This document shows, piece by piece, positions 1 through 64,000 of a stretch of DNA of 64,000 bases. Position numbers and translations under genes: made by a program. The stretch covers positions 110,520 through 174,519 of the forward strand of contig CAWCYX010000010.1 of the NCBI GenBank assembly GCA_963799885.1. The letters are read 5' to 3'. This DNA comes from an uncultured Gammaproteobacteria bacterium (GTDB lineage: Bacteria > Pseudomonadota > Gammaproteobacteria > Steroidobacterales > Steroidobacteraceae). The notes under the pieces are model-generated. The model made no database searches, was not told where the DNA came from, and worked only from the letters and a program-made list of their open reading frames with translations. Numbering within the stretch: the first letter of the stretch is position 1; every line of letters begins with the position of its first letter.

Positions 1-361
1 CCTCGTTGCGCCGGGTCGATGCGTCGTCCTGGAACTCCCCGGCCTTGCGCGAAAACTCGCGCTGCTGGTCGCGCAGGGTCTTCTCCGCCTTGGCGCGATC
101 GGCTTCCGCCATGACCGCACCTTCCTTCTGCAACTTCTCGTCCTTCGCCTTGAGGTCGTTCTGCAAGGTCAGCAATTCGCGGCGCCGCGGCGCAAACTCG
201 TTCTCGAGCGCGGCCATCGCGGTCTTGGTCTGCGGAGCGTCCTCCAGCAGCTTCTGAAAGTTGACGACGCCCATTTTGACTTCCGCGCTTGCCGGGTGCG
301 CCGCCAAAAGGCCGCACAGACATAAGGCCAGGAACGAAATGCTGCGATTGAAAGTCGACAT
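1..361 (-). CDS. skp: Skp/OmpH periplasmic chaperone, 5' part only (runs off the window)
   Basis: Absent from the ORF track because it has no in-window stop. My reverse-strand translation from ATG 361-359 gives MSTFNRSISFLALCLCGLLAAHPASAEVKMGVVNFQKLLEDAPQTKTAMAALENEFAPRRRELLTLQNDLKAKDEKLQKEG... This is a signal peptide plus a K/E/Q-rich coiled coil. It lies directly downstream of bamA, as in the conserved bamA-skp arrangement. Confidence 0.75.
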   Translation of the reverse strand, partial: MSTFNRSISFLALCLCGLLAAHPASAEVKMGVVNFQKLLEDAPQTKTAMAALENEFAPRRRELLTLQNDLKAKDEKLQKEGAVMAEADRAKAEKTLRDQQREFSRKAGEFQDDASTRRNE

Positions 362-392
362 GTTAATGTTTAGGACCTCGAATAATGATGGG

Positions 393-2849
393 TCAAAAGG
401 CTTGACCGATTGAAAACTGAAAGCGCTCTGTTTCGTCGTTGAACTTGGTTGTGCTGCCGGGAAACGGATTTAACGGAATCCCGTACGAAAAACGGAACAG
501 GCCCAGCGGCGCAAGCCACTGCACCGCGATGCCCGTCGACCTCTTCAGATTAGCATAGTCGAAGTGGTAATTGACCGGGGTAATGTCGTCCGGCCCTAAG
601 AACTTGACCTTGTTCCCGGTTTGGAACACGTTGCCGATGTCGTAAAACCAGCTGACCCGGGCGGCGCTGCGCCACTTATCGGGCACCGGGAAAATCATCT
701 CGGCACGGTTGACGACGCGGAAATTTCCGCCAAAGGGGTTCCCGTAACCGATGTTGTCCTTCGGACCCAACCGGCTCTCGCGGTAGCCGCGCACGCTGTC
801 CGGGCCGCCGGCATAGTAGTTCAAATAGGGGGGCAATGCCGTCGTGCTGCCCAGCGGCGACGCGTAGTCTATCGTGGCAGTGAAGTCCAACAGCCACTTG
901 TGCCAGATGGGTACGTACTGCAGGTACTGGAAGTTCGAGGTGTAGTAGCGGATGGAGCTGATCGGCATCGTGATCCGCCCCGACACCGCCAGATGCAGGC
1001 CCCGGTCGGCGAACAGGGCGCGGTTACGCGTATCGAGGTTCCAACCCGCCGTCAATTCATACGTGTAAAAGTTCGTGCCGTACACCGTGTACGGACTATC
1101 CAAGGAATTGATGACACCGTCGCCGTTGGTATCCGCGAGCTCGCGCTGGAAGGTGGAGCCGTTCGATTTCACCCAGTCCACGGCTTGCTGAGCGCTGTAC
1201 CCTTGAGACACCACCAGGGTGTTCTTGTTGGCGGAAACACCGGCCTGCAGGTACTGGTATTCGGTGATCGGATAGGACCACTGCACTGCACCCGTGATCT
1301 GCTTGGTCGAGAATTGGGAAGACGCCGCAACGAACTGAGTGATGTCGCGGAAGGAAATCGAACTGGTGCGCGCCACGCCGTCGATGGTCGTATACGGATC
1401 GGTGTGCGAGAACACGTAGCTCTTGCTGTACTTGCCCGCGTTGATCTCGAGTGCAATGCGGTCGCCGGTTCCCATGAAGTTGCTGTGGACGAAATTGCCG
1501 TTCAAGCTGAACTTCTGGGATTCCGAATAGCCGATGCCTCCGCCGAATTGTCCGGGTAAACCCTCCTTGATGTTGTAATCCACGTCCACCAGATCCGCGC
1601 TGCCGGCGACCGGCTTGTTCTCGAACTCCACCTTCTCCACATAAGGCAGACGCTGCAGGCGCTCCTTGGAGCGCTCGATCGCGGAGTTCGACAACCACCC
1701 GCCCTCGAGCTGCCGCATCTCGCGGCGCAGTGTCTCGTCGTTGATGGCGGTGATGTTGTTGAAATTGATGTGCCGCACGTAGACGCGGTTGCCCGGCTCG
1801 ATGAAGAACGTGAGGGAGACGGTTTTCTTGTCGTTGTCGGGCGTCGGCACCGGGTCGATCTTGGCGAACGCATAGCCGTCGGCTCCGAGACGATAGCTCA
1901 TCAGCTCCTGCGAACTCGTCACCGCCTTGCGCGAGAAGATGTCGCCGGGCTTGATGAGCAGCAGCGCACGCAGCTGCGATTCCGGAACGACCATGGTGCC
2001 GGCGAGCTTGATTTCGGACACCTTGAAAACGTCGCCTTCAGTGACGTTCACCGTGATGTACATGTCGTCTTTTTCAGGCGCGATGGCCACCTGAGTCGAC
2101 TCGATCTGAAAGTTCGCGTAGCCGCGATCCATGTAATAGGAACGGAGCTTTTCCAAGTCCCCGGTCAGGGACTCGCGCGAATATCGGTCGTCCTGCTTGT
2201 ACCATGACAACCAATTCGGGGTCTTCAATTCGAAGCTGTCGAGGACGTCCTTTTCCTTGAACTTGGTGTTGCCGACCAGGTTGATCTGTTCGATCTTGGC
2301 GCGCTTGCCTTCCTTGATGTCGACGATCACATCGACTTTGTTGCCCGGCAGATCCGTGATTTTGGTGTCGACCCGCACCGCGTACTTGCCGCGGCTGAAA
2401 TATTGATCGGTGAGGTACTGCTTCACTTCGTCGAGCACCGAGCGGTCGAAGGTCTTTCCGGTGGCCAGGCCCACGTTTCGCAGACTCTTCTGCAGATCCT
2501 CGGTCTTGATGTCCTTGTTGCCCTTGAGTTCGAACTTGGCGATCGAAGGCCGTTCGATGACGACCACCAGCAGCGTATTGCCGTCGCGGCGCAATTCCAC
2601 GTCGCGGAAAAAGCCGGTGGCATAGAGCGCGCGCATGGCCTCGCCGATGCGTTGTCCGTCCAGGTGATCGCCGATGTTCACCGGGAGATAATTGAACACC
2701 GTGCCTTCCGAGATTCGCTGCAGCCCCTCCACACGAATGTCGCCGACGGTGAAGGATTCCTGCGAAGCCTGCGCTTGCGCCTGGACGGAATTCCCCAGCG
2801 GCTGGACGGCGAGCGCCACCAGGCCGAACAACCTTAATTCAAGCCGCAC
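393..2849 (-). CDS. bamA: Outer-membrane protein assembly factor BamA
   Basis: 818-aa ORF with a signal peptide. POTRA region starts FTVGDIRVEGLQRISEGTVFNYLPV. C-terminal beta-barrel ends ...ERFQFSIGQAF (terminal aromatic). Lies between rseP and skp. Confidence 0.95.
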   Translation of the reverse strand: MRLELRLFGLVALAVQPLGNSVQAQAQASQESFTVGDIRVEGLQRISEGTVFNYLPVNIGDHLDGQRIGEAMRALYATGFFRDVELRRDGNTLLVVVIERPSIAKFELKGNKDIKTEDLQKSLRNVGLATGKTFDRSVLDEVKQYLTDQYFSRGKYAVRVDTKITDLPGNKVDVIVDIKEGKRAKIEQINLVGNTKFKEKDVLDSFELKTPNWLSWYKQDDRYSRESLTGDLEKLRSYYMDRGYANFQIESTQVAIAPEKDDMYITVNVTEGDVFKVSEIKLAGTMVVPESQLRALLLIKPGDIFSRKAVTSSQELMSYRLGADGYAFAKIDPVPTPDNDKKTVSLTFFIEPGNRVYVRHINFNNITAINDETLRREMRQLEGGWLSNSAIERSKERLQRLPYVEKVEFENKPVAGSADLVDVDYNIKEGLPGQFGGGIGYSESQKFSLNGNFVHSNFMGTGDRIALEINAGKYSKSYVFSHTDPYTTIDGVARTSSISFRDITQFVAASSQFSTKQITGAVQWSYPITEYQYLQAGVSANKNTLVVSQGYSAQQAVDWVKSNGSTFQRELADTNGDGVINSLDSPYTVYGTNFYTYELTAGWNLDTRNRALFADRGLHLAVSGRITMPISSIRYYTSNFQYLQYVPIWHKWLLDFTATIDYASPLGSTTALPPYLNYYAGGPDSVRGYRESRLGPKDNIGYGNPFGGNFRVVNRAEMIFPVPDKWRSAARVSWFYDIGNVFQTGNKVKFLGPDDITPVNYHFDYANLKRSTGIAVQWLAPLGLFRFSYGIPLNPFPGSTTKFNDETERFQFSIGQAF

Positions 2850-2892
2850 GCGACAACGACCGACTGCAATCTCGATGAATCATGATTTCCCG

Positions 2893-4260
2893 TTAATTCA
2901 AATGTCTTGATATATCGTTATAAAACGCGAGGCTCATCAACACGACCAGCAGCGCAATCCCGACCTGCTGACCGAAATTCTGGGCACGCTCCGACAGCGG
3001 GCTGCCCTTCACCGCTTCCACCAACTGATAGACGATCTGTCCGCCGTCCAACAGCGGCACCGGCATCAGATTGAGCACGCCCAGGCTCACGCTGATGATG
3101 GCAAGGAAGGAGAGGAACGCCGTCAACCCGAGGTACGCACTGATACCGGCGAACTCCGCGATGCTGATCGGCCCGCTGATGTTCTTCGCCGAGACCTGTC
3201 CGGTGACGATCCGCCAGAGCATCTGCACGGTCAGCGAGGACATGTCCCAGGTTTTCATTGCGCCTAGAACCACCGCATCGACAGGCCCGGAGCGGCGCAT
3301 CGCGAGCAGACCCGGGGGCCACACCCGGGTGCCCTCGGCGAGCATGACGCCAAGCCGCCCGATCGGCCGCCCCTGCTCCATGACCCGCGCCACGGACGCT
3401 ACGATACGCAATTGCGACCCGCCGCGCTCCACTTCGATCGAAATATCTCGGCCCGGGGCGCTCGACACCATGGATTGGAAGTCCATCATGTTGACCACCG
3501 GCTGTCCGTCCACCGATAGGATTCGATCGCCGGGGCGCAACCCCGCCCGCCCGCCGGCACTGTCGGGCGGGGCGTCCTGGATCACCGTCTTGGCGCTCCA
3601 CGTCGCCAGTTCGAAGCCGAGACCCGGCATGAGTCTGCCCGGCTCGGTCAGCGCGACCCGGTCCTCGGTCACGCGCAGGACGACGGATTTCTCGGTGCCG
3701 GAGCGCTTCACCGTGAGGGGCACCAGGCCGTCGCCGGAAAAGCGGCGGATCAAAGCGATCTGCAGATCCTCTGCGTCGTCGACGCTGCGATCGCCGACCC
3801 GCACGATCTCGTCGCCGCGCTGCAAGCCCGCCACGGCGGCGGGACTGTCGAGCCGCACCTGCCCGACCACCGGTTTGACCACCTGCGATCCGACCATGGC
3901 CAGAACCGCGTAGAGCACGGTCGCGAAAATCAGGTTCATCGCCGGACCGGCGAGCAACACGGCAATCCGATGCAAGACCGGTCTACGGGTGAAAGAGCGG
4001 TGCAGCTCCGCGGGGGCGACATCCCCCTCGCGCTCATCGAGCAGCTTGACGTAACCGCCCAAGGGAATCGCCGCCACGCAATACTCGGTGCGGTCGGGGT
4101 CCCGGCCGACCCGCATCAGCAGCGGCTTGCCGAATCCGATGCTGAAGCGCAACACCTTGAATCCGAGTTTCTTGGCGACCCAATAGTGGCCGAACTCGTG
4201 GACCGCCACCAATATCCCGATCGCCACCAGGAAAGCGGCAATGAAAATCATAATTCTCAT
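2893..4260 (-). CDS. rseP: RIP zinc metalloprotease RseP (site-2 protease)
   Basis: 455 aa. HEFGHYW (HExxH) lies in the first TM region, followed by PDZ-like central segments and the C-terminal [12 protein letters not shown] motif. The start overlaps the dxr stop (ATGA). Confidence 0.9.
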
Positions 4261-5462
4261 GCGAAGGCTCCAGCGCTAGGCTCAATCAAGGCAACCGCCA
4301 GGCGTCTCGCGGCGGCGTCGGCTGCGAACACGTCCTCCAGAGCCTTGACGGAGGACGAATCGAGGCGCTGCAATACCTTGTCAATGACCGTCGCAATGCC
4401 GGTAAAGTTCAAGCGGCGGTCAAGAAACGCCTGCACGGCAACCTCGTTGGCGGCATTGAGCACCGCCGGCGCGGTGCCGCCGGCACGCGCCGCCGCTCTC
4501 GCTAAGTCAAGGCTGGGGAAGCGCACATGGTCCGGCGGTTCGAAGTCGAGCCGCCCCACGATGCTCATGTCGAGCGATTGTACACCGGAAACAACACGCT
4601 CCGGCCACGCCAAGGCCTGAGCGATCGGCGTGCGCATGTCGGGCGCCCCGAGCTGCGCCAGCAGCGAGCCATCGGCGTATTCCACCAGCGAGTGCACCAG
4701 ACTTTGCGGATGCACGACCACCGAGACCTGCGACTCGGGCAAGCCGAACAACAGCGTCGCTTCGATGACTTCGAGCCCCTTGTTCATGAGCGTCGCCGAA
4801 TCGACCGATATTTTGCGGCCCATTTTCCACTTCGGGATGATTGCAGGCCTCGTCCGGAGTCACGTGCGGCAAGCAGCGCACAGTTCCGTGACGCGAAACG
4901 GGCCGCCCGACGCGGTCAGGATCACACGCGTCACGCCGCGCGCCGCATCGCCCGGCAGATAGCCCCCCGGCATGCATTGGAAAATCGCGTTGTGCTCGCT
5001 GTCGATGGGAATGATTTCGGTGCCGGCGCGGTGCACCTCATCCATCAGCAAGCTGACCCGACATCACCAGGGATTCTTTGTTGGCGAGCAGCACCCGCTT
5101 GGCGGCACGCACCGCGGCGAGCGTCGGCAAGAGCCCGGCGGCGCCGACGATCGCGGCCATGACCATCTGCACGTTCTCCCCGGTCACGGCGACGGCTGAG
5201 CGCTTCGAGACCGGACTCGACCCGCGTCTTCGATCCGAAACGCTCGAGTGCCGCCCGCGCCTCGCCGGCGGCCTTCGGATCGACCAGCACGACGACATCG
5301 GGCTCGAAGCGCAGCGCCTGTTCGACGACCGTCTGCCAGCTGCCGTAGGCCCCCAGCATCGCCACGCGAAAGCGGTCCGGATGCAGGCCGATGACCGCAA
5401 GCGTGCTGCGCCCGATGCTGCCGGTGGAGCCCAGAATGGCGATGCCGCGGATGGTCGCTCAT
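4257..5462 (-). CDS. dxr: 1-deoxy-D-xylulose-5-phosphate reductoisomerase, reading frame broken at least four times as sequenced
   Basis: Dxr peptides are all present but spread over three reverse frames. They are: [26 protein letters not shown] (own translation, about 5440-5370); [27 protein letters not shown] (ORF 5045-5365); [38 protein letters not shown] (ORF 5038-5400); [17 protein letters not shown]...[12 protein letters not shown] (ORF 4860-5051); [11 protein letters not shown] (ORF 4507-4977); [22 protein letters not shown]... (ORF 4257-4823). Confidence 0.85.
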
Positions 5463-6271
5463 TCGATGACCCCGGAGCCGAATAGGCCCAATGCGTACAG
5501 CGGTGCGGCGGCGGTTACACTGTCGATCCGGTCGAGAAGTCCGCCATGCCCCGGCAGCAGGTTGCCGCTGTCCTTTAATCCCGCGCCCCGCTTGAACATG
5601 CTTTCGGTAAGATCCCCGATCACGGAGAAGATTCCGACGGCGCAGCCGAACATCACCCCGGCCGCCACGGGCAGCCCGAAATGCAGGCAGCCGACGAGAG
5701 CGACCAGTGCCACGGCGCCGAAACCGCCGACGGCGCCCTCCCAGGTCTTGCCCGGACTCACGCGCGGCGCCAATTTATGCCGGCCCAAACTGCGCCCCGC
5801 GAAATATGCGCCGATATCGGCGGCAAATACCAAGAGCAACATCCAAAGCACCATCTCGGGACCGCGCGCGAAGCCACGCACTGCGACCAATATGCGGGCC
5901 AAGGCAATGAACGCGGGCACCAGGACGGGCACGCCGCAGAACAGGGCCAGTGCCGGCCGATGCAATCCCGGGGCAACGCAGAGCCACAGCAGGGCGATCA
6001 TCCACCACAGGCAAGCCGCTTTCAGCAGCGTCAGCAGATGCAGGGAATCGGCGCTCCAAACCCACGCGGCGGCCGACAGCGCTACCATGGCCGCGGTATA
6101 CGCGATTCTCGAAGCACGGGAGCGCAGCGCCCCGAAGCCGGTCCACTCCCAGGCGGCCATGGTGAATATCACAGCAAACACCAGCACGGTCCACGGCGTG
6201 GGCAGCGCGAAGAGGCTGAAGAACAGGGCCGCCAGCAGGGCCGACGCGGTCAGGATGCGAATCCTAAGCAT
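5459..6271 (-). CDS. cdsA: Phosphatidate cytidylyltransferase (CDP-diglyceride synthase)
   Basis: The track ORF is 5459-6508, but its first 79 aa are Ser/Arg-rich read-through across uppS. A plausible start is ATG 6271 ([18 protein letters not shown]...). The product is multi-TM and carries the C-terminal signature [28 protein letters not shown]. Confidence 0.85.
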
Positions 6272-7004
6272 CGGCTTCCGCGGCGAGTTGCGCGGAGGTC
6301 TTGCCGAAGCGCCGCTCGCGCTCCGTGAAGAACTTGAACGCCGCATCGAGATGCGCCGCCGTGAACTCCGGCCATAGGATGTCGCAGAAATAGAGCTCGG
6401 TGTACGCGAGATTCCACAACATGAAATTGCTGATTCGCTGCTCGCCGCCGGTGCGGACCAGGAGATCAGGATCCGGAATTCCCCCACACGCGAGCCGGGC
6501 TGCCACATGCGATTCTTCGATCTCGGAGGCGGCCAGGACGCCCGCGGCCACGTCGGCTGCCAGCGAACGGCATGCCTCGGTCAGGTCCCAGCGTCCTCCG
6601 TAGGCCAGCGCCACCGTCAACACCAAGCCGGCATTGCGCGCGGTCAGCGCCTCGGCATCGACCATGCGCTGTGCCAGCGCGGCGCCCAATAATTTCCGAT
6701 CCCCCATGAAACGCAGCTGCACCCCGTTACGATGCAGCTCGGCGACTTCCCGCTCCAGCGCATCCAAGAAGAGGTTCATGAGCATTCCGACCTCATCGGG
6801 AGGTCTGCGCCAGTTCTCGCTGCTGAAGGCGAACAGCGTCAAATACCCGACATTGCGGCGTGCGCACTCCTCGACGACCTTGCGCACCACCTTGACGCTG
6901 GCACGGTGGCCGGCCGGGCGCGGCAGGCCGCGCAGACGTGCCCACCTGCCGTTGCCGTCCATGATGATGGCGACATGCGTCGGCGACTCGGCCCTAGTGC
7001 TCAC
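6264..7004 (-). CDS. uppS: Undecaprenyl-diphosphate synthase (cis-prenyltransferase)
   Basis: 246 aa. Motifs HVAIIMDGNGRWA and RTGGEQRISNFMLWNLAYTELYF. Confidence 0.92.
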   Translation of the reverse strand: MSTRAESPTHVAIIMDGNGRWARLRGLPRPAGHRASVKVVRKVVEECARRNVGYLTLFAFSSENWRRPPDEVGMLMNLFLDALEREVAELHRNGVQLRFMGDRKLLGAALAQRMVDAEALTARNAGLVLTVALAYGGRWDLTEACRSLAADVAAGVLAASEIEESHVAARLACGGIPDPDLLVRTGGEQRISNFMLWNLAYTELYFCDILWPEFTAAHLDAAFKFFTERERRFGKTSAQLAAEADA

Positions 7005-7047
7005 GGGAAATGCGGGTGCTGCATATAGGAATACTAGAGACAGGCTC

Positions 7048-7607
7048 CTAGACCTGCATCAATTCCTTTTCCTTGTCCGCCATCGCTTGATCGATTTCCG
7101 CCACATGCTTGTCGGTCAGCTTCTGAACGTCATCCTGCGCGCGGCGATCTTCGTCCTGCGCAATGAGCTTCTCCTTCAGCATCTCCTTCAAGTCGTTCAT
7201 GACTTCGCGGCGCACGTTGCGCACCGAGACTCGCGCAGCTTCCGCTTCCGAGCGCACGACCTTCGTGATGTCGCGCCGCCGCTCTTCGGTGAGCGCAGGC
7301 ATCGCAGATGCGAATCAAGGTGCCCGGCCGTATTCGGCGTCAGACCCAGATCGGACTTGTAGATCGCCTTCTCGATGATAGGGACCATGGCCTTCTCCCA
7401 CGGCGTGACGGTGAGCGTGCGGGCATCCTCCGTCGCGACGTTTGCCACCTGGTTCAGCGGCATCTCCGAGCCGTAGTAGTCGACCTTGATGTGTTCGATC
7501 AGGCTGGTATGCGCCCGGCCGGTGCGCAGCTTCTTCAGTTGGTCTCTGAACGTCGACACGCACTTCGCCATGCGCAGCGCGGCGTCTTTCTTCAATTCGT
7601 CGAGCAT
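7048..7607 (-). CDS. frr: Ribosome recycling factor, two frame changes as sequenced
   Basis: N-terminal part is ORF 7197-7607 ([57 protein letters not shown]...). C-terminal part is ORF 7048-7302 ([32 protein letters not shown]...[25 protein letters not shown]). The short linker GTLIRI reads only in the third frame. The breaks are at the C-run 7323-7325 and at 7303-7306. Confidence 0.85.
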
Positions 7608-7618
7608 GGTCCTACCCC

Positions 7619-8366
<748 letters not shown>

Positions 8367-8443
8367 GGTCGGGTACCCTACTATAAAAGACCCCGCGTGC
8401 GCGGGGTCCCTAACTCATCTTAATGGGTGCATGTAATTGAGTC

Positions 8444-9373
8444 TCAGTGTTTCTTGGGGCCGCCGTCGTCCGGACCCTTGTTGCTGTCCTTGTCCTGGGC
8501 CTTGACCTGATCCATGACATCTTTGACGAAATCATCCTGTTTCTTTTCGATGCCTTCACCCACTTCATAGCGGACGAACTTCACGACTTTGGCGCCGGCC
8601 TTCTTCACCAACTTCTCCACCGTCGTATCGGGATCCTTGACGAACGGCTGGCCCATGAGGGTAATTTCGGCCAGGTACTTGCGCAAACGGCCCTCCACCA
8701 TCTTGGCGATGATATCGGGGGGTTTCTTCTCCCCCTTCGTCTGCTCGGTGAGGATCTCACGCTCCTTGTCGAGCACCGCCGCAGGTACCTCGCTCGCGTC
8801 GATGTACGCCGGCTTTACGGCGGCCACATGCATGGCCAGATCGCGCGCCAATGCTTCATCCCCGCCCTCGAGGGTCACCAGGCTGCCGATACGGCTGCCG
8901 TGGACGTAGGTGCCGAGGGCTCCCGGGGCGCTGACCTTGACGAAACGGCGCACCGAAATGTTCTCGCCGATCTTGGCGATCAACGCCCGGCGCTGGCCCT
9001 CAAAACTGCCGGCAGCATTCGACGCGGCCAGCAATGCGTCGAGAGTGGCGGGAGAGTTCGCCAAGGCGGTCTTGGCAAGATCTCGCGCGAATGCCTGGAA
9101 CTCATCGCTGCGCGCAACGAAATCGGTCTCGCAATTGACTTCCACGAGCGCCGCGCTGTTACCGCTGCGCTCGGCAGCGACGGTGCCTTCCGCCGCGACC
9201 CGCGCCGCCTTCTTGTCGGCCTTGGCGAGCCCGGTCTTGCGCATGAGTTCGGCGGCGGCGTCCAGATCACCCTTGGTTTCGACCAGAGCCTTCTTGCACT
9301 CCATCATGCCGGCGCCGGTGCGCTCGCGCAGTTGTTTGACTGTATCTGCGGTAATATTCATGGTGTTCAACAC
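8444..9373 (-). CDS. tsf: Translation elongation factor Ts
   Basis: N-terminus [41 protein letters not shown] is the EF-Ts UBA-like domain. The track start is a GTG; ATG 9361 (MNITAD) is equally possible. Confidence 0.93.
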
Positions 9374-9485
9374 CGCCCTTGGCGGCAGTCGTCCTTACGT
9401 TCCTGCAAGTTAAAAGGTAGGCGGCCGGCGGGATTGACCCGCACCTCGCCGAACGCCCATCAAAGTCGCGTAGCACCGAGCGGTG

Positions 9486-10475
9486 TCAACCGCGCCGCGG
9501 CGCTCCCGTGCTGCGGCCCACCGGCCGCCGTCGCGGCGCGCTGGCCGGCCGGGTCTCGGCCGGAGCGGCATCGGCGACGTCGACATCGTCGATTTCCACG
9601 TCCTCTGCGGCAACCGCCGCGGCGGCCACGCCCGGAATCACAGTGACCGGTACCTTGCGGCGCGGCGGCGGCTTGCGGCCGCCGCGGGCGGGGGCTTGCG
9701 GCGGACGGCGTCCGCTACCGGCAGTGCGCTTCTTGGGGTTGCCTTCCTCGTCGAGCTCCACGAACTCGTCCTCTCCCACCGGGACTTCCGGCAGCGCGGC
9801 CTTGCCTTCCAGCACCGAGTCGGCGACGCCGCCGGCGTACAGCAGGATCGCGCGCATGGCGTCGTCGTTGCCGGGAATCACGTAATCGATGCCGTCGGGC
9901 GAGCAATTGGTATCGACCACGGCGACCACCGGGATGCCCAGCTTCTTCGCCTCGTGGATGGCGATTTCCTCATGACCCACGTCGATGACGAACAAGGCAT
10001 CGGGCAGCGCCGTCATGTCGCGGATGCCGCCCAGGCTGCGCAGCAACTTGTCCATCTCCCGGCGCAGCATCTGCGCTTCCTTCTTGCCGCGGCGGTCGAG
10101 CGAACCGTTCTGCGCCATTTCGTCCAGCTCGTTCAGCCGCTTGATGGATTGCCGAATGGTCTTGAAATTCGTGAGCATGCCGCCGAGCCAGCGCTGGTTC
10201 ACGTAAGGCATGCTGCAGCGCGCGGCCTCCTTTTGGACGGCATCGCGGGCCGACCGCTTGGTGCCCACGAACAAGATCTTGCCGCCTTCCGCGGCAACGC
10301 TCTTGATGAAGGCCGAGGCCTGTGCGTACAGAGGCTGGGTCTTCTCGAGGTTGATGATGTGGATTTTGTTTCGCTCGCCGAAAATGAACGGAGCCATCTT
10401 CGGGTTCCAGAAGCGGGTTTGGTGCCCAAAATGGACGCCCGCTTCCAGCATCTGTCGCATCGACACGCTGGTCAT
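9486..10475 (-). CDS. rpsB: 30S ribosomal protein S2 with an Arg/Pro-rich C-terminal extension
   Basis: Track ORF is 9486-10565. An SD (CCAGGAGAT) precedes ATG 10475, giving [46 protein letters not shown]. The canonical S2 core ends near ...[12 protein letters not shown] and is followed by about 85 extra residues. Confidence 0.9.
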
Positions 10476-10688
10476 CGTTAAATCTCCTGGTCGGGTTGAG
10501 CCTCCGCGCATCCCAATCGGCAACCCGTCGAACCCCTTGAATCGGCCCAAAAAGCCTATAATCACAAACTATAAAACCAAGGGAATCGCCGGGCACCCGG
10601 CCGATTGTGACGACACGCGTGCGGGGTTGTTAAAAATAGCCGCGCTTTATACCATGAACACCCATCGGAAATAAAGCTCAAGGCCGCC

Positions 10689-11477
10689 ATGAACGTGACC
10701 ATCAAATCTCCAGCGGAACAGGATAAAATGCGCGCCGCGGGCCGGTTGGCAGCCAGCGTGCTCGATATGATCGAGCCGTTCGTGCAGCCCGGGGTAACCA
10801 CCGACGAGCTCGACAAGCGCTGTCACGACTTCATCGTCGACGAGTTGCAGTCGATTCCGGCTAATCTCAATTACCGGGGCTTTCCGAAGACCATTTGTAC
10901 GTCCGTGAACCACGTGGTCTGCCATGGCATCCCTGGGGACAAAAAGCTAAAGTCGGGCGACATCGTCAATATCGATGTCACGGTCATCCGCGACGGCTTT
11001 CATGGCGACACCAGCCGGATGTACTTCGTAGGCTCCGCCCCCATACTTGCCCGCAGACTTTCGGAGGCTTGCCACGAAGCCATGTGGCGGGGCATCCGCG
11101 AGGTCAAGCCGGGCGCCCGCCTGGGCGATATCGGACATGCGATTCAGACTTACGCCGAAAGCAACCACTTTTCGGTGGTGCGCGAATATTGCGGGCACGG
11201 CATCGGTCGGGTCTATCACGAGGATCCTCAGGTGCTGCATTATGGCAAGCCGGGCACCGGCCTTGAACTCACGGCAGGCATGACCTTTACCATCGAACCC
11301 ATGATCAACGCGGGCCGCCGCGACGTCCGGCTGTTGCCCGATGGTTGGACGGTGGTCACCAAGGACCAATCGCTGTCGGCCCAATGGGAGCATACGATCC
11401 TGGTGACGGACGTCGGTTTCGAGGTGCTCACGTTAAGCGCGGCCGATGCGCTCCCCGCCGCCGCGGCGGCCTCTTGA
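10689..11477 (+). CDS. map: Type I methionine aminopeptidase
   Basis: 262 aa. Motifs VCHGIPGDKKLKSGDIVNIDVTVIRDGFHGDTSRMY, GHGIGRVYHEDPQVLHY and TIEPMINAG. Confidence 0.93.
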   Translation: MNVTIKSPAEQDKMRAAGRLAASVLDMIEPFVQPGVTTDELDKRCHDFIVDELQSIPANLNYRGFPKTICTSVNHVVCHGIPGDKKLKSGDIVNIDVTVIRDGFHGDTSRMYFVGSAPILARRLSEACHEAMWRGIREVKPGARLGDIGHAIQTYAESNHFSVVREYCGHGIGRVYHEDPQVLHYGKPGTGLELTAGMTFTIEPMINAGRRDVRLLPDGWTVVTKDQSLSAQWEHTILVTDVGFEVLTLSAADALPAAAAAS

Positions 11478-14137
11478 ACGCCCGCAATACCTTCCTCGAT
11501 CCACCCGCCGATTGGGACTACCTGACGGCCGCACCGGACGCCCTGCAAGGCGGACAATTCTCTCCCATCATCTTCCGCCAGGTGCTGGACCGCGGCACCG
11601 AATTGCTGAAAGAACGTTTCGTCGCCGATGAAGCCATCGAAGACCTGGTGCGCGACCGCGCCCGGCTGGTAGACATCGCGCTGCGCGCCGCGTGGATCCG
11701 CCACGCGGGCAAATTCGCGGACGATCTGGCGCTCGTGGCGGTGGGCGGCTATGGCCGCGGCGAGCTGCATCCGAGCTCCGACATCGACATCATGGTGCTG
11801 CTGCCGAAGAGCGATTCGGCGGACTGGCAGCCCGATATCGAGCGGTTTCTCACCTTTCTCTGGGACATCGGCCTGGAAGTCGGGCACAGCGTGCGCTCCA
11901 TCGACGACTGTCAGCGCGAGAGCCTGGCCGACATCAGCGTCGCGACCACGCTGTTCGAAGCGCGGCTCCTGGCCGGACCGGAATCGCTGTTCGCCGGCAT
12001 GCGGCGCGCCTTGGCGCAGGACCGCCTCTGGTCGTCGGAGGAGTTCTTCGAGGCCAAGTGCAAGGAGCAATCCGAGCGGCATCACCGCTACTTCGACACG
12101 GCCTACAACCTCGAACCCAACGTCAAATCGAGTCCGGGCGGCTTACGCGACATTCAGACCATCGGCTGGGTCGCAAAGCGCCACTTCGGGACCGACACGC
12201 TCGATGAACTGGTGGCGCATGGATTTCTCACCCGCGAAGAATTGCGCAAACTGAAGGCCGGCCAATCGTTCCTGTGGAGGGTTCGCTTCGGACTGCACGT
12301 GCTCACCGGCCGTCGCGAAGACCGGCTGTTGTTCGACTACCAGATCAAACTGGCGAAGCTGTTCGGCTATGAGGACGCGAGCTTCACGCTGGCGGTCGAG
12401 CAGTTGATGCAGAAGTATTACCGCACCGTGATGGACATCAGCTTGCTCAACGAAATGCTGCTGCAGCTGTTTCGCGAGGCGATCCTCACCCAGAGCGCGC
12501 CGCCGCAGCCCATCAATCCCCGCTTCCAGATCCGCAACGACTATCTGGAAGTCACTCATCCCGAAGTTTTCGCCCGCTATCCGTCGGCCCTGCTGGAACT
12601 CTTCGTGCTTCTGCAGCAGCATCCGGAATTGCGCGGCGTACGCGCCGAAACGATTCGGCTGATCGGGACGCACGTCTGGCTGATCGACGAGGAATTCCGT
12701 CAGAACCCGCGCCACCACCGCCTGTTCATGGAGATCCTGTGCGCGCCCGTGGGCGTGACGCACGAACTGCGACGCATGAATCTGTACGGCGTGCTCGGCC
12801 GCTACATCCCGTCCTTCGGACGGGTGGTCGGCCGGATGCAGTACGACCTGTTCCATGCGTACACGGTGGACGCACATACTTTGTTCGTCGTGAGCAACCT
12901 GCGCCGTTTGGCAATCCCGAAGTTCAACGACGAGTTCCCGAGATTGAGCCAGATCATGCAGTCGCTGCCGCGCCAGGAACTAGCCTACCTTGCTGCCCTG
13001 TTTCACGATATCGCCAAGGGTCGCGGCGGCGATCATTCGGAACTGGGTGCGGTCGACGCCGAGGCCTTCTGCCTGGAACAGGGACTCGGTCGCTACGAGG
13101 CCAGACTCGTCGCGTGGCTGGTGCGCAATCATCTCATCCTGTCCATCACCTCGCAGAAAAAGGACATCAGCGACCCGGACATCATCCATGCATTCGCGCA
13201 CCAGGTCGGCGATCAGGCACACCTGGATTACCTGTATGTATTGACGGTGGCGGACGTTCGCGGCACGAACCCGAAGCTGTGGAATGCCTGGAAGGCGCGG
13301 TTGTTCGAGGAATTCTACGAGCGCACCAAACGCGCGCTGCGCCGCGGACTCGAGACGCCGGTCGATCAGGATGAGCTCATCCGCGAGACGCAGGCGCATG
13401 CACGCGAGAAGATGGCAGGCATACCGGAAGCGCGGATCGCAGCCGTGTGGTCGCAATGGACCGAGGCGTACTTTCTGCGCTACACGCCGGAGGAGATTGC
13501 CTGGCAGACGAGCGTGCTGGCCGGCCGCGACCCGCACGACGAGTCGCCGTTCGTCGCCATCCGCCAGCTCGCCGACCGCGGTGGAACCGTCGTTCTCACG
13601 TATACGCCCTATGGCCTGCACAGCTTTGCGCGCACCACCGCCGTTCTGGATCAAATGGGCCTCAATGTCGTCGATGCGCGCCTCATCACCAGCGCCAATG
13701 GCTTCAGTCTGGAGACCTACGTCGTACTGGAGGACAACGGCACGGTCATCGCCGACTCCGAACGGTTGGAGGAAATCGAACGCGGTCTGTGGCGGAACCT
13801 CAAGCAACCCGAGGATTCGCCGCTCATCGTGACGCGCCGCGCGCCGCGCCAGGTGCGCATGTTCTCGACGCCGACGCAAGTCAATTTCAGCCTGGATTCG
13901 CGCAACGATCGGACCATCCTGGAATTGATCGCCGCCGACCGGCCCGGTCTCTTGTCCGAGGTCGGGAAAGTGTTCAAGGCCGAGGATATTTCCATCAACG
14001 GCGCGAAGATCATGACGGTGGGCGAGCGCGCCGAGGACGTCTTCTACATCACTGATTCGCAGGATCGGACGCTGGACGACGAGGCCTGCCGGCGAGTTCA
14101 AGACGCGTTGGTGCGCGGGCTCGATCGCCGCAACTAA
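11474..14137 (+). CDS. glnD: [Protein-PII] uridylyltransferase/uridylyl-removing enzyme
   Basis: Track ORF is 11345-14137, but its first 43 codons overlap map. I place the start at TTG 11474, which overlaps the map TGA. Motifs: GGYGRGELHPSSDIDIMVL (nucleotidyltransferase), the HD region AALFHDIAKGRGGDHSELG, and two ACT-like C-terminal repeats. Confidence 0.9.
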   Translation: MNARNTFLDPPADWDYLTAAPDALQGGQFSPIIFRQVLDRGTELLKERFVADEAIEDLVRDRARLVDIALRAAWIRHAGKFADDLALVAVGGYGRGELHPSSDIDIMVLLPKSDSADWQPDIERFLTFLWDIGLEVGHSVRSIDDCQRESLADISVATTLFEARLLAGPESLFAGMRRALAQDRLWSSEEFFEAKCKEQSERHHRYFDTAYNLEPNVKSSPGGLRDIQTIGWVAKRHFGTDTLDELVAHGFLTREELRKLKAGQSFLWRVRFGLHVLTGRREDRLLFDYQIKLAKLFGYEDASFTLAVEQLMQKYYRTVMDISLLNEMLLQLFREAILTQSAPPQPINPRFQIRNDYLEVTHPEVFARYPSALLELFVLLQQHPELRGVRAETIRLIGTHVWLIDEEFRQNPRHHRLFMEILCAPVGVTHELRRMNLYGVLGRYIPSFGRVVGRMQYDLFHAYTVDAHTLFVVSNLRRLAIPKFNDEFPRLSQIMQSLPRQELAYLAALFHDIAKGRGGDHSELGAVDAEAFCLEQGLGRYEARLVAWLVRNHLILSITSQKKDISDPDIIHAFAHQVGDQAHLDYLYVLTVADVRGTNPKLWNAWKARLFEEFYERTKRALRRGLETPVDQDELIRETQAHAREKMAGIPEARIAAVWSQWTEAYFLRYTPEEIAWQTSVLAGRDPHDESPFVAIRQLADRGGTVVLTYTPYGLHSFARTTAVLDQMGLNVVDARLITSANGFSLETYVVLEDNGTVIADSERLEEIERGLWRNLKQPEDSPLIVTRRAPRQVRMFSTPTQVNFSLDSRNDRTILELIAADRPGLLSEVGKVFKAEDISINGAKIMTVGERAEDVFYITDSQDRTLDDEACRRVQDALVRGLDRRN

Positions 14138-14155
14138 TTTCGCGGAGACCACACG

Positions 14156-14983
14156 TTGTACAGCAATCTACGCGCGACCATCGAGGCCGCCTATGAACGG
14201 CGGACGCAAATCACGCCGCAGTCCACCACGCCCGAGGTGGGCAACGCGGTCGAGACCGCCGTCGAACTGCTCGACGCAGGAACGTTGCGGGTCGCCGAGC
14301 GGCGAGGCGCCGTGTGGACTGTCCATGAGTGGCTGAAGAAGGCGGTGTTGCTGTCCTTCCGGATCGCCTCGAACGTTCCGCAGTCGGCCGGCGCCCTTTC
14401 GTTCTATGACAAGGTGCCGCTCAAATACACCGGCTGGGACGAACCGCGGTTCGCAGCGGCCGGCGTGCGCGTCGTGCCGCCGGCCACGGTGCGGCGCGGC
14501 GCATATGTCGCGCCCAATGTGGTGCTGATGCCCAGCTACGTGAATATTGGCGCGTATGTCGACTCGGGCAGCATGGTCGATACGTGGGCCACCGTCGGCT
14601 CCTGCGCGCAGATCGGCAAGAACGTGCACTTGTCCGGCGGAGTCGGCATCGGCGGCGTCCTGGAGCCGCTACAGGCCAGTCCCACCATCATCGAGGACGA
14701 CTGCTTCATCGGCGCCCGCTCCGAGATCGTCGAGGGCGTAATCGTCGAGACGGGCGCCGTGATTTCCATGGGGGTGTTCATCGGCCAGAGCACCCGCATC
14801 TACGATCGGGAGCGCGATGAGATCCTCTACGGCCGGGTACCGGCCGGCGCGGTCGTGGTACCCGGCACGTTGCCGGCGGCCAACGGGAAATACGGCCTGG
14901 CGTGCGCCGTGATCGTCAAGCGTGTGGACGCACAGACGCGGGCTAAAACATCGCTGAACGAGTTGCTGCGGAACACCGACTAA
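14156..14983 (+). CDS. dapD: Tetrahydrodipicolinate N-succinyltransferase
   Basis: 275 aa. Left-handed beta-helix hexapeptide region [64 protein letters not shown]. Synteny with glnD supports the call. Confidence 0.9.
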
Positions 14984-15114
14984 ACGCGCGGAACTGCGAC
15001 AACACTGTTGTGTATGCCGGAACTGCGGGGGCGCAGCGGTGTTCCGACACGGTGTGGAGGTGCATCCGCGTTGCATCGGCGGCAGGTAAGCGATTCTCGT
15101 ATCGAGGTGCATTC

Positions 15115-15626
15115 ATGCGTAATCGGCCACCGTTGCTTTGCATTGCCGCAAGCCTTGCCGCTCTCGGTCTGGGTATTTCGGGAATTTCCGACACGCGTGC
15201 AGCGGCTACCCGCAACATGGGGGATGGCGCCGTCCCGATGGGTACTTCGGCCGCGGTTGGAATCGGGGCGGCTGGGGCGCATTGGGGTACGGACTCTATT
15301 TCTCGGCGCTGCCTTGGAATTGCGACCTCTACTACTGGGGTGGGGTGCCCTACTACTACGCGGACGACACATACTACGAATGGAATGGGACCGCCGGTGC
15401 GTACGAGTCTGTCCGCCCGCCTCCTGGCCGTGCCGACCAGGTTGCGGCTCAAGAGCCAGTCGTGACGGAGCTGTTCGTATTTCCAAATGACGGCCAGACG
15501 AACGAGCAGATGGACCGCGATCGAACAGAATGCCATCAATGGGCTGCAGAGGTCCGTCCGTTTGGTCAGGTCTCATGGCCGCGAACCGGCCATGAGACTC
15601 CTGAACTGGTCGGATGCATCGATTAG
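15115..15626 (+). pseudogene. Degraded copy 1 of the secreted Gly/Tyr-rich protein family (frame change, C-terminal module missing)
   Basis: The signal peptide MRNRPPLLCIAASLAALGLGISG (ATG 15115) is in the frame of ORF 15010-15465. The family core GYFGRGWNRGGWGALGYGLYFSALPW...GGVPYYYADDTYYEWNG...YESVRPPP...LFVFPNDGQTNEQMDRDRTECHQWAAE is in the frame of ORF 15138-15626. After ECHQWAAE no frame encodes the ACL(E/D)GRxYSV end found in copies 2 and 3. Confidence 0.55.
15570..15598. terminator. 12-bp-stem hairpin between convergent genes (candidate porin terminator, no U-tract)
   Basis: GTCTCATGGCCG-cgaac-CGGCCATGAGAC read directly. It starts 25 nt after the porin stop on the minus strand. No T-run follows on either strand, so it is not a canonical intrinsic terminator. 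Confidence 0.3.
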
Positions 15627-17086
15627 AAGGAGAACCGCGCGCCGATGGTCGGATCGATCATGGTCGTGTTCAGGTACCCGTTGGCGAGGCCATGCGACAC
15701 GTTCGACCACATGGCGCCTGCGTAGGCGTCGAAGCGCTTGGTGAAGCGATAGTCGACCGACACGGATACCGCGTTGAAGTTTCCGCTGCACGTGCCATGG
15801 GCGTTGCTCGAGCAGCCTGCCTCGGCGCCGGTCGCGTAGGCGAATTGCTTTTCTCCGTAATAGGCAATTGCGGCGGTGAACTGCGGTGTCACCGAATACC
15901 GGGCGCCCGCCCAATAGACGTTCAGCTGCTTATCGGCCTTGGCATAGGCGGTATTGTTCACCGCTCCCAGGGTGTATCCGCCGATATCATCGAATCCCGC
16001 AACCAATGGGATCGAGGGATTCATGTAAGTGATGTGCTGGAAGCCGCCATACAGAGTCACCGGAACCACGGGGAGCACCGGAGCGAGCGCGTAGGAAGCC
16101 ATGACTCCATAAGAGGCATTGTCCGAGATCGTGCCCGAGACCGAGTTCTGCGAAGAGAGGTTCAACGCCGGCAAGTCCGCCAGCTGCGCGGTGCTCAAGG
16201 TACCCACCGAGACTGCATCGCGCATCTTGGTGTAGAACGCATCGACGGAGGCACCCGCGTACTCCCCACCCAGCGATACCTCGAACCCGGAGAAGGCCTC
16301 GCCGGTGCCGGCGGTCGGATAGTTCTGCGCGGATGAGTTCTGGGTTTTAGCCTGCGCGCCGACGTGCACCATGCCGAGGAAGTTGCCGACGTACTTGATC
16401 GAGCTGTCGAGGCGGCGGTCCTGCGTATCGCCACCTCCGGCCGGAGTCCCGGACAAGCCGAGCAGCGAGAAAGCATAGGAGGTCTGCTGCGGATCGTATT
16501 TGGCTATGAGGTCCGCGAGCGTCGTATTCTGGCGGCCGAATGTGATCGTTCCCCAGGTGGGAGAGCTGAAACCGACGAACGCTTGTTCGAACGGCTGGCC
16601 GGCGATGCTCGAATCGATGTTCGTGCTCTGCGCAGAGAGCGCGCGGCCGTTGTTCTGAGTAACCGATTTGAGGGCGTCGGTGATCTGGCCCGACGCCGGA
16701 TTGAAATAGGTCTCGAGCTTGAACACGGCCGACCAATCCATGAAGTGCAGCGGCTCCTTGCCCTGCAGCCCAACTCGCGACTGGCTCATGCCGTTCGAGG
16801 TGAAGCCGGACACGGCATTGTTGCTGTTCTTCTGCACTATGTCCGAGCCGCCCGAAATGAAGTAGTTGCTGAACGGCGCGCCGTGGGTTTCATACTGGAA
16901 ATCCATGTCGATGATGCCGTAGAGGGTGATGCCGTGCCAGGTCAGGCTTTCGTCCGCCGGTGCCGACGAGCTGGCCGTCGTGGTCTGCGCCTGCGCGGCG
17001 CTTCCCACCGTCAGCAGGGCACAGGCCAGCAGGCTGCCTCCCAGATGCGCAAGATCGCGACGACCGCGGCTCTGATCAAGCTTCAT
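15623..17086 (-). CDS. Outer-membrane porin (Gram-negative general porin family), unusually long
   Basis: Track ORF is 15623-17215. The likely start is ATG 17086 (MKLDQSRGRRDLAHLGGSLLACALLTVGSAAQA, a signal peptide). It has the ITLYGIIDMDFQY first strand, alternating beta-strand pattern and a terminal ...TIGARFSF. Confidence 0.75.
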   Translation of the reverse strand: MKLDQSRGRRDLAHLGGSLLACALLTVGSAAQAQTTTASSSAPADESLTWHGITLYGIIDMDFQYETHGAPFSNYFISGGSDIVQKNSNNAVSGFTSNGMSQSRVGLQGKEPLHFMDWSAVFKLETYFNPASGQITDALKSVTQNNGRALSAQSTNIDSSIAGQPFEQAFVGFSSPTWGTITFGRQNTTLADLIAKYDPQQTSYAFSLLGLSGTPAGGGDTQDRRLDSSIKYVGNFLGMVHVGAQAKTQNSSAQNYPTAGTGEAFSGFEVSLGGEYAGASVDAFYTKMRDAVSVGTLSTAQLADLPALNLSSQNSVSGTISDNASYGVMASYALAPVLPVVPVTLYGGFQHITYMNPSIPLVAGFDDIGGYTLGAVNNTAYAKADKQLNVYWAGARYSVTPQFTAAIAYYGEKQFAYATGAEAGCSSNAHGTCSGNFNAVSVSVDYRFTKRFDAYAGAMWSNVSHGLANGYLNTTMIDPTIGARFSF

Positions 17087-17599
17087 CGCAGTGGCGATGA
17101 TCGAGTTGAAATTTCTCACGTTGAACTCCATCAGTTTTAATACGGTTGTTGCATTAGGGCTACAAGTAAATAGTTGCCAGCTATTCGACCGACACCATTT
17201 TTGATTGGATCGCATCTCGCGGCGCCGTTGGTGGCTTCGAGAGCTCCAGCCATCTAGATTCGTTCGTCCTTGATTGGTTCTGGGCGGATAAAGACTTTAT
17301 CTTTTTCGTGCTTCGTTGCGTTTTCGCCCACGTTGCTTATGAGGGCATCCCCCTATGATTCACCTCGAATATTACAGCTATATGACACGAAATACCATTC
17401 TTGCCACAAAAGACCAGCCATGGAAGTCCGGATATTCCGGCTGCGGGCGGGCAGGGCTGCAGACGCCGTCACCCTGCGCGAAATCGCCGCACTAAAGCCG
17501 GTGTGCCCAATGGGTGGCCATTCGCGAACTGCCATGCATGGCGTGTTTACGACAACTGTGAGCTTGGGGCAAACTTCGCCAGTCGATCGGCGCGAGCGA

Positions 17600-17905
17600 T
17601 TATCGTGAGTTATCGATCGACAGCAGATTCTGCACGTTGCTGACGCCCGCCGCCTGCTCGGCGATGGTTCCAGCCTCGGCGATTTGATAGGGCGTGGATA
17701 CGAGACCCCTCAGATAAACCACGCCTTGGTTGGTCTGGACGCTTATCAGATTCGGACCTCCGAGAGAGGGGCTCTGCGCGAGAAGCGTGCGCACCTCTGC
17801 ACTGATTTTGGCATCCGCAGGGCACTCACGCAGCCCGCACTTGCCGAATTGCGCGCATCCAGCCAGGGCCGCCGCTAGGCAGACGCAAAGCGCCGTGGCG
17901 CGCAT
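17600..17905 (-). CDS. BON-domain lipoprotein (OsmY-like)
   Basis: Within ORF 17600-18028, ATG 17905 gives MRATALCVCLAAALAGC (lipobox). This is followed by ISVQTNQGVVYLRGLVSTPYQIAEAGTIAEQAAGVSNVQNLLSI, the BON pattern. It lies 30 nt after the OM-factor stop. Confidence 0.7.
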   Translation of the reverse strand: MRATALCVCLAAALAGCAQFGKCGLRECPADAKISAEVRTLLAQSPSLGGPNLISVQTNQGVVYLRGLVSTPYQIAEAGTIAEQAAGVSNVQNLLSIDNSR

Positions 17906-17934
17906 CCGCAATGCCGCTAGGTGGCAATCGCCCG

Positions 17935-19467
17935 TCACGGCGCCGAACCCGTCAGCACCCGCCGAAACGCCGCAATGATCGCGGGCTGCGGTCGCCGGAT
18001 GGCCGGAACGGATTGATAGTTCTGCCACCCGCCGCCGAGGCTCCTATACAGCTGCACAAACTGCTCGCCCTGGGCCACCTGCGCCTCGGCGTACTGCTCC
18101 TGCAGATCATAAAATTGGCGTTCGGCGTCGACGACATTGAGGAAATCCGTCAGGCCGCGATTGTAGCGAGAGGTCGCCAACTCGACGGCGCGTTGACCTG
18201 CCATCATTGCGCCGGTTAGCTTCTCCATGCGCACCTGTTGGGCCTGATAGGCATCGAGAGACGTATCCACCTGCTGCACTGCGTTCAAGATGGACTTCCG
18301 GTAATTCACCAGGCTCACGCGAGCGGCCAATTGCGCGATGTCGACCTGCGCATCGAGTGCTCCGAAGTCGAGAAACGGCCACACGGCGCCCGGTCCGAAT
18401 GACCAAATATGCTTGCTGACGCCGGGGGTGGTCCCCCACCCCTGTCCCTGGCTGCCGATCGAACCGACCAGGGCGACCTGGGGAAAAAGATTGGCGGTTG
18501 CCACGCCGATACGCGCGGTCGCTGCCGCGAGCTCGCGCTCCGCCACCTGGATATCCGGTCGACGCTTCAACAGGTCGAGCGGAACGCCCGGTGGTGTGGG
18601 CGCCGGCATCGTGGGAATGAGATCGAGTTTCGAGAGCTCTTGAACCATGTTCTCCGGATATTCGCCGACCAGCACCGCCAGCGTGTATTGCGCGGCATTC
18701 ACCTCGGCTTCCACCGGGGCGACCTGCGCTTCGAGCGTCGCGAGTTCCCGGGTGGCGAGCGCCACATCGAGCTCGTTCGTAATGCCGCGCTCATAGCGAA
18801 TCTTGACGATGCGCACCGACTCGCGCAGCACATCGCTCGCGCTGTGCAAGATGCGGGCACGCACCTGGAGTCCGCGAAGATCAACGTAAGCGCGCACCAC
18901 GTCGGCTACCACGGAGATGAGCACGTCGTAGCGCGCGGCGCGCGCCGCTTCGGTTTCGGCCCGCGCTGCCTGGAACTCCCGGCGGAATTTGCCGAAGAGG
19001 TCGAGTTCCCAGACGGCATCGAACCCGGCGATCGTGTTGATGTGTTGCAGGCCCGCGCCATTGTCTGCGGATCTCAGCCCTTGGTCGGCGCGCCCCTTGG
19101 TGAGGTCGCTTCCCGTGCCCCGCCCGGCCGCAGCGCTTGCCTCCACGTCCGGCAGTGCATATCCGAGCATCACCGCCTCGTAGGTGCGGGCCTGCTGCAA
19201 TCGATCCAGCGCGATTTCGAGGTCCAGATTAGACTTGACCGCTCGATCGATGAGCGAATTCAGTTCCCCGTCATTCAAAGCGCGCCACCAGGTGGCCAAT
19301 TCCGGCGGGGAGGCGGCGGGTTGACTGCCCGATCCCGGCGAATTCGCGTCAACTTTTGCGGCGAAGTCGGCAGGCTCATCGGGTTGTGGAACGCGGTACG
19401 CGGGGCCGGCCGCACAGGCCGCCAAACTTGCGACCAACCCCAAAACCATGAACTGTGACGCTTTCAC
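17935..19467 (-). CDS. RND efflux outer-membrane factor lipoprotein (NodT/OprM family)
   Basis: 510 aa. Lipobox LVASLAAC, two repeated alpha/beta halves, and the typical C-terminus QLYRSLGGGW. Confidence 0.88.
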   Translation of the reverse strand: MKASQFMVLGLVASLAACAAGPAYRVPQPDEPADFAAKVDANSPGSGSQPAASPPELATWWRALNDGELNSLIDRAVKSNLDLEIALDRLQQARTYEAVMLGYALPDVEASAAAGRGTGSDLTKGRADQGLRSADNGAGLQHINTIAGFDAVWELDLFGKFRREFQAARAETEAARAARYDVLISVVADVVRAYVDLRGLQVRARILHSASDVLRESVRIVKIRYERGITNELDVALATRELATLEAQVAPVEAEVNAAQYTLAVLVGEYPENMVQELSKLDLIPTMPAPTPPGVPLDLLKRRPDIQVAERELAAATARIGVATANLFPQVALVGSIGSQGQGWGTTPGVSKHIWSFGPGAVWPFLDFGALDAQVDIAQLAARVSLVNYRKSILNAVQQVDTSLDAYQAQQVRMEKLTGAMMAGQRAVELATSRYNRGLTDFLNVVDAERQFYDLQEQYAEAQVAQGEQFVQLYRSLGGGWQNYQSVPAIRRPQPAIIAAFRRVLTGSAP

Positions 19468-19478
19468 AGGATCGCCTT

Positions 19479-20801
19479 TCAGCGCTTCGCGGCAAGGTGT
19501 TTGCCGTCGGCATCGGGCTCGTTGACGGCCACCGTTTGACCCGATGCTATTTGGCTGCTGATGTTCAATACCAGTTTGTCGCCCGGATGCGCACCCGAGC
19601 CAAGTTCGACCAAGCTTCCGTTATCGCGGGCGATCGAAACATCATGAAATTGGATCTTGCCGCTGGCGTCGACCTGCGCAACCTGGGTGCCGCTCGCGCG
19701 AAATATCAATGCCGCGGCAGGCACTTCCACCAACCCGCGAGGCGGCAGCCTGAACGCGATGTTCACGTACATTCCGGGCACCAGCGCGTGGTTGGCATTG
19801 GGCATGTCAACCTCCACTCGCATGGTGCGGGCCTGAGCGCTGATGGATTCCGCGGACCGCGCTATTTTTCCCGAGAAGACACCACCCACGGCACCGGTTG
19901 CGCGAATTTCGGCCGGCGCACCCGCGTTCATGAATTCCCCGGAGGCGCTCTGCGGCACGTCGACGAAAATGCGCAACGGATCGGTCTGCGCCATGCGGTA
20001 CAGCGGCGTGGTCGTCGTGGTACTGCCGGCCGTCACCAGGTTGCCAATGTCGATCTTGCGTTCGGTAATGGTTCCATCGAAGGGTGCCTTGACTTGTTTG
20101 AATTCCGCCAATGCGCTGTATTGGTCGACCTTGGACTTGTCCAGGTTCACTTGTGCATTGCTCGCATAGAGACGCGCCTCGGCACTTTCGTAATCCGCTT
20201 TCTTGGCTTCGCGCTCCTGTTCGGACACCACCCCCTTGGGGGAATCGCGCCAGCGTTCGTTGGTCGTCCTGCTGAATTCGGCTTCGGCCTTACGCGCTGT
20301 CACTTGCGACTCCGACGCCTTGAGCTGCGCTCGAGCCGCCTCCAGCTCGGCATCGAGTTCAGGTGTCTCAATGAGCGCGAGGACCTGGCCCTTTTTGACG
20401 TGATCGCCAATGTCCACCAGCCAGTTCGCCACATAGCCGTTGATGCGCGCGTAAATCGTCGTTTCATACCACGCCGCCGTCTCGCCCGGAAGCACCAGAT
20501 CCTGTCCCTCGCTCGCCGGCCGCGCGATCACCACATCCACCGGCGGTGGCGCCGCATACGCGGCTTCTCCGGCCTTCGCGACGGCGTGCGCGTGAAGATA
20601 GCGGAGGGCGATCACTACGACAAAACAAACCAAGAGTAACGCTACCGCAATGCCGACGGCCCTCTTTGTGCGCCGACCCGTCTCGGGAGCAAAACTGGTC
20701 GACACCTCATGGTGTTCCTGGCGCGACACCTCGTCGGGAAACTGGCTGCGAGACGAATCCTCACTTGGAGGCGGTGTCGCGGGTTTTTCATGCGATAGCA
20801 T
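19479..20801 (-). CDS. RND efflux periplasmic adaptor (membrane fusion protein), TM-anchored
   Basis: 440 aa. About 45-aa cytoplasmic tail, then TM AVGIAVALLLVCFVVVIAL, then the lipoyl/hairpin pattern YARINGYVANWLVDIGDHVKKGQVLALIETPELDAELEAARAQL. The start overlaps the permease end by 14 nt. Confidence 0.88.
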   Translation of the reverse strand: MLSHEKPATPPPSEDSSRSQFPDEVSRQEHHEVSTSFAPETGRRTKRAVGIAVALLLVCFVVVIALRYLHAHAVAKAGEAAYAAPPPVDVVIARPASEGQDLVLPGETAAWYETTIYARINGYVANWLVDIGDHVKKGQVLALIETPELDAELEAARAQLKASESQVTARKAEAEFSRTTNERWRDSPKGVVSEQEREAKKADYESAEARLYASNAQVNLDKSKVDQYSALAEFKQVKAPFDGTITERKIDIGNLVTAGSTTTTTPLYRMAQTDPLRIFVDVPQSASGEFMNAGAPAEIRATGAVGGVFSGKIARSAESISAQARTMRVEVDMPNANHALVPGMYVNIAFRLPPRGLVEVPAAALIFRASGTQVAQVDASGKIQFHDVSIARDNGSLVELGSGAHPGDKLVLNISSQIASGQTVAVNEPDADGKHLAAKR

Positions 20802-23800
20802 CAGCTCTACCTTTAAAGTCCGAATCAGTGACCGCCGCGGGTTGACGGCGCAGCAATGTATACATCGTGGGCACGAAGATCAGCGTTGCAAAAGTCGCAA
20901 ACAGCAAGCCACCGATCACCGCCCTGCCCAACGGAGCGTTTTGCTCGCCGCCCTCACCGATCCCTAGAGCCATGGGTACCATGCCGAGTATCATCGCTCC
21001 GGCCGTCATCAGGACGGGGCGCAGCCTCGTGTAACCCGCGCTCGTGGCGGCGCGCAGAGGGTCATCGCCCGCCACCATCCGTTGATTGGCGAAGGTCACC
21101 ACCAAAATGCTGTTGGCGGTCGTCAGGCCGATGCACATGAGCGTGCCCATCAGCGCCGGCACACTCATGGGGGTCTGCGACAGGAACAGCATCCACAATA
21201 CGCCTCCTAGCGCAAAGGGCACAGCCATCAATACGATGAGGGGATCGATCCAGCTCTGGAAATTCATGACCAAAAACAAATACACCAGAATGACGGCAAG
21301 CGCGATGCCGGTGAAGAGACCGGTATAGCTCTCGCGCATGGTCTCCACCTGACCGCTCAAGGTCACGGTCAACGCCTTCGACGCATCCGGCCGATGTTCT
21401 TTCAACACCTCATCGATGTCGCGAGCTGCACCGTAGAGGTCTCGGCCCTGCACGTCTGCATGGACATCGAAAACCGGGCGGATATTCAACTGCGAGGTTA
21501 CCATCGGAACCGCCTCACGCCCAAAAGACGCCAAATTCAGCAGGAGTTGCCCGGAGGACGCGCCGGCTCCCGAGGTCACCGGCATCGTCTCCAGATCCTG
21601 CGACGAGCGGATGCGATAGGTTGGAACTTGAACCACCAGCGGATAGCTCACGCTATTGCGCGGATCCACCCAGAAGTTCGGTGCCGTTTGCGCGCTCGAA
21701 TTGGTGGCCACCAGCACATTGTTGGCCGCCTCTTGTTGAGTCACGCCCGTCTGCTCCGCCAGCGTGCGGTCCATGTCGACGGTCAGCGCGGGTGCGTTCG
21801 GCACTTGAAATACGTGCGAGTCCACGACACCCGCCACCCGCGTCAGGGCGTGCGCGATTTGCGATGCCAGAGTAAAGGCCGCATCCTGGTTCGGCCCCGA
21901 AATTCTCACATCGATGGGCGCCGGCTGGCCAAAATTAAGCACTTGATCCACGATATCGGCCGGTTGAAAGAAGAACTGCAGCTCTGCAAAATGCGCCGGT
22001 AGCTCCCGGCGTAGTTTGGCGATGATTTCCGCCGTCGGCGTATGCTTTTCCTTCAAGGAGATCAATATCTCGCCATCCATCGGGCCCACAGTGGCGGAAT
22101 CGCTCAGCGCGATATTGATGCCGCTGTACGGCAATCCAATGTTGTCGAGCATCACGTCGATTTGATCTCTGCCGATCAGTGTTCGAATCTGTGCCTCGAC
22201 TTCGGCGAAGTATTGCTGAGTCCTCTCGAGTCTCGTTCCCGCGGGAGCTCTGACGTGCAGGCGCATCTGTCCTGCGTCCACTTGGGGGAAAAAGTCGCGT
22301 CCCAACAATGGGAAGAGCAGGACCGACACCACGATCAAACCGATGAACGCCGCCACCGTGAGTCGCGCCTGCGACAGTGCCCAAGAGAGAGTGTTGCGAT
22401 AGCTTTCCCGAAAGTTCTCAAACCCCCGTTCGAATCCCGCTTGAAATTGGACCAGTGCATTCTTGGGACCGACCCGCGCTTGGGCGGGCGGGTGCGTCGA
22501 CTCCCGCGCGAATTCATGCACCGCGCGGCGCATCAAATAATTAAACAACACCGGCACCATCGTGAATGAGAGAGCAAGACTCGCGAGCAGTGCGCCGATC
22601 ACGGAGAGCGACAGCGGAGAGAACAGATACTTGGCCGTGCCTTGCAGCAGAAACACCGGAACGAAGACGATACAGATGCATAGCGTCGACAAGAATGTGG
22701 GAACTGCCACTTCGTTGGCGCCCGCCACGATCGAGTGATGCAGGGGTTCCCGCATCGCGACGTGGCGTTCGATGTTTTCGATGACGACGGTGCCGTTGTC
22801 GACGAGAATGCCGATCGCCAACGCAAATCCACCCAAGGTCATTGTGTTCAGAGTTTGTCCGGCAAGATTGATGAATAGCACGGCCGTGATGATCGACAGC
22901 GGAATAGCCGCGAGGATGATGACCGACAAACGCACATTCCCGAGAAACAGAATGATGACCAGCGCGGTCAAGCCCGCCGCCATACACGCACTCATGAGCA
23001 CGCTATTGAGCGCCGCTTTCACGAATACCGATTGATCGAACAAGGCCTTGATGGACACGTCCTTCGGCAAGACGTTTTTGATGTCGAGCAGCGCCGTCCG
23101 CACTCCGTCGATGACGGCGAGGGTCGATACGCCGCCGGTCTTACGAATGGTCATCAGGGCGCCGGGAGTGCCGTTAACGGACACCGAATTTGTCTGGACC
23201 TGAAATCCGTCGTGCACGTGTGCCACGTCCCGCATGAATACCGTGCGCCCGTCGACCTGCTTGATCGGAAAGGCGTTGATGGTGTCGATGACATCCGGCG
23301 AGTTGTTCATGGTCAAGGTGTAATCCTTGTCGCCGATTTTCACGTCACCGGCCGGAAGGATGACATTTTGATTTTGCAAGGCACTGCTGACATCCGCTGC
23401 CGATAAGCCGCGCGCCTGCAGGGCCTGTGAGTCCAGATCGGCCATGATCACGCGCGGCTTGCCACCGTAGGGATACGGGACTTCGGCGCCGTGGACCACC
23501 GCAAGTGCGGGGCGAATGATGTTTTGGCCCAAATCGTTGAGCTTGGTGTCCGGCAGCGACTTGCTGGAGAGACTCAGCTGTATGATGGGCACGTCCGTCG
23601 CCCCGTAGCGCAACACCAGCGGCGGTGTGATGTTGCGCGGCATGTACTTCAGCACCACGAGCGCGCTGCTCGCGAGCTGCGAGACGGCGCGGGTCACGTC
23701 GGCGCCCTCGTGAAGGTAGACTTTCTCGACGCCGACACCCTCGTAGCTTACGGCTTCGATACGGGAGATGTCGTCCACTAGGGAGGCCAGCTGCCGCTCG

Positions 23801-24000
23801 TGCAGGGTCAAAATACGGTTCTGGATGTCCTGCGCACTCATCCCGCTGTAGGTCCAGACCACCGCCACCACCGGGATGTCGATTTCCGGGAAGATGTCGA
23901 TGGGCATGCGCAAGGCCGCTCCGATGCCCATTAGCGTGATCAAAATCAGCGAGGCTACAACCGTGTAGGGCCGCTTGAGTGCTATTTCAACGACGGACAT
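20788..24000 (-). CDS. RND efflux permease
   Basis: 1070 aa in 12-TM RND layout. N-terminus RPYTVVASLILITLMGIGAALRMPIDIFPEIDIPVVAVVWTYSGMSAQDIQ and TM4 motif ALAIGILVDNGTVVIENIERH. Confidence 0.92.
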   Translation of the reverse strand: MSVVEIALKRPYTVVASLILITLMGIGAALRMPIDIFPEIDIPVVAVVWTYSGMSAQDIQNRILTLHERQLASLVDDISRIEAVSYEGVGVEKVYLHEGADVTRAVSQLASSALVVLKYMPRNITPPLVLRYGATDVPIIQLSLSSKSLPDTKLNDLGQNIIRPALAVVHGAEVPYPYGGKPRVIMADLDSQALQARGLSAADVSSALQNQNVILPAGDVKIGDKDYTLTMNNSPDVIDTINAFPIKQVDGRTVFMRDVAHVHDGFQVQTNSVSVNGTPGALMTIRKTGGVSTLAVIDGVRTALLDIKNVLPKDVSIKALFDQSVFVKAALNSVLMSACMAAGLTALVIILFLGNVRLSVIILAAIPLSIITAVLFINLAGQTLNTMTLGGFALAIGILVDNGTVVIENIERHVAMREPLHHSIVAGANEVAVPTFLSTLCICIVFVPVFLLQGTAKYLFSPLSLSVIGALLASLALSFTMVPVLFNYLMRRAVHEFARESTHPPAQARVGPKNALVQFQAGFERGFENFRESYRNTLSWALSQARLTVAAFIGLIVVSVLLFPLLGRDFFPQVDAGQMRLHVRAPAGTRLERTQQYFAEVEAQIRTLIGRDQIDVMLDNIGLPYSGINIALSDSATVGPMDGEILISLKEKHTPTAEIIAKLRRELPAHFAELQFFFQPADIVDQVLNFGQPAPIDVRISGPNQDAAFTLASQIAHALTRVAGVVDSHVFQVPNAPALTVDMDRTLAEQTGVTQQEAANNVLVATNSSAQTAPNFWVDPRNSVSYPLVVQVPTYRIRSSQDLETMPVTSGAGASSGQLLLNLASFGREAVPMVTSQLNIRPVFDVHADVQGRDLYGAARDIDEVLKEHRPDASKALTVTLSGQVETMRESYTGLFTGIALAVILVYLFLVMNFQSWIDPLIVLMAVPFALGGVLWMLFLSQTPMSVPALMGTLMCIGLTTANSILVVTFANQRMVAGDDPLRAATSAGYTRLRPVLMTAGAMILGMVPMALGIGEGGEQNAPLGRAVIGGLLFATFATLIFVPTMYTLLRRQPAAVTDSDFKGRADAIA

Positions 24001-24076
24001 GCAGGGTCCTCTGTTACGATGAGCCCAAACTAGACCAGAGAAGTCCGGGCGTCAGGGGCCGAAAGTCATGACTCGA

Positions 24077-24115
24077 AGTGACTCTGGTCACTTTTTGCCA
24101 GTGACTAAAGTCACT
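24077..24115. promoter_or_regulatory. Two perfect AGTGAC-N4-GTCACT palindromes upstream of the RND operon (candidate operator)
   Basis: AGTGACtctgGTCACT at 24077-24092 and AGTGACtaaaGTCACT at 24100-24115 (centres 23 bp apart). A related AGTCATGACT lies at 24064-24073. All sit in the 138-bp gap between the regulator stop (24139) and the permease start (24000). Confidence 0.5.
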
Positions 24116-24138
24116 TTCTTTGAGCCGCGTGACGCAAC

Positions 24139-25017
24139 TCATTCGGGGCGCGACTGTCTCTTCGACAGCAGAGCCAGTTCGGTCCTCGTGTTGGCGTGCA
24201 GCTTTTCCATGATTCGACTGACGTAATTCTTCACGGTGCCTTCGGCAAGGAACAGCGTGGAAGCGATCTGTCTATTGCTCATGCTCTCGGAGATGAGTTG
24301 TAAAATCTTCTCCTCTTTGTCGCTCAATGGCTGCGTGTCGAGGATCCTTTGCGCCGAGGGATTCTTCTCGGATATGGGGGCATTGAGGACGCCTTCGTGA
24401 ACAGGTTCGGCATTGGTCACCGGCGCGAGACGGCGAAACTGGTCCATTACCTTGCGAGCAATCTGAGGGGTCAATCGCGACTCTCCGCGCCTCAGGCCGC
24501 GGATGGTCTCCAGCAGTTCGTCTTCGTCCACATCCTTCAGCAGGTACGCCTGGGCGCCCGCCCGCACTGCCTCGAACACCGTTTCATCGTCATTGAGCGT
24601 CGTCAACACGAGGACTTGCGTATTCGGAAGCGACCGTGTGATTTCGCGAGTCGCGGCAACTCCTCCCTTGAGCGGCATATGTAAATCCATCAATATCACA
24701 TCGGGTTGCAGCAATTGCGCGAGTTCGACGGCTTCGATGCCGTTGCGCGCCTGGCCGACCACCTCCATGTCGGGTTCCATGGACAGCAATACTGCGGCGC
24801 CCCGACGCACGAGTGCCTGATCGTCGGCGATGATGATTCGTATCGCCGAATGATCGGTTCGCTCACCGGGCGTCACGGGAGAGCACTCATACGAGCAGCT
24901 CCCGAGTCGGCCCATGAGCCTTTGATTGATGGCGATCTTGCATGAATATCCCGAAGCCATTTCCTGAAGCGCCATCATGCAACCCGGAGAGTACAGTTTG
25001 GAAGTGACTTTAGTCAC
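24139..25017 (-). CDS. NarL/FixJ (LuxR-type) response regulator, no adjacent kinase
   Basis: Receiver IRIIIADDQALVRRG...DVILMDLHMP...VLVLTTLNDD...AYLLKD, and LuxR HTH LSDKEEKILQLISESMSNRQIASTLFLAEGTVKNYVSRIMEKL. The track start (GTG 25017) lies inside a palindrome. ATG 24915 (MGRLGS..., AAAGG 4 nt upstream) is a more plausible start. Confidence 0.85.
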   Translation of the reverse strand: MTKVTSKLYSPGCMMALQEMASGYSCKIAINQRLMGRLGSCSYECSPVTPGERTDHSAIRIIIADDQALVRRGAAVLLSMEPDMEVVGQARNGIEAVELAQLLQPDVILMDLHMPLKGGVAATREITRSLPNTQVLVLTTLNDDETVFEAVRAGAQAYLLKDVDEDELLETIRGLRRGESRLTPQIARKVMDQFRRLAPVTNAEPVHEGVLNAPISEKNPSAQRILDTQPLSDKEEKILQLISESMSNRQIASTLFLAEGTVKNYVSRIMEKLHANTRTELALLSKRQSRPE

Positions 25018-25018
25018 T
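25003..25018. promoter_or_regulatory. Third AGTGAC-N4-GTCACT palindrome at the sigma/regulator junction
   Basis: AGTGACtttaGTCACT read directly. It lies 3 nt after the inferred sigma stop (25021-25023) and upstream of the likely regulator start. Confidence 0.5.
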
Positions 25019-25020
25019 TG

Positions 25021-25666
25021 TTAACGTGGAGGCCGTGACCAGCCCAAGGTACGCTCACACAACTGCAATCGTGCGGTTTCCGACGGGCTCATCGTGATGT
25101 CGGATGGTGCGATGCACCAACCGGCGCCTTGACCAACCCATTCCACGGCGTCATTACGTCCGACACCCGTAGGCTATCGTGCGGGCGCGTCGCCGATGCT
25201 CATCTGTCAGCGCGAGTTCTTCGGGCGTATCAAGATCCGTCAGTGCTGTGAAGGAATGATCGGTGTGCTCGGCCTCCCGGCGGTTGGACGCCAAAACGCT
25301 CGCGTTGCGCGCGCCAAGCGACAACATGGTCTTCGCAGAATTGATGGCAACGCGATGAAGCCAGGAATAGAAAGCCGACTCGCCGCGAAAGTTCTGCAAC
25401 CCCCAATAAGCATTGATGAAGGTAATCTGGACCACATCCTCCGCGTCGTCGCGATTGCCCATGTAGCGCATCGAAAGCTTCATCACCCGCTGCCGATATT
25501 TGCGTACCAGTGCATTAAATGCGCCGTGCTCACCTGACTGAGCGCGCACCACGAGCATTTGGTCGCAAGGCGCCGCATCCGCACTCAGATCCAAGTCCGC
25601 TGAGTGGCGCGGTAGCCTCCCGTGTTTTGACTCATTCCTCTCGGAGATGGATTCCGGATACATCAT
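25021..25666 (-). CDS. RpoE/AlgU-like ECF sigma factor, sigma-4 region out of frame as sequenced
   Basis: ORF 25154-25666 has sigma-2, LVVRAQSGEHGAFNALVRKYRQRVMKLSMRYMGNRDDAEDVVQITFINAYWGLQNFRGESAFYSWLHRVAINSAKTML, closely resembling E. coli RpoE as I remember it. It stops at ...TIAYGCRT. In another frame, 25165-25021 reads PTGVGRNDAVEWVGQGAGWCIAPSDITMSPSETARLQLCERTL, a divergent sigma-4.2 HTH pattern. This implies one indel near 25167. Confidence 0.65.
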
Positions 25667-25701
25667 GTCGACGGTTATGTTGGGGCCGTTAGATTAGAAT
25701 T

Positions 25702-25748
25702 GCCATAAGATCACATTAGAAAATGCGGACCGAGCTCACACTAACCGC
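25702..25748. repeat. Left arm of an imperfect inverted repeat flanking the two-component operon
   Basis: gccataagatcaCATTAGAAAATGCGGaccgagctcacactaaccgc. The 15-bp core at 25714-25728 is the exact reverse complement of 28246-28260. By hand alignment the arms match at 36 of 47 columns. Confidence 0.6.
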
Positions 25749-25912
25749 TGATCGAGGGAGTGCGGGCGCGGCTACTCACCTTTTCGGCGTCAATTCCGGC
25801 GCCCGCCCCGCACTGTCAATTGCTCGCGGGGCGTCGACCGCGCACTCGCTACCTTGCGCTTGGCAATTGCGCGAGCACCGAGGGAACACGGCATGAGAGC
25901 AACTTAATGATG

Positions 25913-25931
25913 TTCTAACGGTCTTCTAATG
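25913..25931 (+). promoter_or_regulatory. TTCTAA-N5-TTCTAATG direct repeat upstream of the OmpR-family regulator (candidate autoregulatory site)
   Basis: The hexamers start at 25913 and 25924, an 11-bp period. They lie 36 nt upstream of GTG 25967, which has AGGAG at 25957-25961. The 8-mer TTCTAATG is shared with the inverted-repeat cores. Confidence 0.35.
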
Positions 25932-25966
25932 GACGCCATATGCAATGTTGAGCTGTAGGAGTCCCA

Positions 25967-26665
25967 GTGCGAATACTGATTGTCGAAGATGATCGTAAAC
26001 TAGCGGAATTCGTCGCTCGCGGGCTACGCGCGGAGCGATTCGCTGTCGACCTCGCGGGCAATGGTCGAGAAGGCGAGACCTATGTCAACTCCTACGAATA
26101 CGATCTACTCGTACTTGATTTGATGCTTCCGCAATTGAGCGGCACCGAACTGTTGCGGCGGGTGCGCCAGTCCCATTCCTCGTTGCCGGTCCTCGTCCTT
26201 ACTGCGCGCGACGCGATCGATGACAAAGTGATGCATTTCGAGGCGGGTGCCGACGATTACCTGACCAAGCCTTTCGACTTCGCCGAGTTGTTAGTGCGTA
26301 TCAAGGCCCTCCTGCGCCGCTCACCCGCCGAGCGGGTCGATGTCTTACGCATCGCGGATCTCGAACTCAACCGGGTCACCCAGCAAGTCAGGCGCAATGG
26401 CCATCGGATTGATCTAACCGCAAAGGAATATGCATTGTTCGAATATTTGTTGTGTTCGCCCGGCCGGGTATTTTCGAGGACCATGATACTCAATCATGTA
26501 TGGGATCAGAGCTTCGAGGGAGTGACCAACATTGTGGATGTGTACGTCCGGTACCTGCGCAGAAAGGTCGACGAGCCGTTTCCAATCAAGCTCATTCACA
26601 CCGTGCGTGGAGTGGGCTATTGTGTGCGCGACGCGGAACTCGAGCGCCATGCTGCACTGGAATGA
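25967..26665 (+). CDS. OmpR-family response regulator, CusR/CopR-like
   Basis: MRILIVEDDRKLAEFVARGL...DLLVLDLMLP...VLVLTARDAIDDKVMHFEAGADDYLTKPFDFAELLVRIKALLRR...LTAKEYALFEYLL...TNIVDVYVRYLRRKVDEPFPIKLIHTVRGVGY. The pattern matches heavy-metal regulators of the CusR/CopR type as I recall them. Confidence 0.9.
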   Translation: MRILIVEDDRKLAEFVARGLRAERFAVDLAGNGREGETYVNSYEYDLLVLDLMLPQLSGTELLRRVRQSHSSLPVLVLTARDAIDDKVMHFEAGADDYLTKPFDFAELLVRIKALLRRSPAERVDVLRIADLELNRVTQQVRRNGHRIDLTAKEYALFEYLLCSPGRVFSRTMILNHVWDQSFEGVTNIVDVYVRYLRRKVDEPFPIKLIHTVRGVGYCVRDAELERHAALE

Positions 26666-28206
26666 ATCATCGATCGCTCGCATTTCGGTTGGGCGCGTGG
26701 TACACGCTGCTCTTGAGCGCGACATTTGCACTCGTCGGCACGGCTACTTTCTACGGCCTGCAACATTACCTACGCTCGAATTTGCGCGATTCCGTGAGCC
26801 GGCGGTCAACTCAGGTCGAGGAAATACTTCTCCAGGCACCTGCCGACGCTAGCAATGGTGCGATTGGCAGGGAAATCGAGACTCGGGTCGCGCCGGAATT
26901 CAACAATCGCTTCGTACGCGTGACCCGTGCGCCGGCGACAATGATTTATCGTTCCGGTCCACCCGTCGATCGAAGCTTCGATCCGGCGTTGGTGAGGGCG
27001 GTTCGACATGCGGACGCCACCAACATCGGGTCGCCCGTTACGGCGATCGTGGGAGATCAGCATCTCATGATTCGCGCGACACCTGTGAGCACGCGATCCG
27101 GCACGTATCTCGTCGAGCTCGGTGTCTCGATAGATCCCATCGACGCGGTGCTAAACCGCCTGCTTGATCTTCTCGCCGTACTACTCCCTGTGCTTATGGT
27201 CTGCGCGGCGGGGGGCGGCTACTGGCTCGTGAATTGGGCGCTACGCCCCGTCGATCGACTTTCACAAACCGCCGAACAAATGAGTTTACAGAATTTGACA
27301 CTACGGCTTCCGGTCGTGCCGAGCGGCGATGCCCTGGAGCGCCTATCGATCTCCCTCAACACCATGCTAGGACGCTTGCGCGACTCCGTACAGACATCGC
27401 GGCGCTTTCTAGCGGATGCATCCCACGAACTTCGAACGCCACTGACGGTAATTAAAGGCGAACTTCAGGAACTGGCCGGTGAATCCCCATTGACCAAACG
27501 GGACCTGCGCGAACGGGTCGGCAGCGTACTCGAAGAAGTGGCACGCCTGGAGCACTTGGTGTTCGGATTACTCGTTCTGTCGCGCCTCGACGCCGGCGAG
27601 CCTCAGGTCGATTGGGCCGACGTCGACCTCGCGGAACTGGCGTCGAGCACCGCCGATCAGATGCGTCTGATGGCGGACGATCGCGGTATTGAGATCGAGT
27701 TCTCCGCGCTGCGAAAAGCGCTGGTCCGCGGGGATCGGGCACGGCTGAAGCAGATCGTGGTCAACCTTCTCGACAATGCGATCCGTTTTACCAAACGAGG
27801 AGGGACCGTATGGCTGCGCACCGCAATGGACGATGCGGGCAGCGTCCTCGAGGTCTCTGATACCGGGGTTGGTATTCCAGCGGACTCGATATCCCATGTA
27901 TTTGATCGGTTCTATCGTGTAGCTGAGGCCCGCTCGCGCGAGGACGGCGGGGCGGGCCTTGGATTGTCAATTGTGAAATCGATTTGCTCGGCGCATGGCG
28001 CAGAAATCGAGGTTGAGAGCCGGGTGGATGCCGGTAGCTGCTTCCGAGTGAGCTTCCCGCTCGCCCGGCGATCCAGCGTCGCAACCGCTAGCGATGCACC
28101 CCGCACGCTCCATTCCAATACGTCATCGGGTCGAGAGTGCCCGAGCAACACGCTGGTCCCGATTGAAGTTTCGGCAAACCCGCAGGAGATGACCCTGAAA
28201 AGGTGA
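26662..28206 (+). CDS. Sensor histidine kinase (HisKA/HATPase), CusS/CopS-like
   Basis: Start ATG 26662 overlaps the regulator stop (ATGA). Two TM segments flank a periplasmic region of about 150 aa. It has a HAMP domain, the H-box FLADASHELRTPLTVIKGEL, the N-box NLLDNAIRFT and the G-boxes DTGVGIP / GGAGLGLSIV. Confidence 0.88.
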   Translation: MNHRSLAFRLGAWYTLLLSATFALVGTATFYGLQHYLRSNLRDSVSRRSTQVEEILLQAPADASNGAIGREIETRVAPEFNNRFVRVTRAPATMIYRSGPPVDRSFDPALVRAVRHADATNIGSPVTAIVGDQHLMIRATPVSTRSGTYLVELGVSIDPIDAVLNRLLDLLAVLLPVLMVCAAGGGYWLVNWALRPVDRLSQTAEQMSLQNLTLRLPVVPSGDALERLSISLNTMLGRLRDSVQTSRRFLADASHELRTPLTVIKGELQELAGESPLTKRDLRERVGSVLEEVARLEHLVFGLLVLSRLDAGEPQVDWADVDLAELASSTADQMRLMADDRGIEIEFSALRKALVRGDRARLKQIVVNLLDNAIRFTKRGGTVWLRTAMDDAGSVLEVSDTGVGIPADSISHVFDRFYRVAEARSREDGGAGLGLSIVKSICSAHGAEIEVESRVDAGSCFRVSFPLARRSSVATASDAPRTLHSNTSSGRECPSNTLVPIEVSANPQEMTLKR

Positions 28207-28225
28207 GTGCCCGCTTCCCCGAAGT

Positions 28226-28271
28226 GCGGTTTGTGTGAAGCCTGCCCGCATTTTCTAATGCGACGTTAGGC
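28226..28271. repeat. Right arm of the inverted repeat flanking the two-component operon
   Basis: Its reverse complement reads gcctaacgtcgCATTAGAAAATGCGGgcaggcttcacacaaaccgc. It lies between the convergent kinase stop (28206) and the Gly-rich gene stop (28295). Confidence 0.6.
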
Positions 28272-28294
28272 TATGATTCAGCGCCGACCCCTTC

Positions 28295-29056
28295 CTAGTT
28301 CACACTGTAGTTGCGACCTTCAAGACATGCGCCATCGGCGCGCAGAAACTCACCACGCTGCGCGGCTGTAATATTCTTCGTCGCGGGAGTCGCCACCGGT
28401 GGGGTCGCTCCGGCTGTGCCGGGCGTCGCAACGGCGGTGGTGAGTGACGATGGGTCTGCCGCTGGATTTGGATCGACGCCGGACTGTGCAGCGGCCCAGC
28501 GATGGCACTCCGCATGATCCTGCGCTTGTTGTTCGTTCGACTGCCCCGCCTTGGGATACACAAACAGCTGATTCACGACCGGCTGCTGAGTCTTCACCTC
28601 ATCGGCGAGTCCGGCCGGCGGTCGGACGGTTTCGTATTCGCCCACATCACCATTCCATGTGTAGTAAACATCGTCGGCGTAGTAGTAGGGGACGCCGTCC
28701 CATAGATAGGTGTCGTAGTACCAGGGAAGGGCGCCGAAAAAGAGACCATACCCCAAACCTCCGTAGAATCCTCCGCCATACCAACCGCGACCGTAGCCGC
28801 GTCCATACCAGCCCCGACCATAGCCGTGCCCATAGCCGTAGCTTCCCGGTCCATGCCAGCCGCCACGGTAGCCGCCCCCGCGAAATCCGCCGCCACCATG
28901 AAAACCACCGCCGCCATGGAAGCCGCCGCCGCCATGGAAGCCGCCGCCTCCGTGGCCACCGCTGCCCCCTGAATGTGCTACTGCCGATCCAGAAATGCCT
29001 AAGCCGACGGCGGCGAGAGCGCCGACGATCGAAAGCAGTCGTCGTTGGGTACGCAT
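28295..29056 (-). CDS. Secreted Gly/His/Tyr-rich protein, family copy 2
   Basis: 253 aa. Signal peptide MRTQRRLLSIVGALAAVGLGISGSAVA, then GGGGFH x4, GYGRGWYG repeats, GLGYGLFFGALPWYYDTYLWDGVPYYYADDVYYTWNG, VYPKAGQSNEQQAQDHAECHRWAAAQSGVDP, and the C-terminal ADGACLEGRNYSVN. Confidence 0.8.
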   Translation of the reverse strand: MRTQRRLLSIVGALAAVGLGISGSAVAHSGGSGGHGGGGFHGGGGFHGGGGFHGGGGFRGGGYRGGWHGPGSYGYGHGYGRGWYGRGYGRGWYGGGFYGGLGYGLFFGALPWYYDTYLWDGVPYYYADDVYYTWNGDVGEYETVRPPAGLADEVKTQQPVVNQLFVYPKAGQSNEQQAQDHAECHRWAAAQSGVDPNPAADPSSLTTAVATPGTAGATPPVATPATKNITAAQRGEFLRADGACLEGRNYSVN

Positions 29057-29127
29057 GAAGTCATCTCGATAGCGGGCTCCGCCGCTTGTGTGGCAATGCT
29101 ACTTGGTGGTCGCGCGTTCATACTCCG

Positions 29128-29155
29128 TTAGATTGCCCTCGCCACTCCTAGTTCC
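29128..29155 (-). promoter_or_regulatory. SigmaE-type promoter candidate for Gly-rich copy 2
   Basis: The minus strand reads GGAACT-aggagtggcgagggcaa-TCTAA (17-nt spacer). It lies about 70 nt upstream of ATG 29056. Confidence 0.4.
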
Positions 29156-29220
29156 GATTCACACTGCCGGAATGTCGTATTGTGATTATCTGAAGCACCG
29201 CGCGGAGCAAAGCGGCAGCG

Positions 29221-29272
29221 TTCTCTAATAGTTTGCTCGCCTGCTTTTAATCTCCAGGGAGTACGCTGCAGG
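29221..29272 (+). repeat. Copy A of a roughly 50-bp direct repeat (candidate promoter/operator module)
   Basis: ttctctaatagtttgCTCGCCTGCTTTTAATCTCcaggGAGTAcgCTGCagg. The 19-nt core at 29236-29254 differs at one base from 29660-29678. It ends about 150 nt before ATG 29403. Confidence 0.5.
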
Positions 29273-29402
29273 TGTGGATGCAACGATGACCATTCACCAT
29301 AACTGCAAACGCGGCGCCATGAGCAGGCACCCACGGCTGTCCGCGTCGACTCTTATCATCGGTTTGCGCGCTGTTCTTGATGGGTGTGTGAAGTGCGGGT
29401 TT

Positions 29403-29600
29403 ATGATTCGTGCGCTGGTGTGCGTCGTAGCTGTAACGGCCGGATGCTCGTACCTACGGGCGTCGTCGGATCCTTCTGCACCCAATCGGTGCTACGCTGA
29501 GTCAGGATGGCTTGACTCATCGAACGGCTGTTCCGTGAGGGCGGGGTACCCAGATTGCTATTTGGTCTGTCCGGATAAAGGGACGCGACGACGTTTGTAG
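29403..29600 (+). CDS. Small Cys-rich putative lipoprotein (65 aa)
   Basis: Internal ATG of ORF 29274-29600. MIRALVCVVAVTAGC (lipobox-like) is followed by SYLRASSDPSAPNRCYAESGWLDSSNGCSVRAGYPDCYLVCPDKGTRRRL, which has six Cys in the mature part. The SD is weak, so it is hypothetical. Confidence 0.4.
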   Translation: MIRALVCVVAVTAGCSYLRASSDPSAPNRCYAESGWLDSSNGCSVRAGYPDCYLVCPDKGTRRRL

Positions 29601-29644
29601 AAGGAACTCAGCAGGTGCTGCTGGAGTAAAAAAGTTCAGAGCAT

Positions 29645-29699
29645 GTTTTTAATGTATCTCTCGCCTGCCTTTAATCTCGACCGAGTATCTGGCTGCCGG
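29645..29699 (+). repeat. Copy B of the roughly 50-bp direct repeat
   Basis: gtttttaatgtatctCTCGCCTGCCTTTAATCTCgaccGAGTAtctggCTGCcgg. It ends about 135-155 nt before ATG 29833. Confidence 0.5.
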
Positions 29700-29832
29700 A
29701 TTGTTAGCGGCGCTGGGCCCGACGCGCCCCCGCCAAGAGTTGCCGTCTATTCATAGCGCGTCCGCCAAAGCGTAACAATCGCGATTCAAACTCCCCACAC
29801 ACGACAGGGTCAATCGCGCACGCGGAGGTATC

Positions 29833-29991
29833 ATGAAGTCAACCAGATTCATCCAACCCGCTCACCGAAGAAGTTTCCGATTTGCAATCGCCGCGGCCTT
29901 CCTTCTCGGCCTGGGCGTGCTCGCCGCTTCCCGAATGCCGCAGTGGTTCGGATCGCATACGAAGACCGCACTCGCGACCGCAGTCCAATGA
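29833..29991 (+). CDS. Small membrane/exported peptide (52 aa), hypothetical
   Basis: Below the ORF-track size cutoff. Own translation: MKSTRFIQPAHRRSFRFAIAAAFLLGLGVLAASRMPQWFGSHTKTALATAVQ*. GGAGG lies at 29824-29828, 4 nt before the ATG. It has an RRxF plus hydrophobic stretch resembling a Tat/TM signal. Confidence 0.3.
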   Translation: MKSTRFIQPAHRRSFRFAIAAAFLLGLGVLAASRMPQWFGSHTKTALATAVQ

Positions 29992-30020
29992 CTCACCGAT
30001 GACGCTCGCGGCCCGAGGAG

Positions 30021-30878
30021 CTAGCCGAAGCGGCCGGTAATGTAATCTTCGGTGAGCCGTTGCTGCGGGTTGGTGAATATCAGGTCCGTGGGTCCGATCT
30101 CCACCAGGTCGCCGAGGTGAAAATAGGCCGTGCGCTGCGAGACCCGTGCGGCCTGCTGCATGTTGTGAGTCACGATCGCAATGGCGTAGTTTTCTTTGAG
30201 TTCGTCGACCAAGTCCTCGATTCTCGCGCTCGCGATCGGGTCCAACGCCGAGGTGGGTTCGTCCATCAGAATGACCTCCGGATTCACCGCGATCGTGCGC
30301 GCGATGCACAGACGCTGCTGCTGGCCGCCGGAGAGGCTCGTACCGGGCTGCGACAAGCGGTCCTTGACCTCCTCCCACAATCCGGCGCGCTGCAGGCTGG
30401 TGTTCACCAGTTCGTCCATGTCGCCCCGGTTCCTGGTCAGGCCATGAATCCGCGGACCGTAAGCGACATTCGCATAGATGGATTGCGGAAAAGGCGTCGG
30501 CTTCTGGAATACAATCCCGACGCGCGCTCGGAGCTGTGCGACGTCCTGCTTCCGATCGTAGATATTCTCACCGTCGAGGGTGATCTCTCCCTCGACGCGG
30601 GCGCTCGGAATCGTGTCGTTCATGCGGTTCAGGCAGCGTAAGAACGTCGATTTTCCGCAGCCCGACGGACCGATCATGGCCAGCACCTGGTTGCGGCCGA
30701 TGTCGAGACTCACGTTTTTGACCGCATGTTTGTCCCCGTAATACACGTTGACGCGATGTGCGGCCATGACGGGGTCGGGAATCGAATCGCGAACGGCCGG
30801 AGCACCGGCGGCAGCGGGGTCGCCGGAGCGGCCCGACCCGGCCGCTGGGTTCCTGACGGAGATCTGTTCCATGCCCAT
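30021..30878 (-). CDS. pstB: Phosphate ABC transporter ATP-binding protein, second tandem copy
   Basis: 285 aa. Motifs [46 protein letters not shown] (Walker A), [33 protein letters not shown], and C-terminal YITGRFG. Confidence 0.9.
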
Positions 30879-30888
30879 ACCTTGAATC

Positions 30889-31725
30889 CTATCCGAAACG
30901 CCCGGTGATGTAGTCGTCGGTCCGTCGATCCCTGGGCGCCGTGAAGATTTCGCCGGAGGCGCCGATCTCGACGAGTTCCCCCAAATACATGAAGCCCGTG
31001 ATGTTGGACACCCGCGCCGCCTGCTGCAAATTATGCGTCACCACCACGATGCAATATTTCTCGCGCAGCGCCTGCAAGGTCTCCTCGACCCGCAGCGTCG
31101 AAATCGGATCGAGCGCCGCCGTCGGTTCGTCGAGCAGCAGGACCTCCGGCTGCACCGCGACGGCGCGGGCGATGCACAACCGCTGCTGTTGACCGCCCGA
31201 GAGGCTCCGGCCGTCGGCAGCCAGCTTGTCCTTGACCTCGTCCCAAATCGCTGCATCGCGCAGGGCAGACTCGACCCGCAGCTTCATATCGGCGGCGCGC
31301 ACTCCCCCCGCCAGCCGCAAGCCGAAAGCAACATTGTCGAACACCGACATCGGAAACGGGGTCGGCTTTTGAAACACCATGCCGACGCGGTACCGCAATT
31401 CGGCCACGTCGACAGCCGGACCCAAGATATCCCTGCCGCCGATCAGCACCTCGCCCTCCGCGCGCTGCTTCGGATAGAGCGCGTACATGCGATTGAGCAC
31501 CCGCAGCAGCGTCGACTTACCGCAGCCGGACGGGCCGATGAAGGCCGTAATGGAGCGGTCGGGGAGCGCCAAATTGATGCCGTGCAGCGCTTGAAGTTCG
31601 CCGTAAAAGAAATTGAGCGAGCGAATCTCGATTTTTGGGGGGCCGGTGTCGACGATCTCGGAGGCGCCGGCCGGAGCGGGCGGACGCATCTTCATATGTC
31701 TGGGCGGTTTGGTCGACGGGATCAT
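30889..31725 (-). CDS. pstB: Phosphate ABC transporter ATP-binding protein, first tandem copy
   Basis: Start ATG 31725 overlaps the pstA stop (ATGA). Motifs: [89 protein letters not shown]. Confidence 0.9.
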
Positions 31726-32573
31726 CGCCCGCCCCGCTCGGCCTGCAGAACGGCCAAGATGACCCGCGCAGAGATGCTCAAGATCAGAATACTCACCGTG
31801 ATGATGAGCGCGCCGGCCCAGGCGAGATTCTGCCATTCCTTATAGGGACTCAATGCAAACTGGAATATCACCACGGGAAGATTGGCCATGGGAGCGTTCA
31901 GGTTCGTGCTCCAGAATTGATTATTGAGGGCCGTGAACAACAGCGGCGCCGTCTCGCCGCTGATGCGCGCTATCGCCAGCAACAGGCCGGTTACGATCCC
32001 ACTGCGCGCGGCGGGATAGAGCACGCTGACGATGGTCCGCCAAGGATACGCGCCGAGAGCGGCGGACGAATCCTTCATTCCGATCGGCACCAGATTGAGC
32101 ATGTCCTCGGTGGTTCGCAGGGTGACCGGAATGGCCAGTACTGCGAGCGCCAGGGCCCCGGCGATCGCGGAGAAATGACCCGTCTTGACGACCACGATCT
32201 CATAGATGAACAGCCCGATGATGATCGAGGGCGCACTCAGGAGCACGTCGTTGATGAAGCGAATCACCGTGCTCAGGCGGGAATTGCGCCCATATTCGGC
32301 CAGATATGTGCCCGCCAGAACTCCGATCGGCGAGCCGATCAAAATGCCGAGCAAGGTCATCATAGCGCTGCCGTAAAGCGCATTGAGCAATCCGCCTTCG
32401 TTGCCGGGCGGGGGCGTCATCTGCGTAAACAAGTGCCATGACATCCCGGCCAGTCCGTGCGAGATCAACGTCCAAAGAATGGCCGCCAGGCACGCCAGAC
32501 CCGCCAACGTCGCCAGCAAGGAGAGCGACAGGAATATCGCATTCTTCGCCTTTCGATAGCTACGCCGATTCAT
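31722..32573 (-). CDS. pstA: Phosphate ABC transporter permease PstA
   Basis: 283 aa, 6-TM permease with an EAA-like loop ([10 protein letters not shown]...). Its position between pstC and pstB supports the call. Confidence 0.9.
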
Positions 32574-32576
32574 GGC

Positions 32577-33530
32577 CTACAGGGGAACCCGTTGTTCGAG
32601 CCGGCGCAACAGCGCTTGGGCGGCCGCAATGACGGTGAACGTGATGAGGAACAGCAGCAGGCCGAGCGCAATCAGCGACGATGTATAAAGATCTCCTACG
32701 GCCTCGGTGAATTCGTTGGCAATGGACGACGAAATGGTCGTCCCCGGCGCGAGCAGCGAGGTGCTGATCCGATGGGCGTTGCCGATCACGAATGTCACCG
32801 CCATCGTCTCGCCCAGAGCCCGGCCGAGGCCCAGCATGATGCCGCCGACGATGCCCACCCGTGAATGCGGAACCACGACGTTCCAAATGACCTCCCAGGT
32901 GGTCGCCCCCAGTCCGTAACCCGATTCCTTCAGCATGGGCGGCACGGTATCGAAGACGTCGCGCATGGTGGCTGCAATGAACGGCAGCACCATAATCGCC
33001 AAGACGAAGCCCGCTGTTAAGATGCCGATGCCGAAGGGCGGCCCCATGAACAAGCGGTTGACGCCCGGAATGGAATGCGCATGGTCGATCAGCCACGGCT
33101 GCACATGGCGCTGAAGCACCGGTGCCAGGACGAACAATCCCCAAATGCCGAAGATGATGCTGGGTACCGCCGCCAGTAATTCGACCGCCACACCGATGGG
33201 GCGTTTCAGCAACGGCGGGCATAATTCGGTTAGAAACAGCGCGATTCCGAATCCCGCCGGTACCGCGAGCGCCATGGCGATCAGGGATGTGACCACCGTA
33301 CCGTAGATCGGCGCCAGCGCACCGTACTCATCCGTGACTGGATTCCAAATCTCACGGGTGATGAAGGAGAAGCCGAAGTGCCGCGCCGCCGGCCAGGCGC
33401 CGCGCATCAAGGAGAGGGCCACCCCGCCCAGGATGATCAGCACAAGGATCGCAGCCACAAGCGTCCCTGCTCGGAAGATCCTCTCGTAAATCAACTGCTT
33501 TGCGGCGTGCCTCGAATCGATGATCGCCAC
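32577..33530 (-). CDS. pstC: Phosphate ABC transporter permease PstC
   Basis: 317 aa. Motifs GALAPIYGTVVTSLIAMALAVPAGFGIALFLTE and ESGYGLGATTWEVIW. It lies after pstS. Confidence 0.9.
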   Translation of the reverse strand: MAIIDSRHAAKQLIYERIFRAGTLVAAILVLIILGGVALSLMRGAWPAARHFGFSFITREIWNPVTDEYGALAPIYGTVVTSLIAMALAVPAGFGIALFLTELCPPLLKRPIGVAVELLAAVPSIIFGIWGLFVLAPVLQRHVQPWLIDHAHSIPGVNRLFMGPPFGIGILTAGFVLAIMVLPFIAATMRDVFDTVPPMLKESGYGLGATTWEVIWNVVVPHSRVGIVGGIMLGLGRALGETMAVTFVIGNAHRISTSLLAPGTTISSSIANEFTEAVGDLYTSSLIALGLLLFLITFTVIAAAQALLRRLEQRVPL

Positions 33531-33572
33531 GATGTCAGTTTCGCTCCCGCCACAACCGAAATCTCAGCGAGG

Positions 33573-34613
33573 CTACTTGCCGCTCCAAACCGGATGACCA
33601 CCCGACGAAATGGACGACATCCAAGTCGCCTTGACCTGCGCGATCAACGGGGCCGGCAGCGGCACATAGTCGAGCTCAGCGGCCATCGCGCCACCGTCCT
33701 TGTACGCCCAGGCGAAGAACTTGAGGGCCTCGCCGACCGCAGGCGCATCCGAGGGCTCCTTGTAAACAAGGATAAAGCTTGCGCCCGTGATTGGCCAACT
33801 CTTGGCGCCCTCCTGGTCGGTGAGGATCAGATAATAGCCTTCCGCATGGCTCCAGTCCGCATTGGCCGCGGCCGCCTGGAAGGACTCGGTGCTGGGTTGG
33901 ACCGCCTTGCCCGCCTTGTTGACGAGTTGCGAATAAGCCATCTTGTTCTGTTTGGCGTAGGCGTATTCGACGTAGCCGATGGCACCGTCGGTTTGCGTAG
34001 TCATGTTGGCAACACCTTCGTTGCCTTTCGCGCCGATGCCCGTGGGCCATTGCACCGAGGAATTCGCGCCAATGGTGGATTTGAACTTCGAACTTTCCTT
34101 GGACAGATAGTCGGTGAACAGGAAATTGGTGCCCGAGCCGTCGGATCGATACACCGGCGCGATCGCGGTGGCCGGAAGCGCCAACTTTGGATTGAGCTTC
34201 TTGATGGCTGGATCATCCCATTTCGCGATATCCCCGAGGTAAATGGCGGCTATCGTGGCGCCGTCCAACAGCAGCTGACCGGGCGCGATGCCCTTGATGT
34301 TGACGACGGGGACCACCCCTCCGATGATCATCGGAAACTGGACGAGACCCGCCTCCTTCAAGTCTTCCGGCTTCAGCGGCATGTCGGAGGCGCCGAAGGT
34401 GACCGTCTTGGCCTTGATCTGCTTGATGCCGCCGCCGGAACCGATCGATTGGTAGTTGAGGCCGACACCGGTCAGTTTCTTGTAAGCGTCGGCCCACTTG
34501 GCGTAGATCGGATAGGGAAAAGTGGCTCCAGCTCCCGAAATGTCCACTGCGGCGGCGGACAGGCTCATGCCGACCGCGGCTGCCGCAACCAGAATGCGTG
34601 TAATCATTGTCAT
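33573..34613 (-). CDS. pstS: Periplasmic phosphate-binding protein PstS
   Basis: 346 aa. Signal peptide, then [22 protein letters not shown]...[13 protein letters not shown]...FGASDMPL...[15 protein letters not shown]. Confidence 0.92.
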
Positions 34614-34744
34614 ATAGTATGGCTCCGATTCGATTGGCGCGGAATTATTGCTTGATCGACGCGCGTGAGATTAACCCGAAGAACCCCGGAGCAATTGCCG
34701 ACGGCGCTGGAATCCGAGATCCGCCAGCATGTTCAGGGTTGTAT

Positions 34745-34762
34745 GTTACGGTTTTGTGACAG
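34745..34762 (-). promoter_or_regulatory. Candidate Pho box upstream of pstS
   Basis: The minus strand reads CTGTCAC-aaaa-CCGTAAC: a good first 7-mer, a degenerate second and 11-bp periodicity. It is about 130 nt upstream of ATG 34613, in the divergent gap shared with the acetamidase gene. Confidence 0.4.
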
Positions 34763-34785
34763 TCGAGATTTGCGAGGAAATAATC

Positions 34786-35928
34786 ATGCATGTAACCGAA
34801 GACGCATCGAGCAGAAAGATGTCCGCGATCGCAGGGGGGGCCGCTCTGCTCCTGGGGCTGCTCCTGGGGATGAGCGCGCGGGATGCTCGTCCGGCCGACT
34901 CCACGGTGGCCACAGTGAAGTCGCGGCACTATTTTCTCCCGGCAACGGCGGAAAACGTGCAATGGGGCTGGTACGACCCCCAGGAGGTGCCGAAGCTCAC
35001 GGTCCATTCGGGCGACACGGTCTCGATTGAAACCCTGTCGCACTCGCTCGGCCGGATCAAGCCCGGGGTGGAAATACCCGAGATCATGAAGCTGCGGAAG
35101 GAGAACGACGGCGGAGGACCCCACTCGATAACCGGTCCCATCTACGTCGAAGGGGCAGAGCCGGGCGATACGTTGGAAGTGCGGATTCTAAAGATTGTGC
35201 CCAAACCGGATGCGTTCAACTTCAACCTGCCGGGCAGGGAGTTCCCATCCATCGGGCTGCTGCCCTCCGAGTTCCCCGACGGATTCGTCCGCTACTACAA
35301 ATTGAACCTGGCCAACATGACGACGGTGTTCAAGCCGGGGATCGTGATCGACCTCAAGCCGTTCCCGGGGACGTTCGCGGTGGGCGTCGACCCGAACGAA
35401 CCTGAAGCGAAGGCCGGTCCTCCCATCCGCGACGTCCGCGGCCGCACCAGCACATTGCGGCCCTGGAAGAATGGCTCGAATATGGATGTGAATGAGTTGC
35501 AGGCGGGCTCGATTCTGTACTTTCCCGTATTTCTCAAGGGCGGTTTGATCTGGACCGGCGATTCGCACTGCCGCCAAGGCAACGGCGAGGTCAACCTGAC
35601 GGCGCTGGAGTGCGCCTACGAGGAAATCGAAATCCAGCCCATCGTGCGCAAGGACTTGAAGACGGAATGGCCCTGGGCGGAGACGAAGTCGCACTGGATT
35701 TTCATGGGATTCGACGAAGACCTGAATCAGGCGATGAAGATTGCGGTCGAGCAGACCATTCATTGGCTATCGACGCAGGTAATCGTACCGATGAGCCGGG
35801 AGGAAGCCTATGCGTTGACGTCGATCGTGGGCGATTGCCGCGTGAGCCAGGTCGTCGATATCCGCAAGGGCGTGCATTGCATGATTCCGAAGTCGGTATT
35901 CGTCCGCGGCCGGCCGCTGCAGCGCTGA
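34786..35928 (+). CDS. Acetamidase/formamidase-family amidohydrolase with an N-terminal signal-like segment
   Basis: Track ORF is 34729-35928. ATG 34786 has GAGGA 7 nt upstream. Motifs: HYFLPATAENVQWGWYDP...LTVHSGDTVSIETLSH, GPIYVEGAEPGDTLEVRILKI, GSNMDVNELQAGSILYFPVFLKGGLIWTGDSHCRQGNGEVNLTALE. The N-terminus MSAIAGGAALLLGLLLGMSARDARPA looks exported. Confidence 0.8.
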   Translation: MHVTEDASSRKMSAIAGGAALLLGLLLGMSARDARPADSTVATVKSRHYFLPATAENVQWGWYDPQEVPKLTVHSGDTVSIETLSHSLGRIKPGVEIPEIMKLRKENDGGGPHSITGPIYVEGAEPGDTLEVRILKIVPKPDAFNFNLPGREFPSIGLLPSEFPDGFVRYYKLNLANMTTVFKPGIVIDLKPFPGTFAVGVDPNEPEAKAGPPIRDVRGRTSTLRPWKNGSNMDVNELQAGSILYFPVFLKGGLIWTGDSHCRQGNGEVNLTALECAYEEIEIQPIVRKDLKTEWPWAETKSHWIFMGFDEDLNQAMKIAVEQTIHWLSTQVIVPMSREEAYALTSIVGDCRVSQVVDIRKGVHCMIPKSVFVRGRPLQR

Positions 35929-35935
35929 GCGGCCG

Positions 35936-37486
35936 TCAGGCGTGATAGTCGGCCGCCGCGGTCTGATCGGCCGCCGCGCTCTTCGCGCCCATTATCGCGT
36001 TGAACACCGGGGTCAAGACGGCTGCGATGACGAGGTTCAATATCACCGTGTAGATGGCGGTGTAGCCCGGGAACGTGTATCCCCCCATTGCCAGCGGAAA
36101 AGTCGGCGTCAGTTTCGTTGCGACCGCCATCGCGGTACCCGCAATCGTGCCCGCCGCCCAACCGGCGAGTAGCGCCCAAGAATTGAACCACCGCGTATAC
36201 ACGCCGAGCATCACCGGAGGCAGAGTTTGAATGATCCAGATTCCGCCCAACAATTGCAGCTGGATGGCGTATTGCGTCGGCACGAAAAGAATGAATACGA
36301 GCGCACCGACCTTGACGATCAGCGACACCAGCTTCGCCATGTGCGATTCCTGCCTGTCGGTCGGGTTCTTATTGATGAACTCGCGATGAATGTTGCGGGT
36401 ATACAGATTGGCGGCGGCAATCGACATGATGGCGGCGGGCACCAGGGCGCCGATACCGATCGCGGCGAAAGCGATGCCCACGAACCAAGACGGAAAGCTG
36501 TGGAGCAGTAAGGCGGGTACCGCAAAGTTGTTGCCGAACTGTTTGAAACCCGTCGCGTATTCGGGAAGCTTGTCGACCCCGGCGGCGATGACGAAGAATC
36601 CGAACAGTGCCAGCAGGCCCAGCATGAAGGTATAGCCCGGGAGCATGGCCGCGTTGCGGCGAATGGCATGACCGCTGCTGGCGCTCAAGATACCTGTCAG
36701 CGAGTGAGGATAGAGGAACAGTGCAAGCGCCGAGCCCAGCGCCAGGGTCGCGTAGGCGCTATAGGAGCCCGTCGTATGCGGTCCCGGTGCCGCCAGCAGA
36801 AGCTTCTGCGCCGGCACGGCCGCAAAAATGTGATGGAAACCGCCCAGCTCGATCGGGATCACGATGATTGCGGCCAACGCCGTGATGTAAATCAAGATGT
36901 CCTTGACGATCGCGATCGACGCCGGTGCGCGAAGCCCGCTCGAATAGGTGAAGGCGGCGAGCACCACGAACGCGACGATCAGCGGCAGATCTCCGGCGAG
37001 CCCCGAACCCGAAACTCCCAGCGCGCCGATCACCACCTGGATGCCGACGAGCTGCAAGGCGATGTACGGCATGGTCGCCACGATTCCGGTGATGGTCACC
37101 GCCAGTGCCAGCCAGCGATTTCCGAACCGGCCGCGTACGAAATCGCCGGCGGTGATGTAGCCGTGCTTATGGCACACGTGCCAGAGCCGGCGATATACCA
37201 GGAATAGCAGCGGGTAGATGATGATCGTATACGGGACCGCGAAGAACGCGACGGCGCCTGCGCCGAAGGCCAGCGCCGGCACGGCGATGAATGTATACGC
37301 CGTGTAGATGTCGCCGCCCACCAGAAACCAGGTAATGAGGGTGCCGAAGCGGCGGCCGCCCAAGCCCCATTCATGCAATTGATCCAGGTCGCCCTTGCGC
37401 CAATGAGCGGCGGCAAAGCCGAGCCAGGTAATGAAGCCAAACAACGCCACGAAAATACTGAGCGCAATCCAGTTCACTTCCCGCAC
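35936..37486 (-). CDS. Sodium:solute symporter (SSS) family transporter
   Basis: 516 aa, about 13 TM. Contains GGRRFGTLITWFLVGGDIYTAYTFIAVPA. It is paired with an upstream DUF3311-like small membrane protein. Confidence 0.88.
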   Translation of the reverse strand: MREVNWIALSIFVALFGFITWLGFAAAHWRKGDLDQLHEWGLGGRRFGTLITWFLVGGDIYTAYTFIAVPALAFGAGAVAFFAVPYTIIIYPLLFLVYRRLWHVCHKHGYITAGDFVRGRFGNRWLALAVTITGIVATMPYIALQLVGIQVVIGALGVSGSGLAGDLPLIVAFVVLAAFTYSSGLRAPASIAIVKDILIYITALAAIIVIPIELGGFHHIFAAVPAQKLLLAAPGPHTTGSYSAYATLALGSALALFLYPHSLTGILSASSGHAIRRNAAMLPGYTFMLGLLALFGFFVIAAGVDKLPEYATGFKQFGNNFAVPALLLHSFPSWFVGIAFAAIGIGALVPAAIMSIAAANLYTRNIHREFINKNPTDRQESHMAKLVSLIVKVGALVFILFVPTQYAIQLQLLGGIWIIQTLPPVMLGVYTRWFNSWALLAGWAAGTIAGTAMAVATKLTPTFPLAMGGYTFPGYTAIYTVILNLVIAAVLTPVFNAIMGAKSAAADQTAAADYHA

Positions 37487-37543
37487 GACAATCTCCCGCC
37501 GTTTCGTCTAGTTGTGCTTTTTATTCAGGCGCCGGTCGTAAAG

Positions 37544-37750
37544 TCAATCGCTGGTGGCAAAATAAACGACCGCCGTGAATACCGCGCTCACGATGACCCA
37601 CAGGAGCTGGAACCAGTAGAAAAAGGGAATGCCCAGCAATGTGGGCTCGATCTTATTGTAAAAGGGCGGCCAGAGAGCGACTGCGAACTGAATGACGAAG
37701 AGCAGGTACCACCAGCTCCATCCGCCGCGCTTCTTGTGCGCGTCTATCAT
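37544..37750 (-). CDS. Small two-TM membrane protein (DUF3311-like), companion of the SSS transporter
   Basis: 68 aa: WSWWYLLFVIQFAVALWPPFYNKIEPTLLGIPFFYWFQLLWVIVSAVFTAVVYF. It is immediately upstream of the symporter. Confidence 0.7.
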   Translation of the reverse strand: MIDAHKKRGGWSWWYLLFVIQFAVALWPPFYNKIEPTLLGIPFFYWFQLLWVIVSAVFTAVVYFATSD

Positions 37751-37890
37751 TGCGTGGCCCCTCCTTCGGCCCGAGTGCCGCCCGTTCAGGCTGATCGTAC
37801 CTGAATCCGGCGTAGGACTAGTGGAATTTTTGTATCTTTCTCACTACGACCGCGCTCCGGGCCTGCCGGAGTTGGCGCGCTTGTGAACTC

Positions 37891-39861
37891 ATGGCCTCAA
37901 CAACGTGCGATGACCGGCTGTCGAGTCGCCCCGCCGCAATCATGCGATCATTTGCGTATGGCGAAAGGGCGTTATATCGAAGCGGATTCGGTCACCGGTC
38001 CGTCAACACGATGACCGTTGACCCACGCCGTAGCTTGGTCGCCGGCCTCATTTGGCTCGTCGTCGCCATGGCTTTGAGTTTCGCCGGCGCGGCGTCGTTT
38101 TGGGCCGGCCGCGCGGCACGCGAAATCGTCGTCCAGCAGCACGTGCGCAGATTGCTTCTCGAGACGGATCAATTTGCCTCGGACTTGGGTCAGGCGGTGA
38201 GTGCTCGGATGGCGGCCGCACGCACGGTGCGCGCCGCGACGTCCCTTGAGCGGACGTTCACAGCCCTCCTCCAGCAATATCCGGATCAGGGGTGGATCGC
38301 TCTGGCGGACGACACCGGGACAGTGATCGCCGGCGACGGAAGCATCCCTGTGGGTGCGAACGTCAGCGCAGCGCCCTGGTTCTCGAGCGGACGCGAACGG
38401 CCATGGATCGGGATCATCGAAGCAGACGACCGCCTGAGGAGCGACCGTTCTCCGCGGCTCGGCGACCTGTCGCTGCCTGTCCAAGATGCTGCCGGGCATA
38501 CCCTCGGGGTGATCGCTGCGCATATCACCTGGCGCTGGGCCACGCGAGACTTACTGCGGCTGAGTGCCGGCCTCGAACCGTCCGCTCAAACGCTGATACT
38601 TGACGACCAAGACCGCGTAATGGTCGGCCCGAAGGACTGGCTCAATCTGCGATGGCAAGGCACTCCCACCACCGATCCGCAGCCAATCGACACCGCCGCG
38701 GCGCTGCCGGCAGCGCATGAACCCGCCGGCGCCAAGGTTCAGGTTCCCCAGTTCGAGCGCTTGCCGAGCGGCCGAACCGTTCTGGTGGCGCGTTCACCGG
38801 TGATCGTCGAACCTGACGGAGCGGCGCACGGCTGGCAAGTTCAGCTCAGCGAGCCCAAGGAACACGTTTATCAGCGCGCCAACGCCCTAGCTGAGCGCAT
38901 CCTTTGGATCTCGGTATGTCTGGGCGCGGTCACGGCGCTGATCGGCGCGCTCGTCGCCCGGCATTTGACGAATCGACTACGTCGATTGACTCGCTCTGCC
39001 GCCTTAGTGGGCCGTAACGAAATCGAACGCATCGAGGTGCCGGCCGGGCGGGACGAGGTCGCGCAGCTTGCCGGCGCATTCGCCAAGGTGCTCGATGACC
39101 TGCGCCGGGAGCGCAGCGAGCTGCTGGCGTTGAGCGGCGAACTCGAACGCCGCGTCGCCGTCAGGACGCGCGAAGTGGTGCGCCTTGCGGAGGAATCTCG
39201 ATATGCGGCCGTCGTTCGGGAACGCCTGAAAATTGCGCGGGACCTTCACGATACGCTCGCGCACTCGATGATGGCGATGTTGAGCGAGGTGCGATTGCTC
39301 CGCAAACTCCACGCGCACGACCCATCCGCGCTCGCGGACGAATTGGCCCGCGCCGAAGAAGTTGCGCACGATGGGCTCAATGAGGCACGCACGGCCGTAG
39401 CGCAAATGCGCTTCAATGCCGTGCGCGACACCGGCCTGGGTCCCGCGCTTGCAAAGACCTACGACCGCTTCATCGATCGTACGGGCTTGATCGGAGAATT
39501 CACTTCCGATGCCGAAGCCGCCCGCTTCGGGGACGAGCGCGCCGAAACCTTGTTCAGCATGGCCGAAGAGGCGCTGCGGAACGTCGAACGGCACGCGATG
39601 GCCAGCCGGGTGAGGGTCATGCTCGCGATGAAAAACGATACCCACCTGTGCCTGCGGATCGAGGACGACGGGATCGGCTTCGATACCGGCCATTCCCGGC
39701 CCGGACATTTCGGGCTGGTCGGGCTGCGCGAGCAGGCGCAGTTGATCGACGCGGACTTGCACATTCGAAGTGCGCCGAACCAAGGGACGACCCTCTCGGT
39801 AACGTTGCGAATCGCACCTGAAGTTCTCTCGCCGCTCGATGCCGCGGCACATTCGACGTAA
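37891..39861 (+). CDS. Orphan HisKA_3 (NarX/DesK-type) sensor kinase with a large periplasmic domain
   Basis: The start is uncertain (ATG 37891, 37942 or 38011; none has a clear SD). TM LVAGLIWLVVAMALSFAGAASFW, a periplasmic region of about 300 aa and a second TM ILWISVCLGAVTALIGALV. It has a HAMP domain, the H-box ARDLHDTLAHSMMAM, the N-box EEALRNVERHA and the G-boxes EDDGIGFD / GHFGLVGLREQ. No regulator is adjacent. Confidence 0.85.
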   Translation: MASTTCDDRLSSRPAAIMRSFAYGERALYRSGFGHRSVNTMTVDPRRSLVAGLIWLVVAMALSFAGAASFWAGRAAREIVVQQHVRRLLLETDQFASDLGQAVSARMAAARTVRAATSLERTFTALLQQYPDQGWIALADDTGTVIAGDGSIPVGANVSAAPWFSSGRERPWIGIIEADDRLRSDRSPRLGDLSLPVQDAAGHTLGVIAAHITWRWATRDLLRLSAGLEPSAQTLILDDQDRVMVGPKDWLNLRWQGTPTTDPQPIDTAAALPAAHEPAGAKVQVPQFERLPSGRTVLVARSPVIVEPDGAAHGWQVQLSEPKEHVYQRANALAERILWISVCLGAVTALIGALVARHLTNRLRRLTRSAALVGRNEIERIEVPAGRDEVAQLAGAFAKVLDDLRRERSELLALSGELERRVAVRTREVVRLAEESRYAAVVRERLKIARDLHDTLAHSMMAMLSEVRLLRKLHAHDPSALADELARAEEVAHDGLNEARTAVAQMRFNAVRDTGLGPALAKTYDRFIDRTGLIGEFTSDAEAARFGDERAETLFSMAEEALRNVERHAMASRVRVMLAMKNDTHLCLRIEDDGIGFDTGHSRPGHFGLVGLREQAQLIDADLHIRSAPNQGTTLSVTLRIAPEVLSPLDAAAHST

Positions 39862-39881
39862 ACGACCTGACTTGCGGAGAC

Positions 39882-40421
39882 TTGAAGATGCAACGCAAAC
39901 GGATTCTCTTACTGGTGACGATCGCAATCGCGGCGGCCGGCGCTACGCGCGCATTCGCAGACGATCCGTGCCTCGGATTCAAGTGGGACGTTCGCAAGGA
40001 GCACGCCTTGTTCGGCGGCACCCCCGCGGCGCTCCCCGCCGGGAAGGATGTGCCCTCCGCGCCGACGATCGTCGCCGGCCGCCTGTATGCACTGCAGCTC
40101 GCACCGCAGACCGCCGTTTCGTTCGCCGTGGCGCCCGGCAAGAAGAGTGCGCCCGACGGCTCATATGCGGGCCTCGCCGTCCTGCACCTCGAGACCGCGG
40201 GCCACTACCGCGTCTCGGTGGACGCACCTGTGTGGATCGACGTTGCCGCGGACGGAACCCTCGCGGAGGTCGAGGACTATCAAGGGCTGCACAGTTGCGA
40301 CGCTCCGCATAAGATCGTCGAGTTCAAGCTCGCGAGCGGCTCGCGTTTCGTCCTGCAGTTGAGCGGAGCGCCGAAGGCGGCGATCCGGTTGACCGTGACG
40401 CAGGCCCCTCCGAAGACTTAG
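39882..40421 (+). CDS. Exported protein of unknown function (179 aa)
   Basis: GGAGA lies 8 nt before the ATG. Signal peptide MKMQRKRILLLVTIAIAAAGATRAFA. The mature part is beta-rich with two Cys (DDPC, HSCDAPH). It starts 20 nt after the kinase stop, so co-transcription is likely. Confidence 0.6.
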   Translation: MKMQRKRILLLVTIAIAAAGATRAFADDPCLGFKWDVRKEHALFGGTPAALPAGKDVPSAPTIVAGRLYALQLAPQTAVSFAVAPGKKSAPDGSYAGLAVLHLETAGHYRVSVDAPVWIDVAADGTLAEVEDYQGLHSCDAPHKIVEFKLASGSRFVLQLSGAPKAAIRLTVTQAPPKT

Positions 40422-40531
40422 GAGCCTCCTTGCCACGACGAACGACCGCGCCACGCCGGCGGCCGGCGGTCCGGCGTAGGCCATCGGCAGGGCGGCCGGT
40501 AAGCAGGCCGCCCCGGAGCACGCCGGAAATT

Positions 40532-40559
40532 GGAACTGCCTCGCCATTGCGGGGTCAAA
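40532..40559 (+). promoter_or_regulatory. SigmaE-type promoter candidate for Gly-rich copy 3
   Basis: GGAACT-gcctcgccattgcgggg-TCAAA (17-nt spacer), about 45 nt upstream of ATG 40606. It follows an 8-bp GC hairpin at 40490-40513. Confidence 0.4.
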
Positions 40560-40605
40560 ATGCGCAGAAGCCGCGGTCGTCCCGGCCGCCGCAACTGGTG
40601 GAATT

Positions 40606-41274
40606 ATGAAAAATCAACGCCCCGTCCGGTCGAATATCGTGGTGATCTGTCTGGCTGCCCTCCTGCTGAGCAGCGGTACCGCACTCGCTCAGGGTCACGC
40701 CGGCGGCGGTGGGCACGCGGCGGTGGGTCACGGCGGTTACGGCGGCGGCTACCGTGGCGGTTACGGCGGCGGGTATCGCGGCGGTTATGGATACCGTGGC
40801 GGCTACGGCTGGCGCGGCGGCTACGGCTGGCGCGGCGGCTACGGCTGGGGCGGCTGGGGTTGGGGTTGGGCAGGACTTGGGCTCGGTCTCTACTTCGCAA
40901 CGCTGCCGCTCTATTACTCCACGCTCTGGTGGGACGGCACTCCCTATTACTACGCGGATGGCACGTACTACCTGTACGATGGCCGGGTTCGTCAATACGT
41001 CACCGTGGCGCCGCCGCCCGAAATACAGAGTCAAGTCGGTGCGCAGGGCGGTGAACAAGAACCGATCGGCACGGACCTCATCGCCTACCCGAAGAACGGC
41101 CAGAGCGCCGACCAGCAGGCGAAGGACAAATACGAGTGCCACCATTGGGCAGCCGCACAAAGCGGCTTCGATCCCACCCTGGGTGCGGCCGCGCCGGCGC
41201 GCGCCTCCAAACGTACCGACTACATGCGGGCACAGGCCGCCTGCCTCGATGGGCGAGGCTACAGCGTCAAATAG
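40606..41274 (+). CDS. Secreted Gly/Tyr/Trp-rich protein, family copy 3
   Basis: 222 aa. Signal peptide ...[15 protein letters not shown], then GGYRGGYG / GGYGWR repeats, [68 protein letters not shown], and the C-terminal [14 protein letters not shown]. Confidence 0.8.
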
Positions 41275-42401
41275 GAGCCAACAACAGTTCGAGCGTTCGG
41301 AAATAGATCTGATGCAGACGGTCGATATCGTCGACGCGCACGCACTCGTTGACCTTGTGAATGGTTTCGTTGATGACGCCGAGTTCGATGACTTGCGCAC
41401 CCATGGGCGCGATGAACCGGCCATCCGAAGTCCCGCCGCCGGTCGATAGCTTCGGGGTGACCGCGAGCAATTCTTGAACGGCCTGCGTGGCGGCGTTCGA
41501 CAGTCTGCCGGGCGCAGTCAGAAAGGGGTGGCCGGATACGAACCATTCCAACGTATAGTTGACTCGATGCTTGGCTAAGATGCCTTCGACGGTTGCTTTG
41601 AGTTTTTCGATGGTCTGCTCCGTCGAGAACCGCAAGTTGAAGCGCGCTTTGAGCTCGCCGGGAATGACGTTGGGCGCGCCCGTGCCGGCGGAGATGTTCG
41701 ATACCTGGAACGTCGTCGGCTGAAAATGCTCATTGCCCCCGTCCCAAACATACGACGTCAGATCCGCAAGCGCCGGCGCCAGCGCGTGGACGGGATTGTC
41801 GGCAAACTGCGGATAGGCTATATGGCCCTGCACACCGTGAACCGTGAGCCGCCCGCTCAGGCTGCCGCGTCGGCCGATTTTGATCGTGTCGCCGAGTAAT
41901 TTCTCGCTCGACGGCTCCCCGACCAGGCACCAATCGATGGTCTCCCGGCGCTCGCGGAGCACCTCCACCACCCGGCGCGTCCCGTCGACCGAGGGCCCTT
42001 CCTCATCGCTGGTGATGAGAAACGCGATGGTGCCCAGGTGCTTTGGGTAGCGGCGCACGAACTCTTCACTGGCGGTCAGCATGGCGGCAAGTCCGCTCTT
42101 CATATCGGCGGCGCCGCGGCCGTACAGCATGCCCTCCTCGATCACGGGCACGAAAGGGTCGGTCCGCCAGTCTTCGCGAGGACCGGTCGGCACCACATCG
42201 GTGTGCCCGGCGAAACAGAGCACGGGGCCGCCCTCGCCGCGCTTCGCCCAAAAATTGTCGACCGGCCCGAAGCGCAGCCTTTCCGACCTCGAACCCGATG
42301 AGCTCGAGCCGCTCGATCATCACCGCCTGACATCCGCCGTCCGTGGGACTGACGGAGGCGCGCGCTATCAGCTCCCGGGTCAGTTCGAGTGTCTTCGACA
42401 T
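41267..42401 (-). CDS. dapE: Succinyl-diaminopimelate desuccinylase, one frame change as sequenced
   Basis: [39 protein letters not shown] (frame of ORF 42066-42530) continues as [39 protein letters not shown]... (ORF 41267-42223). The join requires removing one base of a CC pair near 42283. Confidence 0.88.
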
Positions 42402-42884
42402 CAGAACCGCAGCATCGGGGGCCGTCGGCGAAGGTTCGCCCACAGTCCGTAGGCTCCCAAGACAAGCGCCGCGATCAGCACCCATGCCGGCATGGCGAGA
42501 CCCAGGAAGCGCCATTCCACCTTGGCGCATTCACCCGAGCCGGTCAGCACTTTGACCAGCACATCGGTGAGCGGAAACACCTTGAGCATGAAATCGAGCG
42601 AGGCACCGCAGGCAGCGACGGTGCCCGGCGGCAGACTCTGGATATACAGATGCCGCGCGGCGACGCCGATGGTCGCGAGCGACGCCAACCCGAGCAAGCC
42701 CGGCGTACACCCGCCGCCCCCAACCCGCCGGGTCGTGAGCGGCGGCGATCGCGAAGCTCACGCCGATGGCAAAGATTCCGACGCGCTGGAAAATGCATAA
42801 TGGACAGGGCTCCAGATGCATCACGAACTGGGCGTAGTAGGCATAGGCGAGCAGCAGCGGCGCAAGCCAGCGCCCCCAGAACAT
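42401..42884 (-). CDS. dsbB: Disulfide bond formation protein B, one frame change as sequenced
   Basis: N-terminal part is ORF 42531-42884 ([15 protein letters not shown], the first Cys pair). C-terminal part is ORF 42401-42697 ([15 protein letters not shown]...[10 protein letters not shown], the second pair). They join near 42700. Confidence 0.8.
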
Positions 42885-42902
42885 TAGCCGTTCGCGCCGT
42901 CA

Positions 42903-43638
42903 TCAGCGGCGAGCGAGCGCGTGCGCAGCGTCGATTTGTTTGGCGACGTCCTCGAGCGAGGTGTGGCGAATGTCCTTGCCGTGCACCATGTAGATCACAT
43001 ACTCGCAGATATTCTTGGCATGGTCGCCGATACGCTCCAGAGACACGCACGATCCACATGATCTCCAGCGCGCGGCGAATGGTGCGGGGATCCTCCATCA
43101 TGAAGGTGATGCACTGACGATGGATCGATTCGTACTCTTCGTCCACCATCCTGTCTTCCTGAGCCGTCCTCACCGCCGCCTGCGAATCCATTCGGGCAAA
43201 CGCGTCGAGCGCATCGTGCACCATGTGCGCGACCTGGCGCCCGAGATGCTTGACCTCTCGATACTTGTCCGCCGGCCGTTCCATCGTGGCGAGCTGCGAG
43301 GCGATGTAGCCTATCTTTTCGCCTTCATCGCCGATGCGCTCGAGGTCCGTGATGGTTTTGATGATGGCGACGATGACGCGCAGGTCTCCGGCCGCCGGCG
43401 CCCGGAGCGCCAGTATCCGGCTGCACTCCTCGTCGATGGACACCTCCATGCCGTTGACCTTGTAGTCGTCGGTGGCCACGGACTCGCCCAACTGGCTGTC
43501 CCCCTCCACGAGAGCGGTAATGGCCTTCTGCAGCTGCTGCTCCACGAAGCCGCCCATCTGCAGCACCTGGTTGCGCACCTTCTCCAGGTCTTCGTTGAAG
43601 CGCCGGGAGATGTGGTGGGTGAGATCGGCAGTTTCCAT
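42903..43638 (-). CDS. phoU: Phosphate signalling regulator PhoU, one frame change as sequenced
   Basis: [30 protein letters not shown]...[16 protein letters not shown] is in ORF 42544-43695. After one extra base near 43041-43048 it continues as [46 protein letters not shown] (own translation; stop 42903-42905). Confidence 0.88.
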
Positions 43639-43769
43639 GATATTTACCTTGCAGCTGGAAGAACGCGCACCTGTGGTGCGTCGAACGCCGTCCATAGTAC
43701 GGCGTGACTCATTTACATCCGATTACACCGCGCGTCAACACTGGGAGCGATAAATGTGACGCGAGCAGC

Positions 43770-45085
43770 CTAGGCACTGGCAGCGGCGCGCAGCCCCGCC
43801 TGCCACACTCGCTGCGGCGGAAAGTGGCAGGTGAAAGTACTGCCTTTGCCTTCCGTGCTCTGCACGTCGAGCCAGCCGCCGTGGCGCTGCAAAGCATGCT
43901 TCACGATGGCGAGTCCGAGACCCGATCCGCCCCGGTCGCGCGAGCGTCCGGCGTCCACGCGGTAGAACCGTTCGGTCAGCCGCGGAATGTGCTCCGCCGG
44001 AATGCCGATTCCGCTGTCGATCACCGAGAAGTAGGCGCCCTCGACGTCGGTCCACCATCGCATTCGCACCGTCCCATCGGACATGGTGTACTTGAGCCCG
44101 TTCACCAGCACGTTGGTGAATGCCGACTCGATCTCCTGCGGGGAGCCGTACAGGCCGTCCTCCGATTCCAGATCCAGTGAGACCTGGCGCGGCCGATTGG
44201 GGCGCGCCAAAGCGTCGCGGTGCAGCCGCTCGAGCAAGGCCGGCACATCGATGGGCTCGCGCGGCGCCTCGCCGTCGGTGGATTCCAGGCGCGACAGTTC
44301 CAGCAAATCCGAAATGATGGTATTCATGCGCTGCGCCTGCGCGCGCATGTCCTTGATGGGGCCCGCCCATGTTTCGTCGATGGAGGGATCGTCGGCAAGC
44401 GTGTCGAGGTAGCCTGAGATCACGGTCAACGGCGTGCGCAATTCATGGGACGCATTCGCCACGAAATCCTTGCGCGTGGCCTCCAAGCGCATCTGCCGGG
44501 TGACATCCCGCACCAACAGTAGGGACTGACCCGCCCCGTACGGCACCAACTGCAGCGCCAGGTACAAATCGGCGTGCACGGGCGGCCGGATGACCAACGG
44601 AATCGAGAAGTCATCCGCCATGCAGGTAGCGGACGAACTCCGGCGTGCGGATCAAATTGTCGACCCGCAGGCCGACGTCGACGGGACGCTTCAGTCCGAG
44701 GAGCCGGGCAGCCTGTCGATTGAACCAGACGATTTCGTTCTGGCTGCTCAAGAATGATGACGCCGTCCGGCAGCGCCGCGGTGGAGCGCCGCAGTTCGCG
44801 GTACAGCTGCACCAGGCGCTGCTTGTGAAATTGCTTGCGCCGGTGCAGGCGCACCACTTGACCGATGATGTCGCCCCAAATCCCGCCGAGATTGGGAGGA
44901 TCGATTTGCGAGCGCAGCCGCAGCCAGCGGTCCAGGCGATACAGATTGAGAAACTGCCAGCCGAGATACAGACTGGCGGCCAGCCAGGAGCCAGGCCAAA
45001 TGGGCCCGAACAGCAGCCCGACCACCAAGCCGGCGAGCAAGATGCCCGCGAGCCGCGCGAGCGCAAAGGTCCACATCGATGCCAT
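43770..45085 (-). CDS. phoR: Phosphate regulon sensor kinase PhoR, two frame changes as sequenced
   Basis: TM/N-terminal part is in ORF 44426-45085. The PAS-like middle IVWFNRQAARLLGLKRPVDVGLRVDNLIRTPEFVRYL is in ORF 44611-45066. The kinase core FVANASHELRTPLTVISGYL...GGSGLGLAIVKHALQRHGG is in ORF 43770-44621. Confidence 0.88.
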
Positions 45086-45125
45086 GAGGCGGAGCCTAAC
45101 TCATCCTATTGGCAAAAGACTCGTC

Positions 45126-45822
45126 TCAAGAGTCGCGCGCCGAAAAGCGATACCCGGAGCCGCGTACCGTCTGAACCAAGCGATCCAAGATGATACGGCT
45201 CGAGCGCCTTGCGCAACCGACGAATGTGCACATCAACCGTGCGCTCCTCCACGTAAGTATTGCCCCCCCATACCCGGTCGAGCAACTGGCCGCGGGTGAA
45301 CACCCGCTCCGGATGCGTCATGAAGAAATGCAGCAAGCGGTATTCCGTGGGTCCCAGCGCGATTTCGCGCTCGCCTGCGCTCACCCGATGACTGGAGTCG
45401 TCGAGCTTGAGGCCCTCCACCTCCACCGTGTCCGCCGCGCCGGCCGGAGCTGCTCGGCGCAGTACGGCCTGGATGCGTGCGAGCAGCTCGCGCGGCGAAA
45501 ACGGCTTGGTGATGTAGTCGTCTGCGCCGCTCTCGAGACCTCCAACCTTGTCCTGTTCCTCGGCGCGGGCCGTGAGCATGATGACCGGTATTTCTTCGGT
45601 ATCCTTGGCGCGTTTCAGCGAGCGGGTCAGTTCTAAACCACTCATGTCGGGCAGCATCCAGTCGACCAGCATCAAGTCCGGCCGAACATCGACGATACGC
45701 GCTCGCGCCTCCCGGCAGTCCTCGGCCTCCCGCACTTCATAGCCGGCCCGGCGCAGTCCAAAGGCAACCATGTCACGGATGCTCTTTTCATCTTCGACGA
45801 TGAGGATGCGCTTGGCGGTCAT
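45126..45822 (-). CDS. phoB: Phosphate regulon response regulator PhoB, C-terminal frame change as sequenced
   Basis: [19 protein letters not shown]...[13 protein letters not shown]...[18 protein letters not shown]. The canonical end [19 protein letters not shown] appears only after removing one base of the CC pair at 45185-45186. That gives a stop at 45126-45128. Confidence 0.9.
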
Positions 45823-45872
45823 ATTGTTGCTAGTCCCTTGATTCTTTTAGCCCGCTATTACATGCGTGCCAT

Positions 45873-45890
45873 ATGACAGTTCCATGACAG
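45873..45890 (-). promoter_or_regulatory. Pho box upstream of phoB
   Basis: The minus strand reads CTGTCAT-ggaa-CTGTCAT: two perfect consensus 7-mers with an 11-bp period. It is about 50 nt upstream of ATG 45822. Confidence 0.65.
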
Positions 45891-45898
45891 CTGAATAC

Positions 45899-46606
45899 TC
45901 ACTCCGCCGCCGCCTGCTTCGATAGGGCACGTTCCGCTTCCGTCAGCGCCACCTTGTCGCGCAAATAAACAGGGATGAGGTCGGCGGGGTCCCCGCCTTC
46001 GCCCAGCTTAAGCCGGATGGCACCCAGCCGCGCCATGTCCTTGGCGTCGGGCAGCGCCGCGCAGGCGCCGGCGGGCAAGGTCAGCCCGGCAAGAGCCCGA
46101 AGAGCCGGGTAGGCCGCAAAACCCCGACCGATACCCTGAAACGGGCCCGCCAGCGGAACCTTGACCGACTGCGCGTCGCCCACCGCCGCCGCGCCGCGGG
46201 CGGCGACGCCACGAGTAGGGTGGGTGGCGAAGCAGCCCCAGTACACCTCGCCCATTCGCGCATCGAGACAGGCCATGACCTGATCCGCCCCGCCGCGCAT
46301 CGCTTGCCAGCCCAAGGCCTCCAGTGTGGTCACGGCGACCACCGGCAGCGCCGCACCGAATGCCAGTCCTTGCGCCACCGACACACCGATCCTGACTCCG
46401 GTAAACGCGCCCGGACCGACGCTGGCGGCGATACCGTCCAGCATCCCGAGGACGGTCCCTGCTTCGGCCAGAACCGCATCGACCATGTCGAGAATCTGTT
46501 CGGCGTGGCCGCGGCCCACTTCCTTGAACACACCGATGACCCCCGCATCCGTCAGCAACGCGACGGAGCAAGCTTCCGTCGCCGTATCGAGAGCGAGGAC
46601 CTTCAT
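45899..46606 (-). CDS. tsaB: tRNA t6A37 threonylcarbamoyl-transfer protein TsaB (YeaZ)
   Basis: MKVLALDTATEACSVALL...GRGHAEQILDMVDAVLAEAG...LDGIAASVGPGAFTGVRIGVSVAQGLAFG. Confidence 0.85.
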   Translation of the reverse strand: MKVLALDTATEACSVALLTDAGVIGVFKEVGRGHAEQILDMVDAVLAEAGTVLGMLDGIAASVGPGAFTGVRIGVSVAQGLAFGAALPVVAVTTLEALGWQAMRGGADQVMACLDARMGEVYWGCFATHPTRGVAARGAAAVGDAQSVKVPLAGPFQGIGRGFAAYPALRALAGLTLPAGACAALPDAKDMARLGAIRLKLGEGGDPADLIPVYLRDKVALTEAERALSKQAAAE

Positions 46607-46607
46607 G

Positions 46608-48515
46608 TCAGGTGGCCGTCATGACTGCGCGTTGCCTGCCCAGCCGCTCCCTGAGAAATTGCGCGCCGGCGCCAGCGTCGGTAATGACGGGACTCGGCGG
46701 CAGCGCCTGCAGGAATAGCTTTCCATATCCCTTGGTGGTGAGCCGGGGATCACCGAGCACGATGATGCCGAAATCATCGAAATCGCGGATCAAGCGGCCG
46801 ACTCCCTGCTTCAGGGCCAGCACGGCCTGCGGCAATTGATACTCGGAAAAGGGATTTCCGCCGCGCCGGCGGATGCCCTCGAGTCGCGCCTTGAGCAGCG
46901 GATCGTCGGGCGCGGCGAACGGCAACTTGTCGATGGCCACGATCGAAAGCGCATCACCTTTGACGTCGACGCCTTCCCAAAAGCTCCCCGTCGCAAGCAG
47001 GACGGCGTTGCCGAGTTCGCGAAACCGGTTGAGCAACGCTTCGCGCGGCGCCTGCCCCTGGACCAGAACGGGGAACGGTGGTTCGGGAAAGCGCGCCTTG
47101 AGGGCGGCGACGCCGTCGGCCAAGCCGCGATAGCTGGTGTAGAGCAGGAACGCACGGCCGCCGCTCGCTTCGAGCAAGGGGGCACAGGCGCCTATGAACT
47201 TGGCGGCAAATCCGGGATGCTGCGGCTCCGGCATACCTCGCGGGAGATAGATGCGCGCCTGATCGCGATAGTCGAAGGGGCTCTCGATGTGCAGCGTGCG
47301 CGCCTCCGGCAGACCGATGCGGGCGGCAAAATGCGTGAAGTCGCCGCCGATGGCCAGGGTCGCCGACGTGAACACCCACGCGCACGGGCGCGCCTCGACG
47401 TATCCACGCAACCGATCCGCGATCTCGAAGGGCGTGAACTGCAGGGACAGGCCGTTTGCTGCTGCCTCGACCCATCGCAGCCCGGAAGTCTCCGGGATCG
47501 AAGCCAATTCCCCTAGACCGGCAGCCAGTGCCTTGGCCCTGCGAGCGCAATTGGCGGTACCCGCGCCAGCGCCCAGGCCCTCCAACTCTTCGGCCAGATC
47601 GCCGAGGGCGGTCTCGATCTCAGGCAGAACGTCCAGAAAGGCGTCGGGTAGATTCGCCCAGTCGTAGCGGCCGGCGCCACCCGGCACGTTGCCGCGCAGA
47701 TCGTCGAGACGCGCCTCCACGATGGCGAGCTCGCCCACGATCGAGGGCGCCCGCACGGCAGCCGCCGCAAGTTCGGCGGCGACGTCGCGCAACAGAATTT
47801 GCACCTGTCGCACCGACCAGTTCTGCCCGAAAAACTGCGCCGCTATGTCGGGGACTTGATGCGCTTCGTCCAGGATGACGGCCTCGGCGCCCGGCAAAAG
47901 ATCGCCGAATCCCTCGTCCTTGAGCGCGAGATCCGCGAGCAGCAAGTGATGATTCACCACCACGATCTCCGCCGCTTGGGCGGTGCGGCGCGCGTCGAAC
48001 ACGTGGCAGCGCGTGAACTGCGGGCATTCCTGGCCAAGGCAATTCTCCCGCGTGGAGGTAATCATCGGCCATGCCGCGGACTGTTCAGGTAGGTCGGTAA
48101 GTTCCGACAGATCCCCGGCCTTGGTGGTCGATGCCCAGCGCGACACCTTGGCCAGCACGCGCGCGACCCCGCGGTCGCCTGCCAACAGCGAGCCCTGCTG
48201 CAGGGTCAACTCCAGTCGATGCCGGCACAGATAATTCGCCCGTCCCTTGAGCAGCGCGACCTTGACCGGCAGTCCCAACGCTCGGGCCAGCATCGGAACA
48301 TCACGCCGAAACAACTGGTCCTGCAGCGTCCTGGTACCGGTTGAAATAATAATGCTCCTGCCGGACAACAGGGCCGGCACCAGATAGGCGAAAGTCTTGC
48401 CGGTGCCGGTGCCGGCCTCGACGATGAGCGGCTCCAATTGAGCCAATGCGCGCCCGACGGCGGCAGCCATGGACGCCTGCTCCGGGCGAAAGGCGTAGCC
48501 CGGCAGGGCGCTCAC
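46608..48515 (-). CDS. DinG/YoaA-family ATP-dependent DNA helicase (Fe-S, XPD-like)
   Basis: 635 aa. Motifs: FRPEQASMAAAV...LIVEAGTGTGKTFAYLVPAL (Walker A), VILDEAHQ (DEAH box), the Cys cluster LCRH...CLGQECPQFTRCH, and C-terminal FWEGVDVKGDALSIVAIDKLPF...LKQGVGRLIR. Confidence 0.85.
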   Translation of the reverse strand: MSALPGYAFRPEQASMAAAVGRALAQLEPLIVEAGTGTGKTFAYLVPALLSGRSIIISTGTRTLQDQLFRRDVPMLARALGLPVKVALLKGRANYLCRHRLELTLQQGSLLAGDRGVARVLAKVSRWASTTKAGDLSELTDLPEQSAAWPMITSTRENCLGQECPQFTRCHVFDARRTAQAAEIVVVNHHLLLADLALKDEGFGDLLPGAEAVILDEAHQVPDIAAQFFGQNWSVRQVQILLRDVAAELAAAAVRAPSIVGELAIVEARLDDLRGNVPGGAGRYDWANLPDAFLDVLPEIETALGDLAEELEGLGAGAGTANCARRAKALAAGLGELASIPETSGLRWVEAAANGLSLQFTPFEIADRLRGYVEARPCAWVFTSATLAIGGDFTHFAARIGLPEARTLHIESPFDYRDQARIYLPRGMPEPQHPGFAAKFIGACAPLLEASGGRAFLLYTSYRGLADGVAALKARFPEPPFPVLVQGQAPREALLNRFRELGNAVLLATGSFWEGVDVKGDALSIVAIDKLPFAAPDDPLLKARLEGIRRRGGNPFSEYQLPQAVLALKQGVGRLIRDFDDFGIIVLGDPRLTTKGYGKLFLQALPPSPVITDAGAGAQFLRERLGRQRAVMTAT

Positions 48516-48575
48516 CAGCGGCCCGCCCGCACCGAAAACATCTTTATAGTTGGTGTCGATGAGCGCAGCCGGCAG

Positions 48576-49076
48576 TTATTTCACTACCGCACGAAACCGC
48601 GCGAACGCCACGGATTTGGATTTCAGCGTATTTTTCAATTGCCACCGGATGTAAGTGTATTCGTCTGGTTTGGCCGGCCGAGAATGTCCATCGGCATCGC
48701 TGACCCGAAGGTTCTCGGGCCGGTCGAAGAACCGCCCGTCGTCGACCGAATAGCGCACCTCCGCGCCGGGACCTGTCGCGGAGTCCGCAACGTACATCAT
48801 ATGAGAAGGCACCGCGTACGTGACGATGGGATTGCGAACTGCCGTGCGCCCGGGGTTGCGGATCTCCAGTGTGTAGACCACTTGGTCGCCGGGCACGACA
48901 CGATTGGCCGGCACGAGTTTGACGACGTCGCGGCCCCCTTGCACCGCCAGGGTTTCGACCTCGGCAACCGCCTTGACCACCAGCGCTTCAGAGGTGGCTT
49001 GACCACTCGCCGCAAACGCTATGCCGATGCCGCATAACGCTCCTGCGACCACGCAGATTCCGGTCCGTCTTAGCAT
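48576..49076 (-). CDS. Exported protein with a DUF11-like beta-sandwich repeat
   Basis: Likely start ATG 49076 (MLRRTGICVVAGALCGIGIAFA, a signal peptide). VVPGDQVVYTLEIRNPGRTAVRNPIVTYAVPSHMMYV resembles the conserved-repeat (DUF11) domain. Confidence 0.55.
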   Translation of the reverse strand: MLRRTGICVVAGALCGIGIAFAASGQATSEALVVKAVAEVETLAVQGGRDVVKLVPANRVVPGDQVVYTLEIRNPGRTAVRNPIVTYAVPSHMMYVADSATGPGAEVRYSVDDGRFFDRPENLRVSDADGHSRPAKPDEYTYIRWQLKNTLKSKSVAFARFRAVVK

Positions 49077-49255
49077 CAAAAACTCTTCATACTTCTGTTT
49101 AAAAATCAATCATGTAGGAACATAATCTAGGAACAACATTGGAAACTGTTGCAGCGCCGTCATCCCCAACCGATCCTTTTGAATCTGAAGTTGGCTACCG
49201 CCTCATCCATCTGTCATCCTCGCTAGTCTAGTACAGGCGGCACTCGGGGACTCTC

Positions 49256-51043
49256 ATGGCTACGGCACCACAACATCTCACGTCTCTCGCCTCACTGAGC
49301 CGCGACGTCGCAAACTGGGTCGATGAGGTGGCTCGGCTCACCCAGCCGGATCGCATTTATTGGTGCGACGGCAGCGAGTCCGAGTTTCAGATGCTGCAGC
49401 GTGAGTTGGTCGCGAAGAAGGAATTGCTGCCGCTCAATCAGACCGAGTTCCCCGGATGCTATTTGTACCGCTCCAATCCGTCCGACGTGGCCCGTGTCGA
49501 ACATCTCACGTTCGTCTGCACCGAAGATCAAGAAGATGCCGGCCCCAACAACAATTGGATGGCCCCGGAAGATGCTCATCAGAAGATGGACGCCCTGTTC
49601 GCCGGATGCATGAGGGGACGCACCTTGTACGTGGTGCCTTACTGCATGGGGCCCATCGATTCGCCCTTCTCCCGCTGCGGCGTCGAGATCACCGACAGCG
49701 CGTATGTAGTGCTCAATATGCAGCTGATGACCCGCATGGGCCTGCCGGCGCTCGAACGCATATCGAATGACGGCTCGTTCGTGAAGGGCCTGCACTCGAC
49801 GGGCGATCTGAATCCCGACCGTCGATTCATCATGCATTTTCCGGAAGAGCTCACGATCAAGAGCTTCGGATCGGGCTACGGCGGTAATGCGCTCCTCGGC
49901 AAGAAGTGCCACGCTCTGCGCATCGCCAGCTGGCAGGCGCGCTCCGAAGGCTGGCTCGCGGAGCACATGCTGATCGTCGGCATCGAGAATCCTCAGGGCG
50001 AGATCCATTATCTCGCCTGCGCCTTCCCGTCCGCTTGCGGCAAGACGAACCTGGCCATGCTGATTCCGCCCGCCAGGTACCGCGGTTGGAAGGTTTGGAC
50101 GGTGGGCGATGACATCGCCTGGCTGCACCCGGGGAACGATGGTCGGTTATATGCGATAAATCCGGAGTCGGGCTACTTCGGCGTGGTCCCCGGCACCAAC
50201 CCGAAGACCAACCGGAACGCCTACGAAACCATCCGCAGGGACACGATTTTCACGAATGTGGCAGTGACCGCGGATAATCAACCCTGGTGGGAGGGGCTTT
50301 CCGAGGGCACGCCGGTGACCGACTGGCAAGGTCGGCCCTACGATCCCGCGAACGGCCCTGCGGCTCAGCCAAATTCCCGCTTTACGGTCGCCGCCAAGCT
50401 GAATCCCGCCTACTCGAAGATGGCCGACGCTCCGGGCGGCGTTCCCATATCCGCCATCGTCTTCGGCGGGCGCCGCCGGACGCTCGCTCCTATCGTGTTT
50501 CAAGCAAGAAATTGGTTGCACGGCGTCCTGGTGGGCGCCGGCGTCGCATCCGAAACCACCGCCGCCATAACCGGGAAGGTCGGCGTCCTGCGCCGCGATC
50601 CCATGGCAATGAAACCCTTCGCCGGATACAACTTCGGGGATTACTGGTCGCATTGGATCAATGTCGGCGCGCAGCTCAAGTCGCCGCCGCAGATTTTTCA
50701 CGTCAATTGGTTCCGCCAGGACGGCGCGGGCAAATTTTTATGGCCGGGCTTCGGCGACAACCTGCGGGTGCTGAGGTGGATCATCGATCGTTGCCAGGGC
50801 GCCGCCAACGCGCGCACCACGGCCATCGGGCAACTACCGCACCCGCAAGACCTGGACACGCAGGGCTTGGAGCTTGCGCCCGGTGCACTCGAGGAATTGC
50901 TGGCGGTGGACCCGGCTGCGTGGCGCGAGGAATTCCGGGGGATTGCCGACTATTTCGCTGAGTTCGGCAACCGCATCCCGCCGGCGCTCGCCACCGAGCT
51001 CAACGATTCGCTCGCGCGGGTCACCGCGGCCGCTGCCGAATAA
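49256..51043 (+). CDS. pckG: Phosphoenolpyruvate carboxykinase (GTP)
   Basis: 595 aa. Motifs FPSACGKTNLAML (P-loop), GDDIAWL, YFGVVPGTN and VNWFRQD, typical of GTP-dependent PEPCK. Confidence 0.92.
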   Translation: MATAPQHLTSLASLSRDVANWVDEVARLTQPDRIYWCDGSESEFQMLQRELVAKKELLPLNQTEFPGCYLYRSNPSDVARVEHLTFVCTEDQEDAGPNNNWMAPEDAHQKMDALFAGCMRGRTLYVVPYCMGPIDSPFSRCGVEITDSAYVVLNMQLMTRMGLPALERISNDGSFVKGLHSTGDLNPDRRFIMHFPEELTIKSFGSGYGGNALLGKKCHALRIASWQARSEGWLAEHMLIVGIENPQGEIHYLACAFPSACGKTNLAMLIPPARYRGWKVWTVGDDIAWLHPGNDGRLYAINPESGYFGVVPGTNPKTNRNAYETIRRDTIFTNVAVTADNQPWWEGLSEGTPVTDWQGRPYDPANGPAAQPNSRFTVAAKLNPAYSKMADAPGGVPISAIVFGGRRRTLAPIVFQARNWLHGVLVGAGVASETTAAITGKVGVLRRDPMAMKPFAGYNFGDYWSHWINVGAQLKSPPQIFHVNWFRQDGAGKFLWPGFGDNLRVLRWIIDRCQGAANARTTAIGQLPHPQDLDTQGLELAPGALEELLAVDPAAWREEFRGIADYFAEFGNRIPPALATELNDSLARVTAAAAE

Positions 51044-51076
51044 ACGAGCCGCTCGCGAACCACCGCGCGAGCACGC

Positions 51077-51991
51077 CTATTCTTCGCAGGTGTACCGAAT
51101 AACCTGGGACGAGTTGCTGTCCGGTGCTTTCCCGAGCCCGATCAGCCCTTCGCCGCGAATCTGCATGGAATCGCGGCGAACGAAGGCTTCTTCGCCGTCT
51201 TTGCCGATGACGAACGTACCATTCGTACTCTGATCGATCAGCATGAATTTATTGCGGTTGAATTCCAGTCGGGCGTGCAGCCGCGAGATCAGATTGCCCT
51301 TGATGACGAGGTCGTTCTCCTCGGCTCGGCCCATGGTGATGCTCGCGCGACCGTCTTCCACCAGAACTTCCTGGCCCTGATAGCGCAGGCGCAGGCGCAA
51401 GCCTTTATTTGACCGCTCGCGTGAAGTGATGGCGATGGCGGGAACCATGCTGGTGATATCGTCGGTTTGCCACAGCACCTCGAAAAGCGCCACCTCGCTG
51501 CTGCGGCCCTTGAGGGTTGCGATGTCGATCTGACGCACGGAAGCGCGCCACTCGCTCGACAGCCGCTCGACCATGGTGGCCGTGGTGATGATCTGTCCCG
51601 CCTTGGCCTGACTGGTCATGCGGTTCGCGGTATGCACGGCGGAGCCGAAGATATCGCGGTTTTCCAGCACCACCGGTCCAAAATTGCACCCGATTCGGAT
51701 GGCGACGGTTTGCTCGTCGACCTTCAGGGAGGGATGCAGAACGATCTGCTTCTGCATCTGGGCTGCGGCGTTCAACGCGTCATCGGCCGTCGGGAACGTC
51801 GCCATCACTTCGTCGCCCATGGTCTTGATGACGGTACCGTGATTCTGGTCGGTTGCGGCGCGCATCACGTCGATGCAGATGCCGACCATGTCCCGGGCAC
51901 GCAGATCACCAAGCAATTCATAGAGCTTGGTGCTGCCGACGACGTCGGCGAATACGATGGCAACTTCGATCTCTTTTCCCACAGGCCGCAA
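51077..51991 (-). CDS. Class III adenylate/guanylate cyclase domain fused to a C-terminal FHA domain
   Basis: Cyclase: VAIVFADVVGSTKLYELLGD...GTVIKTMGDEVMATF...IRIGCNFGPVV...DIFGSAVHTANRM. FHA: ITMGRAEENDLVIKGNLISRLHARLEFNRNKFMLIDQSTNGTFV. Confidence 0.8.
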   Translation of the reverse strand: MRPVGKEIEVAIVFADVVGSTKLYELLGDLRARDMVGICIDVMRAATDQNHGTVIKTMGDEVMATFPTADDALNAAAQMQKQIVLHPSLKVDEQTVAIRIGCNFGPVVLENRDIFGSAVHTANRMTSQAKAGQIITTATMVERLSSEWRASVRQIDIATLKGRSSEVALFEVLWQTDDITSMVPAIAITSRERSNKGLRLRLRYQGQEVLVEDGRASITMGRAEENDLVIKGNLISRLHARLEFNRNKFMLIDQSTNGTFVIGKDGEEAFVRRDSMQIRGEGLIGLGKAPDSNSSQVIRYTCEE

Positions 51992-52026
51992 ATTATACTT
52001 AACCTGGCATCGGACGTTTCAGGCGT

Positions 52027-53022
52027 TTACGCGGCCAAACCCTGATTAATGATCGGCAGGGCTGAAAAAAGCGCATCCGGAGCCGCATTGGGTCGTGCGG
52101 CAACCTCGGACAGGAACCGGCGCCAGGCTCGCGCACCCTCGCGGCCCGTCATCAACCCATGCATGTGGCGCGCGATCGAATGCAGCCGCGCGCCCCGCCG
52201 CGCCTCCCGTTCGGCGTAGCAAACCATGTGCTCGATGAACTCGGCGGGCTGCGGAATGCGCCACGCAGGATTGAAAATCGCACGCTCCAGTTCGGCCAAC
52301 AAAGCCGGCCGGTGATACGCCGCTCGGCCCAGCATGACTCCGTCGAGACCGGCGTCCAACTGGGCGCGAACCGCCGTCGACTCGGTAAAGCCGCCGTTGA
52401 TAACCAACGCCAATTCCGGACGCTCCCGCTTCAGCTGATGCACATAATGGTACTTCAACGGTGGAATCTCGCGATTTTCCTTGGGCGACAAGCCGGGGCG
52501 CGCCAGTCCGCCCAGGATGGCGGCGCGCGCGTGTACGATCAGCGCCTCGGCACCGGCCGCGGCTACCGCCGTCACGAACTGCGAGAAGAATTCGTAGTCG
52601 TCCCGCTCGTCGATCCCGATCCGGCATTTTACCGTCACCGGGATCCGCACAGCGTCGCGCATCCGGCGGACGCAGTCGGCCACCAGCGCAGGAGTGCGCA
52701 TGAGGCAGGCGCCGAATGCCCCGCTCTGCACCCGATCGCTGGGACACCCGACATTGAGGTTGATCTCCGCGTAGCCGGCCGACTCCCCGATGCGCGCGGC
52801 CTGCGCCAATTCATCCGGATCGCAGCCGCCCAGTTGCAAGGCCACCGGGTGCTCGGCGGCGTCATGCTCGAGCAAGCGGGCCGCGTTTCCCCGCACGACG
52901 GCCGCCGACACCACCATCTCCGTGTACAACAAGGCATGCGGCGCGAACAGACGGTGGAAATAGCGGCAGTGACGGTCGGTCCACTCCATCATCGGCGCAA
53001 CATTAAGTCTTCTGTCTAACAT
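52027..53022 (-). CDS. dusA: tRNA-dihydrouridine(20/20a) synthase
   Basis: 331 aa. Motifs VAPMMEWTDRHCRYFHRL...LYTEMV, NLNVGCPSDRVQSGAFGACLM and VTVKCRIGID. Confidence 0.9.
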   Translation of the reverse strand: MLDRRLNVAPMMEWTDRHCRYFHRLFAPHALLYTEMVVSAAVVRGNAARLLEHDAAEHPVALQLGGCDPDELAQAARIGESAGYAEINLNVGCPSDRVQSGAFGACLMRTPALVADCVRRMRDAVRIPVTVKCRIGIDERDDYEFFSQFVTAVAAAGAEALIVHARAAILGGLARPGLSPKENREIPPLKYHYVHQLKRERPELALVINGGFTESTAVRAQLDAGLDGVMLGRAAYHRPALLAELERAIFNPAWRIPQPAEFIEHMVCYAEREARRGARLHSIARHMHGLMTGREGARAWRRFLSEVAARPNAAPDALFSALPIINQGLAA

Positions 53023-53168
53023 ATTGATATAGAAATATTTAGTACGATCTAACGGAGCGCTATTTCCGCGTCAGGCTGTTCAATTTACCATCTGTCGATA
53101 CGCAAGTGCGCGCATCGCGGTTTTGCGGGCTCTTCGAGGTTTGCGGGATCTGCGGAAGGAAAGGTTCG

Positions 53169-54595
53169 TTAAATCGCGCAACCGTCCTCATGCGCCATCC
53201 AGTGAACGAAGCGATGCAGCGGATACATCGCGTCGTGCGGATTGCCGATGGTGCTGGGGCCGGCCTCGCCGAGACGGACGATGCGCTGCGCGCCGCCGCT
53301 TGCCAGTCGGTCTCGATAGTCGGCCATGCGATTGAACGGATAGAAGCCCACCGTCTGCGTCGCGACGTTGATATAGCGCACGGCCGCATCGAGCGACGGC
53401 ACACGGACGACGTTGGCCGTCTTGTTGATGGGATGAAACTCCACCGGCTCATCCGAACGAATGACGCAGCCTCGCCCGTCGGTCCTGCCCCAGACGCGAA
53501 ACTCATCGTCCATCATCATCATCGTCTCGATCTGCTCGCGCAGGTCCATGTCGAGCGGACGAGCATCGCCGGATGCGGCGGCACGTTGGACGATGCGCTT
53601 ATGCAACTTTTCGCAGAAGCGGTCGACCTGGTCGTGGGCGCCTTCGACATAGATGAAGCGGCTTGCGACGCATGCTTCCTGATTGAGAATCATGACGTCG
53701 GCGCTCGCCAGGTCCGCCGCGGCAGCGAGCGTTTCGTCGGAGGCGAATGCCTCCCTGCCCACCATGGAAATCGAGGTCTTGGGATCGAACGAAACGAGCT
53801 GAAAACCCGGGCCCAGATACTTGATGACGTTGTTGATCGCATCGCCGCCGCCCCAGGCGACGATCTTGTCGAAATATTGCGGGCGATAAAGCACCTGCTC
53901 CACCGAATCATCGCCGCCGCGCCAATAGACCGCCGACATCGACTTGACGATGGCGTGGTCAGGATCGATGTCCGCCATGGTCCGCAGGATGGCGACCGTC
54001 GTGAAAGGATCGCTCGATGACATCTTGAAGAGATTGACCGCCTTCACCATCGCGCCCTGCGCGATGGACTTCACGGCAACGCCGGGCGAATTGCCGGGCA
54101 GGACGTGAACGAGCCGCGGCGCGAAGGCGCGGACGAAGCTGCGCCGGCCGGTGTAGTCCTGGTGGGGAACCCACTCGTCCAGCGCGTTCGGATCGGCGAA
54201 GTTCTGCTCCACCACGGTGTTGAGCAGCCGCTTGTCGAGATAGGCGGCCGCACCTTTGACTTGGTTTTCCAGCACACCGCGCGGCAGGATATGCGTCGGC
54301 GCACATGCGATCGAAGCAGCTCTTGCACGAAAGGATTGTTCGGATCGGCGAGCCGTCGACCGGTCTCTACCAGGAAATCGATGATTTCCGCCAGCGGCAC
54401 GTTGAGCAGCGGCGGTACTTCGGTGCGCGGATGCACGATCCGGTTCAGGTCGATCTTGGGCGTCGCGAAATGGACGCCGAGATCGCGCGATCGATGAATG
54501 GCATCGTTGCCTTCGACCAGCTCGCCGCGCGCAAAAAACGGAGCGGAAATCGCGGCTGTCGGTTCGCTCGCCTTGAGATCAACTACAGAGTTCAT
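53169..54595 (-). CDS. LuxC-like acyl-CoA (fatty acyl) reductase, one frame change as sequenced
   Basis: The N-terminus MNSVVDLKASEPTAAISAPFFARGELVEG...PLAEIIDFLVETGRRL...NPFVQELLRSH is in the frame of ORF 54071-54715. It joins PTHILPRGVLENQVKGAAAYLDK... (ORF 53169-54275) near 54300. The AVYWRGGDD...IVAWGGGDAI and NQEACVASRFIYVEG (active-site Cys context) motifs recall LuxC. The start ATG overlaps the luxE-like stop (ATGA). Confidence 0.7.
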
Positions 54596-55952
54596 GCCAC
54601 ACCTCTTACGTATGCGTCGACCGTGCCCGCGCAGCCGATCTTGTCGTCGCCCTCGAGGTCCGCGTAACGGACGATATTGTCGCGAATCGACGGTCCCTTG
54701 CTGCCGCAGGCGCACGGGCTGAAGTCGATCGATATCTTGTCGCCCGAGATGACGCCGCCCCAGCGCCCGTCGAGCGACAGGTCGAAGAATGCTGCGCGCC
54801 CTTCATACTCGCCGTTGGTCACGGGCAGGAGGCTGTCGCCCGTCTTGTCGAGGATCAGCGGCACCACCCACGGCGGCACATGATAACGGCCGCCCGCCTG
54901 GCAGCGCGGCATGCCGGAATGCAGCTCCTGCATGCTGTAGTTCTGATAGTTGCGCTCCGGCCGGATGTTGAAGGTCTCATAGACGAACTCGCGATAGTCG
55001 TCCGGCAAGCTCGGCGCGCTTTAGCCCGCCGCCGACATAGATCGAGTTCTCCGGATTAAAATCCTTGGCGCTGTAGCCCAATTTCACGCACCGCCTTGGC
55101 GACGTTGTAGAGACCCGCCCACAGGCCGGAGACATGTAGCTTGCTATGACGCGCTGCCACCACGGCCTGCGCGGTGATGCCGACCGCTTCGTCGACCGCC
55201 TTCTGGCGCGCCGCCGAGATTTTCTCGAACGCGGCGATGTCCTCCGGCTTCGCCGTGCCATCCGCGATTGCCTTGCGCAGCACCACCATCTGCGTCAGGC
55301 CGCCGACGGTGATGGGCGGAACGGGGTACGCGAAACGCTCGTAATTCGGGTCCTGCATGGCCGCCGTATAAGCCTCACCGGTTGCGAGGTTGCGTGCCAC
55401 GTGCGCGATCGCCGCCATGCCGAATATGCGCCGGTCCTGCGCGGGCTTTACGCCCGATCCCCACGAATAAGCGGCGACAGCTTCCGTCTTGCACCAATCC
55501 ATGTCCTTCTGGGAAGCGACGAGCATGGCGGACTTGCCGGTCGTGCCGCTGGAGCAGGACACGAAGATACCATTGTCAGCGAGCTTCTCGATCCAGTCGT
55601 CAACCTCACGGGCATCCGATACTTGGTCCACCGGCACGCGGTGGGTGGAGACCGTATCCAGCCATCTGGACAATCGGTCCCAGCGCTTCTGCGCGAGCCA
55701 GCTCTCGGGATAGCTCTTATAGGCCGTGTGTGGCAGTAGAAGCTTGACCACAGCCTCATGGCTGCGCACTTCGGTAATGCCCGCCTCCCTGGCGCGGTGT
55801 CCCACCAGCTTGATCTGGAGCTTCCGTTCCTGGAAGCGTTCGTTCATCGCCCCGATTTGCGCCTCGCGCAGCTCCGTAAAGGGGATATCGTAGCGATCTT
55901 TCGCCTCGACGAGGCGAGTCAGCCGCTCAACAGCATCACCCATAAGCTGCAC
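54592..55952 (-). CDS. LuxE-like acyl-protein synthetase / adenylate-forming enzyme, two frame changes as sequenced
   Basis: ORF 55056-55952 has the AMP-binding motif FVSCSSGTTGKSAML. The middle LGYSAKDFNPENSIYVGGGLKRAEL is in ORF 54977-55261. The C-terminus PDDYREFVYETFNIRPE...HVPPWVVPLILD...CACGSKGPSI is in ORF 54592-55008. Confidence 0.7.
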
Positions 55953-56005
55953 CCCTAAGCTTCACCCACACGGCATTATCCTTTCCTGTTGCACTGCGAC
56001 GATGT

Positions 56006-56031
56006 ATAATGGTACCAGTGCGTTCCATTAT
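56006..56031. promoter_or_regulatory. Inverted repeat ATAATGG-N12-CCATTAT overlapping a TATAAT hexamer (candidate TetR operator/promoter)
   Basis: Read directly in the 56-77 bp luxE-like/tetR divergent gap. TATAAT lies at 56005-56010. The right arm overlaps ATG 56030. Confidence 0.35.
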
Positions 56032-56714
56032 GAACTCTTTACCGTTGGAGAGCAAAGAAATTCGCATTCACGCAAATCTGACGGTCTCGCGCCCCGGCGT
56101 GGGGCGGCCGACACGCGCCCAACAGCAGCATCGCCACGAGGAACTCCTGAACGTTGCGCTCGACATATTTTTGGAAAGAGGCTTCGAGCAGGCCACGATG
56201 GAGGAGATCGCCATCCAAGTCGGCATGTCGAAACGCACGGTCTACGCCCAATACGAAGACAAGGGCACTCTATTCAAAGCCGCGGTGAGGCGGGCGATTG
56301 AACGCTATACCGTGCCGCGGGAGGCACTCGAGGCGGTCGCAACCGATGACTTGGAGGAAACACTGGCTGCAATCGCACGCCTCCGGATCGCCAATGTAGC
56401 GACGCCCGTCGCGACCAAACTGCAACGCATCCTCAGCGCTCAGTCCTACCGCTTCCCGGAGCTCTTCCATGCCGCCTTCGAGGAAGGGGCCGGCCCCACT
56501 ATCAGCTTTCTCACTGATCTGTTCGAGCGTTATCAGCAAGCAGGGAGACATCAACGTGACCGAACCGCGACGCGCAGCGGCAGCCTTTCTGAGTCTGGTG
56601 GTGGGCGGCCCGGCGCGCATCATCGTGTCTGGAAATATGCTCGACGACACGGAAACGGAGAAGCACATCCGCTTTGCCGTCGGCCTTTTTCTGCGGGGCG
56701 TCGGCCGCCGCTAA
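56009..56714 (+). CDS. TetR-family transcriptional regulator, one frame change as sequenced
   Basis: HTH EELLNVALDIFLERGFEQATMEEIAIQVGMSKRTVYAQYEDKGTLF. After ...LFERYQQAG the frame shifts near 56542-56548 to DINVTEPRRAAAAFLSLVVGGPARIIVSG...FAVGLFLRGVGRR* (ORF 56469-56714). The start is ATG 56009 or 56030. Confidence 0.8.
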
Positions 56715-56730
56715 CTCAGGCGTTCCCTGC

Positions 56731-56790
56731 CTGAATCCTAACTCCGAGGCCTGAATCCTAACTCCGAGGCCTGAATCCTAACTCCGAGGC
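56731..56790. repeat. Perfect 20-bp x3 tandem repeat (CTGAATCCTAACTCCGAGGC), with a degenerate half copy at 56711-56730
   Basis: Read directly. It lies between the tetR stop and a convergent small ORF, whose last codons and stop (CTPRS*) lie inside the last unit. Confidence 0.9.
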
Positions 56791-56957
56791 GTGCAGGGCG
56801 GAGCGGTTCCATCGCGGCACAGATCGGGACCTTGATCCCGTTTCACCGCGCCCGGATCATCCTCGTGGGAAACGGCGCTGCCCGCTACGCACCCCGACAT
56901 GATGCAGGCCCAAGTCAACACCGCGGCAATTCCCGTCACGGCAGTAATTCCCTTCAT
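56778..56957 (-). CDS. Small Cys-containing putative lipoprotein (59 aa)
   Basis: C-terminal part of ORF 56778-57317. ATG 56957 has AAAGGA about 9 nt upstream. MKGITAVTGIAAVLTWACIMSGC (lipobox) is followed by VAGSAVSHEDDPGAVKRDQGPDLCRDGTAPPCTPRS. Confidence 0.4.
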   Translation of the reverse strand: MKGITAVTGIAAVLTWACIMSGCVAGSAVSHEDDPGAVKRDQGPDLCRDGTAPPCTPRS

Positions 56958-57203
56958 GATCGAATTCCTTTCATGACCGCTCCTTTTACGGGCGGTTCGA
57001 GTCACCGAGCATCGCTTCTGATGAGCGAGTCTAGTTATCTCCCGGCCAAAAGAAATCCGGCCGCGAACGCGTTGCGGCGTCCACTGCCGTCCTACACGAG
57101 GAGCCGGCACAAGCGGCGCGGACCTCCAACCCCTTTTCATACAGTAGTGCCGGAACCCGAACACTGGATTTACGGTCACGCCGACAGCGCGTACAGTTTG
57201 GCC

Positions 57204-58289
57204 ATGAGTCGCAGTTTCTTCGGTCACCAAGCCTTCAAAGGTCGAGGCGCTTTGTCCAACCCGGCGGGTCGATTCGACACACTGACTGTCGAACAGTCCG
57301 ATGACGGCTGGTATCAAGAGGAGGCCCCGGGAAGCCTGCAGGAAACCGTCCTGCCGGATGCCGCGCGCGGCATCATCACCAGCAATGACTCACCGGATGT
57401 CGGGTTCGATGTTTCCATCAATCCGTATCGCGGCTGCAGCCACGCCTGTGTCTATTGCTTCGCCCGGCCCACCCACGCGTATCTGGGCCTGTCGGCGGGA
57501 CTGGACTTCGAAACCAAGCTTTTCTACAAGGCCGACGCCGTCAAACTGCTCGAAGCGGAGCTCTCCAAACCACGATACGTGTGCAAGCCGATTGCTCTCG
57601 GCATCAACACCGATGGCTATCAGCCGTTGGAGCGGCGTCTCGGCGTCACTCGCAGCATTCTCGAAGTGCTGGCCCGCTGCCGGCACCCGGTGTCGCTCAT
57701 CACGAAGAGCACGCTGATCCTGCGCGATCTCGATCTGCTGACGGAGCTGGCACGCGACCGGCTGGTTTCCGTCACGTTGAGCATCACGTCGCTGTCCGAT
57801 GAAATCAAACGCACTCTCGAGCCGCGCACCGCCTCGCCGCAGGCCCGTCTGCGCGTGATCGAGGCGCTGGCGCAGGCAGGCGTGCCCGTCGGGGTCCTGG
57901 TCGCGCCGGTGATTCCCGCCATTACGGATCATGAATTGGAGGCCATTCTGCGTGCCGCCCGCGAAGCGGGGGCGAGTTGCGCGAGCTACGTCCTCCTGCG
58001 GCTGCCGCACGAAGTGAAGCTTCTGTTTCGCGAATGGCTGCTGGAGCACTATCCCGAAAGGGCCAAACATGTCATGTCGCTCATCAACCAGGCGCGCGGC
58101 GGAAAGGACTACGACTCGCAATTCGGCGTTCGCATGCGAGGCACCGGTCCCTATGCCGAATTATTGCGCGCCCGCTTCGAGGTGGCCGCGAGAAAACTCG
58201 GGTTCGCGGCAGCGGGCAACCGGCATGATCTGAGAACGGACTTGTTTCGCGCGCCGTCGGCCATTTCGCAACTAACCCTGGGGTTCTAG
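57204..58289 (+). CDS. Radical SAM protein (resembles what NCBI calls the PA0069 family)
   Basis: ATG 57204 within ORF 56832-58289. MSRSFFGHQAFKGRGALSNPAGRFD..., the CxxxCxxC cluster YRGCSHACVYCFARP, then a TIM-barrel-like repeat pattern. Confidence 0.85.
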   Translation: MSRSFFGHQAFKGRGALSNPAGRFDTLTVEQSDDGWYQEEAPGSLQETVLPDAARGIITSNDSPDVGFDVSINPYRGCSHACVYCFARPTHAYLGLSAGLDFETKLFYKADAVKLLEAELSKPRYVCKPIALGINTDGYQPLERRLGVTRSILEVLARCRHPVSLITKSTLILRDLDLLTELARDRLVSVTLSITSLSDEIKRTLEPRTASPQARLRVIEALAQAGVPVGVLVAPVIPAITDHELEAILRAAREAGASCASYVLLRLPHEVKLLFREWLLEHYPERAKHVMSLINQARGGKDYDSQFGVRMRGTGPYAELLRARFEVAARKLGFAAAGNRHDLRTDLFRAPSAISQLTLGF

Positions 58290-58984
58290 TCGAGACCATC
58301 GCGCGATACGATCCGCGGCGGCTGACGAACGAACTCGCCCGCGATCAAACCGAATTGCTGCGCGATCAAAATAAGCTGCAATGCGCTGCCGGCTCCCAAT
58401 TTTTGCTTGATGGAGGACTGATGGTTGGCGGCGGTCTTGGGACTCAAGCCGAGCCGCGCCGCGATGGCGTCGACTCCATAACCCTGCGCCAGAAGCCGCA
58501 GCACCTCCAATTCGCGCATCGACAACGCATTCGCCAGCTGCCGCGCGGTCGCCGATTGCGTCGTCATGGCCAACTGCACATCGGGGCTCATAAATCGGCT
58601 GCCGGCGGCGACGGTGCGAACCGCGCTCACCAGCAGATCCGGCGCGCTGGCCTTGCTCAAATATCCGCACGCACCGGCGTTCATGGCATGAGTGGCGTAG
58701 ATGCCGTCGTGGTACATGCTGAACATCAGCACTCGCGCGCCCGGCCTGCGTGCAATGAGGCGCCGGAGAACCTCGATGCCGCTGACACCGGGTAAGGCAA
58801 TGTCGAGGACGATGACGTCCGGCTGCAATTGCGCATCCAGCGTCAATGCTCCGGCCATCGCGGCCGCCTCGCCGACCACCGTCAAGCCTTCATCGCGTTC
58901 GAGGAGGCGCCGATAACCCTCCCTCACGACCGCATGATCGTCCACCAACAGCACGCGGATTCTGGCGGTGACGGCGCCGTTCAT
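58286..58984 (-). CDS. NarL/FixJ-family response regulator
   Basis: IRVLLVDDHAVVREGY...DVIVLDIALPGVSG...VLMFSMYHD...GYLSK, with HTH LSMRELEVLRLLAQGYGVDAIAARLGLSPKTAANHQSSIKQKLG. Confidence 0.9.
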   Translation of the reverse strand: MNGAVTARIRVLLVDDHAVVREGYRRLLERDEGLTVVGEAAAMAGALTLDAQLQPDVIVLDIALPGVSGIEVLRRLIARRPGARVLMFSMYHDGIYATHAMNAGACGYLSKASAPDLLVSAVRTVAAGSRFMSPDVQLAMTTQSATARQLANALSMRELEVLRLLAQGYGVDAIAARLGLSPKTAANHQSSIKQKLGAGSALQLILIAQQFGLIAGEFVRQPPRIVSRDGLD

Positions 58985-59973
58985 GCCGGCCGGTCCGTGG
59001 CGAGCCGGGTGTGCACCGGCATGGATGCCGCCAACCGAAACCCTGCGCCACGGGCGCTGGCAAGCTCGAGGGAGCCCCCGAACGCGGCCACTCGCTCGCG
59101 CATCCCGACGAGACCCAACCCGGCATGCGGCGCCTCCATGTCGGTGCCTTTACCGTTGTCGACGATCGACACTTCGATGAATTCCTCTGCCTCCGGCCGC
59201 CGAACGCGCGCGACGCGAATCTCGACGCGGGTGGCGCCGGAGTGTCGCGCAACGTTGGTCAGTGCCTCCTGGACCAGACGGAACAAGGCGAGCGCGCGAA
59301 TCTCGTTCGGATCGTCAAAGCCGCTGTCGATCGACAATTCGATGACCGCCTCGGGCAGCCGCGCCCGCCAATCGTTGACGCAATTCTCGAGCGCGGCGGC
59401 AATGCCGAGTTCATCGAAGCCGACCGGTCGTAATTGGCGAATGAGGCTCGATACGACGCCGTAAACCCGATCCACGTTCTCGATCACGGCGCGCGCCGCA
59501 TTGCCCGTGAAGGATGCGGCCCCCTCAATCCCGGAGGACGCCGCATCGCGTATCGAGACGGCGTCGAGCTTGATGACATTCAGATATTGACCCAATTCGT
59601 CATGCAGGTCACGAGCGAGCGCTTTGCGCTCGTATTCCTGCATGTCGACATATTGCTGCGCCAATCGCTGATTCTCCGCGAGGGCCTCGGCCAGCCGCGC
59701 GTCGGTCGCGCGGCGCATAACCAACTGGTCGCGCGCCTCGACATAGCGGCGCGCAGAGAACCAAGCCAGGCAACAGGCGACGACCAGCAACCAGGCCGGC
59801 AATTCATCCAACTGCCAGCGCTCGTGCAATCGCGTCCACGCGAGCAACGCCTCGCTCAGATCTAATCTGATGCAAATGATCGCCGCCGCAATGGAAATTA
59901 CGGCAATCAGGACAGCATCACGCCGCGCAGCCATTTTGCGGCCGGTCTGCTCCAGGATTTCGCGATCGGCCAA
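58981..59973 (-). CDS. HisKA_3 sensor kinase, partner of the 58286-58984 regulator
   Basis: 4-nt overlap with the regulator. Two N-terminal TM segments, the H-box ARDLHDELGQYLNV, the N-box QEALTNVARHS and the G-boxes VDNGKG / HAGLGLVGMRER. Confidence 0.85.
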   Translation of the reverse strand: MADREILEQTGRKMAARRDAVLIAVISIAAAIICIRLDLSEALLAWTRLHERWQLDELPAWLLVVACCLAWFSARRYVEARDQLVMRRATDARLAEALAENQRLAQQYVDMQEYERKALARDLHDELGQYLNVIKLDAVSIRDAASSGIEGAASFTGNAARAVIENVDRVYGVVSSLIRQLRPVGFDELGIAAALENCVNDWRARLPEAVIELSIDSGFDDPNEIRALALFRLVQEALTNVARHSGATRVEIRVARVRRPEAEEFIEVSIVDNGKGTDMEAPHAGLGLVGMRERVAAFGGSLELASARGAGFRLAASMPVHTRLATDRPA

Positions 59974-60160
59974 TCGCTGCCCTCCACCTCAAACGGGAAT
60001 TTTTCCTATTCGCATCGCGGCACCGTTGGGGGGCCGCACCAGTCTCAGGTTTAACCCCACAGCATACTGAGGTGGTCGGGCCAACGCCATCAGCCACTGA
60101 GGGGTTGAATTCGGCTACTCCTATCAGCCGAGTCTTACGCCGCTCCGGGCGCCCGGCGGC

Positions 60161-61036
60161 TTGTTCCCCGCCTGCAAACGCCTAATATCTCGGGGTGTAC
60201 CATGCCACCCTTCCGACCGGACAGAAAGCGTGAATGCCAAGCCCACTAGCGCCATCAATCTCTTCGGCGGAGCCCCGGTGATGGGTGCGGATGACCATGG
60301 TGCAGAGCGCGGCCCGGCCGCGGGCGATGATGCCCCTGGCTGTGGAGCCCCCGGCCCATCAGCGGCCTCCGCTTCCAGTTTGATCGAGCACATTCAAGGA
60401 GTCATGGAGCATCAAAAGGCGCTGCTGGCGCGAGACCTCCATGATGAGTTGGGTGGACTGTTGGTAGGAGCCGTGATGGACCTTGCGTGGGCCGAACAAC
60501 ACTTGTCGGCGCCGCCCGCGGAATTGAAGCAGAAATTGGTGCGTGCGCGCCAAACCCTGGCGGCGGCGATCGATATGAAGCGCAAGCTGATCGAAGAGTT
60601 GCGGCCCACCCTGCTCGACAACGTGGGGCTGTTCGCCGCGCTGCGCTGGCACGTGGAGGCAGCCTGCAAGCGCACGGGAATCCCATGCATCATCCATGTA
60701 CCGGAGGACGAGCGCCGTTTCCTGCCCAATGTTCCGATTGTGCTGTTTCGCATCGTTCAGGAGGCGCTGGCCGTCATCGTGGCACGAAAACCGGTCGCTT
60801 CCGCCGAATTTGCCGTGACGGTCGACCGGCGGGCCATTGCCATCGTGATTCGGAGTGAGGCTGGGGGTGAGCCGTCCGAGCAGGAAGGCGGCATCAATGC
60901 CGATGCTCACTACCTTGCCGCCATACAACAGCGGGTGGCTTCGTTGAAAGGCGAGTTCCACGAGGACTACATTCCCGCAGTGGGGACGCGTATCGCCGTT
61001 CGCTTCCCCCTCGAACATGCCATCCTGCCCGGCTAG
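60161..61036 (+). CDS. Soluble HisKA_3-like protein with degenerate ATPase boxes (pseudo-kinase?)
   Basis: The H-box ARDLHDELGGLLVG is intact. The N-box position reads QEALAVIVARKP (no Asn). G1 reads IRSEAGGEP and G2 reads AHYLAAIQQRV (no Gly pair). There is no TM segment and the N-terminus is low-complexity. The start is uncertain (GTG 60230 possible). Confidence 0.55.
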   Translation: MFPACKRLISRGVPCHPSDRTESVNAKPTSAINLFGGAPVMGADDHGAERGPAAGDDAPGCGAPGPSAASASSLIEHIQGVMEHQKALLARDLHDELGGLLVGAVMDLAWAEQHLSAPPAELKQKLVRARQTLAAAIDMKRKLIEELRPTLLDNVGLFAALRWHVEAACKRTGIPCIIHVPEDERRFLPNVPIVLFRIVQEALAVIVARKPVASAEFAVTVDRRAIAIVIRSEAGGEPSEQEGGINADAHYLAAIQQRVASLKGEFHEDYIPAVGTRIAVRFPLEHAILPG

Positions 61037-61397
61037 CGGAACCTTACTCGGCCCAATGATGATTCCGGCCGGCAGCAGTAATGCGGTCCGGCGCCCACCG
61101 CGCCGGACCGCACCCGGTCTCAAGCAGACCGTCTCCACACTAAAGGCGTCGACAAAGCACTTCCGAGACGCGAAGCTTCTTTGTGAACTTGGCTAGGATA
61201 AACCGTCGCTCGGTTGCCGCAACGCCGCTATACGCCGACGTCGTGAGAGAAGTAGCCTACGTGATTTTTCCGGAGCCCGGCGTAGGCCGATTCCCACGCA
61301 CAGTAGAGCGTCGTCAATGTGGCGTTGGTTGCGTCGCGGAAGTACTTTGCCACGGGGTACTCGAGGACTCGCTGACTTACGTTGCAAGGGGGATTTC

Positions 61398-61562
61398 ATG
61401 CTTCATTACGCCGTCGTCTTTCTCATCATTGCTCTCATCGCCGCCGTGTTCGGTTTTGGGGGAATCGCGGTGGGCGCTGCCGGGATCGCCAAAATCCTGT
61501 TCGTGATCTTCTTGATCGGTGCCGTCGTCTCATTCCTGATGCACGGCCGCAGCCGCGTCTGA
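61398..61562 (+). CDS. DUF1328/UPF0391 small membrane protein
   Basis: ATG 61398 has AGGGGGA upstream. [54 protein letters not shown] is the typical YtjA-like sequence. Confidence 0.7.
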
Positions 61563-61612
61563 AGCCGGGCGCGGTGCAAGTGCGCACGTGCCGCGCACTC
61601 CAATGGGCAGAC

Positions 61613-64000
61613 TCAAATGCGCAGGTAAGGAAACTCGAGCGCGGGCCGGGGCTCGGCGATGTAAAACCCCTGAGCGAATCCTATTCCGAGTCGACTGAGT
61701 TCCTGAAGCACTTCGATCGATTCGACTCGCTCGGCAATGGTGTGAATGCCCATGGCCTTGCCGACCTGTCCGATCGCCTCCACCATGCTGCGATCCACGG
61801 GATCGCGGGTCACGTTCTCTATGAACCGGCCGTCGATCTTCAAGTAATCCACCGGCAACGTTTTTAGGTACATGAACGACGAAAGACCGCTTCCGAAATC
61901 GTCGAGGGCGAAGTGGCAGCCGCGCGTTTTGAGTTCTCGCATGAAATAGACCACGTTGGCGAGATTCGCGATGGCGGCCGTCTCGGTGATCTCGAAGCAC
62001 ATGGCGCCCGCCGGAAGGTCCCGTGCGCTCAATTCCCCGATCAAATATTCCAGAAAACGCTCGTCGTTGAGGGAAGTGCCCGACAGATTGACCGCAACCG
62101 TGTACGGTTTGACGCCGGTGCCGCTGCGATGCACCAGCCGATCCAGCGCCTGGCGCACCACCCACCGGTCGATCGACGGCATCACGTTGTAGCGCTCGGC
62201 AGCCGGTATGAACTCGGCCGGCGCGATCAGAGAACCCGACTCGTCGCGCAGACGCAGTAACAGTTCGAATTGCTCCTTCTCGTAGCGATTGGCTCCGATG
62301 GGAACGATGGGCTGGTAAAACAGCGCGAAGCGGCCTTCGTCGCAGGCGCGCGTGAGTTTGGACACCCAATGCATTTCGCGATGCCGCTCCGGCATGTTGT
62401 CGGGCTTGTACAACCGCACGCGATTGCGGCCCTGATCCTTCGCGGAGTAGCAGGCTACATCGGCGGCGCTCATCACCCCGGCGACGGTCGGTGTCTCACT
62501 GGTGATTTCGACGATGCCGATGCTGACGCCGACCGCCGATACGCCGTCTTGCCAGACGAACCGGTAATCGCGGATGGCCTGCCGCAGTCCTTCGGCCACG
62601 CGCAGCGCGTGGCCCAGCGAGCAATCCTGCAGCAGGATGCCGAACTCGTCCCCGCCCAGGCGTGCCAGCGTATCGCCGACGCGCACTCGCGACTGCAGCA
62701 CTCCCGTAATTTGCTTCAGGAGTTGATCCCCTGCCGGGTGGCCGCAGGTATCGTTGATCAACTTGAATTGATCGAGGTCGAGATACAGCAACGCGTGCCG
62801 GCAACCGGCATCGGCGCGGACGCTGTCGACCGCTGCGGTGAGCCGATTGTCGAACTCGCGGCGATTGATGAGTCCGGTGAGCGCATCGTGGCTCGCTTGG
62901 TAATGCAGCGCCCGGTGGAGGCGCCGTTCCTTGCTGATGTCGTGGAACACCATGACGGCGCCGAGCATGTTGCCTGCGCGGTCGCGGATGGGAGCGGCCG
63001 AGTCCTGGATGGTGAGTTCCTGCCCGCGGCGATTGATGAGTACGGTGTGTTCCGCCAGGCTGAGCGGCTGTCCCTCGCGAAGACAGCGCATGACCGGACT
63101 CTCGGTCGGCTTTTGCGTCGCTTCGTCGACCACGGTCAAGATGTCGCCGATGCGCTGCGATTGCGCCTCCCTGCTCTCCCAGCCGGTGAGGCTCTCCGCC
63201 ACCGGATTCATGTAATCGATGCGTCCTTCGGAATCGGTCGTGATGACCGCGTCGCCGATCGACTGGAGCGTGACCTGCGCGCGCTCCTTCGCCTGGAAGA
63301 CCTCGGTTTCGGCTTTCTTGCGTTCGGTGATGTCGGCGATGGTGCCCTCGAATCCGCTGATGCGTCCTTCCTTGTCGCGCACCACGCGCCCATTGTCGAC
63401 GACCACCAGCATGGAGCCGTCTTTGCGGCGCAAAACGTACTCGACATTGCGTACTTCGCCTTCGCTGTCGAGCCGGCCGACGTAACTGTCGCGATCGGCG
63501 GGATACCAATACAACGAGGCCGCAGGCACCCGGTAGATTTCCTCGGCCGAGCTGTACCCCAGCATCTGAACAAAGGCCGGATTCACCACCAAGAAGCGTC
63601 CATCACGCGTCGTTCGGTAAACGCCCTCCATGACGCTCTCGAACAGCCCGCGAAACTTCGCCTCGCTGTCGCGCAGAGCGTCCTCGGCACTGCGCCGTTC
63701 GATCGCGATGCCGGCGATCTGAGACATACGCGACATCAACTCATGATCGCGGGCCGGCGGCACTCCCGATTGGCGTTGATACACCGAAAACGTTCCGACG
63801 ATGGCCCCGTCCGAGGCGATGATGGGCGCCGACCACGCGGCGCTCAATCCCGCGTGCCTGGCGGCTTCGCGGCGAAACTCCCAGAGAGCGTCGGTTTCGA
63901 TGTGGGCCACGGTGACCTGACGGGATAGATACACGGCGGCCGCGCACGAGCCGAAGCGGATGCCGACAGGCGCATGATCCATGGCCGCGACGAACTCTCG
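61613..64000 (-). CDS. GAF(partial)-PAS-PAS-GGDEF-EAL signalling protein, N-terminus outside the window
   Basis: ORF 61613-63982, and the frame stays open to position 64000. PAS modules (FRGLFESVMEGVYRTT..., ITTDSEGRIDYMNPVAESLTGW), RLGGDEFGILL (GGDEF), and an EAL domain (FALFYQPIV...ELLLRL...FALDDFGSGLSS...LKIDGRF). Confidence 0.9.
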   Translation of the reverse strand, partial: REFVAAMDHAPVGIRFGSCAAAVYLSRQVTVAHIETDALWEFRREAARHAGLSAAWSAPIIASDGAIVGTFSVYQRQSGVPPARDHELMSRMSQIAGIAIERRSAEDALRDSEAKFRGLFESVMEGVYRTTRDGRFLVVNPAFVQMLGYSSAEEIYRVPAASLYWYPADRDSYVGRLDSEGEVRNVEYVLRRKDGSMLVVVDNGRVVRDKEGRISGFEGTIADITERKKAETEVFQAKERAQVTLQSIGDAVITTDSEGRIDYMNPVAESLTGWESREAQSQRIGDILTVVDEATQKPTESPVMRCLREGQPLSLAEHTVLINRRGQELTIQDSAAPIRDRAGNMLGAVMVFHDISKERRLHRALHYQASHDALTGLINRREFDNRLTAAVDSVRADAGCRHALLYLDLDQFKLINDTCGHPAGDQLLKQITGVLQSRVRVGDTLARLGGDEFGILLQDCSLGHALRVAEGLRQAIRDYRFVWQDGVSAVGVSIGIVEITSETPTVAGVMSAADVACYSAKDQGRNRVRLYKPDNMPERHREMHWVSKLTRACDEGRFALFYQPIVPIGANRYEKEQFELLLRLRDESGSLIAPAEFIPAAERYNVMPSIDRWVVRQALDRLVHRSGTGVKPYTVAVNLSGTSLNDERFLEYLIGELSARDLPAGAMCFEITETAAIANLANVVYFMRELKTRGCHFALDDFGSGLSSFMYLKTLPVDYLKIDGRFIENVTRDPVDRSMVEAIGQVGKAMGIHTIAERVESIEVLQELSRLGIGFAQGFYIAEPRPALEFPYLRI

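What the first reader, a model, noticed from the sequence alone, without database searches (positions are those of the whole stretch)
29128..29155. Identical sigmaE-type promoter geometry (GGAACT-N17-TC(T/A)AA) upstream of both intact Gly-rich paralogues
Copy 2 (minus strand, 29155-29128) reads GGAACT-aggagtggcgagggcaa-TCTAA. Copy 3 (plus strand, 40532-40559) reads GGAACT-gcctcgccattgcgggg-TCAAA. Both have a 17-nt spacer and lie 45-70 nt before the start codon.

The degraded copy 1 keeps two GGAACTGCG boxes (14990-14998 and 19019-19027 offset corrected: 15019-15027) but only a poor -10 (TCCGA). This fits the RpoE/AlgU-class consensus GGAACTT-N16-TCnAA.

The same window encodes an RpoE-like sigma (25021-25666), RseP, BamA and Skp. 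The family may therefore be an envelope-stress (ECF sigma) regulon member.
Basis: partly seen in the sequence, partly recalled or inferred. Interest (0 to 1): 0.65.

Follow-up and report, generated by a model that had tools for sequence, protein, structure and literature searches.

The report
Conserved sigma-E-type promoter of glycine-rich genes
Two paralogous genes for exported glycine-rich proteins of unknown function, in a soil Steroidobacteraceae-like genome, each sit behind a promoter of the well-known sigma-E (ECF) type; the promoter is conserved in dozens of related genomes, so it is almost certainly real but an ordinary kind of element.

Summary
GGAACT-N17-TC(T/A)AA occurs exactly twice in 64 kb, 46 and 71 nt before the start codons of the two intact Gly-rich paralogues (0.00 expected). 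Outside the two boxes the upstream regions are unrelated.

The geometry equals the E. coli sigma-E consensus (GGAACTT-N16-TCAAA). Copy 3 reads GGAACTG-N16-GGTCAAAA.

Comparative evidence is strong. In 80 homologous loci from Steroidobacteraceae and related metagenome-assembled genomes, GAAC-N17-GTC lies upstream in sense in 36 (about 4 expected, 0 antisense). The boxes are conserved and the spacers are random.

No sigma-70-like promoter is present. Soil metatranscriptome contigs of close relatives start 8-60 nt downstream of the predicted start site. One low-depth run reads through.

The window's "RpoE-like sigma" is a truncated remnant: residues 1-156, no sigma-4 domain, with the junction confirmed by an Illumina read. 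Its intact orthologues are RpoE paralogues without an anti-sigma factor. They sit in a conserved response regulator-kinase-sigma module next to copy-2-type Gly-rich genes. RseP, BamA and Skp are housekeeping neighbours without this promoter.

Verdict: a genuine ECF-type promoter, a new member of a known kind. The cognate sigma is inferred, not shown.

The parts
29150..29155 (-). -35 element GGAACT of the copy-2 promoter
   Evidence: matches E. coli sigma-E -35 GGAACTT in 6 of 7 positions
29128..29132 (-). -10 element TCTAA of the copy-2 promoter (preceded by A, not the family's usual G)
29121..29122 (-). predicted transcription start of copy 2 (5-6 nt discriminator); inferred, not mapped
   Evidence: discriminator rule from PMC1312014; no RNA runs found for this stretch
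28295..29056 (-). Gly-rich paralogue 2 (253 aa): signal peptide, HGGGGF/GYR/GW repeats, conserved C-terminal domain with two Cys. 'Type B' subfamily, which elsewhere is divergent from an RR-HK-sigma module
40532..40537 (+). -35 element GGAACT(G) of the copy-3 promoter
   Evidence: family PWM score 25.4 bits against a null maximum of 15.6
40553..40560 (+). extended -10 element GGTCAAAA of the copy-3 promoter (core TCAAA 40555-40559)
   Evidence: identical to the E. coli sigma-E -10 motif (T/C)GGTCAAAA
40565..40566 (+). predicted transcription start of copy 3; inferred
   Evidence: Metatranscriptome contigs of close relatives end at 40574, 40581, 40590, 40590, 40621 and 40624. In 10 of 12 runs nothing is laid upstream of these ends; X27 has only separate low-depth contigs ending at 40494; X28 has low-depth contigs that cross the promoter
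40606..41274 (+). Gly-rich paralogue 3 (222 aa), 'type A' subfamily, syntenic with a HisKA_3 kinase and a 179-aa secreted protein
14990..15047 (+). decayed promoter of copy 1: two GGAACTGCG boxes, the second followed after 18 nt by TCCGA
15115..15626 (+). Gly-rich copy 1, broken over at least two reading frames with a shortened repeat region and a divergent C-terminus. Real decay or assembly indels cannot be told apart
25154..25666 (-). truncated RpoE-like ECF sigma gene (residues 1-156 of about 244; sigma-2 only)
   Evidence: an Illumina-derived 151-nt contig with 0 differences spans the junction (25176-25326)
25967..28206 (+). OmpR-type response regulator (25967-26665) and sensor kinase (26662-28206) of the heavy-metal CopRS/CzcRS-like family. 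In other genomes these lie directly upstream of the intact sigma

Best explanation
The two sites are functional promoters read by RNA polymerase carrying an RpoE/AlgU-class ECF sigma factor.

Mechanism (inferred): sigma domain 4 binds the -35 GGAACT and domain 2 binds the -10 (G)TC(A/T)AA across a 16/17-nt spacer. Transcription should start about 6 nt downstream, near 40566 and 29121. This gives leaders of about 40 and 65 nt ahead of genes for exported Gly/Tyr/Arg/His-rich proteins of unknown function.

The promoter belongs to the gene family, not to this genome. It is conserved upstream of both synteny types of the family across Steroidobacteraceae-like genomes.

The most likely cognate sigma is the family of RpoE paralogues encoded as response regulator - histidine kinase - sigma, without an anti-sigma factor, next to copy-2-type genes. 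In that reading the two-component system controls how much sigma is made, and the sigma then fires the Gly-rich promoters. In this genome the linked copy is truncated, so another RpoE-class sigma elsewhere in the genome would have to do the job.

Shown: sequence, statistics, conservation, synteny, sigma truncation, and transcription of the gene in soil.
Inferred: sigma dependence, start sites, and the cascade.
For: - Only two matches in 64 kb, both directly upstream of the paralogues. The flanks and spacers are unrelated.
- The geometry and boxes equal the E. coli sigma-E consensus (PMC1312014).
- GAAC-N17-GTC lies upstream in sense in 36 of 80 homologous loci, with 0 antisense and a background of 0.047 per 700 nt.
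- Positions not used for selection are also conserved (T at -2/-1, TG after GAAC, A/G before GTC, A at +26), while the spacer carries about 0.1 bit per column.
- A family PWM gives 37 sites of at least 15 bits in the Gly-upstream windows against 10 elsewhere in 955 kb.
- Median distance from the -10 to the ATG is 57 nt.
- No sigma-70-like promoter is found in either upstream region.
- RNA contigs begin 8-60 nt downstream of the predicted start site in 6 runs.
- An intact sigma orthologue aligns end to end with E. coli sigma-E (PDB 1OR7, E 1e-46). The sigma-4 stretch GTVRSRxFRAREAID is identical. Its best NCBIfam hit is RpoE.
- The RR-HK-sigma module is present in 9 of 10 sigma loci. A Gly-rich gene with GGAACT-N17/18-GTC(A/G)A lies divergently beside it in L082, L083, L087, L088 and L090, and in L031, L036, L044 and L049.
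Against: - No 5' end has been mapped. The RNA evidence comes from assembled contigs of related strains. One run (X28) has low-depth contigs crossing the promoter.
- The only sigma gene in the window lacks sigma-4.
- Copy 2 has ATC rather than GTC at the -10.
- There is no A/T-rich UP element.
- The sigma genes do not carry the motif upstream of themselves, so the usual auto-regulation argument is unavailable.
- About half of the 80 loci, mostly the distant subfamily with a different N-terminus, lack the motif.
- GGAAC/GTC-type boxes are shared by several ECF groups, so the sigma assignment rests on resemblance and synteny only.
Confidence: 0.72

Rival explanations
1. The promoters are real ECF promoters but are read by a different ECF sigma: either the lineage's canonical RpoE with RseA/RseB, or an unrelated ECF group with a similar GGAAC/GTC motif. 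The RR-HK-linked paralogue would then be irrelevant.
For: - AAC-containing -35 boxes are common to many group IV sigmas (PMC1540707).
- Type A genes (copy 3) are not near any sigma gene.
- In this genome the linked sigma is dead, yet copy 3 keeps a near-perfect site and close relatives are transcribed in soil.
- The linked sigmas show no auto-regulatory motif.
Against: - The linked sigma has the same sigma-4 recognition stretch as E. coli sigma-E.
- It is repeatedly adjacent to motif-bearing Gly-rich genes, which are the highest-scoring sites in those loci.
Confidence: 0.2
2. The conserved two-box element is a binding site for a transcription factor, for example one of the neighbouring response regulators, and not a promoter.
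For: Both synteny types have two-component systems next door.
Against: - The boxes are neither direct nor inverted repeats of each other.
- The spacing is fixed at 17 nt (occasionally 18) over random sequence, as for -35/-10 pairs.
- The element is strictly oriented: 0 antisense hits.
- It sits 30-130 nt before the ATG.
- No other promoter is detectable.
- A different conserved element, TTCTAAT...CGTTAG...TAAT, is a better candidate response-regulator site.
Confidence: 0.05
3. Chance, or a non-functional relic of the gene duplication.
For: The genes are paralogues, so some shared upstream sequence could be inherited.
Against: - 0.00 matches are expected by chance.
- Flanks and spacers are unrelated.
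- The boxes are retained across dozens of diverged orthologues while the spacers randomise.
Confidence: 0.02

Closest known systems
E. coli sigma-E (RpoE, ECF02) promoters (Rhodius et al. 2006, PMC1312014)
   Same: -35 GGAACT(T), a 16-nt spacer counted from GGAACTT, and -10 GGTCAAAA/TCnAA. The targets are exported or envelope proteins.
   Different: There is no A/T-rich UP element. The family consensus is TGAACTG ... aGTC(t/a)(a/t)A rather than GGAACTT ... TCAAA. The classical regulon members in the window (rseP, bamA, skp) have no significant site. The target gene family is unknown in E. coli.
RpoE/AlgU sigma with RseA/MucA anti-sigma (ECF02 regulatory module)
   Same: The linked sigma is about as close to E. 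coli sigma-E as many true orthologues (E 1e-46, identical sigma-4 DNA-contact stretch).
   Different: It scores below the NCBIfam RpoE equivalog cut-off (214 against 236 bits). No RseA/RseB-like gene lies beside it in 10 loci. It follows a response regulator and a kinase instead.
Streptomyces coelicolor sigma-E with CseB/CseC (ECF39), and other two-component-linked ECF groups (ECF32, ECF234) listed by Casas-Pastor et al. 2021 (PMC7826278)
   Same: An ECF sigma without an anti-sigma factor, encoded next to a two-component system that is thought to control its transcription.
   Different: Phylum, gene order (RR-HK-sigma here) and sigma clade (RpoE-like) all differ. The paper's list of two-component-linked groups (ECF15, ECF246, ECF32, ECF234, ECF39) contains no proteobacterial RpoE-like group with an OmpR-type system. 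Control of the sigma gene by the regulator is not shown here.

Membership tests
sigma-E / ECF02-type promoter | -35 element GGAACTT | tested here: met
   GGAACTG (copy 3) and GGAACTA (copy 2), 6 of 7 positions
sigma-E / ECF02-type promoter | 16-nt spacer between GGAACTT and TCAAA (range 15-19) | tested here: met
   Both sites have exactly 16 nt by that count, which equals N17 after GGAACT. 36 family sites share it.
sigma-E / ECF02-type promoter | -10 element (T/C)GGTCAAAA, core TCAAA | tested here: met
   Copy 3 has GGGTCAAAA. Copy 2 has CAATCTAAC, i.e. the core TC.AA only.
sigma-E / ECF02-type promoter | A/T-rich UP element upstream of the -35 | tested here: not met
   The 40 nt upstream of both -35 boxes are G+C-rich.
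sigma-E / ECF02-type promoter | transcription start 5-6 nt downstream of the -10 | tested here: inconclusive
   RNA contigs of related strains end at 40574-40624 and none further upstream in 10 of 12 runs. X27 has only separate low-depth contigs ending at 40494; X28 contigs cross the promoter. Contig ends are not mapped 5' ends.
sigma-E / ECF02-type promoter | dependence on the sigma factor in vivo or in vitro | not testable with these tools
   Needs a reporter assay or in vitro transcription.
RpoE (ECF02) sigma factor, for the window gene 25154-25666 | sigma-2 and sigma-4 domains both present | tested here: not met
   Only Sigma70_r2 is found. RpoE model positions 5-130 of 190 are covered. 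No sigma-4 coding sequence exists anywhere in the window.
RpoE (ECF02) sigma factor, for intact orthologues | score above the NCBIfam TIGR02939 equivalog cut-off | tested here: not met
   P0125 scores 214.4 bits against a cut-off of 236.15.
RpoE (ECF02) sigma factor, for intact orthologues | co-encoded RseA/RseB anti-sigma module | tested here: not met
   The neighbours are RR and HK upstream and BON, Usp, porin, DUF2844 or arylsulfotransferase genes downstream. No RseA or MucB domains appear in 10 loci.
Two-component-controlled ECF sigma without anti-sigma (as ECF39) | two-component system adjacent and no anti-sigma gene | tested here: met
   9 of 10 sigma loci.
Two-component-controlled ECF sigma without anti-sigma (as ECF39) | response regulator drives the sigma gene's promoter | tested here: inconclusive
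   A conserved element TTTTCTAATg.g.CGTTAGG..ATTTTTAATCT lies upstream of the sigma genes. A similar box was seen by eye near the RR genes in the sequences printed. Binding is not shown.

The most novel reading that the evidence does not exclude
The promoters are the output of an undescribed signalling cascade. A heavy-metal-type two-component system controls transcription of an anti-sigma-less RpoE paralogue. That sigma's dedicated targets are a family of exported Gly/His/Tyr/Arg-rich proteins and related lipoproteins that share a novel C-terminal domain, possibly acting in metal or envelope stress in soil Steroidobacteraceae.
Probability: 0.35. Interest if true: 0.55.

Novelty: new member of a known kind. 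Interest (0 to 1): 0.4.

Why it matters
It gives a testable regulatory handle on a large protein family (more than 1,400 homologues in soil metagenomes) that has no Pfam or NCBIfam assignment and no fold match. The family is visibly transcribed in soils.

It also points to an RpoE-like sigma that is wired to a two-component system instead of an anti-sigma factor. That arrangement is not listed for Proteobacteria in the 2021 ECF classification.

For genome annotation, it shows that the sigma-E promoter model transfers to an uncultured gammaproteobacterial family.

Tried and rejected
- A PWM scan of the window for further sites found nothing above the shuffle maximum. This includes upstream of rseP, bamA and skp. 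The best other case is a 9.2-bit GAAC-N18-GTC 121 nt before rseP, inside dxr.
- I looked for an auto-regulatory motif upstream of the sigma genes and of the RR-HK operons. None was found.
- Rfam search of the long conserved 5' leaders in L014, L015, L024 and L039 gave no family.
- The AlphaFold2 model of copy 3 has a confident C-terminal domain (pLDDT 80-94) but no significant PDB match.
- No RNA runs were listed for copy 2.
- DNA runs could not decide whether copy 1, dxr and pyrH are truly frameshifted. Copy 1 is absent from the related strains and coverage of the dxr/pyrH stretch was too sparse.
- Short sigma homologues in the database were checked as a possible functional sigma-2-only class. 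They are contig-end fragments or frameshifted forms.
- The hairpin between the upstream gene and the copy-3 promoter is not more stable than shuffled sequence.

Full report
**1. Observation**

The minus strand at 29155-29128 reads GGAACT-aggagtggcgagggcaa-TCTAA. The plus strand at 40532-40559 reads GGAACT-gcctcgccattgcgggg-TCAAA. These are the only two matches to GGAACT-N17-TCWAA on either strand of the 64-kb window. Dinucleotide-preserving shuffles expect 0.00. The looser GGAACT-N15-18-TCNAA also finds only these two, with 0.23 expected.

The sites end 71 and 46 nt before the ATG codons of two paralogous ORFs: 28295-29056 (minus strand, 253 aa) and 40606-41274 (plus strand, 222 aa). When the two upstream regions are anchored on the -35 box, they are 17% identical upstream, 12% in the spacer, 100% in the -35 and 80% in the -10. 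The shared boxes are therefore not a leftover of a duplicated block.

The third, broken copy (about 15115-15626) has two GGAACTGCG boxes as described. The second is followed after 18 nt by TCCGA.

**2. What kind of element it is**

For 28 mapped E. coli sigma-E promoters, Rhodius et al. report a -35 motif GGAACTTTT and a -10 motif (T/C)GGTCAAAA. They find a strongly preferred 16-nt spacer between GGAACTT and TCAAA, and a 5-6-nt discriminator (PMC1312014). GGAACT-N17-TCNAA is that same geometry. Copy 3 (GGAACTG-N16-GGTCAAAA) is a near-perfect match.

The simple sigma-70 scan finds no promoter-like site in either upstream region.

**3. Comparative test**

The proteins have no Pfam or NCBIfam family. 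They do have more than 1,400 homologues in soil metagenomes, and the named ones come from Steroidobacteraceae. All share the same layout: a signal peptide, a Gly/His then Gly-Tyr/Trp-Arg repeat region, a hydrophobic [12 protein letters not shown] stretch, and a conserved C-terminal domain with two invariant Cys.

I fetched 80 homologous genomic loci.
- GAAC-N17-GTC occurs in sense within 700 nt upstream of the match in 36 of them. It never occurs antisense. The background is 0.047 per 700 nt, or about 4 expected.
- Thirty of the 36 are among the 44 closest loci.
- Positions that were not part of the search pattern are also conserved. The consensus is gTTGAACTG(a/c)-N13-(a/g)GTC(n)(a/t)A. The spacer columns carry only about 0.1 bit each.
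- The -10 box lies a median of 57 nt before the start codon.
- A PWM built from these sites scores copy 3 at 25.4 bits. The maximum in 20 shuffled windows is 15.6.
- Across all 80 loci the PWM finds 37 sites of at least 15 bits in the Gly-rich upstream windows and only 10 elsewhere in 955 kb.

Several of those 10 lie before neighbouring genes for exported proteins. They include lipoproteins that carry the same C-terminal domain, and a second tandem Gly-rich copy. Boxes that stay fixed while the spacer randomises, with strict orientation and position, are the signature of a -35/-10 promoter under selection.

**4. Transcription evidence**

Twelve soil metatranscriptome runs were laid on the copy-3 region as assembled contigs of close relatives, not raw reads.
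- Contigs that reach the 5' part of the gene end at 40574, 40581, 40590, 40590, 40621 and 40624. All lie downstream of the predicted start at 40565/40566.
- In ten runs nothing is laid upstream of these ends.
- One further run (X27) has only separate low-depth contigs over the upstream gene and its tail, ending at 40494.
- One run (X28) has depth-3 contigs that cross the promoter. This could be read-through or DNA.

This pattern is consistent with the predicted start but is not a mapping. No RNA run was listed for copy 2.

**5. The sigma factor**

The ORF 25154-25666 has only Sigma70_r2 and covers positions 5-130 of the 190-position RpoE model.
- Its homologues are 205-250 aa and have regions 2 and 4.
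- The window copy aligns to residues 1-156 and then diverges into 14 unrelated codons and a stop.
- No sigma-4 coding sequence exists in any frame nearby or anywhere else in the window.
- A 151-nt Illumina-derived contig with no differences spans the junction at 25176-25326. The truncation is therefore not a long-read assembly artefact.

The intact orthologue P0125 aligns end to end with E. coli sigma-E (PDB 1OR7, E 1e-46). The stretch GTVRSRxFRAREAID in sigma-4 is identical. It nevertheless scores below the NCBIfam RpoE equivalog cut-off, 214 against 236 bits.

In 9 of 10 loci the sigma follows an OmpR-type response regulator and a sensor kinase of the heavy-metal (CopRS/CzcRS-like) family. 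No RseA/RseB-like gene is present, and RND efflux genes are often nearby. The window holds the same genes in a rearranged order.

**6. Link between the sigma and the promoter**

The family splits into two synteny types.
- Type A, which includes copy 3, lies after a HisKA_3 kinase and a 179-aa secreted protein.
- Type B, which includes copy 2 and probably copy 1, lies divergently next to the RR-HK-sigma module. Examples are L031, L036, L044, L049, L082, L083, L087, L088 and L090.

Every type B gene examined has GGAACT-N17/18-GTC(A/G)A upstream. In the sigma loci these are by far the highest-scoring PWM sites, at 15-23 bits. A CBS-domain gene is a second target in two loci.

The sigma genes lack the motif. 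Instead they carry a conserved element, TTTTCTAATg.g.CGTTAGG..ATTTTTAATCT. A similar box is visible near the RR start in the sequences printed. This fits a sigma-70 promoter and/or a response-regulator site.

Together this suggests, but does not prove, a cascade: two-component system, then sigma, then Gly-rich genes. Casas-Pastor et al. list ECF15, ECF246, ECF32, ECF234 and ECF39 as the two-component-linked groups. None is a proteobacterial RpoE-like group (PMC7826278).

**7. What is not supported**

RseP, BamA and Skp belong to the standard dxr-rseP-bamA-skp cluster. They have no significant site. The window therefore gives no evidence that the Gly-rich genes belong to the classical envelope-stress regulon.

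The function of the products is unknown. The AlphaFold2 model has a confident C-terminal domain without a PDB match. The His/Gly-rich repeats and the metal-type two-component system and RND neighbours hint at metal or envelope stress, but that is speculation.

**8. Verdict**

The element is very probably a functional ECF promoter of the sigma-E class and is conserved with the gene family. The specific sigma gene named is a dead copy, and the cognate sigma remains inferred.

The promoter is a new member of a known kind. The RR-HK-sigma module is a modestly novel variant that deserves an experiment.

Noticed in passing
window 25154-28206; loci L081-L090: A conserved three-gene module: OmpR-type response regulator, heavy-metal-type sensor kinase, and an RpoE-like ECF sigma without any anti-sigma gene. 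It is present in 9 of 10 sigma loci, often beside RND efflux genes. In the window the module is rearranged (the sigma is divergent from the RR, and the Gly-rich gene is convergent with the HK) and the sigma is truncated.
   Followed up: partly
window about 25690-25730 (minus strand); L081-L084, L087 at about 5880-5980; L036, L049: A conserved element, TTTTCTAATg.g.CGTTAGG..ATTTTTAATCT, lies just upstream of the sigma genes. A similar box in the opposite orientation was seen by eye near the RR start codons. It reads as a sigma-70-like promoter (TTCTAA-N17-TTTAAT) and/or a response-regulator site. The window copy is degenerate.
   Followed up: partly
window 4257-8400 (minus strand): dxr is split over at least three reading frames, and pyrH lacks its N-terminal part in frame. 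These are normally essential genes. Either this stretch of the assembly has indel errors or the genes are decaying. Illumina coverage was too sparse to decide. This also makes 'copy 1 is degraded' uncertain.
   Followed up: partly
L052, L062, L067 (about 2040-2090, plus strand); L016, L033 (about 500, minus strand); L011 (1857): High-scoring copies of the same promoter motif precede neighbouring genes. These include lipoproteins (lipobox, Pro-rich linker) that end in the same YAYPxxGQSxEQ...C...C domain as the Gly-rich family, a small secreted protein, and a second tandem Gly-rich gene.
   Followed up: partly
L014, L015, L024, L026, L039, between the -10 box and the ATG: These loci have long (about 100 nt) leaders with conserved blocks such as GGTCAACC-ctatagta-GGTTG and TTGTAATGGTTTATTTGACCCAGA. 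There is no Rfam match. This may be a leader RNA structure.
   Followed up: partly
window 40594-40608 and most type A loci: A strongly conserved translation-initiation region, TGGTGAcGTTATG, lies immediately before the start codon of the Gly-rich genes.
   Followed up: no
window 4381-4413 (minus strand): CTTGAACTTT-N14-GGTCATTGA (GAAC-N18-GTC) lies 121 nt upstream of rseP, inside dxr. It resembles a sigma-E site in a place where E. coli has one, but at 9.2 bits it is not above chance.
   Followed up: partly
window 24100-29100: Third-position G+C of the sigma remnant, NarL-type regulator, RR, HK and copy 2 is below about 0.70 (their ORFs are at or under the 0.68 selection cut-off). Most other genes are at 0.75-0.85. 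This suggests a foreign or decaying island.
   Followed up: no
window 14984-15626: In related soil strains the sequence after the dapD stop codon diverges at once, and copy 1 is not found. Copy 1 therefore looks like a lineage-specific insertion downstream of dapD.
   Followed up: partly
window 40728-40859: Metatranscriptome contig depth rises to about 300 over the GGYRGGYGW repeat region. Many partly fitting contigs map there from other family members, so depth in this stretch is not a measure of this gene's expression.
   Followed up: no

Follow-up and report, generated by a model that had tools for sequence, protein, structure and literature searches.

The stretch of DNA analyzed here (64,000 nt, referred to as the window) contains three copies of a gene family encoding glycine- and tyrosine-rich proteins with predicted signal peptides. 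Searches by tblastn detected exactly three copies, designated c1, c2 and c3, and all three open reading frames that an initial annotation had grouped together were found in place. Their parts are as follows.

40606-41274, plus strand: c1, intact paralogue of 222 aa, defined by ORF list, paralogy and alignment
40606-40689, plus strand: c1 signal peptide, residues 1-28
40690-40872, plus strand: c1 disordered Gly/His/Arg/Tyr/Trp region, residues 29-89, with the predicted mature N-terminus QGH
40873-41019, plus strand: c1 aromatic beta-meander, residues 90-138
41074-41271, plus strand: c1 two-Cys module, residues 157-222, with Cys178 and Cys213
28295-29056, minus strand: c2, intact paralogue of 253 aa
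28976-29056, minus strand: c2 signal peptide, residues 1-27
28760-28975, minus strand: c2 disordered region, residues 28-99, with a predicted mature N-terminal His and HGGGGF repeats
28613-28759, minus strand: c2 beta-meander, residues 100-148
28298-28570, minus strand: c2 two-Cys module, residues 163-253, with Cys184 and Cys244
15115-15626, plus strand: c3, pseudogene, its signal peptide being encoded in the frame that starts at 15115 and its body in that of ORF 15138-15626

The architecture proposed for the three reading frames is real. Identity between c1 and c2 amounts to 44% across 148 aa (E=2e-35); the c3 frame 15138-15626 is 64% identical to c2 over 90 aa (E=2e-42), and every motif listed in the annotation is present. 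The three copies are true paralogues, two of them intact and one decayed. In c3, a change of frame separates the body from the signal peptide (ATG at 15115), most of the Gly region is missing, and everything beyond ECHQWAAE, including the C-terminal helix and the second Cys, has been lost. Its body is 81% identical to an intact orthologue of 236 aa (P0016). Thus, c3 is a frameshifted, C-terminally truncated pseudogene, a dead copy, and the Gly repeat that had been assigned to it belongs in fact to the ORF at 40606. The Gly repeats of the intact genes are also visible as tandem repeats in the DNA, with units of 18 bp repeated 3.2 times at 97% in c1 and 4.3 to 4.7 times in c2, where 27-bp repeats are present as well.

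The order of elements is a Sec signal peptide, a disordered and acid-free region rich in Gly, His, Arg, Tyr and Trp (the tail), an aromatic beta-meander, and a beta-alpha-loop-alpha-beta module with two invariant Cys residues. The signal peptides of c1 and c2 have the classical n/h/c organization ending in AxA, so that both proteins are predicted to be exported via Sec, as had been proposed. After the predicted cleavage site the tail begins with a conserved H, QH or QGH followed by H-G4-5 repeats. These first mature residues, and the order of a His-rich part followed by an Arg/Tyr/Trp-rich part, are conserved across lineages; the tails of lineage B have a median of only 3.5 His. Overall the tail consists of 50% Gly, 9% Tyr, 7% Arg and 6.5% Trp, while Asp, Glu, Lys, Met and Cys are almost absent. 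The near-total exclusion of acidic residues suggests selection on composition. Tails are between 24 and 117 residues long, and in the wider family length and composition differ widely, strongly so in more distant homologues, which would also be expected of a mere spacer. Conservation in the alignment is far higher in the folded part than in the tail. Among 33 aligned sequences, both Cys residues, PYYY, YP..Q...Q...D...C..WA and RA..CL....Y.V are invariant. For this pair of Cys residues in an exported protein, a disulfide is plausible.

Structure prediction had been suggested as a check, and the AlphaFold2 models did yield defined folded parts. In the full-length model of c2, residues 23-109 have pLDDT values below 50 and the folded parts 77-96; in the model of c1 (residues about 88-222, mean pLDDT 81.8) four strands are followed by beta-alpha-alpha-beta, the latter corresponding to the two-Cys module (pLDDT 86-97). 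Foldseek comparison of two models, the second at pLDDT 81.8, with the PDB gave no match, however, the best E being about 1, and PDB searches by single sequence and by profile gave none for the family proteins. An experimentally characterized family for the whole protein was sought by sequence, profile and fold, and none matches. The stretch GLGYGLFFGALP had been described as glycine-zipper-like, but GLGYGLFF..LP contains no GxxxG zipper; its spacing is GxGxG, and the zipper profiles PF13488, PF13441 and PF13436 matched neither c1, c2 nor c3. It lies inside a weak DUF6515 match and aligns with ..G..V..LP.. preceding PYYY in DUF6515-positive relatives, and readings as a transmembrane segment or zipper were rejected since it falls within this DUF6515-like block.

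The two-Cys module was defined by a profile built in this analysis (A2), comprising a strand (F/Y)P..GQ, a helix ..QQ..D...C..WA, a variable loop, a helix Y.RA..ACL and a strand GR.Y.V. All these elements are present in c1 and c2, whereas the second helix and its Cys are missing from c3. The profile matches 3,663 representative clusters (50% identity, E<=1e-3), and both Cys residues are invariant or nearly so. Neither a Pfam-A match nor a Foldseek or sequence match in the PDB was obtained for the module. It occurs alone on lipoproteins (for example P0209). In metagenomic proteins (P0256, P0267, P0275) and in Burkholderiales, its loop accommodates a glycine zipper that separates the two helices; zipper domains of Pfam were detected in 14 of 142 module-bearing representatives. 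The mention in the initial annotation of such a module in glycine-zipper lipoproteins of Burkholderiales is borne out by Caballeronia WP_248324294.1 ("glycine zipper family protein"), in which the module is split by a Gly zipper. The C-terminal module, already singled out in that annotation, is thus an autonomous and very widespread envelope domain, which this analysis delineates.

The family had been considered impossible to place among characterized ones. It can be placed in part. Full-length c1, c2 and c3 gave no usable match to Pfam or NCBIfam and no match to DUF6515 (PF20125) at E<=1, but a fragment of c1 matched positions 91-156 of this profile with 16.8 bits (E=0.0063). This is below the gathering threshold of 24.9 bits on the 179-position profile, which defines membership and is reached by none of the three; the corresponding c2 fragment did not match. 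Two close relatives (P0144 and P0214) exceed the threshold, DUF6515 is matched by 58 of the 142 module-bearing representatives, and c1 aligns across 129 aa, at 46% identity (E=2e-33), with WIK44233.1, a "DUF6515 family protein" of P. aeruginosa that scores 55 bits to the Pfam model. Judged by these alignments, the proteins of the window are divergent relatives of DUF6515, their beta-meander corresponding to the second half of the profile. In GTDB species representatives, 477 stretches encoding family members were confirmed. The 79 loci fetched are mostly titled as Steroidobacteraceae or unclassified Gammaproteobacteria MAGs, several genomes supplying two or three, and peat sites, palsa and bog among them, are a frequent origin of the MAGs. 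The family is therefore a multi-copy one of Steroidobacteraceae-like soil Gammaproteobacteria. Literature on DUF6515 amounted to an incidental repeat-typing paper; in Erwinia amylovora the Gly run of a DUF6515 gene differs in length between strains.

From gene order, the P. aeruginosa DUF6515 gene is inferred to be PA3964. In an RNA-seq study of P. aeruginosa (PMC12802237), the entry "PA3963a ... part of PA3964 disordered protein" is among the strongly induced genes, with a log2FC of 5.41 in cpxS T163P, in which the Cpx envelope-stress system is locked on. The study treats this entry as a read-through variant of PA3963 and gives the CpxR boxes GTAAACGCCGGGTAAA and GTAAAGAATGGGTAAA. These boxes map 104-132 bp upstream of the DUF6515 gene, past the terminator of the sRNA P24. 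The possibility that P24 itself (8175-8429 of locus L080) forms the 5' end of the gene was rejected, since this sRNA stops at a terminator of its own before the CpxR boxes are reached.

In the surroundings of c1 and c2, scanning for sigma70 promoters and for terminators revealed nothing above shuffled sequences. A motif of the sigmaE/ECF type, GGAACT-N16/17-GTCAAA, is strongly associated with the family genes. In its loose form it was found at 46 of 75 family genes (61%) versus 16 of 866 other genes of the same loci (1.8%), in its strict form at 21 versus 8. The spacer is 16-17 nt, the median distance to the start codon is 50 bp, and all three lineages are represented. In the window, the motif also precedes rseP, and c1 and c2 each appear to possess a putative promoter of their own:

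40532-40559, plus strand: c1 ECF/sigmaE-type promoter motif GGAACTGCCTCGCCATTGCGGGGTCAAA, ending 47 bp before the ATG
29128-29155, minus strand: c2 ECF/sigmaE-type promoter motif GGAACTAGGAGTGGCGAGGGCAATCTAA, 71 bp before the ATG, the -10 element being ATC, not GTC

Going by the motif, the sigma factor reading it would be of the ECF type.

Near c2, a second regulatory signal was detected together with a two-component system and the remnant of a sigma gene:

25154-25666, minus strand: RpoE-like ECF sigma remnant with regions 2-3 only (TIGR02939 positions 5-130 of 190; tblastn with the intact orthologue from locus L028)
25693-25720, plus strand: box ATTAGAATTGCCATAAGATCACATTAGA, 27 bp from the start of the sigma gene, a placement recurring in related loci
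25903-25930, minus strand: triple 11-bp-phased box ATTAGAAGACCGTTAGAACATCATTAAG, 37 bp before the response-regulator start
25967-28206, plus strand: CusRS/CopRS-like two-component system (Pfam, NCBIfam), response regulator 25967-26665 and histidine kinase about 26665-28206, convergent with c2
29224-29251, minus strand: OmpR-type direct-repeat box ATTAAAAGCAGGCGAGCAAACTATTAGA, given in c2 orientation and lying about 170 bp ahead of the c2 ATG, with boxes of the same class preceding c2-lineage genes in related loci
29648-29675, minus strand: second near-identical box ATTAAAGGCAGGCGAGAGATACATTAAA

The pattern ATTARR-N16-ATTARR occurs four times in the window versus 0.02 expected. In 1.19 Mb, 57 hits were obtained, all within 22 sequences (21 loci and the window), most of which contain a module of response regulator, histidine kinase and RpoE-like sigma factor. 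Across related loci, the boxes keep a constant position relative to the genes that follow them, which encode the sigma factor, the response regulator and the family protein. The c2 lineage therefore appears to share a predicted response-regulator box with the adjacent two-component operon and sigma gene. Designation of this system as CusRS-like is upheld by its best matches, which are full length and just below the cut-offs (TIGR01386, 267.8 versus 292.6 bits; TIGR01387, 249.3 versus 279.2 bits). A copper-efflux setting for c2 was rejected, because the nearby RND pump scores as the multidrug type (508 bits versus 387 for CusA/CzcA); the box also precedes a P-type ATPase gene without a heavy-metal domain. 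Taken together, these three observations indicate that the regulators are not clearly metal-specific. As a separate observation, the two-component system seems to control the RpoE-like sigma gene, beside which no anti-sigma gene was noticed; such control is of interest in its own right. Sigma region 4 was absent in every frame beside c2 in tblastn searches with the L028 orthologue, which itself scores 228 bits to RpoE.

According to the initial annotation, each copy sits beside envelope or sensor genes. The sensor genes are indeed conserved beside relatives, but the "porin" next to c3 has no Pfam or NCBIfam match, so that this label lacks support. Upstream of c1 lie two genes:

37891-39861, plus strand: HAMP-HisKA_3 sensor kinase
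39882-40421, plus strand: exported protein of 179 aa, without family match in Pfam or NCBIfam and without PDB match

This pair is syntenic in about 14 loci. Each of three paralogue lineages adjoins a histidine kinase, of the HAMP-HisKA_3, MASE1-PAS-HisKA_3 and CusS-like type, respectively, and the adjacency of c2-type genes to a two-component system outlasts rearrangement, the layout of the window differing from that of L004 and similar loci. Many family members have no kinase nearby. Metal-linked neighbours were noted in three independent settings, namely the CDF transporter FieF near the P. aeruginosa homologue (the cpx genes are not adjacent), an Nramp-like transporter two genes downstream in lineage B (assigned by eye from the printed sequence), and the heavy-metal-type two-component system of the c2 lineage. 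Other neighbourhoods consist mostly of housekeeping genes (Kelch, racemase, LysRS, RF2, Na/Pi-PhoU, subtilase), which were rejected as uninformative about function. Sensor-gene adjacency was thus rightly noticed at the outset. What escaped notice was the most telling hint at function, namely that a stress-type promoter and response-regulator boxes are shared.

From these data it appears likely that c1 and c2 are exported, stress-regulated envelope proteins. In the account preferred here, to which a probability of about 0.55 is assigned, they would be made when the envelope is stressed and exported by Sec, the disulfide-stapled C-terminal part would act as a stable, docking or dimerizing body, and the N-terminal tail would be the working part, a periplasmic cation- or proton-responsive binder. 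By analogy, the tail would most likely serve to buffer ions of the Cu(II)/Zn(II)/Ni(II) type. The metal-linked neighbours in three settings speak for this account; the truncation of the sigma gene beside c2, the ATC in the c2 -10 element, the lack of clear metal specificity in the regulators and the predominance of housekeeping genes in other neighbourhoods speak against it. That metal or proton binding is the specific activity of the tail is a tentative proposal; for a metal sponge the tail is atypical, having in essence no Met, Cys, Asp or Glu and, in lineage B, few His. That the His-Gly and Arg/Tyr/Trp-Gly tail is a periplasmic, bacterial equivalent of the low-complexity domains of eukaryotes, sensing Cu(II) or protons like the prion octarepeat and driving reversible self-assembly into a condensate or gel under envelope stress, anchored by the new stapled domain, is an improbable elaboration by analogy; if true, a new family of stress-induced, periplasmic, phase-separating proteins would have been found. 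The armadillidin-like GGGFH repeats suggested a reading as bacteriocin or antimicrobial peptide, which was rejected, the genes being chromosomal, vertically inherited, syntenic and present as several paralogues with a conserved folded domain.

Among the other explanations, it is rather unlikely that the tail is an envelope glue in which metals are irrelevant, its cationic Arg/Tyr/Trp/Gly sequence binding LPS, peptidoglycan, exopolysaccharide or phospholipid, or self-associating by cation-pi contacts, so that a damaged envelope would be patched or reinforced. The sticker-and-spacer composition, half Gly with Tyr, Arg and Trp and almost no Asp, Glu or Lys, would suit this role, as would regulation by envelope stress, the occurrence of the module on lipoproteins and beside Gly-zipper segments that associate with membranes, and the frequency of the family in peat MAGs. 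Polyanion binding, however, needs neither the conserved N-terminal His nor the H-G4-5 periodicity, no peptidoglycan- or LPS-binding domain was detected with Pfam or NCBIfam, and the more distant homologues have tails of a very different composition. It is very improbable that the tail serves solely as an entropic spacer or slippage-prone low-complexity filler, with all function residing in the folded DUF6515-like and two-Cys domain. The variable tail length, the recent tandem repeats in the DNA, the strain differences in Erwinia amylovora and the far better conserved folded part are in line with a spacer; the conserved first mature residues, the His-then-Arg/aromatic order and the exclusion of acidic residues are not.

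SigmaE regulons are enriched in OMP-folding factors, and the sigmaE-like motif shared with rseP, together with the highly aromatic beta-meander and tail, would fit a disordered periplasmic holdase of such a regulon capturing unfolded aromatic-rich OMPs. Neither sequence nor fold resembles Skp, SurA, Spy, CpxP or HdeA, however, and several paralogues per genome with lineage-specific regulation would be unusual for a core chaperone, which makes this role improbable. A signalling accessory that, like CpxP, docks onto the adjacent sensor kinase from the periplasmic side and tunes it is hardly probable. It would explain the kinases beside three paralogue lineages and the persistence of the c2-type arrangement, but the genes appear to have their own promoters, many members are without a nearby kinase, the lineage-B kinase, of the MASE1-PAS-HisKA_3 type, has no periplasmic sensor domain detectable by domain content, and the P. 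aeruginosa homologue does not adjoin cpx genes.

With this analysis, an anonymous triplet of hypothetical genes becomes a defined family with a testable role, a multi-copy set of apparently stress-wired envelope proteins frequent in soil and peat Gammaproteobacteria MAGs. If the His-Gly tail does bind metals or protons, it would represent a new type of periplasmic buffer in envelope-stress responses. The analogy is with SilE and PcoE, which are periplasmic disordered metal sponges, and with the prion octarepeat PHGGGWGQ. Like the tail, these are disordered with His-containing repeats (HGGGGF resembling HGGGW), the sponges are exported, and a CusRS/CopRS/SilRS-type system is adjacent to SilE/PcoE as it is to c2. 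In contrast to SilE/PcoE, the window proteins have a folded C-terminal domain, no sequence similarity or family match to the sponges, no Met-rich motifs and almost no Met in the tail; by sequence they do not belong to the SilE/PcoE type. CpxP and Spy are small exported proteins driven by envelope-stress regulators, as the motifs suggest for the window proteins, yet no similarity in sequence or fold was detected. The Burkholderiales proteins (such as WP_248324294.1) and the metagenomic relatives P0256, P0267 and P0275 are likewise exported with the same two-helix, two-Cys module (..YP.KGQS..QQ.KD...C..WA ... Y.RA..AC..GRGY..), but have a true zipper (Gly-zipper_OmpA, YMGG or Omp) between the helices and lack both the DUF6515-like block and the N-terminal Gly/His tail. 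Compared with DUF6515, the window proteins retain only the second half of the profile (about 86-159 of 179), carry a much longer Gly-rich repeat tail instead of the first repeat, and their genes have ECF-type motifs rather than CpxR boxes. Nevertheless, WIK44233.1 shares with them the signal peptide followed by a Gly/Arg/His-rich disordered stretch, the aromatic block ..LP..Y....W..G.PYYY...YY.....Y..V.PP, the C-terminal YP..GQ..DQQ..D.YECH.WA ... Y.RA..ACL.GRGYSV, and apparently regulation by envelope stress (the Cpx regulon, as read from PMC12802237). The family is thereby tied to DUF6515 as well as to a locus strongly induced by Cpx in P. aeruginosa, a species readily amenable to genetics.

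Three genes of one family are present in the window as described in the initial annotation, and a tblastn search with the conserved part detected these copies only.

40606-41274, + strand: c1, intact ORF, 222 aa
28295-29056, - strand: c2, intact ORF, 253 aa
15115-15626, + strand: c3, pseudogene, signal peptide ATG at 15115

In pairwise alignments, the C-terminal 148 residues of c1 and c2 are 44% identical (E=2e-35), and c2 shares 64% identity with the c3 frame over 90 residues (E=2e-42). The third copy, already reported as damaged, is a pseudogene. Its signal peptide is in a frame different from that of the body, the Gly region is mostly gone, and the C-terminal end beyond ECHQWAAE, including the second Cys, is absent. 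The remaining body is 81% identical to P0016, an intact orthologue of 236 aa. The Gly repeats of c1 and c2 are recent tandem repeats at the DNA level, 18 bp in c1 (3.2 copies, 97%), 18 bp (4.3-4.7 copies) and 27 bp (2.2 copies) in c2. The GGYRGG/GGYGWR repeats had been placed in the damaged copy, but belong to c1.

These paralogous genes are part of a large family. Searches with the conserved part of c2 yielded 237 proteins, the top one 65% identical, all annotated as hypothetical and none with a precomputed Pfam domain. A GTDB scan with one genome per species gave 477 confirmed stretches. The titles of 79 fetched loci refer mostly to MAGs of Steroidobacteraceae or unclassified Gammaproteobacteria, many of them from peat, palsa, bog, and other soil sites, and several single genomes contributed two or three loci each. 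In an alignment of 33 sequences, G95, P111, W119, YYY124-126, Y131, Y141, P147, P168, Q172, Q176, D180, C184, W187, A188, R239, A240, C244, L245, Y250, and V252 are invariant.

The initial annotation could not assign the proteins to a characterised family. This holds for the full-length sequences of c1, c2, and c3, which matched nothing in Pfam or NCBIfam, but homology to DUF6515 was found. Judged by profile comparison, the aromatic block is the second half of this Pfam domain: the homologous proteins P0144 and P0214 pass its threshold at profile positions 86-159 of 179, while the c1 fragment reaches 16.8 bits, under the threshold of 24.9. Two kinds of relative were recovered by tblastn from annotated plasmid records. 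Genes of Caballeronia and Burkholderia specify a split two-Cys module and are in several cases annotated as 'glycine zipper family protein', which bears out the occurrence of the module in such proteins of Burkholderiales, as stated in the initial annotation. A 227-aa 'DUF6515 family protein' of P. aeruginosa matches the DUF6515 profile with 55 bits; its alignment with c1 covers 129 aa at 46% identity (E=2e-33). The proteins c1, c2, and c3 are homologous to DUF6515 proteins. The hydrophobic stretch GLGYGLFF..LP, initially called glycine-zipper-like, falls within the weak DUF6515 match and aligns to ..G..V..LP.. ahead of the PYYY block in the DUF6515-positive relatives P0235, P0355, and the P. 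aeruginosa protein; a zipper was therefore rejected, and the stretch was assigned to the DUF6515-like region.

The two-Cys module is autonomous. Its profile alone detected 3,663 clusters (50% identity) with a cut-off of E<=1e-3 and still 1,495 with E<=1e-10, and P0209 is a lipoprotein carrying it by itself. Among 142 top module-bearing representatives, 58 contain DUF6515 and 14 Pfam glycine-zipper domains, the zipper being located in the loop that joins both Cys-bearing helices. In Caballeronia (locus L081, 188-4486), the glycine-zipper gene with the module is part of one same-strand cluster with genes for DUF3300, DUF2950, two hypothetical proteins, and an RT0821/Lpp0805 surface protein.

Structure predictions, proposed in the initial annotation, were performed for c2 and c1. 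In the AlphaFold2 prediction for full-length c2, the signal peptide is helical, residues 23-109 lack a confident structure (pLDDT <50), and residues 115-144 form four beta strands, followed by strand 166-168, helix 174-192, helix 231-247, and strand 250-252 at a pLDDT of ~90. The same topology was obtained in a second model, which covers c1 residues ~88-222 and was built from a 38-sequence alignment (mean pLDDT 81.8). Foldseek comparison of both models with PDB yielded no match (best E ~1), and sequence and profile searches of PDB with the family were empty. The disordered tail, 24 to 91 residues long in 104 family members, consists of Gly (50%), Tyr (9%), His (7.7%), Arg (7.2%), Trp (6.5%), and Phe (3.7%), with Asp, Glu, and Lys virtually absent. 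In the 33-sequence alignment, a His-Gly part precedes an Arg/aromatic-Gly part. With mature N-termini placed by a crude AxA rule instead of SignalP, the first residues are conserved lineage by lineage: H(S/G)GGGG..H in the c2 lineage and QHGGGGGH in the other two, with QGH in c1 itself.

Crude gene calls and clustering over the 79 loci resolved three syntenic, kinase-linked paralogue lineages.

Lineage A (c1), ~14 loci: HAMP-HisKA_3 kinase, exported 180-aa protein, family gene, convergent with dapE-phoU-phoR
Lineage B, ~16 loci: MASE1-PAS-HisKA_3 kinase, family gene, EF-G-like, Nramp-like, and MurJ-like genes (last three labels by eye from printed sequence, not from a family-library scan)
Lineage C (c2), ~10 or more loci: regulator of OmpR type, kinase, and RpoE-like sigma factor, divergent from the family gene

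Sensor or envelope genes had been noted beside each copy in the window; the remaining family-gene neighbourhoods contain housekeeping genes. The lineage-C kinase and regulator match best, over the full length, CusS/CusR-like proteins, slightly under the NCBIfam cut-offs, and the sigma factor scores 228 bits to RpoE (cut-off 236). The window shows a rearranged order, in which c2 and the kinase gene are convergent.

25154-25666, - strand: RpoE-like ECF sigma remnant beside the two-component system, RpoE positions 5-130 of 190
39882-40421, + strand: exported 179-aa protein (DPC.G(F/Y)KWDV...), conserved between HisKA_3 kinase and c1-type genes

Region 4 of the sigma factor was absent in every frame searched, so the gene has probably decayed; the related loci have full-length orthologues. 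In L004, L005, L010, L028, and similar loci, regulator, kinase, and sigma genes follow each other on a single strand (compare window 25154-28206), and no anti-sigma gene was noticed beside them. The 179-aa protein has no match in Pfam, NCBIfam, or PDB. The same applies, for Pfam and NCBIfam, to the 530-aa protein at 15623-17215 (- strand) previously labelled a porin; its C-terminus, ...GARFSF, is typical of outer-membrane beta-barrels, and its stop codon is directly adjacent to the point where c3 is truncated. By gene names assigned by eye, c3 is located directly 3' of dapD (14156-14983) and c1 is convergent with dapE (41267-42223). Both arrangements recur, the former in L032 and the latter in lineage A, but the adjacency of two of the three copies to diaminopimelate-pathway genes may be coincidence.

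Two putative regulatory elements are enriched at these genes. An ECF/sigmaE-type motif, (T/C)(G/T)GAACT-N16/17-GTC(T/A)(A/T)A, was found within 150 bp upstream of 46 out of 75 family genes with a loose and 21 with a strict definition, compared to 16 and 8 out of the 866 other genes of these loci. All three lineages have the motif, and its median distance to the start codon is 50 bp.

GGAACTGCCTCGCCATTGCGGGGTCAAA: 47 bp before the c1 ATG
GGAACTAGGAGTGGCGAGGGCAATCTAA: 71 bp before the c2 ATG
4383-4410, - strand: before rseP (2893-4260)
61185-61210, + strand: before 61317-61562, small membrane protein of the PRK13682 family

The gene rseP belongs to the classical sigmaE regulon in E. coli, and the last two sites hint at a putative wider regulon. 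In the window, rseP is upstream of a gene labelled BamA-like by eye (393-2849).

The second element is an OmpR-type box, an 11-bp-phased direct repeat, ATTARR-N16-ATTARR, often triple. Motif scans of the window detected four boxes, with 0.02 expected.

Sigma/regulator intergenic region: two boxes
29224-29251, orientation of c2: box ~170 bp upstream of c2
29648-29675: box

In the loci and the window (1.19 Mb), 57 boxes were detected, confined to 22 sequences (21 loci and the window), most of which show the regulator/kinase/RpoE-like sigma module. The boxes occupy fixed positions. At sigma genes, the distance to the start is ~27 bp, at regulator genes it is 25-40 bp, and boxes upstream of family genes have the orientation of the gene. 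Together with the gene order, the box in front of the sigma gene suggests that the sigma gene would be controlled transcriptionally by the two-component system. Two near-identical boxes (29224-29251 and 29648-29675, ATTAAARGCAGGCGAG...) flank a small ORF at ~29400-29600 (+ strand) for a Cys-rich putative lipoprotein (MIRALVCVVAVTAGC...) with six Cys past the lipobox and no family match. Boxes of the same class precede a P-type cation ATPase gene in L002 (10908-10935) and L022 (11395-11422); the ATPase has a Cation_ATPase_N but no heavy-metal domain. From this gene, the stimuli of the two-component system may extend beyond copper to cation or acid stress in general.

The P. aeruginosa DUF6515 gene, which we take to be PA3964 from the PAO1 gene order around fieF, hrpB, and amn, is located next to fieF, an Lrp/AsnC regulator gene, hrpB, and amn. 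RNA-seq of the PAO1 cpxS T163P mutant, in which the Cpx envelope-stress response is locked on, showed PA3963 up by 2.54 and PA3963a, listed there as a part of the disordered protein PA3964, at log2FC 5.41, and CpxR boxes GTAAACGCCGGGTAAA and GTAAAGAATGGGTAAA were assigned to PA3965, at -315 and -326 (PMC12802237, mBio 2025). In the P. aeruginosa locus (L080), the boxes make up an 11-bp-phased triple repeat (8464-8492), and the DUF6515 gene (8596-9279) starts 104-132 bp downstream of it. The sRNA P24 (Rfam RF00629, 261 bits; 8175-8429, + strand) lies between PA3965 and the boxes, which are thus nearer to the DUF6515 gene and downstream of the P24 terminator. From this position, and provided that the transcript strand agrees, we regard the DUF6515 gene as the probable direct Cpx target; the 'PA3963a read-through' label of that study may be due to a problem with strand or annotation at this Gly-rich gene.

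The family most probably represents an exported envelope-stress effector (probability about 0.8), with export, the disulfide, stress-dependent transcription, and a biochemical role all predicted. Within this interpretation, cation or proton binding by the tail is a tentative and rather doubtful activity. It is proposed because the conserved N-terminal His and the H-G4-5 units are similar to the HGGGW copper site of prion protein, the c2 lineage has a CusRS-like partner, and CDF or, by eye, Nramp-like transporters adjoin two other lineages. However, the tail has no Met or acidic ligands, lineage B is low in His, the two-component system scores under the NCBIfam cut-offs, and the P-type ATPase behind another box is not of the heavy-metal type. 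As alternatives, the proteins could bind polyanions or the envelope, act as holdase, or be kinase accessories, or the tail could be a mere spacer.

The family is not categorically new. Relatives are already catalogued as DUF6515 or 'glycine zipper family protein', and a Cpx transcriptome already includes the P. aeruginosa homologue. New are the definition of the two-Cys module as a widely distributed domain lacking Pfam-A and PDB matches (sequence, Foldseek), the combination of half a DUF6515 domain with a long His/Gly-Arg/aromatic repeat tail, and the putative regulatory wiring by an ECF-type motif and boxes.
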